Positions 1 through 60,674 of a DNA stretch of 60,674 nucleotides are shown one piece after another. Made by a program: the position numbers and the translations under genes. This DNA comes from an uncultured Verrucomicrobiota bacterium (GTDB lineage: Bacteria > Verrucomicrobiota > Kiritimatiellia > CAIKKV01 > CAITUY01). The notes beneath the pieces are model-generated. The model was not told the DNA's origin and made no database searches. It saw only the letters and a program-made list of their open reading frames with translations. How positions within the stretch are numbered: the first letter of the stretch is position 1; each line of letters begins with the position of its first letter. The stretch covers positions 1-60,674 of the forward strand of contig CAZHRU010000005.1 of the NCBI GenBank assembly GCA_964535015.1, read 5' to 3'.

Positions 1-496
1 CAAACAGGATCGCACTCAGGAGGGTGACCACAAAACTGTCGCGCCGCCCGAAGAACAGGCAGGCCAGCGTGATGTGAAACAGGTAGGCGAAGGATACGAC
101 CGTATCCGTGGCCCCGATACGGTAGACCAGCACGGTAAGCACCAGAAGATCGGTAACCACCTGAAACCAGATGTTCGAAGCAATCACACCCCAGGGTGAA
201 CGGGGCGTCAGACGGCCGATCCACTGGATGGATGCCAGATTCAAGCCGGCCAGAATACCGGTCAGCCAAAAAGGCCACAAGCCGGGCGCATTCACCCCGA
301 ACGGCGCAAGCGTCGCCGCCCCCAGCAGCATTCCAGCCGCCCCAAACGCCCCTAATACGCCAACGGCAATCCAGCGGATCCGGGTAAACCAAAGGGCATT
401 CTGCAGGAGCACGGTGCTCGTCAGGCCACCCACCTCGGCAGGCCGCAGATCCGTCGCGGCTGAAGGGGAAGCGGTCTCGAGTTTGAATGTTCCCAT
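1..496 (-). CDS. Polytopic membrane protein, probably the N-terminal sensor region of a histidine kinase (runs off the left edge)
   Basis: Translated by hand; not in the ORF track. ATG at 496 follows GGAAGG. MGTFKLE...LWFTRIRWIAVGVLG...NIWFQVVTDLLVLTVLVYRIGATDTVVSFAYLFHITLACLFF is a run of TM helices with the 'W..R.RW.A' and 'Q...DL..LT.L....G' pattern of RegB/PilS-like membrane kinases. The kinase core lies outside the window, so the call is inferred. Confidence 0.7.
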   Translation of the reverse strand, partial: MGTFKLETASPSAATDLRPAEVGGLTSTVLLQNALWFTRIRWIAVGVLGAFGAAGMLLGAATLAPFGVNAPGLWPFWLTGILAGLNLASIQWIGRLTPRSPWGVIASNIWFQVVTDLLVLTVLVYRIGATDTVVSFAYLFHITLACLFFGRRDSFVVTLLSAILF

Positions 497-515
497 GGTG
501 CGTCCACCTTCCGAT

Positions 516-626
516 TTAGAAATAGTGCATGGCCGGCATCTTCTTCAACATCACGAGGTCGCCTTCCGCCTGCCGGATCAGGGTTTCCACCGCCGCCTGC
601 ACCTCGCCCGCCACAGGTTGTTTCAA
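516..626 (-). CDS. 36-aa peptide MKQPVAGEVQAAVETLIRQAEGDLVMLKKMPAMHYF (candidate signalling-peptide precursor)
   Basis: TTG start overlaps the upstream TGA (TTGA). GAAGG lies 7 nt upstream, most codons end in G/C, and TAA is at 516-518. It fills the gap between the prenyl synthase and the kinase. Confidence 0.65.
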   Translation of the reverse strand: MKQPVAGEVQAAVETLIRQAEGDLVMLKKMPAMHYF

Positions 627-1507
627 GCAGGAACCTTCAGCGCACTACACTCCGAAAAACGGGCAATCAGGGGCCCCACCACGTCCTGCACATACCCGTG
701 CAACGCCTGCTGAATCTCCGGCCACGGGGCCAACACACGTTCCGACTCCCGCAAAAGCATCGCCATTTGCTCCAGGGGATCAATTTCCTCACCCAGAAAG
801 GCGGTGGCCGCCGTCACTTTCCCCGTCGCCGCATCGGTGCCAAGACTCTTGTCGGCCAACCGGGGATCCGCACAGGTGTCCAGTAAATCATCCGCCAACT
901 GGTAGGCGGTCCCCACCGCATAGCCGGACTCGCGCAGGGCCGCCACCAACTTCGTCTGCGATCCACCCGCGCAGGCCGCCGCGAACCCGAATAGACTCCC
1001 GGTCTTGCGGCGCGCTATGCTCACACACATTTCCCAGGTTGAGCGACTTGCCGCCTCCGGCCCCTCAAATTCCTGCTCCGCCTCGGCATCACACATCTCG
1101 CGCAACGTGCTGATCAGAATCGGCAGATGCGAAGGCAGGCATTCCAGTATCCCCTCCACCGCCAGACTCACCATCAGGTCACCCAGCAGCACGGCCGCAC
1201 GCGTGCCCTCCGAAACCCAGAGCGCCGGCTCCCCTCGCCGGCAGGTTCCCCCATCCACAATGTCGTCATGCAACAGACTGGCCGCATGCAGCATTTCCAC
1301 CGCCGCCGCCGCACGGCATAGCACCGGACCCGGAACCCCCGCCGCGCTACCCACACGCAGGAGTAGACGCGCACGAATCATCTTCCCGCCCCCTGCCGTC
1401 GCCCCGAAACGTTCCACATGACTGTACAGGGAGGTCTGCCTCAGCGAATCCCCGATGATCCGCCGGACCTCACCCACCATCTCTTCAATTCCTGAATTTC
1501 CGGACAT
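623..1507 (-). CDS. Polyprenyl synthetase family (trans-isoprenyl diphosphate synthase fold) protein
   Basis: GKMIR, FARM LLHDDIVD..RRG, KT and SARM YQLADDLLD motifs. Confidence 0.9.
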   Translation of the reverse strand: MSGNSGIEEMVGEVRRIIGDSLRQTSLYSHVERFGATAGGGKMIRARLLLRVGSAAGVPGPVLCRAAAAVEMLHAASLLHDDIVDGGTCRRGEPALWVSEGTRAAVLLGDLMVSLAVEGILECLPSHLPILISTLREMCDAEAEQEFEGPEAASRSTWEMCVSIARRKTGSLFGFAAACAGGSQTKLVAALRESGYAVGTAYQLADDLLDTCADPRLADKSLGTDAATGKVTAATAFLGEEIDPLEQMAMLLRESERVLAPWPEIQQALHGYVQDVVGPLIARFSECSALKVPA

Positions 1508-1590
1508 TAGTTATCTCATCTCCCGTATCCAAGCCACTTGATCAATCCTAGATTTTGACATCTCGCGATGAATGGAAAAAGCGGATAGAC

Positions 1591-2724
1591 CTACGATTGT
1601 ACGGAGGCCCTGCCGATACCTTTGGAGACCCGGCCCCTGGCGTTGGCACCTTCCTCGGTGCCGGGGTCATCCGCCGTACCCGACGTCTTCAAGGCCGCTT
1701 GCCGGTTTCGCCACACCCGCGGCGACAATCCTGTCTTCTGCTGGAACCGGCGGGCAAAGTAACCCGGGTCGTCATACCCCACCATCCTGGCAATTTCACT
1801 GATACTGATGGTCGGGTTCCTCAGCAACTTCTTGGAACGGGCGATCCGCTGTTCGGTCAGGTATTCATTAAAGGGAATCCCCGCATGCTCACGAAACAAC
1901 GTGGTGAAATGATTCGGAGTCAGGCGCGCGGCACCGGCCAATTCCTTGACCGTGAGGGGAAGATCAGGCCGCTGCCGCACCAGTTCACAAACCACCTGCA
2001 CCAGCAACGGCCGGTTGCCGGCCGACCCGGCCGCCTGCGCCAGCGAGTCCTTCGCCCAGGTCGTCTCCTCAAGAAACCGCCCCAGATCCGGGCCCGCCAC
2101 CGCTCCCGACTGCAACTCATTGATGCGCTCGGTCAACTTCTGATTCTGCCGCACCACCGTTATCGCATACCCCATCGTCTTCATGGCCATCCGGAGAATC
2201 TCAATCTGGCGCGCGGTCATCCGCGGAAGTTCGCGAAACGTCTTCTCCAGCATCTTGAGATCCAGCCCAAGTTTCTCTCCCCGTTTCCGGACTTCTCCCC
2301 AGGCGTCATTCGACGAGAACAGGCACGAACTGAGAACCGCCATGCACTCATTCGACTCGCAGGAGGCCGGACATACCAGCACCGAGGCGCCCGCATGACA
2401 TCGCTGCTCCGCAGGCCCCCCGTTGCACGCCGCAACCGACATCAGGATATGGCACGTGCGGCAATGCTTCGCCCCTTCCGCCGAACTGCCTACCACCTTG
2501 CAGAATGACGTCACATTCTGCCCCTTCCCCTCGAGGAGCACCTGCCCCCACCCCGATTCCACCGGGTAGACCACCATCAGTCTCGACCCCGTCACTTCCT
2601 CGGTCATCTCCGCCAAATGCAGGATAAGGGGATGCCGCACATCAAGGACTACGCCCCCTTTTCGTTGCTTCACACTCATGATCACCGCTCTCTTGCCGGA
2701 CCCCCACAGGACATCCATGTCCAA
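1591..2724 (-). CDS. AraC-family regulator with an N-terminal PocR-like sensory domain (start uncertain, may be downstream)
   Basis: FC...C...CHAG PocR cysteines; C-terminal double HTH LTVKELA...FTTLFREHAG...VGYDDPGYFARRF. Confidence 0.85.
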   Translation of the reverse strand: MDMDVLWGSGKRAVIMSVKQRKGGVVLDVRHPLILHLAEMTEEVTGSRLMVVYPVESGWGQVLLEGKGQNVTSFCKVVGSSAEGAKHCRTCHILMSVAACNGGPAEQRCHAGASVLVCPASCESNECMAVLSSCLFSSNDAWGEVRKRGEKLGLDLKMLEKTFRELPRMTARQIEILRMAMKTMGYAITVVRQNQKLTERINELQSGAVAGPDLGRFLEETTWAKDSLAQAAGSAGNRPLLVQVVCELVRQRPDLPLTVKELAGAARLTPNHFTTLFREHAGIPFNEYLTEQRIARSKKLLRNPTISISEIARMVGYDDPGYFARRFQQKTGLSPRVWRNRQAALKTSGTADDPGTEEGANARGRVSKGIGRASVQS

Positions 2725-2737
2725 CTTATCGTAGAAA

Positions 2738-2753
2738 TGTTTAGTATGTCACA
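2738..2753. promoter_or_regulatory. CRP-like box (weak copy) TGTTT-N6-TCACA
   Basis: 8/10 match to TGTGA-N6-TCACA, between the divergent AraC and receiver genes. Confidence 0.35.
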
Positions 2754-2781
2754 TCGCTGGACATGCGTAAAGTTCGTACTA

Positions 2782-3225
2782 GTGAAAAAGACAGATCATA
2801 AACCCACCGTCCTCGTGGTGGATGACGACCCGGAACAACTCGTATCCACGCGACTGGTCCTCTCACCCCTGTACAGCGTCATCACAGCGTCCACCGACAC
2901 CGAGGCCCTCCGCATCGCCGGCACGGCCCACCCGGACCTTATTCTCATGGACGTGATCCTGCAGAGCGGCCAGAACGGTTTCTCGATCTTCCACGAACTG
3001 AGCAATGATCCCGCCACCGCCGCAATCCCGGTAATCTTCCTCACAGGCGTCAACAAAGTCACCGGGTTGGCCTTTGGATCGGACGCCGTGGGCCGTCACC
3101 TCGGCAAAGCACCCGCCGCGTTTCTGGAAAAACCCCTATCTCCTGTCATGTTGCTCCGCGAAGTGGGCAACGCCCTTGGACACACCAAGACGTCGCCGGC
3201 AGGCCATCATGGGCTTCCCGTGTGA
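2782..3225 (+). CDS. Stand-alone response regulator receiver (CheY-like)
   Basis: VLVVDDD, PDLILMDV, IPVIFLTG and FLEKP motifs; no output domain. GTG at 2782 preferred over the ORF-track start. Confidence 0.85.
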   Translation: MKKTDHKPTVLVVDDDPEQLVSTRLVLSPLYSVITASTDTEALRIAGTAHPDLILMDVILQSGQNGFSIFHELSNDPATAAIPVIFLTGVNKVTGLAFGSDAVGRHLGKAPAAFLEKPLSPVMLLREVGNALGHTKTSPAGHHGLPV

Positions 3226-4691
3226 CACGTGTCGCACCGTTCCGTCTTCCACTCGTCTCCGATATCCTCCGGATGCTTGAACTCCAAACCGGACGAAGTG
3301 AAATCCGGAAGATCCTTGCCGGGCCCCTGCGCCAAAATGGTATGGCACGTCTTGCAGTCCTTCGATATCCGCTTCCCGCTATCGCTGACGTGCCGGTCAT
3401 CATGACACCGGAAGCAACCCGGGGTGATCTTATGGCCGACATGGTTGGGATACTCCGTCCAGCGCACCTTCATCTCGGGGAAGAAGTTCCCCCGGTAGAT
3501 GGACTGCACCTCCCGGATCGCCGGCTCAATCCGCGCATCACCCGGGTACTTCGCCCGCAATTCCTTGTCGATGGCCGCCAACGCCTCCGCTTCCGTGGTG
3601 TAAACGGCCGACAGCAACTTCGCAGCCGTCGCCTTGATGGACGGCAGGGAACTGTCAATCCTTCCCTCCGACATGGCGATGTCGAGCATTTCGTTGGGAG
3701 CACGGTAGCGATGCGTAGGACGGTTATGACAGTCAATGCAGTCCATCCGCCGCACCGGTAACGCCGCCGCCTGCGCGTCGGATATCTTCGTCTTATCATC
3801 CTCGGTCCGGTACACCGTCACCTTGCCGCTCTGATCCGTCACCCGAACCCAGGGAATGACCAGGCGCTTCCGGTCGGTCGCGATGTATTCGACCGTGTTG
3901 ACGCCTTCCATGTGCCAGTGAATTCCCCGGATGGGCCCGTGGGCCGGGTCCCCGCCGCCGATGTTGAGCAGCATCTTGATCGTCCATGGCGTGTTCTTCG
4001 CGTCATTCCCGTAGTAGGTCCACGTCCGTAAAACCGCGCCGAAAAACTTCGCCGGCCAGTGGCAGGCCAGACAGGTCTCCTTGGCCGGTCTCAGGTTTTC
4101 CACCGGCGTCTCGATCGGCAGGTGGTACTTGTGGAACAGAACCGAATACACCTGGTACAACCCCGAGATCTTGGCCTTGACGAACCACTTGGCCCCCGCC
4201 CCGATATGACACTCCACACAGGAGGTGTTCGCATGGGGCGACAGGTGAAAGGCCGTGTATTCGGGCTTCATCACCTGGTGACACACCATGCCGCAAAACT
4301 GCACCGACTCCGTATAGTGATAGGTGCGGTAGGTTGCCACCGCGGAAATAACCACGAAGACGACCCCGGCCACGCCAAAGGCCGCCATGCGGGAGAGCGT
4401 TCGCCGGTCGCCAAGATCAATCACCGGCAGGCGCGGCACGTAGCCCTGTCGTTGCGTTCGGCGCCAGGTCCAGAACATACCCACCACCACCAGGCACGCG
4501 GAACCGGCCAGGAACGCCGGCACCAGCAGATAGATCAACAGCCCGAAGTACGGCGAAAGATCATCGCGCGTGGCGTCAATAACCATCAAAACCGATCCGG
4601 TAGCCAGCGCGCAGCCCCCCAGAAATAGGCCCGCCAAACTGATGGTGTTTTTCAGAAGTCTGCTGAACTTGTATTGTTCTTCCACACTCAA
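3207..4691 (-). CDS. imcH: NapC/NirT-family 7-heme inner-membrane cytochrome c, ImcH-like
   Basis: Three N-terminal TM segments; FCGMVCH plus six CXXCH (CVECH, CLACH, CIDCH, CFRCH, CKTCH, CDTCH). Start placed after AAGGAGG near 4691/4685. Confidence 0.8.
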   Translation of the reverse strand: MSVEEQYKFSRLLKNTISLAGLFLGGCALATGSVLMVIDATRDDLSPYFGLLIYLLVPAFLAGSACLVVVGMFWTWRRTQRQGYVPRLPVIDLGDRRTLSRMAAFGVAGVVFVVISAVATYRTYHYTESVQFCGMVCHQVMKPEYTAFHLSPHANTSCVECHIGAGAKWFVKAKISGLYQVYSVLFHKYHLPIETPVENLRPAKETCLACHWPAKFFGAVLRTWTYYGNDAKNTPWTIKMLLNIGGGDPAHGPIRGIHWHMEGVNTVEYIATDRKRLVIPWVRVTDQSGKVTVYRTEDDKTKISDAQAAALPVRRMDCIDCHNRPTHRYRAPNEMLDIAMSEGRIDSSLPSIKATAAKLLSAVYTTEAEALAAIDKELRAKYPGDARIEPAIREVQSIYRGNFFPEMKVRWTEYPNHVGHKITPGCFRCHDDRHVSDSGKRISKDCKTCHTILAQGPGKDLPDFTSSGLEFKHPEDIGDEWKTERCDTCHTGSP

Positions 4692-4934
4692 TCGCCCCTC
4701 CTTCGTTCGCACACCGCACTCCGACAAGTCCAGTTGCTTCTGCCTTCTCATGGCTACACTAAGGGATTTGCTCCCTGAATGCCAACTGAATGTGCGGAGA
4801 AAACGCATCCAGTCGCCGCGCATAAATACACCTGTTTTCTGTAGATTTATCCTGTTCCGGAACGATCGGCTCCATGCTATTAATGATGCCCAACTCGGCC
4901 TGTAGTTGGGGCCTCTTTGATCGTCAACGCTTGA

Positions 4935-7082
4935 ATGGAGAATAAAACCCGGATGAATGGAACACTCACAACCGTCCAACGCCGCCTCTGGATGGCGCTG
5001 GCGTCAATTCTTCTCCTCTCTGGCATCCAGGCGTTCGGATCCTCCATTTCCAACAGCGACTGCCTGGTCTGCCATGACGACCCCGCTCTCGTCCGGATCG
5101 TCGCCGGCAAGACCAACTCGCTGCAGGTCACCACAAACAGCCTGAAGAAATCCGTGCATGCCGGTCTTACCTGCACCGAATGCCATGCGGATATCAAGGA
5201 CCTGCCCCATCCGGACAAACTGGCCGCCCCCAAGTGCGGCAACTGCCATGACGATGTCGCCAAGGAATACGCCTCCAGTATCCACGGGGTCAGCCGCAAC
5301 ATGGGGGCCTCCGGCGCCGCCACCTGCTCCGATTGCCATGGCTCCCACAACATCGTACCCGTCAAACGCGGCGACTCGCCAGTCTTCAAACTCAACCTGC
5401 CGGCAACCTGCGCCCTCTGCCACAGCAATCCGAATCTCACCTCCGAATACCGGATGAAATTCCCCGAAGCCGCCGCCCAGTACATGGAAAGCATCCACGG
5501 CCGGGCCTTGCTCAAACTGGGCCTCATCATCGCCCCGTCCTGCAACGATTGTCACGGCGTCCACAGCATCCGCCGCAGTGTCGATCGCGACTCCCCGATC
5601 AATCATGCCCACATCGCCGACACCTGCGGCAAATGCCATGTCGGCGTGGAAAAGACCTACATGAAGAGCGTGCATGGGCAACTCCTCGCCAAGGGAGACG
5701 CCCGGGGCCCCGTCTGCACCGACTGCCACACCGCCCACCAGATCAACACCCAGGAAGGCGGACACCTCAAGGCCGCCAGTGACGCGCGTTGCGGCAAGTG
5801 CCATCAGGACCGCCTCGAAAACTACATGGAGACCTACCACGGCAAGGCCATCGCCCTGAGCACCTCCCATGAGGCGCCCAAGGTGGCCGCCTGCTACGAC
5901 TGCCACGGGCACCATGATGTCCTCCCTCCTTCGAACCCCCTGTCGCGCCTGTCCACCAACAACATCGTGCAAACCTGCCGGCAATGCCACGAGGGAGCCT
6001 CGGCCAAGTTCACCGAATACCTCCCCCACGCCGACCCCACCGACCGCAAGCACTACCCCCTGCTCCATTTCGTTTTTCTATCCATGACCGGCCTGCTGGT
6101 GGGCACCTTCGCCTTCTTCGGGCTCCACACCGCCCTCTGGCTGCTCCGATCCGGCTACCTCTACCTCCACGATTCGAAAACCTTCCGGGAAGCCAAGATC
6201 AGCACCCAGGTGGACGACCAGTGGTTCGTACGGTTCTCACCGTTCGAACGCATGCTGCACATCATGGTCGTCACCAGTTTTCTCCTGCTGGTCATCACCG
6301 GCATGCCGCTGAAGTTCCATTACACCGCGTGGGCCAAGACAATCTTCAACGTCATGGGAGGTGCCCCCGTGGCCCGCTCCCTGCATCACTTCGCCGCCAT
6401 CATCACCTTCCTCTACTTCGGCCTGCATCTCACGGATCGCGCGCGTGCTTGCTGGAACGGACGCCACAACGTGCTGGATCCCGAAACCGGACGTTTCCAA
6501 TTCAAGCGGCTCGTCACCGTCCTCACCGGCCCCGACTCCATGATTCCCAACATGAACGACTGGCGGCAATTTATCGCCCACCAGAAGTGGTTCTTCGGCA
6601 AGGGGCCCCGCCCGCAGTTCGAACGCTGGACCTACTGGGAGAAGTTCGATTACCTCGCCGTATTCTGGGGCGTCGCCATGATCGGCGCCTCCGGCCTGAT
6701 CATGTGGTTCCCCATCTTCTTCACCCGCTTCCTGCCGGGCTGGGTGATCAATATCGCCATGATCGTTCACTCCGACGAGGCCCTGCTGGCCGCCGGATTC
6801 ATCTTCACGTTCCACTTCTTCAATACGCATTTCCGGATCGAAAAGTTCCCCATGGATACCGTCATCTTCTCCGGACGCATCTCCAAGGCGGAAATGCTGC
6901 ACGAGCGCAAGCAGTGGTACGACCGGCTCCTGGCGACCGGCAAACTCGAGGAGCATCGCGTGCGCGACGAGTGGTTGCGCTGGAAGGACATTGCCCGCAC
7001 CTTCGGCTACATGTTCTTCGGCATCGGCCTTATTTTGCTCGTGTTGATCGCCGTGGCCATGACCACGCGTCTCCTGCATTAA
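4935..7082 (+). CDS. cbcL: CbcL-like fusion: 11-heme periplasmic cytochrome c plus FdnI/HydC-type cytochrome b
   Basis: Signal peptide and 11 CXXCH, followed by TM helices with RMLH, SLHH, WEKFDYLAVFWG and IVHSDEALLA. Confidence 0.85.
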   Translation: MENKTRMNGTLTTVQRRLWMALASILLLSGIQAFGSSISNSDCLVCHDDPALVRIVAGKTNSLQVTTNSLKKSVHAGLTCTECHADIKDLPHPDKLAAPKCGNCHDDVAKEYASSIHGVSRNMGASGAATCSDCHGSHNIVPVKRGDSPVFKLNLPATCALCHSNPNLTSEYRMKFPEAAAQYMESIHGRALLKLGLIIAPSCNDCHGVHSIRRSVDRDSPINHAHIADTCGKCHVGVEKTYMKSVHGQLLAKGDARGPVCTDCHTAHQINTQEGGHLKAASDARCGKCHQDRLENYMETYHGKAIALSTSHEAPKVAACYDCHGHHDVLPPSNPLSRLSTNNIVQTCRQCHEGASAKFTEYLPHADPTDRKHYPLLHFVFLSMTGLLVGTFAFFGLHTALWLLRSGYLYLHDSKTFREAKISTQVDDQWFVRFSPFERMLHIMVVTSFLLLVITGMPLKFHYTAWAKTIFNVMGGAPVARSLHHFAAIITFLYFGLHLTDRARACWNGRHNVLDPETGRFQFKRLVTVLTGPDSMIPNMNDWRQFIAHQKWFFGKGPRPQFERWTYWEKFDYLAVFWGVAMIGASGLIMWFPIFFTRFLPGWVINIAMIVHSDEALLAAGFIFTFHFFNTHFRIEKFPMDTVIFSGRISKAEMLHERKQWYDRLLATGKLEEHRVRDEWLRWKDIARTFGYMFFGIGLILLVLIAVAMTTRLLH

Positions 7083-7100
7083 CCATGACGAGGTGTTCCC

Positions 7101-9041
7101 ATGAACTTGCTTAGACATTACGCGCTCCTGATCGGCCTGTTCGCCAGCCTGCTGCTGACGCAGCGGGCCAAGGCGCTCGACAACAGCGACTGCTTCACCT
7201 GTCACGAGGATAAAACGTTGGTGAAAACCAACGCGGCCGGCCAGGCAGTCGCCCTGTTCGTGGACGCCAAGGGATTTGCAAAATCCATCCACGCCAAGCA
7301 CCTCTGCGTCAGTTGTCATTCGGACATCACCGAGGTGCCGCATCCGGACCGCTTCGTCGCCAAACCGGTATCCTGCTCCCAGTGCCACCGTGTCGAAACC
7401 GAGATCTACCGGAACAGCGATCACGGCAAGGCCATCCACAAGGGCGTGCCGGAGGCCGCCTCCTGCAAGGATTGCCATGGCAGCAACCACTACCTGATGA
7501 ATTCCCGCAGCCCCGAATCACCCGTCTTCCGCACCAATCTCCCCAAGACCTGCGGGCGCTGCCACGACAACGCCGCGGAGATGGAGAAGTTCAACCTCCG
7601 CCAGCACGGCCCCGGCCTTTCTTACGAGAAGAGCGTGCACGGCATTGCCTTGCTGGAAAAAGGGGAGATGAACGCCGCCAACTGCGCGGATTGCCATGGG
7701 TCACATGACCTCCACCGGTCCACCAACCCCACCTCCAAACTCTACTGGCAGACTGTCCCCACGACCTGCGGAAAATGCCATGACAATGTCAATCAAACCT
7801 ATTCCCGCAGCATTCACGGACAGGCCGCCAAGGCCGGTGTGCGCGATGCCCCCGTCTGCACCGACTGTCATGGCGAACATTCCATTGACTCCGTGAAACT
7901 TGCCGGTTCCAGGGTCTCCCCGGCCAACATCCCGGGAACCTGTAACCAGTGCCACTCGGCGCAACGCATTGTGACCCAGTACCGGTTGCCGCCGAATGTG
8001 TCGGACACCTATGCGAAAAGCTTCCACGGACTGGAGTCAAAGGGTGGTAACCCTACCGCGGCCAATTGCGCATCCTGCCACGGCGTACACGACATTTTGC
8101 CGTCCAGTGACACCCGCTCCTCGATTAATCCCCAGAACCTGCCCCAGACCTGCGGCAAATGTCATCCGGGCATCGGCACCCGCATGGGGGCCGACTTCTT
8201 CAAGGTCCATGCCCCGCCCGGCGCCGCGGCTGGAAAGCCATGGGTGGTGAATTTTGTTTCCTGGGCCTACATCACGTTGATTGTCCTGGTCATTGGAGGG
8301 ATGGCCGGTTTCGTCCTTCTCGACTACCTCCGCAAAACCCGCGAGCACCTGCGCGCCGTAAGGGCTTCCAATGGAGAACTTCGCCTCACTCCCGGAATGC
8401 GCGTCCAGCATCACGTGCTGGTGGTGCTGTTCATCCTGCTGGTGTATACCGGATTCGTTCACAAGTGGCCGGATGCCGTATGGAGCTGGCCGTTTCATGT
8501 GTTGCCCAACGGCAGTTATGTGCGCGGCATGATCCATCGCATCTGCGGCTGGGCGTTCACCGTCTTTTTCCTGGTTCACCTGGTCGCACTCGTCGGCACC
8601 CGCCAGGGCCGGCGCCACCTGAAGGATCTATGGCCCGTTTGGAATGACGCCACCGACGCCCTTGCCGTCTTTGCCCACAACATCGGACTGCGCAAGACAC
8701 CGCCCCCGCCCCGCCGCTGGAACTATGCCGAAAAGGCGGAGTACTGGGCACTGGTCTGGGGATCAGTCGTGATGGCGGTCACCGGCATCATGTTGATCTA
8801 CTCGGAAACCGTCCTGCGCCTGCTGCCGAAAGTCTGGCACGACGTGGCACAGGTCATCCATTTTTATGAGGCAATTCTTGCCGCACTGGCAATCCTGGTC
8901 TGGCACTTTTACTGGGTGGTCTTCGACCCCAGCGAATACCCGATGAACCCGTCATGGTTGCTCGGAAAGAAAGCGCCCCATCCCCCGCATACACCTGAAA
9001 CACCGCCCCAGACCGAGTCCAAGGGCCCGCATCAACCCTAG
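7101..9041 (+). CDS. cbcL: Second CbcL-like 11-heme cytochrome c / cytochrome b fusion
   Basis: 11 CXXCH; cytochrome b motifs RVQH, MIHR, YAEKAEYWALVWG, VIHFYEA...WHFY. Confidence 0.85.
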   Translation: MNLLRHYALLIGLFASLLLTQRAKALDNSDCFTCHEDKTLVKTNAAGQAVALFVDAKGFAKSIHAKHLCVSCHSDITEVPHPDRFVAKPVSCSQCHRVETEIYRNSDHGKAIHKGVPEAASCKDCHGSNHYLMNSRSPESPVFRTNLPKTCGRCHDNAAEMEKFNLRQHGPGLSYEKSVHGIALLEKGEMNAANCADCHGSHDLHRSTNPTSKLYWQTVPTTCGKCHDNVNQTYSRSIHGQAAKAGVRDAPVCTDCHGEHSIDSVKLAGSRVSPANIPGTCNQCHSAQRIVTQYRLPPNVSDTYAKSFHGLESKGGNPTAANCASCHGVHDILPSSDTRSSINPQNLPQTCGKCHPGIGTRMGADFFKVHAPPGAAAGKPWVVNFVSWAYITLIVLVIGGMAGFVLLDYLRKTREHLRAVRASNGELRLTPGMRVQHHVLVVLFILLVYTGFVHKWPDAVWSWPFHVLPNGSYVRGMIHRICGWAFTVFFLVHLVALVGTRQGRRHLKDLWPVWNDATDALAVFAHNIGLRKTPPPPRRWNYAEKAEYWALVWGSVVMAVTGIMLIYSETVLRLLPKVWHDVAQVIHFYEAILAALAILVWHFYWVVFDPSEYPMNPSWLLGKKAPHPPHTPETPPQTESKGPHQP

Positions 9042-9088
9042 TTGGTTGAATTCGCTCTTAGCCGGAACGATTCCATGTTCACAGCAAG

Positions 9089-9168
9089 GTGGACGTCGCC
9101 GTCCCGGCGACGTTGAGCAAAGGAAGTAGCAGACAGGTGTCTGACGCCGCCGGAACGTCGGCGTCCAC
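9089..9168. repeat. Inverted pair of REP-like palindromes between convergent genes
   Basis: GTGGACGTCGCCGTCCCGGCGACGT (9089) and the reverse complement of GTGGACGCCGACGTTCCGGCGGCGTC (ends 9168); each copy is self-complementary. Confidence 0.6.
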
Positions 9169-9295
9169 CAATCAAACCTCAAAGCAGACCTCATCTTCGC
9201 GGGCTTTGCGACTTCTGTTCAAACTCCATATTTTGGTTCCGGCTGCAACGGGTCAGTCAACGCCAACCGTCCCGGTGAGTCGCAGTCCAACACCG

Positions 9296-10084
9296 TCACT
9301 TCACCGTCAACGTGGCGTCTTCCACAATCAACTCATACTTGTAACCAGCGCCAAAATCCTTCTTGATCCCTACCACTCCGCTCGCCGTCACCACATCACC
9401 CACGTTCGCCAAGTCCTTCGACGTCACCACGAGATCATTGTCGCCCTTGTCCGTTCCGGACCCATCGCGCAGGTGATACCAGTTCCGCCCCAGAATGCTC
9501 GCGTTGGCTTTCACCACCTTGCCCCGAACCGCCACCTTCTTTCCTGACAAGTCCGCCTTCCCCGCCCACACATCCGCCACCGTCTTGCCACCCTCCGCCC
9601 TGTCAATCGTCCCCACCACAACAGACCCCGCCGCCGCGCCACCCGGCATTCCCATCCCGCCGCCAACCGCAGGATGCCCCTCCGGCATCCCTTTGACCGC
9701 CGCCACCGCGCCTGTCTTGCAGGAGGAATCCCCGTTCCCCTTCATAATCGCATCCACGAAGCGGATCTCGTCAAACGTCTTGTTCAACGTCTTGCTGTGG
9801 AATTCCTTGTTCAGGATCCCCGCCCCGACACAGACCGAATCCCCAACCTTGATTTCCGCCATCGGTCCGGCCACCCAGATCTTCTCCGTGCCCGTATCAA
9901 TCCTCGCATAGGTGTACCGGCTGGCATTCATCGTCTCCAGTACCGTCCCCTTGTAAGCCACTTCCCTGCCCGCCGCACCGGCCGCCACCGTATCCGGCGC
10001 CGCCACACACTTGCCGCCCATCGATGTTGACGCCGCCACCAGCGTAATCGCGACCACACCCGCCACCATCAGTTTGCCGCTCAT
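9296..10084 (-). CDS. NrfJ-related periplasmic protein with OB-fold domains
   Basis: Start at 10084 after GGGAG; signal peptide; GTVLETMNASRYTY...WVA...F.SKTL.KTFD.I.F; MPEGHP linker; C-terminal V.VRGKVVK....ILGRNWYHLRDGS...KDFGAGYKY. Confidence 0.7.
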   Translation of the reverse strand: MSGKLMVAGVVAITLVAASTSMGGKCVAAPDTVAAGAAGREVAYKGTVLETMNASRYTYARIDTGTEKIWVAGPMAEIKVGDSVCVGAGILNKEFHSKTLNKTFDEIRFVDAIMKGNGDSSCKTGAVAAVKGMPEGHPAVGGGMGMPGGAAAGSVVVGTIDRAEGGKTVADVWAGKADLSGKKVAVRGKVVKANASILGRNWYHLRDGSGTDKGDNDLVVTSKDLANVGDVVTASGVVGIKKDFGAGYKYELIVEDATLTVK

Positions 10085-10134
10085 TTGTTTGCTCCCTTGT
10101 TTTGGAAAACCCGCCGCTTGGAAAGACCAACCCC

Positions 10135-10953
10135 TCAGCTCCGCCCGTAACTGTGAAGCCCCGACAGCAGGAAGTTCACCCCGTAGTAGGTGAACAGTAC
10201 CGAGAGAAATCCAATGATCGAGATCCATGCCGCCAGCCGCCCGCGCCAGCCGCGCATAAACCGGCAATGCAGAAAGACCGCATAGACAAACCATGTGATC
10301 AACGACCAGGTCTCCTTGGGGTCCCAGGACCAGTAGGTGCCCCAGGCCGAGTTCGCCCACACGGCACCGGTCAGAATACCCAGCGTGAGAAAAAGAAATC
10401 CAAAGGAAATGGTCTGCGTCAGGATCGTCTCCAGAGTCTCCTTGGTCTCCTCCTGCGCTGAACTTCCCTTCCGGGCCGATACCAGAAAACCAATCGAGAC
10501 CAGCGCCGAAATCGCGAACCCGCCATAACCGAGAAAACACGTCATTACATGGAAGGACAACCAGTTGCTCTGCAAGGCCGGCATCAGCGGCTTGATCGCC
10601 GATTCAAACGTGCTGGCATGCGCCAGGGCCAACCCCGCAAACGCCGCCGAGGCCGCCGTCAGCCAGGGAATCTTCGCCCAGATCCGTAACACCAGGTAAC
10701 CCACCGCCACCGTCCAGGCGAAAAGCACCAGCGATTCAAACATATTGCTGAAAGGGGCCCGACCCGCCTGCTCCCACCTTACCCCCAGATACACCATCTG
10801 GATCAGGGCGCCGGCGCCAATGAGCACATCGGCGGCAATGGTAAAAAAACGCCACCGCGCCATCACGTATACCACCGCACAAACAAGCGCCCCGAAATAG
10901 GCCCCCAGACTTGCGTTAAACAATGCGGTCATGTCACTAAAGAATGCGCTCAT
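10135..10953 (-). CDS. ccsA: Cytochrome c biogenesis system II CcsA/ResC
   Basis: WGTYWSWDPKETW (WWD) motif, conserved His in FHV and LHSY, multiple TM helices. Confidence 0.95.
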   Translation of the reverse strand: MSAFFSDMTALFNASLGAYFGALVCAVVYVMARWRFFTIAADVLIGAGALIQMVYLGVRWEQAGRAPFSNMFESLVLFAWTVAVGYLVLRIWAKIPWLTAASAAFAGLALAHASTFESAIKPLMPALQSNWLSFHVMTCFLGYGGFAISALVSIGFLVSARKGSSAQEETKETLETILTQTISFGFLFLTLGILTGAVWANSAWGTYWSWDPKETWSLITWFVYAVFLHCRFMRGWRGRLAAWISIIGFLSVLFTYYGVNFLLSGLHSYGRS

Positions 10954-12185
10954 GTTACTACTCCCGGTTTCTTCCGTTGCGAATCAAGCCAGGGGCCCAC
11001 GCAAAATACCACCGTCAACCCCGCCATCATCAAGACGAACCCGGCGTACACGAGCGGCACCCCGGGATCGCGGACCACCTGCAGTGAAGTCCATTTCATG
11101 TCCTCCGGATTGTAGCCCGATTGGTAAAACGTGTACCCCTTGTATGAAACCGGCGAGTTGACCGCGATCGTCTTTTCCAGAACCACCTTCCCGCCATCAA
11201 TGAACTGAAGCGTGCTCTTGAACGCCTTGATCGCCCCCCCTCCCTTCACCGCGCCGGGATGGAACAGGAACCTGAACCGCAATGGCATCCCCACCCCATC
11301 CGCCCCCTTCGCGCGGGAGGTGAACTCAGGGAACCGGGCGAACACCCATTCGGTATTGGTTTGCCCCCCACCCTGCACCGACACTTGAATGGCGGGATTG
11401 TTCGGTTCCGACGAACTGCTCCGCACCTCGCCTGAAGAGGCGTCAATCGTAAACGCAGGAACATAGCGGGTAACGGTCAACCGGAAGTCCGGCTCCGCGT
11501 TCGCCGCCGCCCCCGGAGCGGCAATGGCCCGCACCACCCCCACCTCAACCGGAATCTCCGCCCGTAACCCCTTCTCCGGCCACTGAACCGCCAGTACGGC
11601 ATGATCACCCTCTGCCTGTTTCGGCGCGTCATACAACTCAATGGCGAATCGCGTCAGATGAACGGAAAACCCTAGTGGCACAACTCCGTCTTGAACCGCA
11701 AACTCCGAAACCGTATCCCCTTCCCGAAAAGCAAGCCCGCCCTTTTCACCCCACACAACCCGTATCACCCCGCCCGTCAGGATGAGCAACATGCTGACGT
11801 GGGCAAGGAATGAACCAATGACACGAATCCGTTTGGCGCCCGAACAAAGCCGTATGGTCAGGTACCGCCGCGCCGAACACGCGGCCAGACAGGCCGCAAG
11901 CAGGCACAGCAACGTGATGAACCACCACGAGGAAAACACATGCGTGAATCCAGCCGCGACCAGCACACGCACCCATCCTTGTGCCCCCGGATATTTCTCC
12001 ACAAACCCGGCGACCTGATCGCCCTGCGGCAGGATCGTCCCAACCAGACAAGCCAGTGCCAGCAAGGTCACAACCCCAAGGGCAAACCCAAGGGACGTCA
12101 ACACCCTGAACACAAAACCACTCGCCCGAGGAGCCACATCAGGCCCCCGCTCCGGCAATATCCCATTCTCAATCAATGCACTCAT
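10950..12185 (-). CDS. resB: Cytochrome c biogenesis system II ResB/CcsB
   Basis: GTILPQ, FSSWWF, FLAHVSMLLIL, I.VNSP..YKGYTFYQSGY, VRDPG.P.VYAG; overlaps the ccsA start. Confidence 0.9.
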   Translation of the reverse strand: MSALIENGILPERGPDVAPRASGFVFRVLTSLGFALGVVTLLALACLVGTILPQGDQVAGFVEKYPGAQGWVRVLVAAGFTHVFSSWWFITLLCLLAACLAACSARRYLTIRLCSGAKRIRVIGSFLAHVSMLLILTGGVIRVVWGEKGGLAFREGDTVSEFAVQDGVVPLGFSVHLTRFAIELYDAPKQAEGDHAVLAVQWPEKGLRAEIPVEVGVVRAIAAPGAAANAEPDFRLTVTRYVPAFTIDASSGEVRSSSSEPNNPAIQVSVQGGGQTNTEWVFARFPEFTSRAKGADGVGMPLRFRFLFHPGAVKGGGAIKAFKSTLQFIDGGKVVLEKTIAVNSPVSYKGYTFYQSGYNPEDMKWTSLQVVRDPGVPLVYAGFVLMMAGLTVVFCVGPWLDSQRKKPGVVT

Positions 12186-12358
12186 CGTTGAAAAACAACT
12201 CGTCTGCTTTCGTGTTACGCACTACTGGTGAGCCCTGAATTATAATGGTGCCCAAGACTCAGATCAACAAAATGATTGTGCCATTCCAATCCTCCACACC
12301 CCACACACGACTGACCCGCCCGCCCCCCTCTGGCGCCGTCATAGAAAAGTTCCATTAA

Positions 12359-12374
12359 TGTGATATGTGTCCCA
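12359..12374. promoter_or_regulatory. CRP-like box TGTGA-TATGTG-TCCCA
   Basis: 9/10 match to the CRP consensus with AA/TT flanks, in the AT-rich divergent promoter between resB and the c554 gene. Confidence 0.55.
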
Positions 12375-12453
12375 TTGTCGCCATTGTTCCAATAATGAGA
12401 TAGTGGATGGTACTGAAGGAACAACGAAGCCTCACTTTGAAGGAGACCGTTAC

Positions 12454-13047
12454 ATGCAAGTATTCGCTAAGTTGGTTGTGTCTGGCCTGATTGTAACCGG
12501 AATGTCGTTGGGAGCCGGTATCGGCCGCGCCCAGAGTGCCGATGCGACTCTGTACGTTGGCCTCAAGAGTTGCGGCATGTGCCACAAGAAGGACGACACC
12601 GGCAACCAGTTGGCGAAGTGGCAGTCCGGCCCCCACGCCAAGGCGTTCGCAACGTTGGGTACTCCGGAAGCCAAGGCCGCTGGCGCCAAGGTTGGCGTCA
12701 CCGATCCCCAGACGAGCGGCAAGTGCCTGAAGTGTCACTCGACGGCGTACAATTGGACCGAAACCGTTGCGACCGATAAACTTACCCCCGAAGATGGCGT
12801 CACCTGCGAGTCCTGTCACGGACCGGGCAAAAACTACAAGAGCAAGGCCATCATGGAAAGCCGCGACGAATCGGTCAAAAATGGAATGGTCTATCCGGCC
12901 ACCAAGAGTTGCCTGCTCTGCCACAACGACAAGTCGCCTTCCTGGAATCCGGCGCGCTACACCGCAAAGGATGGCAAGAAAGTCGGATTTGACCTCGAAC
13001 AGGCGGTCAAGAAGATCGAGCATCCGAATCCCGCCGCGAAGAAGTGA
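12454..13047 (+). CDS. Tetraheme cytochrome c554-family periplasmic cytochrome
   Basis: ATG after AAGGAG; signal peptide; YVG...CGMCH, CLKCH, GVTCESCHGPG, CLLCH. Confidence 0.85.
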   Translation: MQVFAKLVVSGLIVTGMSLGAGIGRAQSADATLYVGLKSCGMCHKKDDTGNQLAKWQSGPHAKAFATLGTPEAKAAGAKVGVTDPQTSGKCLKCHSTAYNWTETVATDKLTPEDGVTCESCHGPGKNYKSKAIMESRDESVKNGMVYPATKSCLLCHNDKSPSWNPARYTAKDGKKVGFDLEQAVKKIEHPNPAAKK

Positions 13048-13081
13048 TCTTTTCAGTGAGTCTTAAACAAAGGGAATCAAC

Positions 13082-15538
13082 ATGGAGTCCACGATGATGA
13101 AGATGAACGCTGCAAGTAAGACGCTGGCAACAGCGGTGGCCATCGGCATGATGATGTCGACCGGCACGATTCTGGCCCGCGATTATGACATGAAGCATTT
13201 GAGCGAGGGCGGTATCGATCCGTACATCCATGTCACCAGTATCGCCGTCGGAGCGCAGACCACGGCTGTCTCCTGGGTTGGACTCCAGGGTCCCTTCCAG
13301 GTCGAAGCCAGCACCAACGGCATGGTCAGTTGGTTCACGGTTTCCCCGCTCACCAATGCGTTGGTCGGGTGTTTCCGTCTGGCCAACCCGGGCCCCATCG
13401 CCGCCAACTTCCGCCTTGTCGGACCGGAGTTGCAGTACATATCCGTCGCCAATGGTTGTCAGGCCTGCCACCCCAACACCGTCAATAGCTGGTCCTACAC
13501 CCCCCACGCCAGCGCGTTACGGACTCTCGCCGCGCAGTCACCAAACCAGGCGACGAATACCGCCTGCCTGAGTTGCCATACCCTCGGTTATGGATATCCT
13601 ACGGGTTACAACACCACCAACACCCCTTGGAAGGGTGGCGTCCAGTGCGAGAATTGCCATGGTCCCGCCGGCGGACACGCTGGCGCCCAATTCACGCCCG
13701 CCGTGTCACAGTCCCCGATGGTCTGCGGCGGTTGCCACACGGGCGCTGACCAACCCCAGTACGACGAGTGGGCCGGGTCAGCCGGTCGAACCTACTACCA
13801 TGGCCGCGTAGGCACGAACATGCATTTCGCTTCCACCTACGCCAATACCAACATCGCGACGAGCGAAGGTCGCATGGCGCAGTGCGGTCCCTGCCATTCG
13901 GGCAGAGTCCAACATGATTTGGTGAAGGCCCCCCCGATCAGCGGCCCGAACACCAGCGTCCTCTTCCCCACAACAAATCAAGTGCTCGAAGCCGGTGTCG
14001 GGTGCGTCACTTGCCACGACCCGCATAATCAGCATCTGGAAAATGGCGGATATCATCTCCGCTATCCTCTCTACTCCACGAATGCTTACACTGTTCCTTA
14101 CATGCAATTCACCAACACGTATGGCCCCTTGTGGGGTGCCAACGGAATGGCGTTCGGTGCAAGTCGTGCTACAAACTTCTTCCTGGCCTGGACCAACCAC
14201 ATGTCGTACTACAACCCCGATGTGATGCTGTGCGGACAGTGCCACCGTGAACGCGTGTCGGAATTGACAACGGTCCTGAACAGTTCAACACACGTCTCGC
14301 ATCAATACAGCATGAATTCGGCGACCATCGGCATAACGACCGACACCAACACGGTCCCGCGCCCGGTTCTGGGCACCGGATCATCTCAACATGGCATCAA
14401 CACCAAGGGCGCCTCCTGCACCCTGTGCCACGTGCCCCATGAGTTCCATGTCGAGACCAACGGGTGCTACCTGTCCGGTTGTCATGACATCGGCGTGGAC
14501 AGCAACATGTATGAAGTCATTGAAAGCACTCAGGCTTCAATTTCCAACAGCCTCCTGCAGGTTCGCGACATGCTGCACGCCTGGGCCCTCAGCACCAACT
14601 GCCCCTCCTCCATCACCAACACCCATCTGACCGGCTACTCCCCTGCGCGCTGGACCATCAAGTGGGAATACCAGAGCGTCGGCGATCTCTCCAAGTGGGG
14701 TGTACCGTCCGCGCAAACCAACACCGGGACATCTTCGGCGCAACAGTCTGTCATCCCACTGGCAATCCGGGAAGCCCGCTACAACCTCTACCTCGTCCGT
14801 AATGATGAATCCATGGGCGTGCACAATCCCGATTGGGCGCGCTACCTCATCGCCGTGGCAAGCAACAAGGTGGCAACCGCCCTTGGCGGAACTTGGACCC
14901 GCCGAGCCATGTTCTCAACGATTAGCCCCCTCCTCGCAACCAATGTTGCCGACGGGGCAAGCACACAGGTCATCACGGTGCAGGCCAAGGATGAAGGTGG
15001 CACAAACATCACCACGGGCGGGGACTCTGTGGCCTTCTACGCCTCTGTCGGGACACTGGGCAGCGTAACCGACGTCGGCGACGGAACCTACACGGCAACC
15101 TGGACGGCGCCAACTTCGACGTCGAAACGCGTCGCCAGTATCCAGGCCACGTTGAATGGCACAGGGGTGGGCGGTTTCACCGGTTCGCCCTTCTCCACCA
15201 TTGTGCTCATCCCGGGCACCGTGGATGCCTCCCATTCCACTATCAGTCCGCTCGCCGCAACCAACTCAGTCGCCAGCGGCACCAACCGCACAATCACCGT
15301 GCAGGCGCGTGACGTGTACAACAACAACCGTGTATCAGGGGGCGATACGGTCGTGTTTAACGCCACGGCCGGCACCCTTGGCAGCACATCGAACCTGAAC
15401 AACGGCACCTACACGGTGCGCTGGACGGTTCCGGCCAACACCAACATCAACCCCGTCATCATCAGCGCCACCCTGGGTAGTGTGGATGTTGGCACCGCGG
15501 TGAGCGCCTCCAACAGCGTGATCTGGTTGACACCCTAA
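13082..15538 (+). CDS. Secreted multiheme cytochrome c (8 CXXCH + 1 CX4CH) with two C-terminal invasin-type Ig domains
   Basis: c554/c552-like heme core ending in ARYN..V..D.S.GVHNP; two repeats STISPL.ATN..A.G....ITVQA.D....N...GGD.V.F.A..GTLGS......GTYT..WT.P. Confidence 0.8.
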   Translation: MESTMMKMNAASKTLATAVAIGMMMSTGTILARDYDMKHLSEGGIDPYIHVTSIAVGAQTTAVSWVGLQGPFQVEASTNGMVSWFTVSPLTNALVGCFRLANPGPIAANFRLVGPELQYISVANGCQACHPNTVNSWSYTPHASALRTLAAQSPNQATNTACLSCHTLGYGYPTGYNTTNTPWKGGVQCENCHGPAGGHAGAQFTPAVSQSPMVCGGCHTGADQPQYDEWAGSAGRTYYHGRVGTNMHFASTYANTNIATSEGRMAQCGPCHSGRVQHDLVKAPPISGPNTSVLFPTTNQVLEAGVGCVTCHDPHNQHLENGGYHLRYPLYSTNAYTVPYMQFTNTYGPLWGANGMAFGASRATNFFLAWTNHMSYYNPDVMLCGQCHRERVSELTTVLNSSTHVSHQYSMNSATIGITTDTNTVPRPVLGTGSSQHGINTKGASCTLCHVPHEFHVETNGCYLSGCHDIGVDSNMYEVIESTQASISNSLLQVRDMLHAWALSTNCPSSITNTHLTGYSPARWTIKWEYQSVGDLSKWGVPSAQTNTGTSSAQQSVIPLAIREARYNLYLVRNDESMGVHNPDWARYLIAVASNKVATALGGTWTRRAMFSTISPLLATNVADGASTQVITVQAKDEGGTNITTGGDSVAFYASVGTLGSVTDVGDGTYTATWTAPTSTSKRVASIQATLNGTGVGGFTGSPFSTIVLIPGTVDASHSTISPLAATNSVASGTNRTITVQARDVYNNNRVSGGDTVVFNATAGTLGSTSNLNNGTYTVRWTVPANTNINPVIISATLGSVDVGTAVSASNSVIWLTP

Positions 15539-15595
15539 CGCGAAAAGGCCATTAATCCTCCGTCACGCACTGTGATGGAGGGACGTCAGGCACAT

Positions 15596-15625
15596 GGGGC
15601 TCCCGCAAAGGAGCCCCGTTCTTTT
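15596..15625 (+). terminator. Rho-independent terminator
   Basis: GGGGCTCC-cgcaaa-GGAGCCCC followed by GTTCTTTT. Confidence 0.75.
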
Positions 15626-15643
15626 GACAGACAGGTCTATGGA

Positions 15644-16891
15644 ATGAACGAGGAATTAACACCCGCCACCCCCGCCCCACCGCAACAGTCCCGGCCATAT
15701 ACCGTCCTGGACCTGTTGGCTTCGGTCAAGTTTTCCGCCGCCGTCGTCCTCCTCTTGATCCTGGCCTGTATAGCAGGAACCGTGTTGCCACAGGATGGAC
15801 AGGTTGACCAGTATCTTGTCTCGCATCCGGACGCAGCCGGGCGTATGGCGATTCTGACGGCCGTTGGCCTCACCCACGTCTTCAGTGCCGGCTGGTTCAC
15901 CGCGCTGCTCTGCACCCTTTCCGCCTGCCTTGTCGTCTGCAGCCAACGCAGGTTTAAGGCGATGATCCGCTCCTCAGGCGCCCTGCGGGGTCGCGCCATC
16001 GCCTCCCTGATCCTCCATTCAAGCTTCCTCCTCATCCTCGCCGGCGCCCTGATCCGCTCGATCTGGGGAGTGAGCGGTCATATCCAGTTCAGGGAAGGCC
16101 AAACCCTCGCCGGGTTTGAGAGCAATAAGGGATCCCGCCCCCTTCCCTTTTCTATCCGCCTGGAGACGTTCGAAATCGAACGCTACCCGGTCGAATCCAC
16201 TACCGCCGCTCAACATGAGAACGAGTCCGTATCCCAATGGGGTCAACTGACGGTGCGATGGCCTGAGAAGGAAGTGATCACCAACGTCCCCGCCATTCCG
16301 GGAACGGAACAGATTCTTAAGCCGGAGGACGAACCCGCCTCATCCACAAACACCATGAAGGTCCGCGTTCTCCGTTACGTACCTGATTTCGTCATGGACA
16401 CCGCCGCCCGGGAAATCAGGACCCGCTCACTTGCCCCCAGAAATCCCGCCATTCAAGTTGTGGTCGAAACACCGGAAAAAACAACCACCAACTGGCTGTT
16501 TGCACGTCATCCGGAATTCGGCCTGCAGATGAATGGCGAGCACGCCGAATCGGCTCCACTTGCCAATTTGTATTACCGGCATTCCTCCAGACCGCAGGCA
16601 CCGCCCCCCATCAAAACCTTCCGCAGCACCGTGGCCATTCTGGACAAGGATCACCCGCAACCGTTGATCCGCACCTTGGCGGTCAATTCACCCCTGTCTC
16701 ATCGGGGCTACACCTTCTACCAGTCAGGGTATGATGAACGTGATCTCACCTGGACCTCCTTGCAGGTCGTGCGGGATCCGGGCGTCATGATTGTCTACGC
16801 CGGTTTTGTACTGACGCTGGTCGGTCTGGTCATGCTCTTTTGCCTCTACCCGCAGAAGCCCGTAAAGCCAAATACATCCCGCTATTCGTAG
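15644..16891 (+). CDS. resB: Second ResB/CcsB paralog (no adjacent ccsA)
   Basis: GTVLPQ, FSAGWF, LILHSSF, VNSPL..RGYTFYQSGY, VRDPG; shares an inserted domain with the first ResB. Start placed downstream of the terminator. Confidence 0.85.
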   Translation: MNEELTPATPAPPQQSRPYTVLDLLASVKFSAAVVLLLILACIAGTVLPQDGQVDQYLVSHPDAAGRMAILTAVGLTHVFSAGWFTALLCTLSACLVVCSQRRFKAMIRSSGALRGRAIASLILHSSFLLILAGALIRSIWGVSGHIQFREGQTLAGFESNKGSRPLPFSIRLETFEIERYPVESTTAAQHENESVSQWGQLTVRWPEKEVITNVPAIPGTEQILKPEDEPASSTNTMKVRVLRYVPDFVMDTAAREIRTRSLAPRNPAIQVVVETPEKTTTNWLFARHPEFGLQMNGEHAESAPLANLYYRHSSRPQAPPPIKTFRSTVAILDKDHPQPLIRTLAVNSPLSHRGYTFYQSGYDERDLTWTSLQVVRDPGVMIVYAGFVLTLVGLVMLFCLYPQKPVKPNTSRYS

Positions 16892-16894
16892 TTT

Positions 16895-16910
16895 TGTGAC
16901 ATTGCCCACA
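16895..16910. promoter_or_regulatory. CRP-like box TGTGA-CATTGC-CCACA
   Basis: 9/10 match to the CRP consensus, upstream of the OmcE-like gene. Confidence 0.55.
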
Positions 16911-17052
16911 CACTCATCCATCTGCGAATATATAACCATAGTTTCGGAATCACTCTTGGGATTCCGGAAAGCACGGGGAGAGATCCTCGCGCTGTTGACG
17001 GAAGGACGCTTTTTTGAGTAAGAACTCGTTTCAAAGGAAAGGTCAGTCGAAA

Positions 17053-17709
17053 ATGAATAAGAGGATGAAGTGGATGTCGGTGATGGTCGCGGGAACACTG
17101 GTGCTGTCAGGGGCGTCGATCGCGAAGGCGGGTATTGCCGGTTCAGCGCACGACTTCAGCACCGAACTATGGAGTGCCGGGACCTTGTGCGGAGTGTGCC
17201 ATGTCGCTCACAACGCCAAAACACCTCAATTGATTCCCTTGTGGAGCCATGAAACAAGTTCGGATGCCGGGTACACAATGTATACCAGCGCCACGTTCAA
17301 TGCGGCCGGAACCATTTCCGCGGCCCCTAGCGGTCCCTCGAAAGTCTGCCTGAGTTGCCATGACGGCACAGTTGCCGTTGACAATTTCGGCGGCACTACC
17401 AATGGAACAACCTACACAACGGCGGGATACGGCCTCCTCTCGAAGGACCTTAGCAATGATCACCCGATCTCCTTCACCTATGACTCCTCACTCGTGAGCG
17501 CGGACGGCTATCTGCATGAACCCACTACCGCAACTGTTCCCAACATGGGGACCAGGACCATTTCGCAGGTCATGCTGACCGACGGCAAAATGGAATGTTC
17601 GTCCTGCCATGACGTGCATCGGCAGAAGGGAAGTTCCGGATCCGACTCGACCCTGCTGATCGTCAATGGCGCAGGGAGCAAGTTGTGCTTGACCTGCCAC
17701 AACAAGTAG
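17053..17709 (+). CDS. omcE: OmcE-like secreted tetraheme cytochrome c (cytochrome nanowire family)
   Basis: About 218 aa with signal peptide; S.HD.S...CGVCH..HN...PLW...YTSAT...S..CLSCHDG...DLSNDHP..F...ECSSCHDVH...GSKLCLTCH.K follows the motif order I recall for Geobacter OmcE. Confidence 0.75.
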   Translation: MNKRMKWMSVMVAGTLVLSGASIAKAGIAGSAHDFSTELWSAGTLCGVCHVAHNAKTPQLIPLWSHETSSDAGYTMYTSATFNAAGTISAAPSGPSKVCLSCHDGTVAVDNFGGTTNGTTYTTAGYGLLSKDLSNDHPISFTYDSSLVSADGYLHEPTTATVPNMGTRTISQVMLTDGKMECSSCHDVHRQKGSSGSDSTLLIVNGAGSKLCLTCHNK

Positions 17710-17762
17710 GTAATCGTGCCCAGCGTAGGTTGCGCTGAGGTCCGCGACGATCGTTATCCATG

Positions 17763-17793
17763 GGCATCCGCCGGGAAACCGGCGGATGCCTTT
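17763..17793 (+). terminator. Strong 12-bp GAAA-loop hairpin after the OmcE-like gene (terminator or mRNA stabiliser)
   Basis: GGCATCCGCCGG-GAAA-CCGGCGGATGCC-TTT. Confidence 0.7.
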
Positions 17794-17816
17794 AGGTTAT
17801 TCTGGGACCGCCGGAA

Positions 17817-19010
17817 ATGGGGGCAAAACATACGATGCGACACATAATTCGACCTTTTTTGCTTGCGATCAGCGCCGTCTGCCTTCTGGCCGGGTGCGCC
17901 ACCCACCGCACCGGCGCAATTGCCCCGGTCTTCTACCCGCCACCCCCGGATCCGCCCCGCATTCAGTTCCTGAAGACCTTCTCCACCTCCCGGGATATCA
18001 ATCCGCAAAGCCGGTTCTCTCAATTTATCCTGGGCCCGCTTAGTCCGCGCCCCATCATCAAACCCTACGGGATTACCATCCACAGCAACTCCATTTACGT
18101 CTGCGATACCATGCTGGGCGGTCTCGCCGTTTTGGACCTCGAAAAACCCGCCATGGACTACTTTGTGCCTGCGGGACCGGGCCGCCTCCTCAAGCCCATC
18201 AACATTGCCATCGCTCCGGACGGAACCCGCTATGTCGCGGACTCCGAGCGAGGTCAGGTTCTCGTGTTCAACCCCACCGGAGACCTCCTCGGAACCATCG
18301 GCAAGAAAGCCGAACGCCGACAGAAGGCTTCCGAGCGAAGCGCCGAACCCGCACCTGGGAAGCCCGTCACAGACAAAAAGGAAAGCGCGGATTCGGAGAC
18401 CGACTCAGTGGACATGCGCCCCATCGATGTCCTCGTGAATTCCAATCGCCTCTTTGTCGCCGACCTGAAGGGACACTGCGTCCGCGTCTTCGACAAGCAA
18501 ACACTGGCGCCGGTCATGACCATTCCCGCGGGAGTGTCTACGAATGAAGAAGCCAAACTGCTATCCCCAACCAACCTGGCGCAAGATCAGCAGGGGCGCC
18601 TGTATGTGTGCGATACCGGCGCTTTCCGCGTCAAACTCTATGACAGCGACGGAACCTTCATCCGGTCGTTCGGTCGTTACGGTAACCGGTACGGGGAACT
18701 GGCTCGGCCCAAAGGAGTGGCTGTGGACCGTGAGGGTCGCGTCTATATCGCCGACGCCCAACTCGACGCCATTCAGGTCTTTGATCCCGCCGGTCAGTTG
18801 CTCATCTCTTTCGGCCAACCGGGCACCTCCCCAATCCCGCTTATCCTCCCGGCCAAGGTGGCCATTGACTATGATCACATCAAGTACTTCCAAAAGTATG
18901 TCGCGCCGGGATTCACACTAGACTATCTATTGCTGGTCACCAGCCAGTACGGCGAACGGAAGGTCAACGTGTATGGATTTGGACACTCCGTCAAACAAGA
19001 TTCGCCCTGA
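17817..19010 (+). CDS. NHL-repeat beta-propeller lipoprotein
   Basis: Lipobox LLAGC; repeats P.GIA.D..GR.YV.D. Confidence 0.85.
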   Translation: MGAKHTMRHIIRPFLLAISAVCLLAGCATHRTGAIAPVFYPPPPDPPRIQFLKTFSTSRDINPQSRFSQFILGPLSPRPIIKPYGITIHSNSIYVCDTMLGGLAVLDLEKPAMDYFVPAGPGRLLKPINIAIAPDGTRYVADSERGQVLVFNPTGDLLGTIGKKAERRQKASERSAEPAPGKPVTDKKESADSETDSVDMRPIDVLVNSNRLFVADLKGHCVRVFDKQTLAPVMTIPAGVSTNEEAKLLSPTNLAQDQQGRLYVCDTGAFRVKLYDSDGTFIRSFGRYGNRYGELARPKGVAVDREGRVYIADAQLDAIQVFDPAGQLLISFGQPGTSPIPLILPAKVAIDYDHIKYFQKYVAPGFTLDYLLLVTSQYGERKVNVYGFGHSVKQDSP

Positions 19011-20067
19011 CCCGGCCGCGGACTCCGCACCGTCAGCGCAACGGCATTATTGGCGGTTCGCCAAGACGCCATGGCGGGCATTAGCCGCCTGTGCCTTTGT
19101 TCTGCTGATCGCCGGGTGCGCCACTCGCACCCGTCACGAATGGCTGGTACTGTTCTTCGACGGCGTCCCCCCTGAACAAGGATCCAGCACCAACTCGGTA
19201 ATCTCCACCGCCACGGCGGGCACCAGCGCCGCCACAACCAATGCGCCCTCACGCCCCTTACCCCCTGCGCCCATTGTACACTCCCCCTATGCCGACCGCG
19301 ACTGCAACGCCTGCCACGAATCCGCCTTCTCGCAAAAAATGCGCGGAAAAACGAAAGACGTCTGCCTGGGTTGCCACACCGATCTCATGGATAAGGCCAA
19401 ATCCAAACATAGCCCGGCCGACGAAGGTGAATGCCTGACCTGCCACAACCCTCATGAGTCCCCGCAGAAATTCCTTCTGACCAAAAAACCAACCGCCTTG
19501 TGCATCAAGTGTCATGACGACCTGTCCAAGGTCAAGCACCCGCACGCCCCGGTCCAAGCAGGTGAATGCCTGGAATGCCATAAACCTCACGGCTCCGCCC
19601 AACCCCATCTGCTGTCCAGCAAACCTGAAACACTTTGCGGAACATGTCATACGGACATGGCCAAAGGGAAATATCCTCACGCTCCCGCTGAAGGCGGTGA
19701 GTGCAGCGCCTGCCATAAACCACACGGCTCCGATCTCCCCCATATGTTGGCAAAAAAGAGCGGAGACCTCTGCTTCTCCTGTCATGACAAATTCACCGCC
19801 AAGTTTATGCATGCCCCAGCCAAGGGCGGCGAGTGCCTCGAATGTCACCGCCCCCACGTCTCTTCAGAACCGGCGCTGGCCAGAAAATCCATCAAGACAC
19901 TGTGTTTCGATTGCCACGACAAGGACGAAGTGAAAGGTAAAACCGCCCACTCCACCATGGGGGATACCGCCTGCACCAAGTGCCACGACCCCCACGGCAC
20001 CGACCGCAAGTTCATGCTCAAGTCCACCAACAGCGTCCCGACCGCCGCCGCACCCGCAACCCCATGA
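18973..20067 (+). CDS. 11-heme lipoprotein cytochrome c (doubled-CXXCH repeat type)
   Basis: Lipobox LIAGC then FFDGVP; 11 CXXCH in repeats H.P...G.C..CH.PH.S....LL......LC..CH. Confidence 0.9.
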   Translation: MDLDTPSNKIRPDPAADSAPSAQRHYWRFAKTPWRALAACAFVLLIAGCATRTRHEWLVLFFDGVPPEQGSSTNSVISTATAGTSAATTNAPSRPLPPAPIVHSPYADRDCNACHESAFSQKMRGKTKDVCLGCHTDLMDKAKSKHSPADEGECLTCHNPHESPQKFLLTKKPTALCIKCHDDLSKVKHPHAPVQAGECLECHKPHGSAQPHLLSSKPETLCGTCHTDMAKGKYPHAPAEGGECSACHKPHGSDLPHMLAKKSGDLCFSCHDKFTAKFMHAPAKGGECLECHRPHVSSEPALARKSIKTLCFDCHDKDEVKGKTAHSTMGDTACTKCHDPHGTDRKFMLKSTNSVPTAAAPATP

Positions 20068-22049
20068 CGACGACACGGCACAACGTGCGACGGATCCTGC
20101 TGGCACCCCTCTGCGCCTTCCCTCTTGTGGTCTCCGCACAACCGTCCACCACGGCGCCCCAACTGCTTACGCTGTGGCTCGAAAGCCCATCCATCGTCTT
20201 CGATGCCGAGAAGAAGACTGAAACCCGGAAGAGTCCCGATCCCCTCAACTCCTACGAACAGGAAACCGTCCGCCTGAAACCCTCCTTGGACTTTACCCTC
20301 CGGGGTTCGGTCTACCACCCGAACTTCCTTGAATTCTACTTCCACGGCATGGAGGGCTTGGACTCCGAGGACACCACAACCACCCTCGCCGATGAATACA
20401 ATAGCAGTAGCCAAAGTTGGTTCCATAATTACAACGCCAACGCCTTGTTGTTCAGGGAGAAGCCGGTGACGTTCCAAGTCTTCGCCGAAAAGAACAGAAC
20501 TCGTCGCGAGTACGACTTCTTCTCGACTGTGGAAGTGGATTCACAGCGCTACGGAATGAGTAGCGGAATCAACAACACCAGAGTCCCGGCCTCGGTCAGC
20601 GTTTCTCATCTGGATGAAACCGTGGATGACCAGTTCCGACCTTCCACCCTCACCGAGGATGTGGCGGGCGTCACGCTCCGAAGCCAGCGCGGCATCGACA
20701 ATACCACTGACTTCAACTACCAGTACCGCAACTACGAACGGATGGAGAATGATGACTTCTCACAGTCCGGCACCGAAAACTCCGTTCAGATTGGCGATAC
20801 CGAACGTTTTGGCCTGCGCGATCAATTCAGGCTTGATTCCAACCTGTCCGCCTTCGACCTCGCCGACGATAACGGCTCCTATAACTCGTTGTCGCTCCGC
20901 GAGTCCCTGATCAACCAACATCGCCAGAATCTTGCGAGCATCTACCGGTACAACTTCAGACAGAACGAGCGCGACACCAGCCGGAACCATACGCATGAGG
21001 CCAGCGCGGGTCTCCGCCACAGACTTTACGAAAGTCTGGTTTCTTCCGGCGAACTCCACGGCGAACGCTCCGTTGACGACAGCGCCGAGGACCGCCTGCA
21101 AAAGGACCTCTATGGCGTCAACCTCGGCGAAGACTACACCAAACGCCTCGGCCTCTGGGGCCGCCTGAGTGCCGGCTATCATGTCCGGATCGATCAGGAA
21201 CGATGGAACGCCACCGGCAACGGAGGATTTTCCGTCATCGGCGAAATGCACACCCTTGCCGACGGCATCGTAACGTTACTGAACTACCCGGTGGCGAATA
21301 TCCAGGGCATCCGGGTCATGGACCTTACCGCCTCTCGCCTCTACCTGCCGGGCGTGGACTACACTGTCATCCCCCACGGCAACCGCGTGGAAATCAGGCG
21401 CGGCGTGACCGGCATCATTCCCAACGGAGGATCCGTTCTTGTGGACTACGATGCCACCAAGGCCAACTCCTCCAACTTCCGCTCCTTCGGCGACATGGCC
21501 TCGCTCCGGTTGGACCTTTTCGGGGATTTGATCGGCCTCTATACACGGCATGGACGGCAACGGTATTCCGGGGACGGCGCTCCTTTGTACCAGGAGTATA
21601 ACAGCACCCTGCTCGGCATGGATATTCACTGGGAGTTCTTCCGCGGCGGCGCCGAGCATGAGATTTATGATTCCGAACAGTCCCCCTATACCGCCACCCG
21701 CCTGTTCGAGACCTTCACTTTCAACCCCAACACCTATTCCATGCTCACCTTCGACTTCCGCCAATCCAACCTGCAATTCCCGGACCAGACGGAAGATCAG
21801 GACATCTACCAATTCATCGGCCAATACCAAGTCAGGGTAACCTCGACCTTGTCTCTCACCGCGGAGGGCGGCCAACAGTTCGAACGCGGATTCGGCGGCG
21901 ACCGTGATGTCACCACCTGGCGCGCCGGCGCCGACTACGCCATCGGACGCCTGACGTTCTCGGCCCGCTACGACCTCCAGGACGAATCCTATCGCGATGA
22001 GGAACGGGACCGCCGCATCATCCACTTCATAGCGAAGAGGGTCTTCTGA
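20064..22049 (+). CDS. Outer-membrane beta-barrel, putative porin of a porin-cytochrome conduit
   Basis: ATG overlaps the cytochrome stop (ATGA); signal peptide; amphipathic strands rich in Y/D/N/S; C-terminal Phe (KRVF). Confidence 0.75.
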   Translation: MTTTRHNVRRILLAPLCAFPLVVSAQPSTTAPQLLTLWLESPSIVFDAEKKTETRKSPDPLNSYEQETVRLKPSLDFTLRGSVYHPNFLEFYFHGMEGLDSEDTTTTLADEYNSSSQSWFHNYNANALLFREKPVTFQVFAEKNRTRREYDFFSTVEVDSQRYGMSSGINNTRVPASVSVSHLDETVDDQFRPSTLTEDVAGVTLRSQRGIDNTTDFNYQYRNYERMENDDFSQSGTENSVQIGDTERFGLRDQFRLDSNLSAFDLADDNGSYNSLSLRESLINQHRQNLASIYRYNFRQNERDTSRNHTHEASAGLRHRLYESLVSSGELHGERSVDDSAEDRLQKDLYGVNLGEDYTKRLGLWGRLSAGYHVRIDQERWNATGNGGFSVIGEMHTLADGIVTLLNYPVANIQGIRVMDLTASRLYLPGVDYTVIPHGNRVEIRRGVTGIIPNGGSVLVDYDATKANSSNFRSFGDMASLRLDLFGDLIGLYTRHGRQRYSGDGAPLYQEYNSTLLGMDIHWEFFRGGAEHEIYDSEQSPYTATRLFETFTFNPNTYSMLTFDFRQSNLQFPDQTEDQDIYQFIGQYQVRVTSTLSLTAEGGQQFERGFGGDRDVTTWRAGADYAIGRLTFSARYDLQDESYRDEERDRRIIHFIAKRVF

Positions 22050-23071
22050 TGCCCGTATTCACCAAGACGGCCAAGACCTCCCTCGTGGCAATTGGCACGA
22101 TCTCCTTCATGGCTGCCCTCGGCAGTGCCGATGCCGCCGCCCCATCCCCTGCCCCCTCATGGCCACCCCCGCCAGCCGGGGAACGCATCAGGTATGTGCA
22201 GAGCATGTCGACCCCCGCCGACATCGGCGCCCGGGTTTCCGTCTGGGGCCGACTCAAGGGCCTCATCACCGGCATACGATCGGACCGGGTCGCCATGAAC
22301 AAACCCTTTGGCGTTTCGACCGATCAGCAGGGCAACCTGTGCGTCACAGATACCGCCGCCGGAGCCATCCTGCTGTTCAATCGTGCCGACCACCGTTTCC
22401 AGCGGTTGGACTCGATCAGCGGCAGACCCCTCCCCTCCCCGGTCGCCGCCCTCGTCCACAACGGCCAACTGTTTGTCGCCGACTCCGCACTGGCAAAGGT
22501 CCTGGTCGCGGACCTCGACGGGCGTCTGCAATTCGAAATCCAGAACCTGATCCGCCCCACGGGACTAGCCCTGTGTGACGGTAAATTGTTCGTGGCGGAT
22601 GCCGGCGCGCACTGCATTGCCGTCTTCGACCTCAAGGGAACCCTCCTCCACCGGTTAGGCTCACGCGGCACCGGACCGGGCGAGTTCAATTCCCCAACCC
22701 ACATTTCCAGCGGCACTAACCATCGCATTCTTGTCACCGACTCCCTTAATGAACGTGTCCAGATTCTTGACATGGAAGGACGAAATCTTGGTATCATTGG
22801 ACGAGTCGGAAGCGGCGGGGGTCAATTCATCCGCCCAAAGGGGGTGGCAGTGGATAGTTTCGGTCACATCTACGTCGCCGATGCCCTGCATGACAACATT
22901 CAGGTGTTCGACGAGACCGGTCGCTTTCTCCTGAACTGGGGAGAATCAGGGTCTGGACCCGGCGAATTCTGGATGCCTTCAGGCATTGCCATCAGTTCGA
23001 AGAACGAAATCTTTGTGGCCGATTCGTACAATAGCCGCGTTCAGGTTTTCCAATACGTGGGGAAGGAATGA
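22049..23071 (+). CDS. NHL-repeat beta-propeller protein (secreted)
   Basis: Signal peptide; repeats GEFNSPTHI, GQFIRPKGVAVDS.G.IYV.D, GEFWMPSGIA. Confidence 0.9.
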   Translation: MPVFTKTAKTSLVAIGTISFMAALGSADAAAPSPAPSWPPPPAGERIRYVQSMSTPADIGARVSVWGRLKGLITGIRSDRVAMNKPFGVSTDQQGNLCVTDTAAGAILLFNRADHRFQRLDSISGRPLPSPVAALVHNGQLFVADSALAKVLVADLDGRLQFEIQNLIRPTGLALCDGKLFVADAGAHCIAVFDLKGTLLHRLGSRGTGPGEFNSPTHISSGTNHRILVTDSLNERVQILDMEGRNLGIIGRVGSGGGQFIRPKGVAVDSFGHIYVADALHDNIQVFDETGRFLLNWGESGSGPGEFWMPSGIAISSKNEIFVADSYNSRVQVFQYVGKE

Positions 23072-24861
23072 TAACGATCCGCATTTCAGCAAACCGATCC
23101 CAAGAGGCAGGGCGCACCGTCCCGGGGTGCCGCCTCGGGCTGGCCCTTTGCGTTTGGATCCTTCTGACAGTGACCGGCGCCGAGGCGAAAGGTGTCAGCG
23201 GCTCCAAACACGACCTCTCCGCCTCCGGTGGCAGTTCCATCAGGGCGTCCGCCGAAGGCGACGTGTGTATCTTCTGCCATGCCCCCCACAATGGATCCAG
23301 CGAAGCCCCACTCTGGAACCGCTACACACAAAAGACATTCTATACCCCCTATTCCAGTCCAACGCTCAAGGCAACCATCGGTCAGCCAACCGGCGCGTCC
23401 AAACTCTGCCTGAGTTGCCACGATGGAACCGTTGCCCTTGGCATGGTGCGTAGCCGCTCGAAACCAATCCCGCTTTCAGGCGGACACAGCAAAATGCCGG
23501 CAGGCCGCGCCAAACTGGGAACCGATCTCTCCGACGATCACCCCATCTCCTTCACGTATGACGCCGCCTTGCTCGCCAAAAACACGCAGTTAAAAAGCCC
23601 GGCGTCATTGAAAACCGCCGCGCGCCCCGACAAGTCCGGCCAGGTTCAGTGCACCTCCTGCCACGATCCACACAACAATGAATACGGCAACTTTCTGACC
23701 ATGAACAACGCTCAATCCGCCTTGTGCATATCCTGCCACGACATGACGTACTGGGCCACCTCCGACCATCGCACCTCTGCAAAACAGTGGAACGGGCAAG
23801 GCCAGAATCCCTGGCCGCATACCGAGGGCAAGACCGTTGCCGACAACGGGTGCGAGAACTGCCATTCCCCCCACCAAGCCGGAACCGCCGCCCACCTGAT
23901 GAACTTTGCCGGCGAGGAACAAAATTGCCTGCCCTGCCACAACGGGAATGTCGCCTCAAAGAACATCCAGGCGGACTTGGCCAAACGCAGTCGCCATGAT
24001 GTGGCCGCCACGACCGGGATTCACGATCCCACCAAGAGCCCCTCCGCCTCCGCACGCCATGTGGAGTGCGTGGATTGCCACAATCCGCACGCCGCTCGCG
24101 GCGGCGCCACCGCCCTCTCCAGCAAAGCATCCCCCCCCGGACTCGACAGCACCCTCCTCGGCGTGGCCGGCGTCAGCGCCGCCGGAAGCGCCCTGAAGGC
24201 CGCCAGTCACGAGTATGAGATCTGCTTCCGCTGCCACGAAAACCAGACGCCCGGCCAGACCGCCACCGTGTCGCGCAAGTCCAACCCCTCCAGCCTGCGG
24301 CTGAAGTTTTCCGCAGGCAACGCCTCTTATCACCCCGTCGTGGCGGCCGGACACAATCCCGATGTCCCAAGTCTGATTTCCTCGTACAACGCCTCCAGCA
24401 TCATCAAATGCACCGACTGCCATAATAGCGATCAGGGTCCCGCCGCGGGCGGCCAAGGCGCAAGAGGCCCGCATGGCTCAACGTATGCCCCACTTCTTGA
24501 ACGGAAACTGGTCACCACCGACTTCGGCTCGGAAAGTCCCGCGGCCTACGCTCTGTGCTACAAGTGCCATAACCGGCAAAGCATTCTGAACAACGAGAGT
24601 TTCCCCGAACACAGCCGCCATATCGTGGATGAGAAGACCGCCTGCACCACCTGCCATGACTCGCATGGCGTCAATGAATCCACCGCCCTCATCAACTTCA
24701 ACACGGCCTACGTGTCACCCGGCGCCAGCAGCATCTCATTCCAGCACACAGGCCGGTTCCAGGGAAGTTGTTCCCTCACCTGCCACGGCACCACCCATGA
24801 CAACCAGACCTATGGAACACCCGCCATGTTTTTGAAACCCGCAACAAAACGGCGACGATAG
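23068..24861 (+). CDS. 12-heme cytochrome c (11 CXXCH + C-terminal CX3CH) with an N-terminal OmcE-like module
   Basis: Motifs counted in the translation; the first four hemes align motif by motif with the 17053-17709 protein. Confidence 0.9.
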   Translation: MITIRISANRSQEAGRTVPGCRLGLALCVWILLTVTGAEAKGVSGSKHDLSASGGSSIRASAEGDVCIFCHAPHNGSSEAPLWNRYTQKTFYTPYSSPTLKATIGQPTGASKLCLSCHDGTVALGMVRSRSKPIPLSGGHSKMPAGRAKLGTDLSDDHPISFTYDAALLAKNTQLKSPASLKTAARPDKSGQVQCTSCHDPHNNEYGNFLTMNNAQSALCISCHDMTYWATSDHRTSAKQWNGQGQNPWPHTEGKTVADNGCENCHSPHQAGTAAHLMNFAGEEQNCLPCHNGNVASKNIQADLAKRSRHDVAATTGIHDPTKSPSASARHVECVDCHNPHAARGGATALSSKASPPGLDSTLLGVAGVSAAGSALKAASHEYEICFRCHENQTPGQTATVSRKSNPSSLRLKFSAGNASYHPVVAAGHNPDVPSLISSYNASSIIKCTDCHNSDQGPAAGGQGARGPHGSTYAPLLERKLVTTDFGSESPAAYALCYKCHNRQSILNNESFPEHSRHIVDEKTACTTCHDSHGVNESTALINFNTAYVSPGASSISFQHTGRFQGSCSLTCHGTTHDNQTYGTPAMFLKPATKRRR

Positions 24862-24874
24862 GTCCGAATACCCT

Positions 24875-27568
24875 ATGAGGTCCATGACCATGGATGCGAC
24901 ACCAACACCTGCAAACCATCAGAACGGGTTGCTCATCCGCGCGGTTTCGGGTCTGTACCTCGTGAGCCTGCTCTGGTGCATCCCTGCGGCATCCCTGGCA
25001 AGTGACCCGCCCCATACCAATGCGAACGCCTGCGCCACCTGTCACCTGACCCATAATGCGTTTGGCCCGCTCCTCCTGACCAACGGGGTTGCCAATCTGT
25101 GCTTGTCGTGCCACTCCGCGGGCGGCGAGGCATCCGCCAAGCCCTTTGCCTCCGCCAACCAGGCATGGCCCTGGCCGGGTCTACCCGCCGCTACAAACGC
25201 CTCCGGCACCTCCCACCGCTGGGATGCCGGCGCGGCAGGCCATGTCGTCTTCCAGGGCGGCGCCGTGACCTCCTCCACCGGCATCATCTTTCCCGGCGGC
25301 GTCTACACCGGCGCCTACCCGAAGACCTACACCGTGACGATCACCAATGCGGGCAACGCCGGGGTCGCCCGTTTCAACTGGACCGCCACCCTCCCCGGCG
25401 GCGGTGCCGGCACGAACCTGCTCGCCGCCACCAACACCCCCCTCGACCAGGGCATTCTCCTCACCTTCGCCAACGGAACCGGCGTATCCTTCCAAGTCAA
25501 TGACCGCTGGATCATCCCCGTCCGTCCCGATCTGCGCGCACCCACCAATACGTTCATGCTGACCCGCCTCGTCAATGGATCCGTCGTTTGCTCCACCTGC
25601 CACGACCAGCATAGCCAACTCAAGACGCCCTTCGATCCGGCCGCGCCGACGAACACCACCTCTGCCGGCCGTCATTTCATGCGCGTGGCTAACGATCAGA
25701 ACCAGATGTGCCTGGACTGCCACGCCACCCGCAATGTCACCAACGCGATTCAGGGATCTCACCCAGTGGGCATCAGCACCCTTTCCAACACCCTGTACAA
25801 ACTCCCCGCCTCCCTGCCTCTCTCGAAAACCATCAACCATGTCGGTTGCCTGACCTGCCACACTCCCCACTACGCCCCCGCCAACAACGGCATGCTCCTC
25901 CGCATGACCAATACCCTCGCCCTCTGCGTGGATTGCCACCAACTGGCCAACACCAATACCCCCGGTTGCCACTTCATCACGACCAATGCCGCCACCCTCT
26001 GGCCGGGCGGCCAATACGGGTCCCTCCTGACCAATCGAACCGATGCCGCCTTGCAGGGCTCCTGCCTGAACTGCCACAGGGTACACGGCTGGCCCGATGC
26101 CGCCAATCCCACCAATGACTACCCGCGTCTCCTCGCCGACCGCGAGGAAAACCTCTGCTTTACCTGCCACGACGGCAACGGCCCCGCCGCCAAGGATGTC
26201 TACGTCGCCTTCACCAACGTCTATCATCATACGGTCCTCGATGCCGAACAGCGCCCGGGCCGCACCGTGGAGTGCCTGGACTGCCATAACGTCCATCAGT
26301 CCATTTCCAACGGCCATGTCTACACCAATTCGGCAACCTCCACCCGCAACCTGGTATCCAACCCGCTCAAGGGAGTCCCCGGTGTCGCCATCACCTACTC
26401 ATCCTTGACCAATTTCTCCGGAGTAACCACAAACCTGTACACCGCCATTCCCCAGTCCACCAATGAGTACCAGATCTGCATGAAGTGCCATTCGGGATAT
26501 GGTTACCCCGTCAATACCGCCGGAACCGCCTCTTTCACCACCAACACCTCCGCGGTAAGCGGCTCCGGCACCCAGTGGTCCAGCAACCTGGTGGGACAGA
26601 CACTCTTTCGCGCCAATGACCCGACACTTTACGTCATCACCGACGTAACCAGTGCAACCAGTCTATCCATCACCCCTCCCTATTCGGGGGCGACTGCCGC
26701 CGGCCAGTCCTTCACCATCATGGGGTTGCCGCCGGGCCTCACCCCCGTCTACACCAACGGAACGGCCGCCTTCACCAACAACAGCACCACCGTCAAGGGA
26801 ACCAGTACCACGTGGGGATCCGGAATGATCGGCCTGTGGATCGCACCCACCTCCACGCCTGCCGTCCTCTACAGGATCACGGCAGTCCTCAACACAACAA
26901 CCCTCACCATCGTCCCGGCCTATGCCGGCGCAAACAGTACCGGTCAGCGCTACCACATAACCGGAGGCACCGACCTCGCCCAGGAATTCAGCCCGATGAA
27001 CATGTCGGGGCACCCCATCTACACGGGCCTGAGCAACTACGTCAACACCCTCGCCCCGCGCGGACTCCTCGCCACCGCCCTCCGCCCGCCATGGAACGCC
27101 AACGTCGGCAACCAAACCATGATGTGCTCGGATTGCCACGACGACACGACCACCAATTACGTCCCCGGCGCTGCTCAGGGTCCCCACGGTTCCGCCTACC
27201 AATACATCCTGCGGGGCCCCAACGGCAACAACTGGCCGAATGTCACCTCCTTCGCCTCCAGTTGGTGCGCCAATTGCCACATCGACAACGTCGGCAAAGA
27301 AATGCACACCCGCGGTGAACACACTGCCGCGAACTGCTACGGATGCCACATCGTCATACCCCACGGCGGCAAGGTCTCCCGCCTCATTGGCGACCGCGAC
27401 ACCATGCCGGCCCGCTACGCCTGGAACAACACACTCACCAACATGCAGGTTTCCGCCTTCAAGAAGACCACCGCCAACAGTTACGCCGAGGGATCCAGCG
27501 GGAACTGCGCGGCCGCCTGCAGTAGCACCGACAAGCATCCCTCAATTTCAGGAGCCGAAAACTGGTGA
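24875..27568 (+). CDS. 13-heme secreted cytochrome c with inserted beta-rich domains
   Basis: 13 CXXCH, a terminal CAAACSSTDKH, two repeated ~68-aa inserts and one N-terminal beta insert; T/N-rich. Confidence 0.9.
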   Translation: MRSMTMDATPTPANHQNGLLIRAVSGLYLVSLLWCIPAASLASDPPHTNANACATCHLTHNAFGPLLLTNGVANLCLSCHSAGGEASAKPFASANQAWPWPGLPAATNASGTSHRWDAGAAGHVVFQGGAVTSSTGIIFPGGVYTGAYPKTYTVTITNAGNAGVARFNWTATLPGGGAGTNLLAATNTPLDQGILLTFANGTGVSFQVNDRWIIPVRPDLRAPTNTFMLTRLVNGSVVCSTCHDQHSQLKTPFDPAAPTNTTSAGRHFMRVANDQNQMCLDCHATRNVTNAIQGSHPVGISTLSNTLYKLPASLPLSKTINHVGCLTCHTPHYAPANNGMLLRMTNTLALCVDCHQLANTNTPGCHFITTNAATLWPGGQYGSLLTNRTDAALQGSCLNCHRVHGWPDAANPTNDYPRLLADREENLCFTCHDGNGPAAKDVYVAFTNVYHHTVLDAEQRPGRTVECLDCHNVHQSISNGHVYTNSATSTRNLVSNPLKGVPGVAITYSSLTNFSGVTTNLYTAIPQSTNEYQICMKCHSGYGYPVNTAGTASFTTNTSAVSGSGTQWSSNLVGQTLFRANDPTLYVITDVTSATSLSITPPYSGATAAGQSFTIMGLPPGLTPVYTNGTAAFTNNSTTVKGTSTTWGSGMIGLWIAPTSTPAVLYRITAVLNTTTLTIVPAYAGANSTGQRYHITGGTDLAQEFSPMNMSGHPIYTGLSNYVNTLAPRGLLATALRPPWNANVGNQTMMCSDCHDDTTTNYVPGAAQGPHGSAYQYILRGPNGNNWPNVTSFASSWCANCHIDNVGKEMHTRGEHTAANCYGCHIVIPHGGKVSRLIGDRDTMPARYAWNNTLTNMQVSAFKKTTANSYAEGSSGNCAAACSSTDKHPSISGAENW

Positions 27569-28977
27569 TTCCCCCCCTCCAGCGTGTTCTCCGTTCGCCG
27601 GGGATTGTGATGACTGAAATTGCGGCCTTGGCTCTCGCCTGTTCGCTGGGCGTACTGTGGCCAACCCTTGCCGTCTTCCAATCCCCCTGGTTCCTCGTCA
27701 TAACCGCCATTGCAGCCCTCTCCCTGCTGATCGCCGTCCGTGATCAGGGGCGCCGCCTGCTCTGCGGCGACGTCACGGCCAGGCGGGTCGGCTCCATGAT
27801 GCTTCATCTCGGACTCATCGCCATCATCGCCGCCGGTGCCTGGCGCGCCCTTTTCTCCTCTGAGGCCGTCGTGGATCTCATCGAAGGCGAAACCCTACCC
27901 CCCGCCCCAACCGCCTGGACCCATCAACCTCCCGGCCTGCTGGCCACCCCCTTTCACCTGACCCGGCCCATCACCCTGGAGGCCCTCCATGGAAGCCGCT
28001 ATCCCGACGGCCGCCTTCGCGATCTCTCGGCCACCCTCTCGGCCGGAACCGTGGCCGTCAATCACGACCTCATCCTCCCGGGCGGACGTATCTTCCTTGA
28101 CCAGACGTTCGGTCCCGCCGCCCTCCTTGAGTGGCATCCGCCGCAGAAGTCGGCCGTATTGCTCGATCCTGAAACCCGCACGGCAACCGCCACGGGGCCG
28201 GACGGACTAACGGCATACCTGCGCGCCCCCCCCATCCGCCCCGATCATGTCGAAGTTCGCGTCATGCGGAATAACGGCCTCCTCTTCTCCGGTGAACTCC
28301 GCCCCGGACAAACCCTGTCCCTCCACGGTGGCGCAACGCTGACCTTGCGCGGCATCCCCCTCTGGACTCGCCTCCGCGGCAGTCACGACCACTCGCACCG
28401 CCTCGCCTACCCCGGCTTTGCCCTCATCCTGATCGGTTGTATCCTGCTCTTCGCACGCACTGCCCCGCCTCAAGGACTGCGCGTCGTCGCGTCCGCACCC
28501 CTCTTCCTGTCGGCCATCCTTCTCGCCGGGTGTAACCGCACCTCAACCGAGGAAGCCCGCCAACTCGTCCTCCGCTACAACACCCTCGTTGCCGAGGCCT
28601 ATCGCCGCGGCGACCCTCACTTGATTGAACCCGTCGTCAGCCTCAACGAAGGCAAGAAACTCACCGGCCTCATCGGCGTTCGCTCGGACCTGGGCCTCAC
28701 CCTCGACTCCGAACTGCTGTCCCTCACGCTCATCGCTGCTGAGCAGCGCGCCCGCAAACTGCGGGTTCAAACAAAAGAGCAGTGGCGCTATCGTGACCGC
28801 AAAATCGGCACCGGTGAACAGGTCGGCGAGGAGTCCTCAGATTCCTACGAGATGCTGTACCTGTTCACTCAGACCAACCGGACATGGATAGTGGATGAAA
28901 TCCAATTCACCTCCCCACCCAGGATCGGCCGCAAACAGATGACCTGGCAGGAATCGCGTAATCCGGAAAAACCATGA
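27565..28977 (+). CDS. Reduced ResB-like protein fused to a C-terminal lipoprotein-like alpha/beta domain
   Basis: F.SPWF, MMLHLGL, V.VNHDL, D..H.LAYPGF, then a hydrophobic stretch with LLAGC and a further ~150-aa domain in the same frame. Confidence 0.7.
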   Translation: MIPPLQRVLRSPGIVMTEIAALALACSLGVLWPTLAVFQSPWFLVITAIAALSLLIAVRDQGRRLLCGDVTARRVGSMMLHLGLIAIIAAGAWRALFSSEAVVDLIEGETLPPAPTAWTHQPPGLLATPFHLTRPITLEALHGSRYPDGRLRDLSATLSAGTVAVNHDLILPGGRIFLDQTFGPAALLEWHPPQKSAVLLDPETRTATATGPDGLTAYLRAPPIRPDHVEVRVMRNNGLLFSGELRPGQTLSLHGGATLTLRGIPLWTRLRGSHDHSHRLAYPGFALILIGCILLFARTAPPQGLRVVASAPLFLSAILLAGCNRTSTEEARQLVLRYNTLVAEAYRRGDPHLIEPVVSLNEGKKLTGLIGVRSDLGLTLDSELLSLTLIAAEQRARKLRVQTKEQWRYRDRKIGTGEQVGEESSDSYEMLYLFTQTNRTWIVDEIQFTSPPRIGRKQMTWQESRNPEKP

Positions 28978-29801
28978 ACGTTTTCACCCTTGAAACCATC
29001 CTGCACTGGACCGGCGTCGGCCTCTACATCCTGGCGGTCATCACCTTCGCCAACGCCATCCTCTTCGCGCATCCCGACCGCACCCGCCGCGCCTGCTGGA
29101 TCACCGCCATCGGCCTCCTCCCCCACTCCGCCGCCCTCGTCGTCCGCTACCTCAACGTCGGCCATGGCCCCTACATGCTGAAGTACGAGGTCCTCTCCTC
29201 CAACGCCTGGATCGCCATTGCCATGCTCCTCGTCTTCATCTGGCGCCGCCCCGCCTGGTCCGCCGCCGCCCTCGTCGTCCTGCCGGCCGCCATCCTGATG
29301 GTTGGCCTGGGCCTCTTCACAAATCCCGAGGCGCGGAACCTGCCACCCACCCTGCGATCCATGTGGCTGGTCTTCCACGTCCTCTTCAATAAACTCGCCG
29401 TCGGCGCCTTCCTGCTATCCGTCGCCACAGCAACCTGCCTGCTTCGCAAACTGGGCGGCGCTTCCGCCCGCTGGCTCGACCGCCTCCCCGCACCCGATGC
29501 CCTTGAGGCCTACACCGTCCGCTTCATCGGATTCGGGTTCATCTTCTGGACCACCACCATCGGCGCCGGCGCCATCTGGGCCCACCAGTCCTGGGGCCGC
29601 TACTGGGCCTGGGACCCCATCGAAACCTGGTCGCTCGTCACCTGGCTGGCCTACGCCACCCTCCTGCATATCAAGGTGTTCTTCCGCCTCTCGGCGCGCA
29701 CCACCGCCTGGAGCACCGTCGCCTGCTTCATCCTCTCGGTCCTCACCATCCTGATCTTCCCGTTTGTGTTCCCTTCCATGCACTCAGCCTATTTCCAATA
29801 A
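28974..29801 (+). CDS. ccsA: Second CcsA/ResC paralog
   Basis: WGRYWAWDPIETW, FHV and MHSAY; multiple TM helices. Confidence 0.9.
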   Translation: MNVFTLETILHWTGVGLYILAVITFANAILFAHPDRTRRACWITAIGLLPHSAALVVRYLNVGHGPYMLKYEVLSSNAWIAIAMLLVFIWRRPAWSAAALVVLPAAILMVGLGLFTNPEARNLPPTLRSMWLVFHVLFNKLAVGAFLLSVATATCLLRKLGGASARWLDRLPAPDALEAYTVRFIGFGFIFWTTTIGAGAIWAHQSWGRYWAWDPIETWSLVTWLAYATLLHIKVFFRLSARTTAWSTVACFILSVLTILIFPFVFPSMHSAYFQ

Positions 29802-31252
29802 TGAGCCGTAAACACCCGGAAATCATGCTGGTCACCCCGCCCTACCATTCCGGGGTCGTGGAGTCCGCCGGTTCCTGGCTGCCCCTCGGCCTCCTTTACG
29901 TGGCTGGCGCCTTGCAACGCGCCGGTTACGGCGTCTCCCTCTATGACGCCATGACCCGTTTCCACACCCTGGAACAGGTCCGGCAAACCATCCGGCGGGA
30001 ACAACCGGACGCCGTCTTTGTCTCCTGCATCACCGCCACCGTCATGGACGGCATGGACGTCTGCCGTGTGGCCAAGGAGGAGTTCCCCGACACCCTCACC
30101 GTCCTCGGCAACACCCATCCCACGTTCATGTATGAGGAAATTCTCCGGGATCACCCCGAGGTGGATGTCATCGTCCGCGGCGAAGGCGAGATTACCTCGG
30201 TGGAACTAATGGACGCCTGGAAAACCGGAGCCAACCCCGGCAACGTCCGCGGCATCGCCTTTCGCGACGGAAACTCCATCGTGGCGACACCCTGCCGCCC
30301 GTTTATCCCCAACCTGGATTCCACCGCTCCGGCCTGGGACCTGGTCCCCTGGAAGGAATATACGTACCGCCCCAAACCCGGATCAATCCTCGCCGTCGTT
30401 TCCTCATCCCGAGGCTGTAAACAACATTGCTCCTTCTGCTCCCAGCGCCTGTTCTGGGAGGAATCCTGGCGCGCCGTCTCTCCCGAATCGTTCGTCAATG
30501 AACTCGAGATGCTCCGACGCCGTCACGGGGTCAACGTCGCCATGATCGCCGACGAAATCCCCACCCTGGACGCCGCACGCTGGGAACGGATTCTCGACCT
30601 CCTGATCGAACGCGACCTCGGCATCGCCCTCCTGCTGGAGACACGGGTTGACGACATTCTACGCGACGCCCACCTCCTGCCCCGCTACCGCCAGGCTGGC
30701 ATCGAACACATCTATGTCGGCGTCGAATCCGTCGACCAGGCCACCCTGGATCTCTTCAAGAAGGACGTCAAGGTCGAGCAGAACAAACGCGCCATCGAAC
30801 TCCTGAACCAGCATGACATCATCTCGGAGACCTCCTTCGTCATGGGTCTACCCGGCGACACGCCCGCGAGTATGGACCGCACCATCGAACTGGCCAAGTT
30901 CTACGACCCGGATATGGCGTTCTTCCTCGCCATCACCCCCTGGCCCTACGCCGATATCTATAATGACGTCAAGGACCACATTGCAGTTTGGGACTACCGG
31001 AAGTATAATTTGGTCGAACCGATAATCAAACCCGACACCATGACGTTGGCCGAGGTTCATGGACATCTCTTCCGGGGCTTCCGTGATTTTTACATGAACA
31101 AGATGAAGCAACTTCCAACCATGCCGGAGTGGAAGCAGGCGTTTATGAAATCACTGATGAAACTCTTGATGGACCATTCCTACCTGAAGGACCAAATGGG
31201 CGGCATGAACCCCCCTTCTATTCAACCTCTTCCCCCTACCCCAGTGAGGTGA
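29801..31252 (+). CDS. Cobalamin-binding radical SAM protein, BchE-like
   Basis: N-terminal B12 domain (PLGLLYVAG); CKQHCSFC cluster motif; ETRVDDILRD and TPWPY segments resemble BchE as I recall it; coupled to ccsA (TAATG). Confidence 0.8.
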   Translation: MSRKHPEIMLVTPPYHSGVVESAGSWLPLGLLYVAGALQRAGYGVSLYDAMTRFHTLEQVRQTIRREQPDAVFVSCITATVMDGMDVCRVAKEEFPDTLTVLGNTHPTFMYEEILRDHPEVDVIVRGEGEITSVELMDAWKTGANPGNVRGIAFRDGNSIVATPCRPFIPNLDSTAPAWDLVPWKEYTYRPKPGSILAVVSSSRGCKQHCSFCSQRLFWEESWRAVSPESFVNELEMLRRRHGVNVAMIADEIPTLDAARWERILDLLIERDLGIALLLETRVDDILRDAHLLPRYRQAGIEHIYVGVESVDQATLDLFKKDVKVEQNKRAIELLNQHDIISETSFVMGLPGDTPASMDRTIELAKFYDPDMAFFLAITPWPYADIYNDVKDHIAVWDYRKYNLVEPIIKPDTMTLAEVHGHLFRGFRDFYMNKMKQLPTMPEWKQAFMKSLMKLLMDHSYLKDQMGGMNPPSIQPLPPTPVR

Positions 31253-31256
31253 CGCC

Positions 31257-32882
31257 ATGAAGCACTACCTGCTCCTCCTGCTCTCCACCTTCCTCCTCAG
31301 CATGACAACCCATGCCGCCGCCCCAACCGTCACACCGCTGACCAGTTACTCGGCATCCCTGCAGTCCCCCACCCGAGTCGCCACCGACAGTTCCGGCAAC
31401 GTCTATGTCGTGGATTCGCCCTCCGGCTGCATCGTCGTGTTCGACGCCTTTGGCCGCGTCACCGCCACACACTCCGGTTTCAACCGCCCACTGGGAATCG
31501 CCGTGGACGCCTCGGGCCATATCTACCTTGGCGAGGAACAATCCGGCAGCATCACCGTGCTGGATCCACAGTGGACCCCCCTCTACAAACTCGGCAGTGG
31601 TAATGGCGAGTTCAGTATGCCCAACTTCATCGCCACCGACGCCCCCAGCAATACCGTCTACGTCTCGGACAGCAAGGCCAACACCATCAAAGTGTATTCC
31701 GGAGCCACCCTGATCAACCAGTTCGGAACCGGCGGCACCAACAACGGCGCGTTTGATTTCCCCGCCGGCATCGCCGTCAGCACCGGCGGCGAGGTCTTCG
31801 TCATGGACCAGAACAACGACCGCGTCCAGATCTTTGATCGCAACGGCGTCTATCTCCGCCAGATGAACTTCATGGCCGGAACAAACCGCGTCCCCACAGG
31901 GCGCCGCCAGGGACTGTTGCTCGACAACGCGGGACGCCTTTACGTGACGGACTCGTTCAACGCCATCGTCACCGTCTACGACGCCACCACGGGAACACCC
32001 CTCGGCACCCTCGGAAACTTCGGTCTCGGCGCTGGCAATCTGAACCTCCCGGCGGCCGTCTGCATGGATCCCTTCAACCGGCTCCTGGTAACCTCCGCCA
32101 ACAACGGACGCCTGGAACTCTACGGCATCGACAACTACCTTCACCTCACCGCAACGCCGGCAACCCTCGACCTCGCTTCCGGAACCAATCTCGTCTTCAC
32201 AGCCTCCCTGGGCGGAACAGGCCCCTTTTCCTTCGAATGGCGGAGAAACGCCACCAACCTGCTCGACGGCATCACCATCAACGGATCCACGAACTCCACC
32301 TTGACCATCAGCGGGGCGACCCCCGCCGATAGCGGCCTCTATTCGGTGATCATCACGGGCCCGACCACCATCACCAGTAGCGTGGCGCAAGTCGCGATCA
32401 GCGACCCGCCAACCCTCATCGGCGGCCCTTACAGCCCCACCGTACTCCGGGGCGACACGGTCGACCTTTCGGTTACCGCCACCGGACCCAACCTGACCTA
32501 CCAGTGGCAACACAACAACCTGAACATTGCGGGCGCCACCAATGACACACTGACCTTGACCGGGGTGCAACCCTCCGACGCCGGAACCTATGGGGTACTC
32601 ATCAAAAACGCGGTGGGTGCTCTCAGCCGCACTGCCACCGTCACGGTGCTAAGCCCCCCGCTCGTCATGGAGTTCCTTGGCATCGCGATTCAACCGGACC
32701 AGTCACCCATCCTCACCATCAACTCCGACCCCGGCGCCAACTATTCCCTGGACGCGTCCGATGACCTGTCAACCTGGTCGCCCCTGTTCCCATTCCTGAA
32801 CACAGCGGGAATTCTGAACCTGACCGATCCCGACACAACCAACACCGTCCACCGCTTCTACCGCCTCCGCTGGCTCCCCTGA
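31257..32882 (+). CDS. Secreted NHL beta-propeller with two Ig domains and a Verrucomicrobia-type C-terminal domain
   Basis: NHL repeats; Ig motifs FEWRRN...LTISG...DSGLYSV and YQWQHN...LTLT..QPSDAGTY; tail G.NYSLDASDDL.TW...D......RFYRL. Confidence 0.8.
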   Translation: MKHYLLLLLSTFLLSMTTHAAAPTVTPLTSYSASLQSPTRVATDSSGNVYVVDSPSGCIVVFDAFGRVTATHSGFNRPLGIAVDASGHIYLGEEQSGSITVLDPQWTPLYKLGSGNGEFSMPNFIATDAPSNTVYVSDSKANTIKVYSGATLINQFGTGGTNNGAFDFPAGIAVSTGGEVFVMDQNNDRVQIFDRNGVYLRQMNFMAGTNRVPTGRRQGLLLDNAGRLYVTDSFNAIVTVYDATTGTPLGTLGNFGLGAGNLNLPAAVCMDPFNRLLVTSANNGRLELYGIDNYLHLTATPATLDLASGTNLVFTASLGGTGPFSFEWRRNATNLLDGITINGSTNSTLTISGATPADSGLYSVIITGPTTITSSVAQVAISDPPTLIGGPYSPTVLRGDTVDLSVTATGPNLTYQWQHNNLNIAGATNDTLTLTGVQPSDAGTYGVLIKNAVGALSRTATVTVLSPPLVMEFLGIAIQPDQSPILTINSDPGANYSLDASDDLSTWSPLFPFLNTAGILNLTDPDTTNTVHRFYRLRWLP

Positions 32883-33277
32883 CACGCCTCCTTTCTATTA
32901 CCCACAAGTAGCACCGAAAAGAAGGACTTCACCACTAATTTGCACTAATTCGCACTGATGAGGAGGAGTAAAGATCCTCCTTCGCTAAAGTTACGAAGAA
33001 CAAAGAATGTTTCGCGCTTTTCCCAGCCAATGGGTACATTCCCCCAAAAAAAGCGCGAAACGACCTTCCGTGAAGAATTGGAGATAATGGGGAAGTATTG
33101 CACACAAGACGGAGTGGCCTGCTTGCCCTGAACGACGTCGACTGGTTTATTTCCCCGGAGTCCCCGAAAAACCGGCGCGGGATTTTTGGTCCCGCCAAGC
33201 GGGAACGAAAATGCCGCAACATTCTCTTTATCTTCTCTTTTTTCAGATTATCGTGATTGCTGATTCGTCATCCGGCT

Positions 33278-34837
33278 TCATCCCGGATCGCCCACGCTCT
33301 TCTGCCAATCCGTGATCCGCTCCTGCAAACCGGCCACCCGGTCTTTCTGCGCGGCATCGCGGGCCAGATTGCGCCGTTCCAGTGGATCGGCGTTCAAGTC
33401 GTACAGTTCATGCACCCCGAGACTGTTGCGGTTGAATTTCCAGTTATCGCGAGTGACCACAGTCCGAATCCGTTCTTGCCGGGAGGCGGCGATCTGCTCC
33501 GGGGTTCCACACTTCTCCATGCCGGGACGCATCTTGACTGGTTTCAACTCCTTGACCGGACCCGTCTCCCACTGAATGAAGACATCGCGCCCCGGTTCTT
33601 TCGCCTTGCCGGTCAACTCGGGGGCGAGACTCGTACCGTGCAACCCCGCCGGGACCGGTTGGCCCGCCAGTTCAAGCAAGGACGGCACCAGGTCCACCTG
33701 ACTGACGGGCGGCGTGACGCGGCGCTGTTGACGTTGCCCCGGCGCTTGCACCAATAACGGAACCCCCGCCGACTGCTCGAACATGACACCCTTTCCTGTC
33801 AACCCGAAGTCGCCCAGCATTTCGCCGTGGTCGGTGGTGAACACGATGATCGTGTTGTCGCGCAAACCCTGCTCGTCCAGCGTCTTCAGGATGCGGCCGA
33901 CATGCGCGTCGACGAGACTGCACATCCCCCAGTACCGGGCCGTCACCGCCCGTAACGCCGCCTCTACCATCCTCTCAGAACCGGCCGCCAGACGCAGGCG
34001 CAACGGACTGTCGGGCGGCAACTGCTCCTGCCAGTTCGGGGCGAGCACCACGTCCTCAGGCGCGTATTGTTTGTCCCGACAACTGTTGAAGGGCGGATGC
34101 GGCTCCAGGAAATTGACATACAGCGCCCAGGGCCGCGCTTTATGAGTCTGGATAAACTCAACCGCCTGCCCGGACAAAAACGCCGGCCGTGACAACTCCT
34201 CCGGCAGGGCGTGGATCTGTTCTCGGAAAAACCGGTTCTCGTAGGCGGGATGCCATTTCGGGTCGCCGGGTTTCAGGTTTCCGATGCGGATCGGAGTGAC
34301 GCCCCGTTTGACCAGCCAGTGATGGTAATGCGAGCGTTCGGGCCCGAACTCCTTGACCGGCGGCGAATAAGCCATATGGTAGGTGTCCTCGGTGCCGCGC
34401 CAGTCGGTGAACCCGTGCTGCGGGAAGATCTCGTCCCCGAGATGCCATTTGCCGAAGTGACCGGTGGCGTAGGCGCCCGCAGGCAGGTATTCCGGCAGGC
34501 ATTTGGCGTCGCGGTTGATGAACGTGTTGTTGTCCATCGCGCCGTGGGCATGCGCATACAGGCCGGTGAGGATGCTGCCGCGTGACGGCGTACACACGGG
34601 ATTGGTGCAGTAGGCCCGGTCAAAGACGGTTGCTTGCGCCGCCAAACGGTCCACGTTCGGCATCAGGTTGTGCTTGTTGCCGTAGCACGCCAGCGTGTCG
34701 GCACGCTGCTCGTCGGTGTAGAGGAAGAGGATGTTGGGTGGTTTCTTCATGGATGGCTCCTGGCCACGCACCAAGCGCGGCATCGCCGCCGCGGCAGTGG
34801 TGGCGGCACAGACAGTTAAGAATTCTCGTCGGTTCAA
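33278..34837 (-). CDS. Sulfatase (Cys-type, formylglycine-dependent), Tat-exported
   Basis: NRREFL Tat motif, PNILF, CTPSR..ILTG, GKWHLG, DHGEMLG. Confidence 0.95.
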   Translation of the reverse strand: MNRREFLTVCAATTAAAAMPRLVRGQEPSMKKPPNILFLYTDEQRADTLACYGNKHNLMPNVDRLAAQATVFDRAYCTNPVCTPSRGSILTGLYAHAHGAMDNNTFINRDAKCLPEYLPAGAYATGHFGKWHLGDEIFPQHGFTDWRGTEDTYHMAYSPPVKEFGPERSHYHHWLVKRGVTPIRIGNLKPGDPKWHPAYENRFFREQIHALPEELSRPAFLSGQAVEFIQTHKARPWALYVNFLEPHPPFNSCRDKQYAPEDVVLAPNWQEQLPPDSPLRLRLAAGSERMVEAALRAVTARYWGMCSLVDAHVGRILKTLDEQGLRDNTIIVFTTDHGEMLGDFGLTGKGVMFEQSAGVPLLVQAPGQRQQRRVTPPVSQVDLVPSLLELAGQPVPAGLHGTSLAPELTGKAKEPGRDVFIQWETGPVKELKPVKMRPGMEKCGTPEQIAASRQERIRTVVTRDNWKFNRNSLGVHELYDLNADPLERRNLARDAAQKDRVAGLQERITDWQKSVGDPG

Positions 34838-34914
34838 GGTTTCTCCAATGTTGGGCCTAGTGAATTCATCGCCTCAGGGTAAGCGACTTTGCGAACTGAA
34901 CGCAATAGGACGTA

Positions 34915-35820
34915 TTGACAGAAATCATGCATTATGGAATGCTGGTCGGCATGACACTCTTGTGCAGGCATGGCGGGAATGGTCCGTATATCCGTGATGG
35001 GCGTTACAACCGCCGGCACTTCGGGGAGAGATCCATCCTCAGCACCGATGAATACCAGTTGATCTTCGTTGATGACGGTGTGGTGCGTTACCGCCATGGC
35101 AAACGGCAGTTCGCGCCATCGGCGCCCTGTGCGCTGCTGGTTCCGCCCGGGATTGATTTTTCGATCGATCTGCCCAAGGGCGTCACCTGGCATCACCTGC
35201 GGTTCCTTGCGATATGCAAGTCCCTGGAATCCGTCCTGGATCCCACGCTGGAACCGAAATTTACGCCATCGTCGATACGCCGGACGTCGAAGATGCAGCC
35301 GTCGCCGCAAGAGGTCTGGGGGGTTGTGTTGCCGATCGAGGTTCCGAAGACGCTGCTGGACGAATGCCGGGCGATGATACGCTGGTGCAATGCGCACTGG
35401 TGGCGGGACGCCGTGAACTATGCGCGCGCAAACTATCACCTCGGGCTCTGGCTGTTGGATATGGTGGAGGCGGTTGGCGGCACAACGCTGCGTAAGGACG
35501 ACTGGCTGGGACGACTGGGCGCCTACTGCAAGGACAACATCATTCATGGGTTGACCGTCGCGGAACTTGCGCGGCATGCCGGGATGAGCCGGCAGAATCT
35601 CCGACATCGTCTGCAGGAGGCCTGCGGGATGACGCCCAAGGCGTATATGGATTCGATCCGGTTTGACATCGCCTGCAAGCAGTTGCGGACAACGCGGGAG
35701 TCGGTGTACATTGTCAGTCGGTTATGCGGTTATGCCTCCCCATCGGTATTCACGCGCCGGTTCCGCAAACTGGCGGGCGTTTCGCCACGTCAATGGCGGC
35801 AGCAGAACCGGGACGTGTGA
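34915..35820 (+). CDS. AraC-family regulator (cupin-like N-terminus; true start probably slightly downstream)
   Basis: C-terminal LTVAELARHAGMSRQNL...CGYASPSVFTRRF; divergent from the sulfatase. Confidence 0.85.
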   Translation: MTEIMHYGMLVGMTLLCRHGGNGPYIRDGRYNRRHFGERSILSTDEYQLIFVDDGVVRYRHGKRQFAPSAPCALLVPPGIDFSIDLPKGVTWHHLRFLAICKSLESVLDPTLEPKFTPSSIRRTSKMQPSPQEVWGVVLPIEVPKTLLDECRAMIRWCNAHWWRDAVNYARANYHLGLWLLDMVEAVGGTTLRKDDWLGRLGAYCKDNIIHGLTVAELARHAGMSRQNLRHRLQEACGMTPKAYMDSIRFDIACKQLRTTRESVYIVSRLCGYASPSVFTRRFRKLAGVSPRQWRQQNRDV

Positions 35821-35951
35821 TGCCGGCGGCAGCAGGGCGGTGCGGGGGTGGCTCCAGGCGGGCTTCGACGCGTCAGGTCTATTAACCTCATCAATGCAGA
35901 CTTGTATCATATCTAACCGAAGTGATACGGTTACACAAGGAGAGACCACTA

Positions 35952-36140
35952 ATGATCGCCCAACACGTTACGGCACGAGGAACTGGTTTGCCAGCGCGAA
36001 GTAAGTGCGCGAACGAGTCCCGCCAACAGGAATTGGAACGCCTGCGACGGATGTCCATAGAAGAAAGAGTTCGTGCAGCCTTGGAGATGAATCGCCGGTT
36101 CACGTGGATCAAACCGGATCTTGCGGAGCCTGCGAGATGA
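35952..36140 (+). CDS. Small protein (62 aa) coupled to the nucleotidyltransferase
   Basis: AAGGAG RBS; RRMSIEERVRAAL motif; stop overlaps the next ATG (ATGA). Confidence 0.55.
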   Translation: MIAQHVTARGTGLPARSKCANESRQQELERLRRMSIEERVRAALEMNRRFTWIKPDLAEPAR

Positions 36141-36691
36141 GCGACGCCGACGAGATTCTCAAAGCAGCCGAAGATGTTGTAGCGGTTCTGCGCCAACACC
36201 AGGTAGAAGCCGTCGTGATCGGTGCCGTGGCGCTGGCGGCCTTCCACTATGTCCGGTACACCCAGGACGTTGACCTTGGCGTCAACGCCGACCTGCCCAC
36301 GTTGCGCGTTGTTGCGGACACGTTGCGTGCCAAAGGGTATACGGTGGAACTGCGGGAACCAGACGCCACCGATCCCCTGGGTGGAGTACTCGATGTGATC
36401 GGCTCCTTCGGCCTTGTCCAGATCATCAGTTATTCCGGTCGCTTTCCCGCGGTGATTGATGATGCGGTGCGGCTTTCCCGAATCACGATGAAGGAGGGCA
36501 GTTCGCTGCGGCTTGTTCCCCTTCCCCAACTCATTGCACTCAAACTTTATGCCGGCGGCCACAAGTCAAAGGCCGATATCACCGAACTACTGGCTCGCAA
36601 TCCGGATTTGGATCTCAACGAGGTTCGCCATGTCTGCAACCGCTATCGCCTTGCTGGCCTGGATGCGCTGATCGCCGAATCCCGGGTGTAA
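36137..36691 (+). CDS. Nucleotidyltransferase-superfamily protein (AbiEii-like / TA-associated type)
   Basis: VVIGAVALAAFHYVRYTQDVDL (G..A....R.T.D.D); LIALKLYAG..K...DI. Confidence 0.7.
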   Translation: MSDADEILKAAEDVVAVLRQHQVEAVVIGAVALAAFHYVRYTQDVDLGVNADLPTLRVVADTLRAKGYTVELREPDATDPLGGVLDVIGSFGLVQIISYSGRFPAVIDDAVRLSRITMKEGSSLRLVPLPQLIALKLYAGGHKSKADITELLARNPDLDLNEVRHVCNRYRLAGLDALIAESRV

Positions 36692-36970
36692 TGCATTCGC
36701 CGGTCCAGTACTGACCGCTCTTCCTCGCGTCTTCTCCGGCCTTGGCCATCGGGTCCGCCAGAATCACCGCCCCCGGTTTGCCCTCCTGCAACCCCAAGTT
36801 TCCGGGGACCGTCCCTATTGAACAGGATGAACCGAGTCCATGAGCGTTTTCTCGATTTGACTTGGAAAACCCGCGATGGATTCGATACAGTTATTAGTCG
36901 TTTGAAACGTCAATACGTAAAGAATGCGATGGACGTCGGAGGTTTCTGGAAGAGACCGGATTGAGGCACC

Positions 36971-37828
36971 ATGAGTTTACCCTTGGAAACGGCGTTGGGA
37001 ATCGGCGGAACGACTCTCTACTGCCTTTCAGCAGTCCTGGCCCTTGCCGCCCTCTTGCGGTCGGGCGATCGAAAAGATAACGCCCCGGTAATCCTGCTGG
37101 CAGGCGGCATGTTGTTGCTCACGGCCTTGTTATCAATGCGACTCTGTTGCGCCGGTTACGTGCCCGTTTTTTCACGGTTTGACGCCTTGGCCGGTTACAC
37201 CCTGGCCCTCAGCGCCGCCTACCTCCTGTTGTCCGTCTTCCGCCCCACTCGCGGCATCGCCGCCATTCTCGTCCCCTATGCCGCCGTCTGCCTGCTTTGC
37301 GGAGTGTCCGCCCTTCGAATGGGCGCCGGGCCCCCCCTGCCCGTCCAGGGCTTCTGGCTGGTCTCCCATGTGATGTCCGCCTACGCCGCCTTCGGAGTCT
37401 TCACCCTGGCCAGCCTCACCGCCGTGCTATACCTCGTTCAGGACAGCAATCTCAAGCGCAAGCGCCTCGGCCTGGTCTGGGAACGCCTCCCTTCCCTGGA
37501 AACCCTCGACCACCTCATGAGCCGTCTGGCAGGGGTCGCCTTTCTCCTCCTCACCATCTCCGTCGTTCTCGGCTTCGTCCTGATCCGCCAGAGTGGCGGC
37601 GGCGACGACTGGTTTACCGACCCCAAGGTCCTGGCCACCATCGTCACCTGGATCGTTTTGGCCGTCTTCGTCCACATGCGCGCCAGCGCCGACCGGCACG
37701 GACGGGGAATCGCCCTGATGGCCCTCGTCGGCCTGGCCTGCCTGCTCTTCGCCTTCGTGGGCGTACCCCTGGTGGCCCACACCCTGCACTCGTTCCTGCA
37801 AATGCACTCCGGAGTGCCCCCGCCATGA
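36971..37828 (+). CDS. HemX/CcsA-family membrane protein
   Basis: SHV, LPSLETLD, WFTDPKV and C-terminal H; eight TM-like segments; directly upstream of hemA. Confidence 0.85.
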   Translation: MSLPLETALGIGGTTLYCLSAVLALAALLRSGDRKDNAPVILLAGGMLLLTALLSMRLCCAGYVPVFSRFDALAGYTLALSAAYLLLSVFRPTRGIAAILVPYAAVCLLCGVSALRMGAGPPLPVQGFWLVSHVMSAYAAFGVFTLASLTAVLYLVQDSNLKRKRLGLVWERLPSLETLDHLMSRLAGVAFLLLTISVVLGFVLIRQSGGGDDWFTDPKVLATIVTWIVLAVFVHMRASADRHGRGIALMALVGLACLLFAFVGVPLVAHTLHSFLQMHSGVPPP

Positions 37829-39159
37829 CCGTCGCGGTTCTCGGTATCAGTTTTCATACCGCCCCGGTCGAAATGCGGGAACGGGCCTCGGTCCGCAGCG
37901 CCGACATTTCCCTCACCCTGCAACACCTCCGCACCGAGTTCCCGGGTTCCGAAGTGGTGCTCGTCTCCACCTGTAACCGCACCGAGTTGTATACCGCCGG
38001 CATCGACGTGCGCGCCGCCAAACACCGGTTGGTCAAAATCCTCTTGAAGGTGGATGCCCACTTCCCCGCCGATGAGATCGAGAAACACTTCTACGTCAAG
38101 CGCGACCTCGAGGCCGTGGAACACCTGCTGGCGGTTGCCTCCAGTCTCGACGCCATGGTGGTGGGCGAAACCGAGATCCTGGGCCAGGTGAAACAGGCAA
38201 CCGTCATTGCCGAGGAGTCCATGACGACCGGCAAGGTACTGCGCCCCCTCTTCCAGAACGCATTCCGGACCGCCAAACGGGTCCACTCGGAAACCAGCAT
38301 CACCCGCGGCCGGGTCAGCGTGAGTTCCCTGGCCGTCGAGTTTGCCGAAAAGGTCTTCGAGGATCTCAGTTCCAAAACCGTGATGATCGTCGGCGCCGGC
38401 GAAACCGCCGAGTTGGCCCTGAAAAGCCTCGTGGATCGCGGTGCCAAGGACGTCCTCGTCCTGAACCGCTCGCTGGAACGCGGCCAGGCCCTCGCCGATA
38501 AGCACGGCGGCCGCGCCATCCAGTTCGACCTCCTCGAGGATTACCTCCACCGGGCCGATATCCTGATCAGTTCCACCAGCGCCCCCCACGTGGTGATCCA
38601 TGCCGATGCCGTACGCCGGGCCAGCGAACTCCGCCGCGGCCGCCCCATGCTGATGGTCGACATCGCCGTCCCCCGCGACATCGACCCCGAAGCCGCCCAT
38701 ATCAAGAATGTCTACGTCTACTCCATCGACGACCTGCAACGCATCGCCGCCGATAACCTCGCCAAACGGCGCGAGGCCGTCGAACATGCCTGGCACATCG
38801 TCCGCCAGGGCACCGCGGAAGTCGCCGCCCTCTTTGAAACCGCCGAACTCCGCCAGGTGCTTCAAAAGGTGGATGCCTTCGGACGCGACGTCTGCGAACA
38901 GGCCCTGCAACGATCCCTGAGCCGCGAATGCCTGGCCTCACTGCCTGAGGCAAGCCGCGAGGAAATCCGCACCCTGGCCCGGAAGATCGTCAACAAGATG
39001 CTGTCCGAACCGAGGGAGGCTCTCAAGCGGGCCGCCAGGAATAGCGAATGGGATAACTATACGCGGGTCGTCAACGACCTGTTCGGGTTCGACCGGAAGT
39101 CTCCAAACCCCGGGGAACCTGAACCGGAATCGCAACCTCCGTCTACCGGAACGTCATAA
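37825..39159 (+). CDS. hemA: Glutamyl-tRNA reductase
   Basis: TAPVEMRE, STCNRTE, SLDAMVVGETEILGQVK, GAGETA, DIAVPRDID. Confidence 0.97.
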   Translation: MTVAVLGISFHTAPVEMRERASVRSADISLTLQHLRTEFPGSEVVLVSTCNRTELYTAGIDVRAAKHRLVKILLKVDAHFPADEIEKHFYVKRDLEAVEHLLAVASSLDAMVVGETEILGQVKQATVIAEESMTTGKVLRPLFQNAFRTAKRVHSETSITRGRVSVSSLAVEFAEKVFEDLSSKTVMIVGAGETAELALKSLVDRGAKDVLVLNRSLERGQALADKHGGRAIQFDLLEDYLHRADILISSTSAPHVVIHADAVRRASELRRGRPMLMVDIAVPRDIDPEAAHIKNVYVYSIDDLQRIAADNLAKRREAVEHAWHIVRQGTAEVAALFETAELRQVLQKVDAFGRDVCEQALQRSLSRECLASLPEASREEIRTLARKIVNKMLSEPREALKRAARNSEWDNYTRVVNDLFGFDRKSPNPGEPEPESQPPSTGTS

Positions 39160-39177
39160 CAGAGAAAGAAGAAACAC

Positions 39178-40362
39178 ATGATCGGTATATCCAAACTGTA
39201 CTGCGGCACCGTCGAAGCGTCGGACCCCTTGCGATACGGACGTCAATCCAAGGACCTGCCCTCCCACCTGCTCCAGTTTTCGGCCGACAAGAAACCCGTG
39301 GTGGTCTGGAACGTCGGCAGGCGCTGTAACCTGCGTTGCGTGCACTGCTACTCCCAGTCCCGCGACCAGGACTACCCCAACGAATTGTCGCACGATGCCG
39401 GCCTGCGCCTGCTGGGCGATCTCTCCGACTACGGCGTTCCCGTGGTGCTCTTCTCCGGCGGCGAACCCCTGATGCGCCCGGACATCTTTGAATTGATCCG
39501 GTACGCAACCGGCCGCAAGATGCGGGCCGTCGTCTCCACCAACGGAACCCTGATCACCCCCGACGTCGCCGCCCGGCTCAAGGACGATGGCCTTTCCTAC
39601 GTCGGCATCAGCCTGGACGGCCTCGAGGCCACCAACGACCGCTTCCGCGGCGTCAAGGGCGCATTCAAAATGGCCCTGGATGGCGTCCAGAATTGCCTGC
39701 GCGCCGGCGTCAAGGTCGGTCTCCGCTTTACCATGACCCGCGAGAACTACAAGGACGTCGGCGGCATCCTCGACCTGATTGCCCGGGAAGGCATTCCCCG
39801 CGTCTGCTTCTACCACCTGGTCTATGCCGGACGCGCCACCAAGATGGTGCGCGAGGCGCGCATGTCGCATGAGGAGACCCGCCAGACTGTCGACCTGATC
39901 ATGGAACGCACCAAGGCGTTCCACACCCAAAACCGCAAGGTGGAAGTCCTCACCGTGGATAACCATACGGACGGCCCCTACGTCTACCTGCGCCTCTTGA
40001 AGGAAGACCCGAAACGGGCGGAGGAAGTCCTTAGCCTTCTCAAGATGAACGGCGGGAACAGCACCGGCACCGGCATCGGCTGCGTCAGTTGGGATGGCTC
40101 CGTCCATCCCGACCAGTTCTGGCGCCACTACTCGTTCGGCAACGTCAACGAACGCCCCTTCAGCGCCATCTGGTCCGACACCTCCGAACCCCTGCTGGGT
40201 AAGTTGCGTAACCGGAAACAATACCTGAAGGGCCGCTGTGCCGCCTGCAAGTGGCTGGATATCTGCAACGGCAATTTCCGCGTCCGGGCCGAGGCCATCA
40301 CCGGCGACCTCTGGGAAGCCGAACCCGATTGCTACCTGACCGACAAGGAGATCGGACTATGA
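39178..40362 (+). CDS. ahbC: 12,18-didecarboxysiroheme deacetylase (radical SAM/SPASM)
   Basis: MIGISKLYCG...LRYGR...SHLLQFS.DKKPVVVWN..RRCNLRCVHCY; SPASM cysteines. Confidence 0.9.
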   Translation: MIGISKLYCGTVEASDPLRYGRQSKDLPSHLLQFSADKKPVVVWNVGRRCNLRCVHCYSQSRDQDYPNELSHDAGLRLLGDLSDYGVPVVLFSGGEPLMRPDIFELIRYATGRKMRAVVSTNGTLITPDVAARLKDDGLSYVGISLDGLEATNDRFRGVKGAFKMALDGVQNCLRAGVKVGLRFTMTRENYKDVGGILDLIAREGIPRVCFYHLVYAGRATKMVREARMSHEETRQTVDLIMERTKAFHTQNRKVEVLTVDNHTDGPYVYLRLLKEDPKRAEEVLSLLKMNGGNSTGTGIGCVSWDGSVHPDQFWRHYSFGNVNERPFSAIWSDTSEPLLGKLRNRKQYLKGRCAACKWLDICNGNFRVRAEAITGDLWEAEPDCYLTDKEIGL

Positions 40363-41486
40363 CCGACACCCTCCGCCTTGTGTTCTGGGAACTGACGGCG
40401 CGCTGCAACCTGAAGTGCTGCCACTGCCGCGCCGAGGCCGTGGATAACTTCGTCGCCGGCGAGTTGTCCACCGCCGAAATCCTGTCCGTCGCCCGCGACA
40501 TCCGCGAGGCTGGCGACCCCATCATGGTGCTGACCGGCGGCGAACCGCTGGTCCGTAATGACTTCTTCGATATCGCCAAGGCCTGCGTCAGCATGTTCAG
40601 CCGCGTCGCCCTCGCCACCAACGGCACCACCGTGGACGACGCCATCGCCCGGCGCATCGTCGAAACCGGAATCCAGCGGGTCAGCGTCAGCCTCGACGGC
40701 GCCAACGCCGCCACCCACGATGCCTTCCGCGGCGTTCCCGGCAGTTTCGAGGCCACCCTGCGGGGGTATGACGCCATGGCCCGCGCCGGCGTCTCCCTCC
40801 AGGTCAATGCCACCGTCGCACGACACAACATTGACGAGGTCGAGGACCTCTTGAATTTCGTCATCGCCCGAAAGGCCGCCGCGTTTCACGTGTTTGCGCT
40901 CGTCCCCGTCGGCTGCGGCGCCCAGATCAGCGACGACGCCCGGCTTTCCTCCGAACAGATGGAAACATTCCTGCGCTGGCTGTTCCTGAAGTCCATCGAA
41001 TTGCGCGACCGCATTCACATCAAGGCCACCTGCGCCCCCCAGTATTACCGGATCATGCGCGAGGTCTCGCGCGAGCAGGGAATCCCCTTGCCGGGTGCCG
41101 GCCACGGTCATCCCCACGGCCAAGGCCATCCCCATGCCAAGGGTCATGGCGCCGCCAGCGGCATGGAGGCCATGACACGGGGTTGTCTCGCGGGTTCCGC
41201 CGTCTGCTTCATCTCCCGGATCGGCGATGTCCAGCCTTGCGGATATCTCCCCGTCTGCGTCGGCAATGTCCGCAAACAACCGTTTGGCGAAATCTGGCGG
41301 AGTTCACAGGTGTTCTCCGCACTCCGGGACCCCGGAAAACTCCAGGGCAAGTGCGGGTCATGCGGCTATCGCGTGGTCTGCGAAGGGTGCCGGGCCCGCG
41401 CCTACGCCGCCACCTCGGACTTCATGTCCGAAGATCCCGACTGCTCGTATGCCGGAACACCGCCCACAAACCGGGCGCCGAACTGA
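40359..41486 (+). CDS. ahbD: AdoMet-dependent heme b synthase (radical SAM/SPASM)
   Basis: LRLVFWELTARCNLKCCHC, KATCAPQYYRI, RGCLAG, VQPCGY, CEGCRARA. Confidence 0.9.
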   Translation: MTDTLRLVFWELTARCNLKCCHCRAEAVDNFVAGELSTAEILSVARDIREAGDPIMVLTGGEPLVRNDFFDIAKACVSMFSRVALATNGTTVDDAIARRIVETGIQRVSVSLDGANAATHDAFRGVPGSFEATLRGYDAMARAGVSLQVNATVARHNIDEVEDLLNFVIARKAAAFHVFALVPVGCGAQISDDARLSSEQMETFLRWLFLKSIELRDRIHIKATCAPQYYRIMREVSREQGIPLPGAGHGHPHGQGHPHAKGHGAASGMEAMTRGCLAGSAVCFISRIGDVQPCGYLPVCVGNVRKQPFGEIWRSSQVFSALRDPGKLQGKCGSCGYRVVCEGCRARAYAATSDFMSEDPDCSYAGTPPTNRAPN

Positions 41487-41499
41487 CCCAGGGGACCCC

Positions 41500-41835
41500 A
41501 TGCACCGCCTCACCCGTGAACAAAAAACCTTGGAGAAGATGATCGCCCTCTACTGCCGCGATCATCACAAACCCGGGGCGGCGCTTTGTCCCGATTGCGC
41601 GGCAGTCCAGTCCTATGCCACCGCGCGCCTGGAACACTGCAAGTTCGGAGCCGATAAACCCAAATGCTCCGCCTGCCCCGTCCATTGCTACAAACCCGCC
41701 ATGCGGGATGCTATCCGCACCATAATGCGCTACTCGGGACCGCGCATGCTCCTCCACCACCCCGTTCTGGCCCTCGGTCACACCCTGGACGGAGTCTTGA
41801 ATCCTCCACCTAAACGCGGAAGCATCCCAACGTGA
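41500..41835 (+). CDS. YgbA-family Cys-rich protein
   Basis: E.KT...MI..YC..HH....C..C.....YA..RL..C.FG..KP.C..CP.HCY.P.MR..I..IMRYSGPRM. Confidence 0.85.
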   Translation: MHRLTREQKTLEKMIALYCRDHHKPGAALCPDCAAVQSYATARLEHCKFGADKPKCSACPVHCYKPAMRDAIRTIMRYSGPRMLLHHPVLALGHTLDGVLNPPPKRGSIPT

Positions 41836-42848
41836 ATACACCCGCGCCCCCCCCTGACTCCCGGTTGCTCGTGGCTCTCCAGGCCGGACTGCCGTTCGTT
41901 CAACATCCATTCGCGAGCATTGGTGGCGACCTCGGTTTGTCCGAGGACGCCGTTCTGGCGCAAGTCCATGCACTCTTCACGACCGGTGTCGCCCGCCGCT
42001 TCGGCGCCGTCTTTGATTCCCAGAGTCTCGGTTATCAAAGCACCCTCTGCGCCGCCGATATCCCGCCGGACAGCCTCGAGTCGGCCGCCGCCCGGATTAC
42101 CCCTCACCCCGGCATTACCCATTGCTACGAACGGGAAGGACACCCTAACCTGTGGTTCACCCTGACCGCGCCCGCCGCGGAACTGAATCACGAACTGAAA
42201 CGTGTCTCCGAGGCCCTGGGCGGATACGAAGTCCTGAATCTTCCCGCGCTTCAGAAATTCAAGATCGAAGCCGTGTTCGGACGTGGCGACGGTCCGCTCG
42301 ACCCGCCGTCCCGCCAACCAACCGCCACGAATCACCCCGCCCCTCCCCTGACCGAACGCGAACGCCAGGTCGTGCGCCGCCTGCAGGCCAACATCGCCGT
42401 CTCACCGGATCCCTTCGGGGTTCTGGCGTCCGAACTCGGCTTCGATCCCGCCGAACTCCTGGCCCTTCTCAATCGCTGGAAGGAATCCGGAATCATCCGG
42501 CGCGTCGGCCTGGTCCTGCGCCACGGCAAACTCGGGTTTTCCGCCAATAGCATGTGCGTGTGGCCCGTCCCCGCCGACCGGATTACCAACGCCGGGAAAT
42601 CCCTGGCCCTCAGTCCCCACGTCACCCATTGTTACGAACGTCCGTCTTCCACCGCCTTCCAGTATAACCTCTACGCCATGATCCACGCCCGGTCCCGCGA
42701 CGAAGCCGTCGGCATCTTTGAACTCCTTGCCTCCACCGCCCGTCTCTCCAATGGCCGCATGCTCTGGTCGGCGCGCGAGTTCAAGAAATCCAGTCCCGTC
42801 TTTTTCTGTGAACCCCCTCCCACTCTAGGAAAGCCAGGTACCGCATGA
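41832..42848 (+). CDS. Siroheme decarboxylase AhbA-AhbB fusion (NirD/L/G/H family)
   Basis: Two tandem Lrp/AsnC-like units, each with PF...A..LG, RR.G and THCYER. Confidence 0.85.
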   Translation: MNTPAPPPDSRLLVALQAGLPFVQHPFASIGGDLGLSEDAVLAQVHALFTTGVARRFGAVFDSQSLGYQSTLCAADIPPDSLESAAARITPHPGITHCYEREGHPNLWFTLTAPAAELNHELKRVSEALGGYEVLNLPALQKFKIEAVFGRGDGPLDPPSRQPTATNHPAPPLTERERQVVRRLQANIAVSPDPFGVLASELGFDPAELLALLNRWKESGIIRRVGLVLRHGKLGFSANSMCVWPVPADRITNAGKSLALSPHVTHCYERPSSTAFQYNLYAMIHARSRDEAVGIFELLASTARLSNGRMLWSAREFKKSSPVFFCEPPPTLGKPGTA

Positions 42849-43663
42849 ACATCCGCGTTGGAATTCTCTTTGCCACCCCTGGCACCACCTGCGAAAGCGC
42901 CATGGACGTGTATGACCAGATCAGCCGGGCAGCCGAACTCCGCTTCGACGGTGTTGAATCCCGCTGGACCTACACCTCCGCGCCCATCCGCCGCAAACTC
43001 GCCGCACAGGGCAACACCGTCCCCACACCCGGCGAAACCCTCCTGGCCATGCAAAACGAGGGATTCACCCACACCGCCGTTATGCCATTGCATCTCTCGG
43101 ACGGCATGGAGTTTGCCGAATTGGCGCAAACAGTGGCCGACTGGAACCGCAAAGGCCAATCCATGAAGATCGCATTTGGCCACGCCCTCCTGGCTTCGCC
43201 CTCCGACTGGGAACGCGCCCTCCGCGCCCTGATCGCCGACCTGCCAAAGCCCCCCGACGAGAAGGATGGAATTCTCCTCGTCGCCCATGGCAGCCGGGAC
43301 CCCCAGGGGCAGAAGACCATCCTCGCCGCGGCACAACACTGCCGCACGGTTGACCGCCGCCTTATCCTCGGCATGATGCTCGGCAAACCCGGCATCGAGG
43401 ACGTGGTGCGGGAATGCAAGTCAAAGGGGGTTCGAAAAGTGTGGCTTCTGCCCTGCATGGTGGTCGCGGGTTTCTCGGCACAGGCTGACATCGCCGGGGC
43501 CGGCGAACACTCCTGGGCAAGCGCTCTCGAACGCGAAGGCATTGAATCCCTCCCGGTGACCAAGGGGTTGGGCGAAATCAGCGGCATTGTCCAGATCTGG
43601 ATGGATGCCGTTGAACATATGCTGACTGAATTGACGGGACCTGCCGGATGGAAGGTGAAGTGA
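42845..43663 (+). CDS. Sirohydrochlorin chelatase, CbiK-like
   Basis: GTT, PLHL..G.EF, AHGS, P.M.VAG...D.AG...SW, GLGE. Confidence 0.8.
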   Translation: MNIRVGILFATPGTTCESAMDVYDQISRAAELRFDGVESRWTYTSAPIRRKLAAQGNTVPTPGETLLAMQNEGFTHTAVMPLHLSDGMEFAELAQTVADWNRKGQSMKIAFGHALLASPSDWERALRALIADLPKPPDEKDGILLVAHGSRDPQGQKTILAAAQHCRTVDRRLILGMMLGKPGIEDVVRECKSKGVRKVWLLPCMVVAGFSAQADIAGAGEHSWASALEREGIESLPVTKGLGEISGIVQIWMDAVEHMLTELTGPAGWKVK

Positions 43664-44190
43664 TGCGCGACGAGTCGGTAACACATCCCATTTTCCCCGT
43701 ATGCCTGATGCTGGCGGGCAAACCCTGCCTCGTCGTCGGCGGCGGCCCCATCGCCGCCCGTAAAACAGGCCACCTGCTGGAGGCGCAAGCCGATGTGACC
43801 ATTGTCTGCACCGAGGTTAGCCGCGACATGCAGACCCTCGTCTCGGCCGGCAAGATCCGGCTGGTCAAACACCCTTTCACCGAGTCCGACCTCGACGGTC
43901 AATTCCTCGTCATCGCGGCGACCGATAACAGTGCCGTCAACCTCCAGATCATCAACGCCTGCCAGCACCGCAACATCCTCTGCAGTGCCGCTGACGGTAA
44001 CTGGCCAAAGGGCGATTTCATCGTTCCCGCCACCACCCGCAAGAACGGGTTCGTGGTCACCGTGGCCACCGGCGGCCGCTCATGCCGCCAGTCCCGCCTC
44101 GTCAAAGACAAAATTGCCGATATGCTTTCAACCCTTGCCAACGAAGCCACAAAGGACACTACGAATGACGACGGTCAAGACAACTCTTAA
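43663..44190 (+). CDS. Precorrin-2 dehydrogenase (SirC / CysG N-terminal domain)
   Basis: FPVCL....CLVVGGG.IA.RK...LL, LVIAATD, DFIVPA, VTVATGG. Confidence 0.9.
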   Translation: MRDESVTHPIFPVCLMLAGKPCLVVGGGPIAARKTGHLLEAQADVTIVCTEVSRDMQTLVSAGKIRLVKHPFTESDLDGQFLVIAATDNSAVNLQIINACQHRNILCSAADGNWPKGDFIVPATTRKNGFVVTVATGGRSCRQSRLVKDKIADMLSTLANEATKDTTNDDGQDNS

Positions 44191-46300
44191 GGCGGGAACA
44201 CGGAGCAGTCCGCTCGCCCGACTCCAGACCCGCGACGCCCTCGATAAACTCGAGGCGTGTTTCCCCTCTTGTTCCTTTGTAGATATACCTCTTTCCTCTC
44301 CAGGCGACCGTGACCTCAAGACCGACCTGCGGGAAACCCCGGCGGATTTCTTTACCCGGGATCTCGACCTCAAGATCCTGGACGGTGAACTGGATTGCGC
44401 CGTCCATAGCGCCAAGGATCTTCCCGATCCCGTGGCCGAAGGGCTCGACTGGTTCTGGCTGCCCTGGCGCGAGGATGCCCGCGATGTCCTCATCCGGCCG
44501 CGCGGTCAAACCGTCGCCACCCTCCCGCCCGATGCCAGGATCGGCGTCAGTAGCGCCCGCCGCGAGGCCTACTGCACCACCCGCTTCCCCAAGGCGCGCC
44601 AACTGCCAATTCGCGGAACCATCGAACAGCGGTTGGCTCAACTGGACCGGGGCGACTTCGATCTGATCGTCATGGCTGGCGCCGCCCTGAACCGGCTCGG
44701 ACTCCAGGACCGCATTACGGAATGGATCCCGGAAGCAACCCTTCCCCCGCCGGACGGCCAGGGCGCCCTGGCCGTAACCTTCCGCGCCGGTGACGAACGT
44801 TTCCTCCACCTGCGGCGCTTGTTCACCAAGTCTGTCACCTTCGCGGCCGCCGGTGTCGGCTCGGCCGGCGCCTGCACCCTCGAATGCCTCCATGCCCTCC
44901 AACGGTGCGACATCTGCCTCCATGATACCCTCCTCGGCCATGATCTGTTCGGCATGTTGCCCCCATCCGTCCAGTGCATTGACGTCGGCAAACGCTGCGG
45001 TCAGCACAGTATGCCACAGGACGAAACCACCTACCTGATCACCCGCTACGCCCGGCGCGGCCTGAAAGTCGTGCGCCTCAAGGGCGGCGATCCCGGCATC
45101 TTCGGACGCCTCGCCGAAGAGGTCGAGGCCCTCGATGCCCTGGCCCTGCCCTACCGGGTCATGCCCGGAGTCAGCAGTTTGAGCGCCGCCACCTCCACCA
45201 CCGGCATGTTGCTCACCCGGCGCGGAGTCTCGCGCGGCTTCACCGTCATGACTCCCCGTAAGGAGGGAGGCGGCACCGGTTCCGTCGCCGCCGATGTCCG
45301 CATGAAACTGCCCATCGTCTTCTTCATGGCCCTCTCCGTCGCCGACGAAGTGGCCCGCCAACTCATTGCCGAGGGCCTCTCACCCACCACCCCCGCCTCC
45401 GTCGTCTACGGCGCCGGCAGTGACCAGTCGCACTCCATCACCGGCGACCTCACCTCCATCGCAACCCTTATCAAACAAACTCAAACCGAACTCCCCGGCC
45501 TCCTTATCATCGGGGATGCCGCAAAATATCACTACCCCAACTGGGGCGCCCTCGAAGGACGCCGCGTCCTCCTGACCGCCAGTCAGGCCTTGCAGGACAA
45601 GGCCGCCGACCTTGTTGCCGACTACGGCGGCGTCCCGGTGTGCCGCCCGCTGATCAAACTGGAAACGACAACCGTGGCCCTTGACCGCATCCGCCAGATC
45701 AAGTCCTATGACTGGGTGGTCCTGACCTCACCTTCCGCCGTTCGGTGTTTTGGCGAACTCCTGCAAACCGCCTGGATCGATCGCCGTAAGGTCCCCACCC
45801 TCGTCACCTGCGGCGGCGGCACCTCCAAGGCGCTCTGGGACCTCGGCCTTTCCGCCGATATCGAACCCGCTTCCGAGTTCAGCGCCAACAGCCTCCTGGC
45901 AACCGTCCGCCCCCTTGTGAAACCCGGCTTGCGCGTCCTGCGCCTGCGCTCGGACAAGGCCGGCCCCGATCTTGCCGCAGAACTCAAAACCATGGGCGCC
46001 ACCGTGGACGATTGTGTTCTCTATCTGAATCGCCCCATCCCGCATGACGACAAACCCGACTTCGACGTTGCTTTCTTTGCCAGTGCTTCCGCCGTCGAAG
46101 TGTACGACCAGCAATGGAGCGCGTCCTCGCTCAAGGACAAGTTCGTCGTGGCCATCGGTAAACCAACTCTGGCCGCCCTGAAGAAGTCCGGCGTCACCCC
46201 CGATCTCGTCCCGCCCGAAGCCACCGTGGAATCCAGCATGGAAGCACTCGCCTGCCACTTTTCCCGACACGGCCTGCAAACCCTCAAGGAGAAACGATGA
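44165..46300 (+). CDS. HemC(domains 1-2)-CobA(SUMT)-HemD triple fusion
   Basis: GTRSSPLA, AVHSAKDLP, SSARR, GQGAL; then VVRLKGGDP.IFGR..EE, PGVSS; then RVLLT, WVVLTSPSAV, FFASASAV. Confidence 0.9.
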   Translation: MTTVKTTLKAGTRSSPLARLQTRDALDKLEACFPSCSFVDIPLSSPGDRDLKTDLRETPADFFTRDLDLKILDGELDCAVHSAKDLPDPVAEGLDWFWLPWREDARDVLIRPRGQTVATLPPDARIGVSSARREAYCTTRFPKARQLPIRGTIEQRLAQLDRGDFDLIVMAGAALNRLGLQDRITEWIPEATLPPPDGQGALAVTFRAGDERFLHLRRLFTKSVTFAAAGVGSAGACTLECLHALQRCDICLHDTLLGHDLFGMLPPSVQCIDVGKRCGQHSMPQDETTYLITRYARRGLKVVRLKGGDPGIFGRLAEEVEALDALALPYRVMPGVSSLSAATSTTGMLLTRRGVSRGFTVMTPRKEGGGTGSVAADVRMKLPIVFFMALSVADEVARQLIAEGLSPTTPASVVYGAGSDQSHSITGDLTSIATLIKQTQTELPGLLIIGDAAKYHYPNWGALEGRRVLLTASQALQDKAADLVADYGGVPVCRPLIKLETTTVALDRIRQIKSYDWVVLTSPSAVRCFGELLQTAWIDRRKVPTLVTCGGGTSKALWDLGLSADIEPASEFSANSLLATVRPLVKPGLRVLRLRSDKAGPDLAAELKTMGATVDDCVLYLNRPIPHDDKPDFDVAFFASASAVEVYDQQWSASSLKDKFVVAIGKPTLAALKKSGVTPDLVPPEATVESSMEALACHFSRHGLQTLKEKR

Positions 46301-47292
46301 ATACCTACCCTGAAGTTCGATTGCGCCGCCTGCGCCGCACCCCCGCCCTCCGGCGCCTATTCGATATGCCCATGCCCGGTCCCGACAAGTTCATGTGGCC
46401 CGTGTTCATCAAGGATGGCAAGGGCATCCGGGAACCCATTGACGCCATGCCCGGCCAAAACCGGATGAGTGTCGATGTCCTGCTCAAGGACCTCTCCCGT
46501 GTCGTCAATTCCGGCGTGGGAAGCATTCTGATCTTCGGACTGGCTGAACAGGCAGGCAAGGATGCCGCGGGCACCGCCGCCTATGACGACTGGGGCGCGG
46601 TGCAGAAAGCCATCCGCCGCATCCGCAAGGAATTCCCCGATCTCATCATCGCCTCGGACGTCTGCGTCTGCGCCTACACCTCGCATGGCCATTGCGGCCC
46701 CCTCACCACCTCCGGCGACGTGGATAACGACGCCGCCAATGTCATTCTGGCACGAATGGCCGTTTCCCACGCCGCCGCAGGCGCCGACATCGTCGCCCCC
46801 AGCGCCATGATGGATGGCCAGGTGGCCGCCATCCGTCAGGCCCTCGACGAGAACGACTTCCAGCAAACCATCCTCATGAGTTACTCGACCAAGTTCGCCT
46901 CAAGCATGTACGGCCCCTTCCGGGAAGCCGAGGAATCGGCGCCGCAAAAGGGCGACCGGCGCGGTTATCAGGCCTCCTACGCCGACCCCCGCCAGGCCAT
47001 GCGGGAATCCCAACTCGACGAGGCCGAAGGCGCCGATATCCTGATGCTCAAACCCTCCCTGTTCTACCTCGACATTCTCACCCGCCTGCGCGATCAAACC
47101 GACCTCCCCATCGCCGCCTACAACGTCAGTGGCGAATACTCGATGCTGATCGCCGCCGCCGAACGCGGCTGGGGCGACCTCGGCAGCATGGTGCGGGAAT
47201 CAACCACCGCCCTCGCCCGGGCCGGGGCCGATATCATCATCTCCTACTGGGCCAACCGGTATGACGAGTTCTTCAGAAAGGGCATCCAATGA
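46297..47292 (+). CDS. hemB: Porphobilinogen synthase
   Basis: RLRRLR, DVCVCAYTSHGHCG, APSAMMDG, YGPFREA, MLKP, YNVSGEYSM. Confidence 0.97.
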   Translation: MNTYPEVRLRRLRRTPALRRLFDMPMPGPDKFMWPVFIKDGKGIREPIDAMPGQNRMSVDVLLKDLSRVVNSGVGSILIFGLAEQAGKDAAGTAAYDDWGAVQKAIRRIRKEFPDLIIASDVCVCAYTSHGHCGPLTTSGDVDNDAANVILARMAVSHAAAGADIVAPSAMMDGQVAAIRQALDENDFQQTILMSYSTKFASSMYGPFREAEESAPQKGDRRGYQASYADPRQAMRESQLDEAEGADILMLKPSLFYLDILTRLRDQTDLPIAAYNVSGEYSMLIAAAERGWGDLGSMVRESTTALARAGADIIISYWANRYDEFFRKGIQ

Positions 47293-48566
47293 CTTCAAGG
47301 GAATTGTTCGACAGGGCAACACGCGTCATTCCAGGCGGCGTGAACAGTCCGGTCCGCGCCTTCAACTCCGTCGGAGGGGACCCCCTCTACGTGGTAAGCG
47401 GCAAAGGCTCACGCATCATGACTGTGGATGGCGCCGAACTCACCGATTTCTGCGGCTCCTGGGGCCCCCTCCTCTTCGGCCACGCCCGCCAGGAAATCAT
47501 CGCGGCCATCCAGAAAGCCGCATCCGAAGGCACCAGTTTCGGAATCAACACGCCGCGCGAAGTTGAGTTTGCCGAGCAACTCCACGAACGGGTCCCTTCC
47601 ATGGAAATGATCCGACTCGTCAGTTCCGGCACCGAGGCCGTCATGACCGCCCTGCGCCTCGCCCGCGGATTCACGGGCCGCAGGAAACTCCTCAAGTTCG
47701 ACGGATGCTATCACGGCCACACCGATGCCATGCTGGTCTCCGCAGGCAGCGGACTTCTCACCGGCGGCATCAGTTCCTCGGCCGGCGTCCTCTCCACGGA
47801 CGCCCAGGAGGTGTTCGTGTCCCCCTACAACGATCTGGAGGCCGTTCAACGCATCGTTCAAAAGGAAGGCGCCGATCTGGCGGCCATCATTGTCGAACCT
47901 GTCGCTGGCAATATGGGGCTGATCCCACCCGCACCGGGCTTCCTCGCCGGCCTGCGCAAACTGACCGCCCAATGCGGCGCCCTGTTGATTTTTGACGAAG
48001 TCATCACGGGTTTCCGCCTGGGCCCCACAACCTACGGCACACTCTGCGGGGTAACCCCGGACCTGACGACTCTCGGCAAGATTATCGGCGGCGGCATGCC
48101 GATTGGCGCCGTGGGCGGCCGCGCCGACATCATGCGCAAACTGGCCCCACTCGGCCCCGTCTATCAGGCGGGCACCCTGAGCGGCAATCCCGTCGCCGTA
48201 GCCGCCGGCCTGGCCATGCTGCAACTGAGCGTCACCGAAAACCCCTATCCGAAATTGGATCTCTTGGGACGCCGCCTGACCGATGGCATGAATGCGGCGG
48301 CACGCAAGGCCGGCCTGACTCTCCACTGCACCGGACTCGGCGGCATGTTCACCCCCTTCTTCATGAATGACGCCCCCACCGATCTGGCGACCGTAAAACG
48401 TTGCAACACCAAGACCTACGCCGCCTTCTTCCGGGCCATGCTGACTCGCGGATTCTATCTGCCGCCTTCACAATTCGAAGCCGCCTTCATTTCCGCCGCC
48501 CACAGCGAGGACGATGTCTCCCGATTCCTCACGGCGGCAAGTGAAGTGTTCGCAACCTTGGCCTGA
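47289..48566 (+). CDS. hemL: Glutamate-1-semialdehyde 2,1-aminomutase
   Basis: PGGVNSPVRAF, SSGTEA, FDGCYHGH, FDEVITGFR, GKIIGGG, YQAGTLSGNP. Confidence 0.97.
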   Translation: MTSRELFDRATRVIPGGVNSPVRAFNSVGGDPLYVVSGKGSRIMTVDGAELTDFCGSWGPLLFGHARQEIIAAIQKAASEGTSFGINTPREVEFAEQLHERVPSMEMIRLVSSGTEAVMTALRLARGFTGRRKLLKFDGCYHGHTDAMLVSAGSGLLTGGISSSAGVLSTDAQEVFVSPYNDLEAVQRIVQKEGADLAAIIVEPVAGNMGLIPPAPGFLAGLRKLTAQCGALLIFDEVITGFRLGPTTYGTLCGVTPDLTTLGKIIGGGMPIGAVGGRADIMRKLAPLGPVYQAGTLSGNPVAVAAGLAMLQLSVTENPYPKLDLLGRRLTDGMNAAARKAGLTLHCTGLGGMFTPFFMNDAPTDLATVKRCNTKTYAAFFRAMLTRGFYLPPSQFEAAFISAAHSEDDVSRFLTAASEVFATLA

Positions 48567-48582
48567 GAAACAACACCCACCC

Positions 48583-48846
48583 ATGGAAATGATGCATAGC
48601 CCCTGGTTGAACGCATTGTTTTCGCTCGTGATCAATCTGCCCTTCGGTTACTGGCGAGCCGGTTGCCGCAAGTTCTCGTTGGCGTGGTTTTCCGCCATCC
48701 ACATCCCGGTTATCCTGACGATCGCACTCCGTCTATTCATCGGCGTCGCCTTCCGCCTTTCCACACTGCCATTCTACGTACTGGCCTTTGCCGGCGGACA
48801 AATCCTGGGGGCCCACCTCCGCAAACTTCGCCACATCAACCCATAG
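48583..48846 (+). CDS. Small membrane protein (hypothetical)
   Basis: NLPFGYWR...KFS..WF..IH.P; three hydrophobic segments. Confidence 0.6.
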   Translation: MEMMHSPWLNALFSLVINLPFGYWRAGCRKFSLAWFSAIHIPVILTIALRLFIGVAFRLSTLPFYVLAFAGGQILGAHLRKLRHINP

Positions 48847-48916
48847 GATGTTGGAAACCTTTTCGTCTGCGCCCCAAGATTGATCGAGCGAACGTTGTGA
48901 GTGAACGATGAGCGGG

Positions 48917-49861
48917 TCACTCGTACGTTCGACTCACTTGTTGGGTGATGTATTCTGCTCTTTCCTCCAAGAGCATCATCTGTTCTGGCTTTGGTTCCAG
49001 CCCATGATTATGTTTCTGGATGTTTGCCGGAAAGTTGAAAACCAACGCCTCAACCACAGACCTACGGTTCTCGATCTTTCCGCCAGAGTGGTAAAAGTGA
49101 TCTCGCGTCACGATGTTGAATTTGCTCCAAAGGGAATCAATGAAGGGATTGGAACGATAATCATTGTGGTGCCACGTCGAAAGTATGAACCGCGCCGGCG
49201 AGGCCGAGAGGAGCGCAAACAGTCTCTTCTCATCCTCTTCCTTCCAACCACTATAATAGTCAACATATCGCCCGATGTAGGGGGGATCACAGTAAATGAT
49301 GTCGTCTTTGGATGCTTCGGCAATGACTGCCGCGAAATCCTCGATATTGAACGTCCATCCCGACTGGATCAGACACGCAACATCATGCACCTGATTTACG
49401 ATCTTCGTCACGTATGCCGGAGCGAACCGTTCCGGTTTCTTACAAAAAGGTATGTTCCATCCCCCTTTCCGGTTGAACCTCATCATCCCATTGAACCCAG
49501 CACGGGAGAGAAAGAGAAAATCCAGCGGGTCATGTGACTCGTTAAAACGATCTCTGACGGTTCGGAAATGCTCGTAACCCTTGTCCGGTGCCTTTTCGAG
49601 CAGCGCCCCTTCACGTTCAAGATACTCGCGCACACATTTCGGTGTGATCTCGCGGTTCTTGATTGCTTGATAGAACCGAATGAGGTGGGGGTTGACGTCG
49701 CCCAGTAGTGCCTCGCCAAAACCAGAGTTGAAAGCGACAACTCCGGTTCCGAGGAAAGGTTCAATCCATCGGCCCTTAACGGCTGGTACTAACGCCTGAA
49801 TCCAAGGCACCAACTTCGTCTTAATGCCTTGACTCTTGATCGGGGGGGTAATCACTCGCAT
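48917..49861 (-). CDS. Dam/M.EcoRV-type N6-adenine DNA methyltransferase
   Basis: G.KTKL, IEPFLGTG, D.NPHLI, YCDPPY. Confidence 0.9.
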   Translation of the reverse strand: MRVITPPIKSQGIKTKLVPWIQALVPAVKGRWIEPFLGTGVVAFNSGFGEALLGDVNPHLIRFYQAIKNREITPKCVREYLEREGALLEKAPDKGYEHFRTVRDRFNESHDPLDFLFLSRAGFNGMMRFNRKGGWNIPFCKKPERFAPAYVTKIVNQVHDVACLIQSGWTFNIEDFAAVIAEASKDDIIYCDPPYIGRYVDYYSGWKEEDEKRLFALLSASPARFILSTWHHNDYRSNPFIDSLWSKFNIVTRDHFYHSGGKIENRRSVVEALVFNFPANIQKHNHGLEPKPEQMMLLEERAEYITQQVSRTYE

Positions 49862-50784
49862 GCTGCCTCGGCGGTCTTAGTCTTCTTCTTCGTTGTAATC
49901 GGCACAATCTTGCGTTTGTCCCCACGTTTGAAGTCCAGAAAGTCCTCGATTGACCTGATCGGCGTGGCCTTGCCTCTCTTCAGACGCGTAGTGACGCCGT
50001 GGTTCATCCAGTATTCGTCAAACCACTCCTCCCCGAGTCGTGCGAAGACGCCGTTTCCGTTTAGTATGTCTTCAATCCAGGTGATCGACCCGATGTTTGC
50101 AGTGTTGCCAGAACCTTGCTTGTCGCTCGCGAGACGCCACTTCTCGCAAACAAAGAATTGGAAGTCCCGGACCACGGAAGCAATTGACCGAAGACTGTCA
50201 ACAGAAGTCAGGCGGTAACGATGAACTGGTTCGGCAACTGGACCGTCATCCAACTCCTTGACATGGACGATTTCTGTGTCGGCCAAGTCCTTTGCCGCAG
50301 TTCTCGTGTAGATGATTCCCAAGCAAAAGTGCCCGAAGTACTCCGAATATGGGAATTGAATGTTCTTGGTGGACGTTCGCTCCTTAAAGTAGGCGCCGTG
50401 GCTGCCGAGAGTGAACCCATTTACATGGCCGGGGAAATCCGGATCGCGGTACGTAGTCTTAAGGTCAACAGCAAACTTTACAGACTGGTTGCTCTGTTTG
50501 ACAAAACTGAAGTCAGGATACCAGTTCTGGTGTTCGGCCAGGACGATCGAATAACCATTGTCCTGGGCGAACTGGAGAATCCTCGGGAAAAGGTGGATTT
50601 CAAGGATCTTGGAGACGATCTTGGTGTCGGAACTGATTGTGTAAATGTTCTTGAAAATGTCGATAAACCCCTTGACGGTCCACTGCCCGTTTTCAGCAGA
50701 AACATACCCGCCAAGTCCCCGAACGAAATCTGTCAGGGCGGCCGAGAATGCGTCCTTCTCCGTCTGTCGCTCTTTGTTGTTCAT
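49852..50784 (-). CDS. EcoRV-family type II restriction endonuclease
   Basis: SDTK, QN.YPDF, AVDLKTTY, FTLG, KNI.FPY, EKW..A.D..GSGNT.NIGS match EcoRV as I recall it. Confidence 0.85.
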   Translation of the reverse strand: MNNKERQTEKDAFSAALTDFVRGLGGYVSAENGQWTVKGFIDIFKNIYTISSDTKIVSKILEIHLFPRILQFAQDNGYSIVLAEHQNWYPDFSFVKQSNQSVKFAVDLKTTYRDPDFPGHVNGFTLGSHGAYFKERTSTKNIQFPYSEYFGHFCLGIIYTRTAAKDLADTEIVHVKELDDGPVAEPVHRYRLTSVDSLRSIASVVRDFQFFVCEKWRLASDKQGSGNTANIGSITWIEDILNGNGVFARLGEEWFDEYWMNHGVTTRLKRGKATPIRSIEDFLDFKRGDKRKIVPITTKKKTKTAEAACE

Positions 50785-50849
50785 TTGGTCCCTTTCACTT
50801 TTTCACCCACCGAATAGCGTTTTATCCCTCGTGCGGCGAGTATACACGG

Positions 50850-51184
50850 CTGGGGATGGCGATCAAGCGCGTGTTGCCGCATCCTCCTGATGACACTGCT
50901 GGGCCGTGAGGCGCCTCACTTAAATGCAGAAACAATCTTCTCAGACTTTGAAATCCGAGTGATGGGGCTCTTCGCTAAAAAACACAAACTCACGCTGCCA
51001 ACATGCCTGGGTGAAGCCGTCCTTCTCGTCGCTAGGCTGGGCGGTTATATGAACCGCGGCAACGACCCACCGCCAGGCGCCGAAGTCCTCTGGCGTGGAT
51101 CTCTACGCCTCACTTTGCTTTGTGACGGGGTCGCGTTGGCGGAGTCACTCAATTTGTCTTGAAGTATTTGTGTGTAAAGGGCAG
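50850..51184 (+). mobile_element. IS4-family (IS50/Tn5-like) remnant: transposase C-terminus plus terminal repeat
   Basis: RILLMTLLGRE...ARLGGYMNR.NDPPPGAEVLWRG with the upstream part frameshifted or lost. ATTTGTGTGTAAAGGGCAG (51166-51184) matches the Tn5 mosaic end at 13/19. Confidence 0.75.
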
Positions 51185-51287
51185 GCCTTGTGCCGCGAGT
51201 GAAGAAAGTTGGGGTGATGGGCAGGTTCGCCGCGGACGATTAACGTTTGCCTCCACCGGGACGAGCCCGGTGGGCGGCTGACGTGAT
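51185..51287 (-). repeat. 103-bp repeat, copy 1 (inverted relative to 54194-54296)
   Basis: 3 mismatches against copy 2; internal hairpin CCACCGGG-acgag-CCCGGTGG. Confidence 0.9.
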
Positions 51288-51370
51288 CTTGGGTGAACGC
51301 CATAACTCGCAGATGCGCCCCGATGAAAAGTGCTTGCACTGCATACCGCCAATGACCAATATCTGCCGCT

Positions 51371-54055
51371 ATGAATATCCATAAGACCTGCTTGTCCCTG
51401 CTATCGACGTCCATGGTTTTCGCAGCCCACACCGTGGCGGCCGACTCAACAGCTACCCTCATCAATCCCTCAAAGCGGTCCTTCAGCCTGGAACCTGCCC
51501 GTCTGCAGGCCACACTCCCCTCCGACGCGAAACAAGGCACGGTTGTGGTCCGAGACGGCACCGCCGAAGTCCCCTGTCAAATCGAATCCGTAGGCGGCAA
51601 ACCGGTGCTATGGGTCGCGGCAACCATCGCCCCCACCGGCAAGGTAACCTACACCGTCTCATCCGGAAAACCCGCGACATCACCCTCCGTCAAGATCGCC
51701 AGGGAAGGCAACCAGTTCCTTCTGGATAACGGCATCATCGCCGTCAAAGTGCCCGCCGCCACCACCGAACTGGTCGGCCCCATCACCGCCCTTCGACTCC
51801 CGGATGGAAAATGGATCGGCGGCAGCACCTGGCAAACCGCAAGAAAACTCAAGTCCTTCTCCGCCTCCGTCGTCGGCGACGGCACCGTCTTCGCCAAACT
51901 CCGGCTCCGGTATGACTTCGACGGCATGGCCGGCATCGACAGCAATGTCCCTGCCTTTGCCGAGATTGACCTGACCCTCGCCCCCGGCTGGCAACATGTG
52001 GAACTGTCCGAACAGCACGAGATGGGAATCCTGGACGCATGGACATTCGAACTCTCGCAGGGCTGGTCGCCCCGCCAAGGCGTTTCGAAACCCTTTTCCG
52101 GCGGGTTCGCCGGTTCTCCCGCCAGGGAACGTGAATTGAAACCCTTCATACACGTTTCTTTTCCGCCCGACGTGTTCATCAACTTGTTCCCTCGCTGGAA
52201 CCAGCACTGCAAGGACGGCTGGGGCTTCTACGCCTCCGACGGAACCTCCGCCGCCGGGTCCATCGTCGTCCGCGCCAGCCGCTGGATCTGGCCGCACCAA
52301 AACAGTATCCGCGCACTCATCAAACCCTCCGGCGACTACGCCGGCTTGCTCTGCCCCACCTGGAAGGGACAACGCCTATGGTGGATCGTCGCCTCCGCCG
52401 CCCCCGTAGACACAAGTTACGTGGCCGCCCACGCCTGGGAACACCTCGATAAACTCAACAACGAGATGATCCTGGATTGGGATGGAAAGTTTGGGGCGAT
52501 TTCCGGCATCAATTTCTACGACGGAAACGTGATCAACCCCACCGGCGGCATCCGGGGCCGCGGCAAACGAGCCATGGCTGAGTCCGGCACCCCCGGGACC
52601 TGGGCAACCCTGGCGGAACAACAGGTGCGCATGCACCCGGATTCCTATGGATCCTATTGGAATTTCTGGAGCCCGGAGAATCCCAACTTCTTCACCGACT
52701 TCTACAAGATCCCCGTCGCCATGGCCAGCATGCTGAAGGCGCACCCGCGTTTCGAGGAGATCCGCAAACAGGCCGAGGCGAAATTCATGGAGGATCTCCT
52801 GCACTCGATCGCCCTCCCCGGCGGCGCCGGCCAGGAGTGTCCCGGTTATTTCAGTTACGCCTTGACCGGCCACCTCAAGGAATTGGCCAAGGTCTGCAAG
52901 GAACACCTCGGCTTCGACCCAACCGCCTTGGAACGCTACCAGGCGGGCATACAGTTCCTCGATCGCATCTCCCAACCGGACGGCGACATCCGCCGCATGC
53001 TTCCCATGGGCGATACCCACCCCGCCAAGGACGGCCCCAAGGTCGTCGATGTGCCCAAAGAAAAGGCCGCCTCCTGGACCACAACGGAATTCCCCGGATT
53101 CGGCGTCATTTTCAACAGCAAACCCGCCACGCCTGAGGAAACCTATCTGTCCTTCAAGAGCGGCCCCAGCCGCGGCCACTATCACGGCGACCAACTCGCC
53201 CTGCATTATGGCGCCCACTCCCACCCCCTCGCCGTGGACCACCACTGCAGTTACCACCCGCGCGCCGGCCAGGAACACATGCACAACCGCCTGGCTTTCT
53301 GGAACGACAAATTTCCCTACGCCAACATGGACGGCTACGAACGCCTGATCGCCTTCAAAACCTCACCCGCCGCCGATGTGGCCATCGGACAGGTCGAGTC
53401 CTCCCGCCTGCGCAATGTGGAGAAACTGCCGCCTGAAATCTGGCATCAGGAATATCCCCAGATTACCCTCGCCAAACCCCTCATCTACCGGCGTACCGTC
53501 GTTCTCGTCAAATCCGAACCTCAGACCTATGTGGTCCTGCGCGACCAGTTCTGGGGCGCCACTGACTTGAATGCCACGTTCTGCCTCCATGTCTTGAGCG
53601 ATAAGATCGAGCAAAAGGGCCAGACGGTGAATTTCGGCAATCTGCAACTCTATTGCGCCACGCCAACCGCCACGACGTTTGAATCCCTGCCTTGGTCGCA
53701 CGACAACGGAGGCCATGAAGCCACCCAGGGCGCGCGCCTGACCCAACGGGCCGACAACGGCGAATTCATCACCGTCCTCTACCCCGGCACCCTCCCCGCC
53801 ATCTCCCCCCTGCCCCACGGCGTCAAGGTCGGTTCCGACGAAATCGTCTTCGGCGGCACCGAACCCGTTGACGGCGGTGACACGGTCTACGCCAACGTCA
53901 AGGTGGGCGGCAAGGATGCCGTCGCCATCATCGGCAACGATGTGGACTTGAACCGTTTCCAGGGTGACATCGGACTCTTCATTCCGGATGCAGGATACCC
54001 CTTCGGTGAAACCCCCGACTGGCTCATCCGCCAGCGCATCAAACCGCACCGGTGA
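51371..54055 (+). CDS. Secreted protein with a heparinase II/III-like C-terminal domain (putative polysaccharide lyase)
   Basis: Signal peptide; GPSRGHYHGDQLAL...AVD...Y...HNR resembles the heparinase II/III G.H.H.D...HN motif. Confidence 0.55.
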   Translation: MNIHKTCLSLLSTSMVFAAHTVAADSTATLINPSKRSFSLEPARLQATLPSDAKQGTVVVRDGTAEVPCQIESVGGKPVLWVAATIAPTGKVTYTVSSGKPATSPSVKIAREGNQFLLDNGIIAVKVPAATTELVGPITALRLPDGKWIGGSTWQTARKLKSFSASVVGDGTVFAKLRLRYDFDGMAGIDSNVPAFAEIDLTLAPGWQHVELSEQHEMGILDAWTFELSQGWSPRQGVSKPFSGGFAGSPARERELKPFIHVSFPPDVFINLFPRWNQHCKDGWGFYASDGTSAAGSIVVRASRWIWPHQNSIRALIKPSGDYAGLLCPTWKGQRLWWIVASAAPVDTSYVAAHAWEHLDKLNNEMILDWDGKFGAISGINFYDGNVINPTGGIRGRGKRAMAESGTPGTWATLAEQQVRMHPDSYGSYWNFWSPENPNFFTDFYKIPVAMASMLKAHPRFEEIRKQAEAKFMEDLLHSIALPGGAGQECPGYFSYALTGHLKELAKVCKEHLGFDPTALERYQAGIQFLDRISQPDGDIRRMLPMGDTHPAKDGPKVVDVPKEKAASWTTTEFPGFGVIFNSKPATPEETYLSFKSGPSRGHYHGDQLALHYGAHSHPLAVDHHCSYHPRAGQEHMHNRLAFWNDKFPYANMDGYERLIAFKTSPAADVAIGQVESSRLRNVEKLPPEIWHQEYPQITLAKPLIYRRTVVLVKSEPQTYVVLRDQFWGATDLNATFCLHVLSDKIEQKGQTVNFGNLQLYCATPTATTFESLPWSHDNGGHEATQGARLTQRADNGEFITVLYPGTLPAISPLPHGVKVGSDEIVFGGTEPVDGGDTVYANVKVGGKDAVAIIGNDVDLNRFQGDIGLFIPDAGYPFGETPDWLIRQRIKPHR

Positions 54056-54170
54056 CGGGTTTCCTAATTTGACGCGGCGTCCGCATCCCGCTTCCATACC
54101 GCCAGGATGTCGCTCGTCATCCGTTCGGCAACAACCCGGTTCCCCGCTTATTCCAGGGTACTCCTGCGGT

Positions 54171-54326
54171 GCGCATCTCCGAGTTTTGGCGACATCACGT
54201 CAGCCGCCCACCGGGCTCGTCCCGGTGGAGGCAAACGTTAAACGTCCGCGGTGAACCTGCCCATCACCCCAACTTTCTTCACCCGCGGCACAAGGCCGCG
54301 GGGATCGCCAAAACTCGGAGATGCGC
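54171..54326 (+). repeat. Repeat copy 2 (54194-54296) bracketed by a perfect 22-bp inverted repeat (REPIN/MITE-like)
   Basis: GCGCATCTCCGAGTTTTGGCGA at 54171-54192 with its reverse complement at 54305-54326; the right arm extends to GTAG on the minus strand. Confidence 0.85.
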
Positions 54327-54406
54327 CCTACCCTGCCTTGACCCTGCCTTTCCTCTTGTGTATCTTCGCGACCATCAGTTTGAACCTCCATCAAGAGTAC
54401 ACCACC

Positions 54407-56731
54407 ATGACGCCAAAACTTGGATTTGATCCTGCCGGCTCCCGTTACCATGTCCGCGATGTCCACGCCGTGGATGTGGCCGATGCCGACCTCTGGAACG
54501 ATCAGATGGCCATCCAGATTGACCAGCGCGGACGGGTCATCGCCAACGGGTTTCTTCAACCGAACATGACCGCCTACGCGGACCCCCTCCGCGCCATGTA
54601 CGTCCGCGACGAAGCCGATGGCCAGTTCTGGAGCGCCCCCTATGACCCCGTCCAGACCGAACCGGATGAGTTCGACTTTTCCATCGGCACCGCCGATCTG
54701 CGGTGGACAAACACAACCCGCGGCATCTCCACCGAAATGACCCTCGTCATCCCGCCCGATGACCTCGTCGAAGTCTGGAGCGTCACCCTGACCAACCGCT
54801 CCCGCAAAAAACGATCTCTCTCCCTCTTCTCCTACCTGCCCGTCGGACGCCGATCGCTTCTCACCCAACGCGCCGTCTTCCTCCCCGCAATGAACGGGGC
54901 CATCCATGAACACTTCGACTATTACGTCAAAGTTGAGGACTACTACCGCATCCGCCAGCGGGCGAACCTGGTGTATTGCTTCGGTGACACTACGCCTGTC
55001 GCCTGGGAACTCAGTCGTGCCGACTTCATTGGCGGTCGCGGCCTCCACGATCCCGCACAACTGCACCAGCCACGCCTGGGGTCACCCTGCGGCGAATGGC
55101 AAACAGCCAACGAGGACACCATCAACTGCTTCCAGTATCGCCTCTCGCTCGCCCCGGGCCGGAGCCAGACCTTCCGTTTCGCCTTTGGACCTGCGCACGA
55201 TACCCGCGAGGCCGTCAAAGTCGCCCGGAAATACCTGCGGCCAAACGGCATGGATCGCGCCATGGCCGCCGCCCGCAACGTTCTCACCCGCCACGCCCCC
55301 ACCGTCCGGATCGAAACGCCCGACACCGAGTTCAACCATTTCATCAACCACTGGCAACCCCGCCGATCCCTCATGCTCGTCCGCACCCTGCGCCACTGCA
55401 TGGCGCCCCAGGGACGCAATGCCATTCAGGACTCCATGGGCGGCGTCTATGTGGATCCCGCCTCCAGCCGCCACTGGTTCACCAGCATCTGGAAGCACCA
55501 GCACCTCAACGGCTGGCTACCCCACGGCATGCCCTTTGCCGAAGGCGTAAACCAGGTTCCCATCAACAGCATCCCCCACAAGGACATCAACTCCTGGGGC
55601 CCCTCCGCCCTGCACTTCTACATGGCCGAGTCCGGCGACACCGCCATTCTCGATGTGCGCATCCCCTTCGCCGACGCCCCCAAACAGACTGCCACCCTCT
55701 ATGACCATGTCGCCCTTGGCCTGGAATGGCTCTTGCGCGACCGGACCCCGCGCGGCCTTTGCCGCATCGGTCAGGGCGATTGGAATGACCCCCTCAACAT
55801 GGCCGGCCTGCATGAAAAAGGCGAATCCATCTGGCTCTCCCAGGCACTGTCCATGGCCCTCGACGTCTGGGCCAATGTGGCCGACCTGCGGAGGGATGCC
55901 AAACGCGCCGCCCGCTACCGCAAGGAGGCCTCCGCCCTGCGACGCGCCATCAACCGCTACGCCTGGAACGGCCGCTGGTATACCCGTGGGTTTACCGATG
56001 CCGGCGAAGCCTTCGGCACCCCCGCCTGGAAGGAAGGCAAGATCTACCTCAACTCCCAAAGCTGGGCCATCATGTGCGGCGCCGCCGATGCCCGAAAGAG
56101 CCGGAAACTGATCCAATCGGTGAATCGCATGCTTATGGCTCCCGCCGGCCCCATGGTGCTCGGCCCCCCCTTCACCCGCATGGATGAACGCATCGGCAAA
56201 CTCACCCAGAAGATTCCCGGCTGGAACGAAAACGGATCGGTCTACTGCCACGCCTCCACCTTCTTCGCCTACTCCCTCTATGTCGCGCACTATCCCGACC
56301 AGGCGTTCCAAATCCTGCGGTCACTTCTGCCGGGTGGTTTTGACAACACCATTCCGTACTGCGGACAACTCCCCCTGTATATCCCCAACTTCTACCGCGG
56401 CACCGAGGCCGGCAGGAACGCCGGCCGCAGCAGCCATGCCCCGAACACCGGCACCGCCTCATGGTACTACCGGACGGCCATCGCCATGCTCATGGGGATT
56501 CGGGCAGAACTGAACGGACTGCGGATCGACCCCCAACTCCCCTCGGCATGGCGCAAGGCCAAGGCCTGGCGACGCTGGCGCGGCGCGGAGTTCGATATCA
56601 CCGTCCGCCGCCGGCCGGTCACCAGCACCACAGTCCGGCTCAACGAAAAACTCCTCAGGAACAACCTCATTCCGGTGCAACCGGAAGGCACATCTCATTC
56701 CGTACTGGTGGACATCCCCATTTCAGGGTGA
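54407..56731 (+). CDS. GH94 glycoside phosphorylase (cellobionic-acid-phosphorylase/NdvB-like)
   Basis: GRNAIQD, GQGDWND catalytic segment, GESIW, ENGSVYCH, TGTASW. Confidence 0.85.
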   Translation: MTPKLGFDPAGSRYHVRDVHAVDVADADLWNDQMAIQIDQRGRVIANGFLQPNMTAYADPLRAMYVRDEADGQFWSAPYDPVQTEPDEFDFSIGTADLRWTNTTRGISTEMTLVIPPDDLVEVWSVTLTNRSRKKRSLSLFSYLPVGRRSLLTQRAVFLPAMNGAIHEHFDYYVKVEDYYRIRQRANLVYCFGDTTPVAWELSRADFIGGRGLHDPAQLHQPRLGSPCGEWQTANEDTINCFQYRLSLAPGRSQTFRFAFGPAHDTREAVKVARKYLRPNGMDRAMAAARNVLTRHAPTVRIETPDTEFNHFINHWQPRRSLMLVRTLRHCMAPQGRNAIQDSMGGVYVDPASSRHWFTSIWKHQHLNGWLPHGMPFAEGVNQVPINSIPHKDINSWGPSALHFYMAESGDTAILDVRIPFADAPKQTATLYDHVALGLEWLLRDRTPRGLCRIGQGDWNDPLNMAGLHEKGESIWLSQALSMALDVWANVADLRRDAKRAARYRKEASALRRAINRYAWNGRWYTRGFTDAGEAFGTPAWKEGKIYLNSQSWAIMCGAADARKSRKLIQSVNRMLMAPAGPMVLGPPFTRMDERIGKLTQKIPGWNENGSVYCHASTFFAYSLYVAHYPDQAFQILRSLLPGGFDNTIPYCGQLPLYIPNFYRGTEAGRNAGRSSHAPNTGTASWYYRTAIAMLMGIRAELNGLRIDPQLPSAWRKAKAWRRWRGAEFDITVRRRPVTSTTVRLNEKLLRNNLIPVQPEGTSHSVLVDIPISG

Positions 56732-56756
56732 TGCGTGTTCGGGGAAACTCCTTCTC

Positions 56757-57398
56757 CTATCGCGTTACCATCGGCACGAACCGCACTGCCAGATCGTCCC
56801 TGACTCGCACCTGCCCGCCTTGCTTTCGCAGAATCACCAGATGCTGCTGCATGGGCAACCCTGTCGGCACAATCATCCGGCCGCCCTCCCTGAGTTGATC
56901 CACCAATGCCTGCGGCACGTTCTCTGGAGCACAGGTGACAATGACGGCATCAAACGGCGCATGCTCCGCCCATCCCCGGTAACCATCACCCGTCAGGACC
57001 GAAACAAGGTTGCTGAACCCTTCCGCCCTCAAAACCCCCTTCGCATGCTCCGCCAGACGGGCAACAATCTCGACCGAATAGACAACAACCCCCATCGCCG
57101 CCAGGACGGCAGATTGATACCCGGATCCCGTCCCGATCTCCAGAACCCGCTCACCTGCTTGTAGCCCCAACTTCTCGGTCATGTAGGCCACGATGAATGG
57201 CTGTGAGATCGTCTGTCCATCGCCAATGCTACACGGGTGATCACCATACGCCACGTCATGCCGGCGATGTGCCTCGGGAATGAACAGGTGACGCCGGACT
57301 GCCCCCATTGCCGCCAGGATTCGCGGATCGCCAATGCCATACCGCTTCAGGACCTCGACCATTTCGCGACGTTCCGCCGCCCAGATCGTCTCTTCCAT
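56757..57398 (-). CDS. pcm: Protein-L-isoaspartate O-methyltransferase
   Basis: GQTISQPFIVAYM, VLEIGTGSGYQ, APFDAVIVT, VRFVPM. Confidence 0.95.
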   Translation of the reverse strand: MEETIWAAERREMVEVLKRYGIGDPRILAAMGAVRRHLFIPEAHRRHDVAYGDHPCSIGDGQTISQPFIVAYMTEKLGLQAGERVLEIGTGSGYQSAVLAAMGVVVYSVEIVARLAEHAKGVLRAEGFSNLVSVLTGDGYRGWAEHAPFDAVIVTCAPENVPQALVDQLREGGRMIVPTGLPMQQHLVILRKQGGQVRVRDDLAVRFVPMVTR

Positions 57399-57410
57399 CG
57401 CATCCCCCGT

Positions 57411-57821
57411 TCAACCCCCCAGGTCATCGGTCTTCTTCACATCCGCGCCGCCAAGTTTCTCCAACAACGTCTTGAATCCATGCTCTTCGCGCAACGACTT
57501 CAGATCCGCATCCCGGCTCATCCATGCCACGTCATCATAACCCAATTCGACCGCCCGTTTGAGCGCTTGCATGGCCGCCTCCCGCTGGTTGAGCAAAGCC
57601 AGACTGCAACCCAAGTTATACCAGACCAAGGCATCCTCCGGGCACAACTCGGCCAACCGCCGGTCAATGGCGAGCCCGTCCTCGTAGCGCCCCACCCGCG
57701 TGTATAAATCGCCCAGCGCCTTCAACACAGCCTCGTCACTTGGCAGTCGGGCCGCCAATGACTCGAAGAAGCCAAGTTCCACAAGGTCCTTCTGGTCAAT
57801 CTCGTTGTCTTGTTCCTTCAT
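57411..57821 (-). CDS. TPR protein (PVC-type)
   Basis: LGDLYTRVGRYEDGL..D, YNLGCSLAL, D.DL..LR. Confidence 0.8.
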   Translation of the reverse strand: MKEQDNEIDQKDLVELGFFESLAARLPSDEAVLKALGDLYTRVGRYEDGLAIDRRLAELCPEDALVWYNLGCSLALLNQREAAMQALKRAVELGYDDVAWMSRDADLKSLREEHGFKTLLEKLGGADVKKTDDLGG

Positions 57822-57840
57822 GCCCCTAGTCTACCATTTT

Positions 57841-58800
57841 CTACCGCGGCAACGCCATCCCAGCCGTCGCCTTTTTTATGAAACCCGTGGTACTGAACCC
57901 CTCGACCATCGGCGTTCCCACCACCTTCCCGCCCCAACTTTCCACCACCTCACGCTCCTGCCGCACCCGTTCCGGTTCGAATGAACCACCCTTCACATGA
58001 ATATCCGGCCGAATCCGTCCAATCGCATCCAGGGGGTTGTCCTCCTCAAACTCAACCACGGCGTCCACCGCACTCAATGCCCGCAATGCCGTCGCCCGGA
58101 ACACCGCCGGGAACACCGGCCGCGTCGCCCCCTTGTACCGCGCCACCGACGCATCACTGTTGATCAGCACCGTCAATGAGTCGCCAAGCAGTCTCGCTTG
58201 CCGCAGGAACCGCAAATGCCCCACATGCAGAATATCGAAGCATCCATTCACGGTGACACACCGCCCTGAACCACCCTTCCCGATCCCCGACGCCCCTGCC
58301 GCGCAGGCAAACGACGGCACGGCGATCGGCGTCCGGTGTTCCCGGATGGATTGGAGTATCTCCTCCGTGAAACATCCCGGCACGCAATCCACGCCCAGCA
58401 CCTCCCCGCATATCGCTTCCAAGTCCGTTCGCAACCGATCCCCGGCACGCTGTGACTTTCCGATAACCCAAACCGGGGCAGGCATCCCTCTGAAACAATC
58501 CACGGCAAGGTCACCCCACGTCACGCCGGTAACCTGCCGGAGCGAGGCGACCATCTCCACCCTCACGTCGAGCGTGTGCTGGGGCCGCCCTTCGGAGACG
58601 TGCCCCCTGACCGCATCGTCCTTCTCAAGCACCACCAGCACCGATGCACCTATCGCACACGCCCGCTCCAGAACGTGCAAATTCCCCGGCTGAAGAATAT
58701 CATAGGTCCCCGTCACCACCGCCACCGGGCCCGTACCGTTCCGCTGGCGCAACCATCCCGCCAACTCCTCCGGACGAATCACTTTGTCTTCCACACTCAT
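57841..58800 (-). CDS. Tandem RfaE/HldE-type cytidylyl/adenylyltransferase domains
   Basis: Domain 1 GTYDILQPGN (degenerate); domain 2 NGCFDILHVGH...NSD.SV..YKG..RP...VKGG. Confidence 0.8.
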   Translation of the reverse strand: MSVEDKVIRPEELAGWLRQRNGTGPVAVVTGTYDILQPGNLHVLERACAIGASVLVVLEKDDAVRGHVSEGRPQHTLDVRVEMVASLRQVTGVTWGDLAVDCFRGMPAPVWVIGKSQRAGDRLRTDLEAICGEVLGVDCVPGCFTEEILQSIREHRTPIAVPSFACAAGASGIGKGGSGRCVTVNGCFDILHVGHLRFLRQARLLGDSLTVLINSDASVARYKGATRPVFPAVFRATALRALSAVDAVVEFEEDNPLDAIGRIRPDIHVKGGSFEPERVRQEREVVESWGGKVVGTPMVEGFSTTGFIKKATAGMALPR

Positions 58801-58855
58801 GATCGGCACACTATACTGCGTTGATGACAGAACCTCAAACGGCAAAGCAACCGGA

Positions 58856-59335
58856 ATGACCATGCTCGCCCAATGGCTGATTATCGACGGAAACAATCTG
58901 CTTCACACAGCCCCGGAGTTCGCCCCGCTGGTGCGAAGCAATTTCGCCCTTGCCCGTAACACCCTGGTCCGCCGCCTGGAGGAACTCCTCGGCGTGATGG
59001 CCACCCGCATCACGGTGGTTTTCGACGGGACCATCGGCGGCCGCCAAACCGGGTTCGAATCATCAGCGGTTGAGGTGTTCTTCACGTCCGCCGATATGTC
59101 CGCCGATTCCGCCATCGAACGCCTGTCCGCCGAAGCCGCGACCCCCGCGTCCGTCCTCGTCGTCAGTTCCGACCGATTGGAGCGATACACCGTGGAAGCC
59201 TCCGGCGTCCGGTCGTTGTCCTGCCGGTCATTCGTCGAAGAGGTGGCCCGGGCACAGGGCGAACTTCACAGGCGCATCCAGCGGACGGAACGCCAACCCG
59301 GCTCACACGGCACCCTCGGCGATTTCTTCCGCTAA
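58856..59335 (+). CDS. YacP-like NYN domain protein
   Basis: IIDGNNLLH, VVFDG, ADSAIERL, VVSSD. Confidence 0.85.
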   Translation: MTMLAQWLIIDGNNLLHTAPEFAPLVRSNFALARNTLVRRLEELLGVMATRITVVFDGTIGGRQTGFESSAVEVFFTSADMSADSAIERLSAEAATPASVLVVSSDRLERYTVEASGVRSLSCRSFVEEVARAQGELHRRIQRTERQPGSHGTLGDFFR

Positions 59336-59345
59336 CACTCCGGGA

Positions 59346-60167
59346 TTACGCCTGCTTCTTCGCCGCCGCCGGCGCCACAGGCGGCGTCCGCCCAATATGC
59401 TTGAGCACCGCCTTGAGGTCTTCCCATGCATCCCGTTTGGCCGTCGGATTCCTCAGGAGATACGACGGATGCAACGTGGGCATGACGTCAATCCCTTCAA
59501 ACCGGTGCCAGCGCCCCCGCACGCGCGTCACCCCCTCCTCCACCTTCAGCAACCCCCGGACCGCAGTCCCCCCCAACGCCACAATCACCCGCGGCTTGAG
59601 TAACGCAATCTGTTCCTTCAGATACGGGATGCAGGTCTCCATCTCCTCCGGTGTCGGCGGCCGGTTCGCCGGCGGACGACATTTGAGAATGTTCGCGATG
59701 AACACATCGTCCCGGCGGAGCCCCATGGCCTCAATCATCTTGGTCAACAACTGCCCGGCCGCTCCAACAAAGGCCAGCCCCTGCTCATCTTCGTCGGCCC
59801 CCGGCGCCTCGCCCACGAACATGATTTCCGGAGTCAACGTCCCCTGCCCGGGCACCGTACGGGTACGCGTCTTGTGCAACCCGCATCTCTTGCACCCCTC
59901 AATTTCCGACGCAATCGCCCCCAGACTCCGCGATGATCTGCCCGCCGATGGAACCACCTTCACCGCAATCTCCTTCTTGATGGGAATCTCCTGCGCGGGT
60001 GGCACTGGGGTTGTCTTTCGCATCACTGAATCCCCCAAATCCCTCGACGCTTCCACCTGGGCCAATCCCTCATCCTTGAGCCAGTTGAGATACTCAGCCG
60101 TCTGACCGAGGATGTCCGCCAGTTCCGCCTGCGGTTCAGTGCCCACTGCCCGCCCCGCCGTTGACAC
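59346..60167 (-). CDS. Uracil-DNA glycosylase family 4
   Basis: C..C.L...R, VGEAPG.DED, FVG.AGQLL, N.LKCRPP.NR, HPSYLLR. Confidence 0.92.
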   Translation of the reverse strand: MSTAGRAVGTEPQAELADILGQTAEYLNWLKDEGLAQVEASRDLGDSVMRKTTPVPPAQEIPIKKEIAVKVVPSAGRSSRSLGAIASEIEGCKRCGLHKTRTRTVPGQGTLTPEIMFVGEAPGADEDEQGLAFVGAAGQLLTKMIEAMGLRRDDVFIANILKCRPPANRPPTPEEMETCIPYLKEQIALLKPRVIVALGGTAVRGLLKVEEGVTRVRGRWHRFEGIDVMPTLHPSYLLRNPTAKRDAWEDLKAVLKHIGRTPPVAPAAAKKQA

Positions 60168-60674
60168 CCGTCCCGCCGTTCATCCGCGCCCGACGTAAGG
60201 CATGCAGCATGTAGAACGGCCCGAACACGATGTAACTCAACACCATGATCACCATGAACGCCGCCGCATAGACAGCAATCTTGTGCGGCACAAACAACAC
60301 GCACACCATGATCACCATCGGCACAAACAACGCCGGATGTTTCGTGGGTTTCGGGTATCGCACATTGGAAACCTGAAGAATGATGAAGGAAAGAACCCCC
60401 AGCAGAAACAACATCGCCACCGGCCCCTGACTCAGCGAAAAACGCTCAAACGGCGTGCTCTGACTGACAAACACCAGCATGGCGACCCACCCTGCGCAGG
60501 CTGTGATCGGCAACCCCGTATACCCCATTTGACCCCGGTACGGATCGTTGGCCTTGAACCGTGCCAGGCGCACTACGCCCGACAACACCACCGCCGCCGT
60601 CATCGCCACCCGCCAGAATGTCCGCGACGCCGTCATCGCATCATGGCCGGCCAGCATCACCGTGTAAATCAGCA
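60136..60674 (-). CDS. CDP-alcohol phosphatidyltransferase (PssA-like), C-terminal part, truncated at the edge
   Basis: VRLARF.....Y.GLPIT.....LQVSNVRYPK; TM helices. Confidence 0.75.
   Translation of the reverse strand, partial: LIYTVMLAGHDAMTASRTFWRVAMTAAVVLSGVVRLARFKANDPYRGQMGYTGLPITACAGWVAMLVFVSQSTPFERFSLSQGPVAMLFLLGVLSFIILQVSNVRYPKPTKHPALFVPMVIMVCVLFVPHKIAVYAAAFMVIMVLSYIVFGPFYMLHALRRARMNGGTGVNGGAGSGH

Follow-up and report, generated by a model that had tools for sequence, protein, structure and literature searches.

The maturation of cytochrome c is considered well charted, with Systems I, II and III and a few dedicated lyases, and to our knowledge no radical SAM enzyme has so far been listed among its parts. 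In Wolinella dedicated synthases serve CXXCK and CX15C motifs and appear to keep both proposed cysteine pockets (PMC10663686); this confirms what an earlier reading of the present DNA, here called the original prediction, had taken as established, and its other background statements hold up as well. In the uet cluster of 'Candidatus Tenderia electrophaga', NHL propellers and an undecahaem cytochrome are encoded together with a beta-barrel protein and a separate ccsAB pair; the pair was proposed to mature the cytochromes of the cluster, and a radical SAM gene has no mention in that paper (bioRxiv 10.1101/2022.05.06.490989).

The window analysed here is the whole stretch of 60,674 nucleotides from an uncultured Verrucomicrobiota bacterium (GCA_964535015.1, contig CAZHRU010000005.1). 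On its plus strand lies an operon with the order OmcE-like, NHL, 11-haem, porin-like, NHL, 12-haem, 13-haem, ResB-NTF2, CcsA, radical SAM and NHL-Ig. ResB, CcsA and a B12 radical SAM enzyme had been placed directly behind the 13-haem gene, and the coordinates (27565-31252), the strand and the overlaps all match. The GTG start of the 470-aa ResB-NTF2 ORF (27565-28977) overlaps the stop of the 13-haem gene (27568), the junction of ResB with the gene for the 275-aa variant CcsA (28974-29801) is an ATGA overlap, and the latter shares one base with the gene for the 483-aa radical SAM enzyme (29801-31252). The final gene encodes an NHL beta-propeller and Ig-domain protein (31257-32882, Pfam NHL and Ig matches). 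Neither a promoter-like site nor a convincing terminator was found on the plus strand between 17014 and 32882. The ResB-NTF2, CcsA and radical SAM genes are translationally coupled within a single long extracellular-electron-transfer operon. Haem biosynthesis genes were seen near the module in the window, in locus L050 and in Actinomycetota loci. An ordinary, housekeeping-type ResB and CcsA pair on the minus strand of the window (10135-12185; PF05140 148.7 bits, PF01578 172.8 bits) was used for comparison.

The likely client of the module is the outer 13-haem cytochrome (24875-27568, plus strand, 897 aa, with cytochrome Pfam matches). It has exactly 13 CXXCH motifs and ends in GNC(878)AAAC(882)SSTDKH(888)PSISGAENW, of which C878-AAA-C882-SSTDK-H888 (27506-27538) forms a non-canonical motif. 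The upstream 12-haem paralogue (23068-24861, plus strand) has 11 CXXCH motifs and CSLTCH, and its orthologues share a conserved G.C.L.CHGK[DE]H motif. Where the radical SAM enzyme is at least 71% identical, most loci have an orthologue of the 13-haem protein directly upstream of ResB. A tail of the form C-X(1-7)-C-X(0-6)-H near the C-terminus is conserved across phyla and found in many client cytochromes, and the extreme C-terminus of the clients is also conserved, with an E-N/K-W end. In such a C-Xn-C-Xm-H site the His does not directly follow the second Cys. In hhalign the tail is matched to the CX3CH haem site of the paralogue family (probability 89%, E 2.4e-6) and, as judged from this alignment, is homologous to it. 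The atypical last motif noticed earlier (CAAACSSTDKH, versus CSLTCH in the paralogue) is therefore a real and conserved feature. The motif spacing is variable, and clients neighbouring the module genes differ widely; variant CcsA genes adjoin cytochromes with C-Xn-C-Xm-H, CX3CH or CX4CH tails.

The variant CcsA, the haem exporter/synthase subunit of System II, matched PF01578 with 108.2 bits (gathering cut-off 29.9). On TIGR03144, the CcsB equivalog (NCBI's name for the subunit), it reached 138.9 bits, under the cut-off of 187.6, which is consistent with a divergent CcsA subfamily. Divergence had been read from the letters WAWDPIET; the subfamily is indeed divergent, but its WWD motif, WGRYWAWDPIETW (WGRYWAWDP-I216-ETW), is canonical bar one residue, Lys to Ile, and this exchange is a family signature. 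The Lys is kept in the motif of the ordinary CcsA of the same window, WGTYWSWDPKETW. All 75 aligned sequences retain His135, His232 and His270 of the variant, which fall on H761, H858 and H897 of 7S9Y, the P-His1, TM-His2 and P-His2 positions. The WWD Lys was missing from 75 of 76 distinct linked CcsA sequences and kept in 30/30 sampled from the window's phylum. All 74 variant sequences had I, V, T or L in place of the Lys and P, T, G, A or S in place of an Asn, and both residues were intact in 31/31 ordinary CcsA sequences, a set taken mostly from one phylum. In CcsBA of Helicobacter hepaticus these residues are K842 and N890, corresponding to I216 and P263 of the variant. They were placed in the proposed Cys1 pocket beside haem vinyl-2, which was derived from docking in a review and not from a substrate-bound structure (PMC10663686), and K988C in C. 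jejuni left less than 5% of synthase activity (PMC11322641). On the evidence of these alignments, the variant is a CcsA subtype without both polar residues of the proposed first-cysteine pocket, with the ligand histidines and the WWD core kept. Changes of this kind in the pocket could be explained solely by an unusual motif in the apoprotein, the haem being ordinary.

A short ResB gene was found upstream of the variant CcsA gene in every compared locus. In the window, the ResB/CcsB-like membrane part (27565-28530, plus strand) matched PF05140 with 36.6 bits (cut-off 24.6) over residues 72-178 only. H81 in MLHLGLIAIIAAG, within the hydrophobic stretch MLH81LGLIAIIAAG, is a candidate for TM-His1, judged by eye. 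ResB had been called reduced. This fits the ResB part, which is about 320 aa long, but the ORF also carries an NTF2-like domain, fused in frame and probably periplasmic (28531-28977), which starts from a lipobox-like LLAGC at residue 323. In other genomes (loci L008, L010, L012 and L020) the NTF2-like domain is a separate ORF of 177-193 aa, with a match to PF22819 (TcaA NTF2-like, E 5.8e-7) in L012, and phmmer connects these ORFs with the C-terminal part of the window's ResB ORF.

The radical SAM enzyme has the class B layout of an N-terminal B12-binding domain (PF02310, 92.9 bits) and a radical SAM core (PF04055, 78.0 bits) with CxxxCxxC, the cysteines of which (C206, C210 and C213) show no variation in alignment A2. 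No signal peptide was visible on inspection by eye. The enzyme had been described as BchE-like, and BchE is its nearest characterised relative, with the same domain layout, about 39% identity in alignment A1 and 42% by phmmer. It was also the best NCBIfam match by far, at 433 bits as compared to at most 170 bits for every other family. However, identity with BchE was rejected. The score on the BchE model TIGR02026 was 432.8 bits, under the curated cut-off of 481.35, and true BchE representatives scored 769.5 and 760.9 bits. In the tree the CcsA-linked clade (23 rows, support 100/98) was separate from, and sister (100/99) to, the BchE-holding clade with P0135 and P0137. TIGR02025, the model for the BchH/CobN-type chelatase (Mg-chelatase large subunit), had no match in the window's genome, which is 87% complete. 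The gene context differs too: true BchE sits in a photosynthesis gene cluster with phytochrome, haem oxygenase, hemN-like and crtI-like genes and without ccsA, whereas the present enzyme lies in a cytochrome maturation context. The enzyme is 71-81% identical across phyla, indicating a strong constraint on its catalytic function. BchQ and BchR, paralogues of BchE that work in green sulfur bacterial pigment synthesis, are B12 radical SAM C-methyltransferases that tailor the side chains of a tetrapyrrole, bacteriochlorophyllide, so BchE relatives can be methylases rather than cyclases.

Linkage was counted in the 79 related radical SAM loci that had 8 kb or more of flanking sequence. Within 10 kb, ccsA was found at 64 loci, a multihaem gene at 62 and either of them at 72, leaving about 9% with neither; the chance of a ccsA in a random 20-kb stretch is about 2%, a rough estimate that assumes few ccsA per genome of a few Mb. 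The original prediction was to fall if homologues proved unlinked to cytochrome maturation genes, and they came out linked. The linked loci span about nine bacterial phyla and the archaeon Methanoperedens, and the enzyme is paired with the CcsA in Geobacter relatives, Nitrospirota, Desulfobulbaceae, Actinomycetota, Verrucomicrobiota and Methanoperedens. The order cytochrome, ResB, (NTF2), CcsA, radical SAM, NHL was shared by Verrucomicrobiota, Planctomycetes, Geothrix, Hydrogenedentes and Lentisphaeraceae; it was also seen in GCA_001263415.1, where the cytochrome has 58 haems, and in nearly every close locus the radical SAM gene is followed by an NHL-Ig orthologue. Linkage was kept in Gram-positive, Gram-negative and archaeal genomes despite quite different gene orders and clients. 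Among 121 Geobacterales genomes, 65 had both the enzyme and the variant CcsA, 2 the enzyme only, 7 the CcsA only and 47 neither (Fisher p = 1.8e-23, a value that overstates independence because the compared sequences are related). The radical SAM clade is thus tied to one CcsA subtype by gene order and by presence and absence, and in Geobacterales the co-occurrence is near-obligate. The tail module was present in only 29 of the 67 enzyme-positive Geobacterales genomes and missing from 38, and 29 of the 33 tail-positive genomes carried the enzyme (Fisher p = 9e-6, with independence again overstated by kinship). No copy of the enzyme was found in 150 further genomes of the window's phylum. One family member is fused to an SRPBCC domain and has no cytochrome genes within 10 kb, and some are fused to or beside a LuxE-like carboxylate-activating enzyme. 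No LuxE-like gene was found in the window's genome, so the chemistry may differ between lineages.

The synteny, the near-obligate partner and the conserved atypical motif support the dedicated maturation module that was originally proposed as a means to serve non-canonical motifs, to modify haem or the cytochrome, or both, and our literature search, in keeping with the claim that the pathway is not a characterised one, yielded no description of an enzyme-CcsA maturation pathway. We propose, with a probability of roughly 0.5, that the three genes make up an accessory module for cytochrome c maturation which has spread horizontally and would serve a subset of extracellular-electron-transfer cytochromes, with a cytoplasmic enzyme tailoring the haem before export. 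Haem b or its immediate precursor would be altered by side-chain C-methylation, as with other class B enzymes, or by a BchE-like oxidation or cyclisation. Export of the tailored haem would then fall to the variant ResB/CcsA, which would attach it at non-canonical sites that would be outside the reach of the ordinary synthase. Haem rather than peptide is favoured as the substrate because the enzyme pairs with the haem-handling CcsA in 65 of 67 genomes and with the tail module in far fewer, because a metalloporphyrin is the substrate of its nearest characterised relative, and because of the LuxE-like fusions and neighbours. More tentatively, and on balance doubtfully, a cytochrome subset in many anaerobes may carry an altered haem c, made by the enzyme in the cytoplasm (for example by vinyl-side C-methylation or propionate oxidation/cyclisation), exported by a CcsBA variant with a remodelled Cys1/vinyl-2 pocket and attached at the new C-Xn-C-Xm-H type of site. 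Many metal-respiring microbes have the same set of genes, an indication that the assembly of their electron-carrying proteins includes an undescribed step.

The variant ResB/CcsA could also be a dedicated lyase that attaches unchanged haem to CX3CH, CX4CH and C-Xn-C-Xm-H motifs, with the radical SAM enzyme helping indirectly, through haem supply or handling on the cytoplasmic side or through another needed cofactor or lipid. Wolinella has such synthases without a radical SAM partner (PMC10663686), the CcsA changes fall where the substrate cysteine is proposed to bind, client spacing varies, and haem biosynthesis genes lie near the module. However, the enzyme retains its full catalytic motifs under the constraint described above, the window's Ahb haem pathway seems complete even with the enzyme left out, and strict pairing with one CcsA subtype is unexpected for a chemically silent helper; we consider this explanation unlikely.

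Somewhat less probable still is a modification of the apocytochrome in the cytoplasm before Sec export, such as methylation at a residue within or close to the C-terminal Cys/His tail, comparable to the class B reactions on RiPPs and methyl-coenzyme M reductase, with the variant synthase then recognising the modified motif. The weaker NCBIfam matches to RiPP C-methyltransferases and the MCR glutamine methyltransferase would agree with this, the E-N/K-W end could be a recognition element, and the tail module is enriched with the enzyme. Yet the tail is missing in more than half of the enzyme-positive Geobacterales genomes, the neighbouring clients differ widely, RiPP-recognition and SPASM domains were not found in the Pfam search, and BchE outscores all other families. 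That the radical SAM gene is a passenger on a cytochrome island, with an unrelated function, is very improbable. The island is patchy, and absence of the enzyme from the 150 other genomes fits a block transfer, but the linkage survives across cell types, gene orders and clients, and presence and absence track the CcsA subtype.

Pairing of a B12-dependent enzyme with a single haem-export subtype would imply that a step is lacking in the current picture of how multihaem proteins, the carriers of electrons to minerals, electrodes and syntrophic partners, are assembled. An altered haem would call for a fresh look at redox potentials and at how cytochrome structures and nanowires are interpreted, and heterologous production of such cytochromes would need the helper genes of the module. 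Even without haem modification, the two-residue CcsA signature is concrete and testable, as is the C-Xn-C-Xm-H tail, which would extend the genome rules for recognising haem-binding sites.

The variant CcsA aligns to residues 667-897 of H. hepaticus CcsBA (7S9Y/7S9Z) and shares with it P-His1, TM-His2, P-His2 and the WWD core. It differs in having Ile and Pro for K842 and N890 and LPPTL for the LMPVL loop, and the ResB and CcsA of the window are separate and much smaller proteins. As with NrfI (CXXCK) and CcsA1 (CX15CH) of Wolinella succinogenes, an extra CcsA-type synthase lies beside its non-CXXCH client, and an ordinary synthase is retained elsewhere in the genome, here at 10135-12185. In contrast to Wolinella, 74/74 sequences have other residues in place of the Lys and Asn of the Cys1 pocket, the short ResB continues into an NTF2-like domain, and the module has a near-obligate partner in the B12 radical SAM enzyme, for which we know of no precedent in a described cytochrome c maturation system. 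The window operon also resembles the uet cluster, in which electron-transfer genes with NHL proteins and a multihaem cytochrome are likewise accompanied by their own ccsAB.

The original prediction set a ResB, a CcsA and a B12-binding radical SAM gene in one coupled module behind the 13-haem cytochrome gene (24875-27568, + strand; 897 amino acids), and this gene set was confirmed by family matches and overlapping plus-strand reading frames. The ResB frame (27565-28977, +) overlaps with its 5' end the stop of the 13-haem gene at 27568, the ccsA frame (28974-29801, +) overlaps both of its neighbors, and the radical SAM frame (29801-31252, +) overlaps that of ccsA. The ResB had been described as reduced; it is indeed short (PF05140, 36.6 bits, residues 72-178 only), but the rest of its 470 amino acids is a fused NTF2-like domain, with a lipobox-like LLAGC at residue 323 as the fusion point. 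In Geothrix, Planctomycetes and other genomes this domain is a stand-alone gene of 177-193 amino acids. The CcsA (PF01578, 108.2 bits) is divergent, as predicted, at one residue only of its motif WGRYWAWDPIETW. The third protein matched both PF02310 (B12-binding, 92.9 bits) and PF04055 (radical SAM core, 78.0 bits). An unbroken plus-strand gene chain (17014-32882) encloses the module, in the order OmcE-like cytochrome, NHL propeller, 11-haem cytochrome, porin-like protein, NHL, 12-haem cytochrome, 13-haem cytochrome, ResB-NTF2, CcsA, radical SAM and NHL-Ig. On the plus strand of this chain no promoter-like sites were found, and only three terminator-like matches, all weak, were seen when set against the chance expectation for the region.

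The best family match of the radical SAM enzyme was TIGR02026, the Mg-protoporphyrin IX monomethyl ester cyclase BchE, with 432.8 bits against a cut-off of 481.35, and the next-best family was HpnR with 170 bits. Numerous close homologues were found (71-99% identical), which their sources annotate only as "radical SAM protein" or, by transfer, as "anaerobic Mg-protoporphyrin IX monomethyl ester cyclase". After clustering at 50% identity, nine representatives scored 427-576 bits, with a drop in score from there on. True BchE representatives (P0135, P0137) reached 761-770 bits with TIGR02026, whereas members of the query group reached 390-440. A maximum-likelihood tree grouped the query with all CcsA-linked sequences in a single clade (support 100/98), sister (100/99) to the clade that holds BchE. 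The CxxxCxxC cysteines and many further residues are invariant across the CcsA-linked clade. A true BchE gene had phytochrome, haem oxygenase, hemN-like and crtI-like genes as its neighbors and no ccsA among them. A BchH/CobN-type chelatase was not found in the window's genome (87% complete). BchE proper was ruled out by the sub-cut-off score, the sister-clade position and the genome without BchH. A search of PDB sequences with the enzyme returned only distant class B enzymes (TokK, OxsB, AprD4). Because no signal peptide is evident by eye, the enzyme should work in the cytoplasm.

Gene order ties this family to cytochrome maturation. All loci in which the radical SAM protein is 71% or more identical and the flank long enough have, in this order, a multihaem cytochrome, ResB (with the NTF2-like part fused to it or directly after it), a 275-amino-acid CcsA, the radical SAM gene and NHL; the record titles were Verrucomicrobiota, Kiritimatiellia, Lentisphaeraceae, Hydrogenedentes, Planctomycetes and Geothrix. 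The link to CcsA and cytochromes persists in remoter members (43-58% identical). In Actinomycetota MAGs the radical SAM gene has hemL on one side and, on the other, a convergent operon that encodes a giant cytochrome, a TPR protein, ResB and CcsA. Assembly GCA_001263415.1, which we take to be Thermincola ferriacetica, has, in this order, a 58-haem cytochrome, a short ResB, CcsA, a radical SAM-LuxE fusion and NHL, with a ResB/CcsA pair of the ordinary type and genes for haem synthesis after them, and two metagenome contigs likewise show the linkage. A profile scan gave at least 588 relatives in species-representative genomes, those listed including Geobacter argillaceus, Geomesophilobacter sediminis, Nitrospirota, Desulfobulbaceae, Gammaproteobacteria and Methanoperedens. 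Neighbors were counted with mechanical ORF calls within 10 kb of the radical SAM gene in the 79 loci whose flank was 8 kb or longer. A ccsA gene was present in 64 of these and a gene with at least four CXXCH in 62, one or the other being found in 72; ResB occurred in 47, NHL in 33 and a LuxE-like gene in 17.

Some family members are fused to a LuxE-like acyl-adenylating domain and others to an SRPBCC domain; no LuxE-like gene was found in the window's genome at its 87% completeness. The SRPBCC-fused member P0127 (loci L051/L052), whose extra domain is polyketide cyclase/START-like, is an exception to the linkage: its neighbors are formate-dehydrogenase-like and complex I genes, and no cytochrome gene was found up to 10 kb away. 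Locus L083 (1809-6245) carries a variant CcsA (WDPVE), a 191-amino-acid lipoprotein, a different B12 radical SAM protein (445 amino acids, on a very long tree branch), a LuxE-like gene and the family radical SAM gene, which suggests a larger tailoring cassette in some lineages. On a Planctomycetes metagenome contig (L010) a second radical SAM gene of the same clade (2911-4407, -) adjoins an NHL gene and two small OmcE-like genes for four-haem proteins; the ResB-NTF2, CcsA and radical SAM set is a few kb away. One record titled uncultured Bifidobacteriaceae (L042) has the full Verrucomicrobia-type module with a 20-haem gene; this contig is probably mis-binned.

The radical SAM family was present in only one of 151 sampled genomes of the window's phylum, the window's own, so the module is accessory in this phylum and was probably acquired there. 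As co-occurrence within the phylum was for the same reason uninformative, the comparison was made in 121 Geobacterales genomes. The enzyme was found in 67 of them and the DNA pattern W-x-W-D-P-(non-Lys)-(E/Q) of the variant CcsA in 72, a pattern whose backwards-read control matched about one quarter of the genomes. Both were present in 65 genomes and both absent from 47, while the enzyme occurred without the CcsA pattern in 2 and the pattern without the enzyme in 7 (Fisher p = 1.8e-23); since these genomes are mutually related, the evidence is at most as strong as the p value says, yet the association itself is clear.

The window's genome is a 3.0-Mb MAG. Its three ResB genes and three CcsA-like genes are without exception on the window contig, as are 9 of its 12 ORFs that have four or more CXXCH. 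This concentration, together with the absence of the radical SAM family from 150 other genomes of the phylum, suggests that the contig is an acquired island of electron-transfer genes. One ResB/CcsA pair (10135-12185, -) is of the ordinary type and keeps the lysine of the WWD motif. The third ResB (15572-16891, +; PF05140, 144 bits) is full length and lies directly 3' of an 818-amino-acid cytochrome with invasin-like Ig domains, with no adjoining CcsA. The third member of the CcsA/HemX-type haem-handling family is a HemX-type membrane protein (36971-37828, +; PF01578, 83.8 bits), encoded by the first gene of the window's siroheme-route haem biosynthesis operon, upstream of hemA.

The CcsA proteins linked to the radical SAM enzyme form a recognizable subtype. 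We compared 76 distinct CcsA-like ORFs that lie no more than 10 kb from a radical SAM gene of the family. At the position of the WWD lysine 47 of them have I, 18 V, 5 T, 5 L and one K, the last being part of an ordinary ResB/CcsA pair encoded on the opposite strand of locus L018. All 30 CcsA homologues drawn from the window's phylum keep the lysine, as do the ordinary CcsA copies of the window and of GCA_001263415.1. Aligned to Helicobacter hepaticus CcsBA (PDB 7S9Y), I216 of the variant CcsA corresponds to K842 and P263 to N890. Lysine and asparagine were found in 0 of 74 variant as against 31 of 31 ordinary CcsA, the ordinary set being mostly from one phylum; the asparagine position of the variants held P (57), T (5), G (5), A (4) or S (3). 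The loop LMPVL (749-753 of the H. hepaticus protein) becomes L-P-P-[TSA]-[LF]. By docking, D840, S841, K842, E843, V889 and N890 were proposed to form the pocket for the first cysteine of CXXCH beside vinyl-2, and LMPVL, W828 and A829 were assigned to that for the second (PMC10663686). In Campylobacter jejuni the equivalent K988C had less than 5% synthase activity, and the glutamate next to K988 cross-links to a haem vinyl (PMC11322641). A contact of the WWD lysine with a haem propionate, by which Lys to Ile would mean an altered propionate, was ruled out, as the lysine lies on the vinyl/first-cysteine side (PMC11322641, PMC10663686). Because the P-His1, TM-His2 and P-His2 histidines and the WWD tryptophans are fully conserved and residues of the proposed first-cysteine pocket are changed, the variant CcsA looks like a working haem exporter/synthase with a rebuilt substrate pocket. 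His51 (29124-29126) is found in 68 of 74 variant as against 15 of 31 ordinary CcsA, and His64 (29163-29165) in 62 of 74 variants, with Arg in 24 of 31 ordinary CcsA; these two may be extra haem-handling residues.

Besides 13 CXXCH motifs, the 13-haem cytochrome has two more cysteines near its C terminus, in ...GNC878AAAC882SSTDKH888...ENW; its 12-haem paralogue (23068-24861, +) has 11 CXXCH and CSLTCH. The conserved C-terminal module of the 13-haem family reads CxxCH-x-[IV]-PHG-[GS]-K-x-SRL...ARY...F-x-K...Y...C-X(1-7)-C-X(0-6)-H, followed by a short, often Trp-ended tail. Between the second cysteine and the histidine the closest orthologues have a spacing of anything from 1 to 5, and a few family members have a single tail cysteine. 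The same tail module ends multihaem proteins encoded next to the radical SAM and CcsA genes in Nitrospirota, Geobacter relatives, Desulfurivibrio and Desulfarculales, and also the 58-haem protein of GCA_001263415.1; the Desulfarculales proteins end in CSGYCH. Other neighbors of the module have CX4CH near the C terminus. As pairwise BLASTP of the two cytochrome tails was uninformative, profile-profile comparison was used, and it aligned the 13-haem tail with that of the 12-haem paralogue family, N-C-AAA-C-S on S-C-SLT-C-H (probability 89%, E 2.4e-6). From this alignment we infer that the tail cysteine pair either still attaches haem or derives from a site that did. The tail module occurred in 33 of the 121 Geobacterales genomes, 29 of which also have the enzyme (p = 9e-6, in related genomes), and was absent from 38 enzyme-positive ones; the tail is a frequent client of the module, and others exist. 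The PDB held no solved relative in a sequence search with the tail module. A role of the extra CcsA for NrfA, with its presumed CXXCK site, was judged unlikely, the synteny being with tail-bearing cytochromes. Two further features of the 13-haem protein were noted. A beta-rich insert between haem motifs (residues 548-617; 26516-26725) matches the N-terminal part of an F2-pyocin side fibre (PDB 25ve, E 6.9e-9), and is by this match a phage-tail-fibre-like domain inside a multihaem cytochrome. Residues 351-366 (25925-25972), CVDCHQLANTNTPGCH, contain a lone Cys-His pair ten residues past a CXXCH, which could be a single-cysteine or long-spacer haem site.

By these comparisons, the radical SAM enzyme and the variant CcsA subtype belong together, and the proposed substrate pocket of the subtype is altered. 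We infer that the cytoplasmic enzyme would act on haem ahead of export, and that the variant ResB/CcsA would then export the treated haem and attach it at non-canonical sites. Less probably, the pair is a dedicated lyase that uses ordinary haem, for which the altered pocket and the unusual tail sites would be the relevant features and the enzyme an indirect helper. Modification of the apoprotein by the enzyme is also less probable. That the radical SAM gene is a passenger is the least likely reading, in view of the recurrent gene order and the joint presence with the CcsA pattern in the Geobacterales. Haem is favored over a polypeptide as its substrate because the enzyme pairs most tightly with the haem-handling protein and not with any single client, because its nearest characterized relative acts on a metalloporphyrin, and because the carboxylate-activating LuxE-like partners of some lineages fit a propionate-bearing molecule. 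With haem as the substrate, the change of Lys and Asn to hydrophobic or small residues by vinyl-2 would agree with a side chain of larger size and lower polarity, as after methylation, and the kinship with BchE would suit oxidation or cyclization of a propionate.

In the full text of the open literature we found no link of a B12 radical SAM enzyme to CcsBA, and no mention of a radical SAM partner, the Lys/Asn pocket signature or the C-Xn-C-Xm-H tail motif. A dedicated ccsAB pair within an electron-transfer cluster has been described in a Tenderiales preprint (bioRxiv 10.1101/2022.05.06.490989), and verrucomicrobial porin-cytochrome clusters in a peat preprint.

Follow-up and report, generated by a model that had tools for sequence, protein, structure and literature searches.

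How does a hydroxymethylbilane synthase (HMBS) work if it has neither the domain nor the cysteine that holds the cofactor of the known enzyme? The question is raised by one gene in a window of 60,674 nucleotides from an uncultured bacterium of the class Kiritimatiellia. In E. coli HemC the dipyrromethane cofactor is held covalently by Cys242 in domain 3. All solved HMBS structures are described as having a dipyrromethane bound covalently to a cysteine of domain 3 (PMC7959689). The human Cys261 is intolerant to mutation (PMC10577081) and the apoenzyme is considered unstable (PMC7907807), and short forms would therefore need some compensation. The gene, its modules and its neighbours are the following.

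37825..44190, + strand: upstream operon genes (hemA, ahbC, ahbD-like, ygbA-like, ahbAB fusion, CbiK-type chelatase, sirC-like dehydrogenase)
44165..46300, + strand: hemC(short)-cobA-hemD triple fusion gene, 711 aa, ATG at 44165, TGA at 46300
44165..44827, + strand: HemC domains 1-2 only, aa 1-221
44828..45538, + strand: CobA/SUMT module, aa 222-458
45548..46297, + strand: HemD uroporphyrinogen-III synthase module, about aa 462-711
46297..48566, + strand: downstream hemB, which makes the substrate PBG, and hemL

The start of the fusion overlaps the end of sirC, its stop overlaps the start of hemB (ATGA), and the gene sits in a full glutamyl-tRNA-to-haem (Ahb) operon. Nine open reading frames of the window carry 4-13 CxxCH motifs each, so haem demand is taken to be high. 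Pfam places PF01379 at residues 9-213, PF00590 at 224-432 and PF02602 at 480-690 of the 711-aa product, which bears out the sequence-only reading of a HemC fused to CobA and HemD. The three-enzyme channel put forward in that reading is only a possibility, since the order of the modules in the chain differs from the reaction order (HemC, HemD, CobA) and many genomes carry the same short HemC unfused. This three-domain architecture of roughly 710 aa is common to more than 100 database clusters and to most of the relatives' genomes across the class, and an origin of the fusion by chance, frameshift or misassembly was rejected on these grounds. In the host genome, which is 87% complete, the fusion is the only detected hemC, cobA and hemD.

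Domain 3 is absent from the HemC module and not merely diverged. PF01379 matches with an E-value of 1.2e-51, PF03900 (domain 3) was not found in the fusion at E<=0.1, and the TIGR00212 match, which passes its cut-off (181.6 against 164 bits), covers only model positions 1-215 of 293. Residues 7-216 align with E. coli HemC 5-215 and the alignment ends there; no GGC-type cofactor loop is present in the module, and the first SUMT strand starts 25 residues past the QG motif, so that HemC does run straight into SUMT as had been read from the sequence. Structure prediction, one of the checks proposed at that stage, agrees: the AF2 model of the fusion (pLDDT 86, pTM 0.83) matches HemC chains of 281-345 residues over about 200-219 residues with an rmsd of 1.6-2.5 Å (against 1PDA, Z 22.9, rmsd 1.8 Å, 209 aligned). 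A domain-3 HMM was built from 44 full-length relatives and searched with --max; it matched neither the fusion, nor 433 short-class proteins (best E 0.2), nor the 87% complete host genome (best E 0.16). A split or diverged domain 3 was thus rejected, with nothing returned by Pfam or by the custom HMM. The other outcome that had been kept in mind, a full-length hemC elsewhere, was not encountered either, since in the host genome the fusion is the sole PF01379 match and no PF03900 match exceeds the cut-off.

The domain-3-less state is inherited. In a sample of 251 genomes of the class, PF01379 is present in 163 and PF03900 in 7, each of these seven having a single full-length gene; the other 156 genomes with a HemC core have no domain-3 match. 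In Chlamydiota, where the sequence-only reading had placed short HemC proteins and where their occurrence is confirmed, PF01379 was found in 101 of the 120 sampled genomes and PF03900, weakly, in one; the short HemC is the only form found in nearly all of them, and it is retained in single-contig genomes of 1.0-1.3 Mb. One branch (SH-aLRT 96) of a quick, unrooted tree of domains 1-2, for which SH-aLRT is the only support, parts 99 short from 44 full rows. The module groups with other domain-3-less HemCs and carries their D50/D61-F62 signature. The short lineage may preserve an ancestral two-domain state that preceded domain 3 and the self-assembled dipyrromethane, and the unrooted tree fits loss as well as ancestry.

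Short forms occur alone or variously fused, and the partners seen are all tetrapyrrole enzymes (HemA, SirC, CobA and HemD). Unfused homologues of the same short HemC, which end at their own stop codon with no CobA attached, occur in many genomes; a stand-alone member of 221 aa is predicted to fold by itself (pLDDT 94.8) and its model matches E. coli HemC 3-222 with Z 23.0 and rmsd 1.8 Å over 205 residues. In Omnitrophota and Auribacter, cobA-hemD is a separate gene of 463-467 aa with the short hemC directly upstream, in the order hemA-hemC-cobA/hemD-hemB-hemL. The triple fusion is best explained as secondary, a short hemC having joined a pre-existing cobA-hemD gene.

The substrate site of the short enzyme is intact. 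All tested catalytic and substrate-site positions (E. coli R11, Q19, K83, D84, R131, R132, R149, R155 and R176) are present, and the kept residues of the module are given with their E. coli equivalents in brackets.

R13 (R11), S15 (S13), Q21 (Q19), D48 (D46), S82 (S81), K84 (K83), D85 (D84)
R132 (R131), R133 (R132), R150 (R149), R156 (R155), R177 (R176), Q199 (Q198), G200 (G199)

Among 280 short HemC cores, less than 70% identical to each other, R13, Q21, D48, H81, K84, D85, R133, R150, R156, R177, Q199 and G200 are conserved at about 100%, and the position of E. coli R131 at 84%. PMC7959689 names eight substrate-site residues; the module keeps seven and has T152 for human N169. Human equivalences were set by register, with an offset of +14 at K84/D85 (Lys98/Asp99) and of +17 to +18 later. 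The module is under purifying selection, its uncorrected pN/pS (0.18-0.40) being the same as or under that of HemD. In the class sample hemB is present in 162 of the 251 genomes: 159 have both genes, 4 only hemC, 3 only hemB and 85 neither, a co-occurrence due in part to operon linkage and shared ancestry. Taken together with the sole hemC of the genome, these features make it very likely that the module is a working deaminase, as had been proposed. An inactive or merely PBG-binding relic, with the step filled by another enzyme or by haem uptake, is very improbable. On the one hand, every HMBS studied requires the lost domain, the fold of domains 1-2 is that of type-2 periplasmic-binding proteins (Z about 11-12.6) and the host genome is incomplete. 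On the other hand, such a relic is at odds with catalytic residues invariant across the 280 divergent sequences, with the purifying selection on the module, with the almost one-to-one match with hemB, with retention in the single-contig Chlamydiota genomes named above, and with the lack of domain 3 in nearly all HemC-bearing genomes of the class.

Other positions, in contrast to the kept catalytic ones, have been remodelled, and two regions are of particular concern.

44303..44359, + strand: remodelled lid loop, aa 47-65, with Glu at the position of E. coli K55 and K59 deleted
44405..44428, + strand: catalytic HSAKD motif followed by D88, at the position of human Thr102

The lid loop holds the short-family signature D50, D61 and F62 (DFFT motif; lid pattern D-x(10)-DFFT). 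Position 88 is Asp or Glu in about two thirds of short forms and mostly Thr, Ser or Ala in full-length ones; two or three acids stand at positions 50, 61 and 88 in 258 of the 280 short forms and in none of the 44 full-length relatives, a comparison set that is small and biased to HSAKD-type sequences. The R102 position is Arg in 100% of the 44, in 15% of short forms and in 57% of Kiritimatiellia-type ones; its human counterpart Arg116 is salt-bridged to Glu250 of domain 3 (PMC10577081). Positions 152, 155 and 195 are likewise invariant in the 44 and relaxed in short forms. Judged from these alignments, constraint in short forms has eased at residues whose role is tied to domain 3 or to the displaced cofactor. 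Human Lys70, Lys74 and Lys79 tolerate substitution, which makes the missing lid lysines a weak argument by themselves, and the new acids might cap helices instead of binding a ligand.

With domain 3 and the cysteine absent, the substrate site intact and no other candidate for the step from PBG to the bilane in the genome, the reading that we prefer (probability about 0.6) is that the HemC module is an active hydroxymethylbilane synthase whose widespread two-domain lineage does without a dipyrromethane anchored to a cysteine. Because the only detected HemC lacks the cofactor domain and the cysteine, bacteria with the short form probably carry out this standard step of haem synthesis by a route not yet described. 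In the canonical enzyme the four product rings fill the substrate site and sites 1-3, and sites 4-5, on the side of domain 3, are where the cofactor finally comes to lie (PMC7959689). With the first four ring positions kept and the last two lost, as is proposed for the short enzyme, the first PBG would act as its own, non-covalent primer; ring A thus probably primes its own chain. Three more PBGs would be deaminated at the R13/Q21/D85/R150/R156 site and added while the growing chain moves stepwise along the arginine cleft. D88, D50 and D61, the new acids, could hold the aminomethyl group of ring A or block further sliding, which would stop the chain at four rings, and ring A would then lose ammonia and be hydrated to give HMB. 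The canonical deaminase can act on aminomethylbilane. HemD would cyclise HMB to uroporphyrinogen III, and CobA would methylate this to precorrin-2 for the sirohaem/Ahb route. The full proposal, an old lineage centred on PVC and Omnitrophota that polymerises PBG cofactor-free, with ring A as primer and an acid-lined stop that counts four rings, is tentative and stands somewhat short of even odds.

The same residues bear on two other ways of priming the chain. An active enzyme might, as the sequence-only reading also allowed, hold a permanently bound, non-covalent dipyrromethane by the arginines of domains 1-2, build six rings and then cleave canonically. The residues that bind the cofactor in the holo-state are all kept (E. 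coli R131, R132, R155, R176, D84 and K83), and the proposed release is self-catalysed by the ring A acetate and needs no domain-3 residue (PMC7959689). However, the displaced cofactor goes to sites 4-5, which hold it loosely and are lined by arginines of domain 3 and lysines of the lid; as these residues are missing or turned acidic in short forms, an untethered primer would probably be lost, which leaves this route unlikely. Still less probable is a covalent anchor on a non-cysteine nucleophile of domains 1-2, such as the invariant K84, S82, S129 or T64. These four are 99-100% conserved in short forms, T64 and S129 more so than in full-length forms, but canonical enzymes have K84 and S82 just as invariantly and use them to bind substrate, and a residue fixed in the cleft cannot move along during elongation in the way of the cofactor loop.

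Could the cysteine come from elsewhere, supplied by the fused CobA or by a second protein that takes the place of domain 3 in trans? Two further features are needed here.

44846-44869, + strand: diverged SUMT motif I (AAGVGSAG), with Cys237 at 44873-44875
44447..44464, + strand: domain-1 edge strand D95-P100, with lineage-specific W96 and W98, the predicted CobA docking face

The divergence of the SUMT GAGPG motif, noticed from the sequence, was confirmed: motif I reads AAGVGSAGAC against GAGPGDPG in P. aeruginosa NirE, its Pro and Asp are lost across Kiritimatiellia-type fusions, and Gly230 and Gly232 are kept. The TIGR01469 score is 184.3, just below the cut-off of 185. The module nevertheless belongs with the SUMT enzymes by sequence, having a PF00590 domain and the D, GK, RLKGGD, FGR, PG and M motifs, and D254, L256, GK, RLKGGD, F313, R315, E318-E319, G335 and M388 are invariant in 45 Kiritimatiellia-type fusions. 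A second cobA was rejected, the other PF00590 match being RsmI; the fusion is the only SUMT-type gene detected in the genome, and sirC, the chelatase and the ahb genes share its operon. The HemD module is the only PF02602 match in the genome (129.3 bits, over the cut-off) and has the UroS fold (against 4ES6, Z 17.1, rmsd 2.8 Å, 233 aligned).

Cys237 lies in the chain near where E. coli Cys242 would fall, is present in 93% of the 45 Kiritimatiellia-type fusions and occurs together with the unusual motif I. However, it aligns with a Leu/Ile of the canonical motif I ('DxxLLT'), position 237 is Cys in only 9% of other triple fusions, neither stand-alone forms nor HemD-only fusions carry an attached CobA, and certain stand-alone entries in the databases lack Cys altogether. 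Docking of HemC with CobA scored 0.72 against 0.02 for the best control. Among solved complexes 58 of 80 attained the mark, and among mismatched pairs 2 of 110, figures that apply only roughly here; the docked halves are one natural chain. The runs agree in at least 92% of contacts with a partner pLDDT of at least 86. The interface is small (26-28 contacts); the CobA residues named as contacts (223, 296-299 and 326-329) are predicted to touch the outer strand of domain 1, and the contacts named include no catalytic residue and no Cys237, unnamed residues remaining uncertain. In the separate AF2 model CobA residue 297 superposes on human HMBS 318-319. CobA is thus predicted to dock on the outer face of domain 1, where residues of the human domain-3 insertion pack, and to be in this lineage a structural patch on an exposed edge, not a cofactor donor. 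As for help in trans, the 87% complete genome has no domain-3 homologue, no shared unknown gene stands beside the short hemC loci compared, and the Arg of the domain-3 salt bridge is relaxed. The borrowed cysteine, suggested in the sequence-only reading, therefore appears improbable: no Cys column exceeds 20% in the 280 short cores, so that no family-wide substitute was found, and Cys237 is conserved in one lineage only.

A natural, widespread enzyme without the cofactor would directly test the purpose of that cofactor, the counting of chain length and the release of the bilane, all of which are still debated for the human enzyme, and the 220-residue stand-alone version is expressible and assayable by standard methods. 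The HemC of Chlamydiota is unlike the human one, a difference that might be exploitable by an inhibitor, and with the triple fusion a single natural gene would cover the steps from PBG to precorrin-2, which may interest those who engineer haem and B12 pathways. The novelty is bounded: short sequences are already named in NCBI models, and the reaction is probably the usual one.

Among known systems, the chlamydial short HemC (NF002202 / PRK01066, 241 positions) likewise consists of domains 1-2 only. NCBI already names PRK01066 hydroxymethylbilane synthase, a name that is annotation; our literature search, incomplete in coverage and possibly missing key reviews, found no functional test of it, no biochemical work on any member of the short lineage and no paper on a domain-3-less or chlamydial HemC or its mechanism. 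The module scores 151.4 bits, below the PRK01066 cut-off of 251, whereas the stand-alone relative P0184, from a chlamydia-type locus, scores 271; both fall on the same side of the tree, the module in a Kiritimatiellia/Lentisphaeria sub-branch of its own, whose docking strand reads W-x-W.

Bifunctional CobA-HemD fusions occur in Clostridium and Desulfovibrio. They have the domain order of residues 222-711 of the triple fusion, which differs in the in-frame hemC and in a SUMT motif I without Pro and Asp. The SUMT enzymes NirE (2YBO/2YBQ), the CysG C-terminal module (1PJQ) and CobA (1S4D) share the central motifs, and the best PDB sequence match (E 6e-42) runs across the whole CobA module; GAGPGD in these enzymes is AAGVGS in the fusion. 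Canonical HemC/HMBS (1PDA/1AH5, human 7CCX) shares with the module the fold of domains 1-2 (rmsd about 1.8 Å over about 205-210 residues), 33-34% identity, the substrate-site and arginine-cleft residues and the position in the pathway. The canonical enzyme has domain 3 with its arginines and the cofactor loop with Cys242/261, whereas the module has none of these, and its lid is rebuilt as D-x(10)-DFFT and its chain continues into CobA-HemD.

The fusion of HemC with CobA and HemD is real, and its HemC segment lacks domain 3, as the sequence-only reading had stated. The gene and its Pfam domains are as follows.

44165 (ATG) to 46300 (TGA), plus strand: hemC-cobA-hemD fusion gene, open reading frame of 711 aa
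Fusion residues 9-213: HemC core, PF01379
Fusion residues 224-432: CobA/SUMT, PF00590
Fusion residues 480-690: HemD, PF02602

The Pfam search found no PF03900 (domain 3) in the 711 residues, TIGR00212 covers the protein only over model positions 1-215 of 293, and the alignment of E. coli HemC 5-215 with residues 7-216 ends there. In the AlphaFold model (pLDDT 86, pTM 0.83) some 200-219 residues fit onto the solved HemC structures with an rmsd of 1.6-2.5 Å, leaving the domain-3 part of the latter essentially unmatched. An HMM of domain 3, made from 44 full-length relatives, had no significant match in the fusion, nor among 433 short-class proteins or the six-frame translation of the genome. Because HMM, Pfam, alignment and structure all lack a match, domain 3 is absent and not diverged, the latter having been named earlier as a refuting option. 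The divergence of SUMT motif I was also borne out (AAGVGSAG, against GAGPGD in NirE and CysG); since the other SUMT motifs are invariant in Kiritimatiellia-type fusions, it is probably tolerated.

A search for another hemC found none: in the 3.0-Mb genome (87% complete), PF01379 and PF02602 match nothing but the fusion. The single further PF00590 match was rejected as a second cobA, as it is RsmI. The gene lies within an overlapping operon in the order ccsB-like, hemA, ahbC, ahbD-like, ygbA-like, ahbAB, CbiK-type chelatase, sirC-like, fusion, hemB, hemL.

36971-37828: CcsB/HemX-like membrane gene, first of the operon
41581-41835: small gene of the 'nitrous oxide-stimulated promoter' (YgbA) family, between ahbD and ahbAB
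43648-44190: sirC-like gene, ~175-180 aa, PF13241 and weak PF14824

The sirC-like gene matches 146 of 205 positions of TIGR01470; the C-terminal portion found in SirC/CysG-N is apparently missing. Upstream of the haem operon (~4900-27600) is a multihaem cytochrome island of nine ORFs with 4-13 CxxCH motifs each. Directly 3' of the operon lie two A+T-richer ORFs (48917-50784) whose motifs resemble those of an adenine methyltransferase (DPPY) and of a type II restriction endonuclease; after them comes a probable transposase remnant (50890-51162).

Close homologues of the fusion carry the Kiritimatiellia label, and the ~710-aa three-domain architecture is common to more than 100 database clusters. 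The HemC core is present in 163 of the 251 class genomes and domain 3 in only seven, each with one full-length hemC gene and no short form (loci L033-L038 and L043; genomes G156, G065, G063, G076, G058, G089 and G074). On the tree these seven are scattered among full-length HemCs from other phyla, a pattern suggesting that transfer has replaced the short form repeatedly and that the two forms are interchangeable in function. hemB occurs in 162 of the 251; both genes occur in 159, hemC only in 4, hemB only in 3 and neither in 85, an agreement inflated by kinship and operon linkage. The short HemCs that the earlier reading named for Chlamydiae were confirmed, with the core in 101 of 120 Chlamydiota genomes and a weak domain-3 match in one, a 332-aa frame (locus L155, genome G385) that is probably full-length.

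Complete stand-alone short hemC genes (221-233 aa) occur within contigs. One setting is a chlamydia-type rnc-radA-hemC-hemD locus with hemE- and hemF-family genes nearby; in Auribacter and Omnitrophota the order is hemA-hemC-cobA/hemD-hemB-hemL. Further fusion partners of the short module are HemA, SirC-HemA, HemD and CobA; HemC-HemD without CobA, HemA-HemC and SirC-HemA-HemC architectures occur at loci L059 (G144), L082, L083, L094 and L097 (proteins P0253, P0279 and P0284). One genome of the same order (G029) has two triple-fusion copies, L023 and L039, each beside its own hemB. Some class members (L046, L054, L055) carry a triple fusion of separate origin, whose SUMT motif I is different but likewise eroded and whose position 237 is not Cys. 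Triple fusion can arise without domain loss, since that of a Clostridiales MAG (L117, 819-aa frame) retains domain 3.

In a quick, unrooted tree from domains 1-2 alone, a single branch splits 99 short from 44 full-length rows (SH-aLRT 96), and triple fusions sit in several separate sub-branches. On this tree, therefore, short HemC is one lineage, which has been joined to cobA-hemD secondarily and more than once.

Could the HemC module be an inactive relic? Among 280 short cores (<70% identical), R13, Q21, D48, H81, K84, D85, R133, R150, G151, R156, R177, Q199 and G200 are ~100% conserved. Of the eight residues listed for the substrate site of human HMBS (PMC7959689), the fusion keeps seven; the eighth, Asn169, tolerates substitution in a mutational scan of the human enzyme (PMC10577081). 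The uncorrected pN/pS of the module, 0.18-0.40, is similar to or under that of HemD. A stand-alone short member is predicted to fold by itself (pLDDT 94.8) and matches E. coli HemC 3-222 with Z 23.0 (rmsd 1.8 Å, 205 aligned), the next matches being periplasmic binding proteins (Z ≤12.6). We infer that short HemC is active as a deaminase.

Several positions invariant in the 44 full-length relatives, a small and biased set, are relaxed in short forms. R102, whose human counterpart Arg116 bridges to domain-3 Glu250 (PMC10577081), is present in 100% of full-length and 15% of short forms, although retained in the fusion; positions 152, 155 and 195 are likewise relaxed. In human HMBS, lid lysines intermittently hold the displaced cofactor, and in the ES2 state Thr102 touches ring c1 of the cofactor. 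The short-form lid has lost those lysines, which tolerate mutation in the human enzyme (PMC10577081), and gained D50, D61 and F62; two thirds of the short forms have D/E at position 88 (D88 in the fusion), which corresponds to Thr102. At least two of the positions 50, 61 and 88 are acidic in 258 of 280 short and 0 of 44 full-length forms.

In the six-site model of human HMBS, product rings fill the substrate site together with sites 1-3, and the cofactor rings come to rest in sites 4-5 beside domain 3 (PMC7959689). Short HemC would retain what binds the first four rings, the binders of the last two being apparently lost or acidified. A polymerase that needs no primer is the simplest reading; its rivals are a retained non-covalent dipyrromethane, a covalent anchor on a non-Cys residue, a borrowed Cys and an inactive relic. 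On the simplest reading, one PBG would bind non-covalently at the start, and three further PBG would be deaminated and then added. The acids could hold the ammonium of ring A or stop further sliding, ring A would finally be deaminated and hydrated to HMB, and HemD and then CobA would lead to precorrin-2. The canonical deaminase reportedly acts on aminomethylbilane (Battersby).

A borrowed cysteine, also proposed earlier, found little favour. Cys237 is present in 93% of Kiritimatiellia-type fusions and in 9% of others, and it falls where SUMT motif I has L/I. Across the 280 short cores, Cys is above 20% in no column. Residues 1-221 were predicted in complex with a dimer of 222-458, and the prediction passed (score 0.72, best control 0.02). 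Of 80 solved complexes 58 reached the mark, as did 2 of 110 mismatched pairs, although these counts are only rough here. Between runs, at least 92% of contacts agree, with partner pLDDT of at least 86. As the two halves belong to one natural chain, the pass supports the docking geometry only. CobA 296-299 and 326-329 contact HemC 95-100 and 209-221; neither Cys237 nor the catalytic residues are listed among these contacts. By register D95, W96 and L99 equal human Thr109, Ile110 and Ile113, which pack against residues 317-320 of domain 3, part of a human-specific insertion (PMC10577081), and the separate AF2 model puts residue 297 on human 318-319 by superposition. W96 (89%) and W98 (93%) are specific to the Kiritimatiellia-type lineage; D95, R297 and G299 vary little or not at all. 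CobA therefore appears to cover the domain-1 face that domain 3 covers in human HMBS, without giving the cofactor loop. Channelling within the fusion is possible but unsupported, because the domains do not follow the sequence of the reactions and many homologues are unfused.

No study of a domain-3-less HemC was found in the literature searched, which covered only a minority of subscription journals. New here are the count of hemC-hemB co-occurrence, the signature of acids and the docking site predicted for CobA. The chlamydial short HemC already has an NCBI model, PRK01066 (241 positions). Short HemC would work like canonical HMBS, but it fails two features that define that enzyme, namely domain 3 and the cofactor cysteine.
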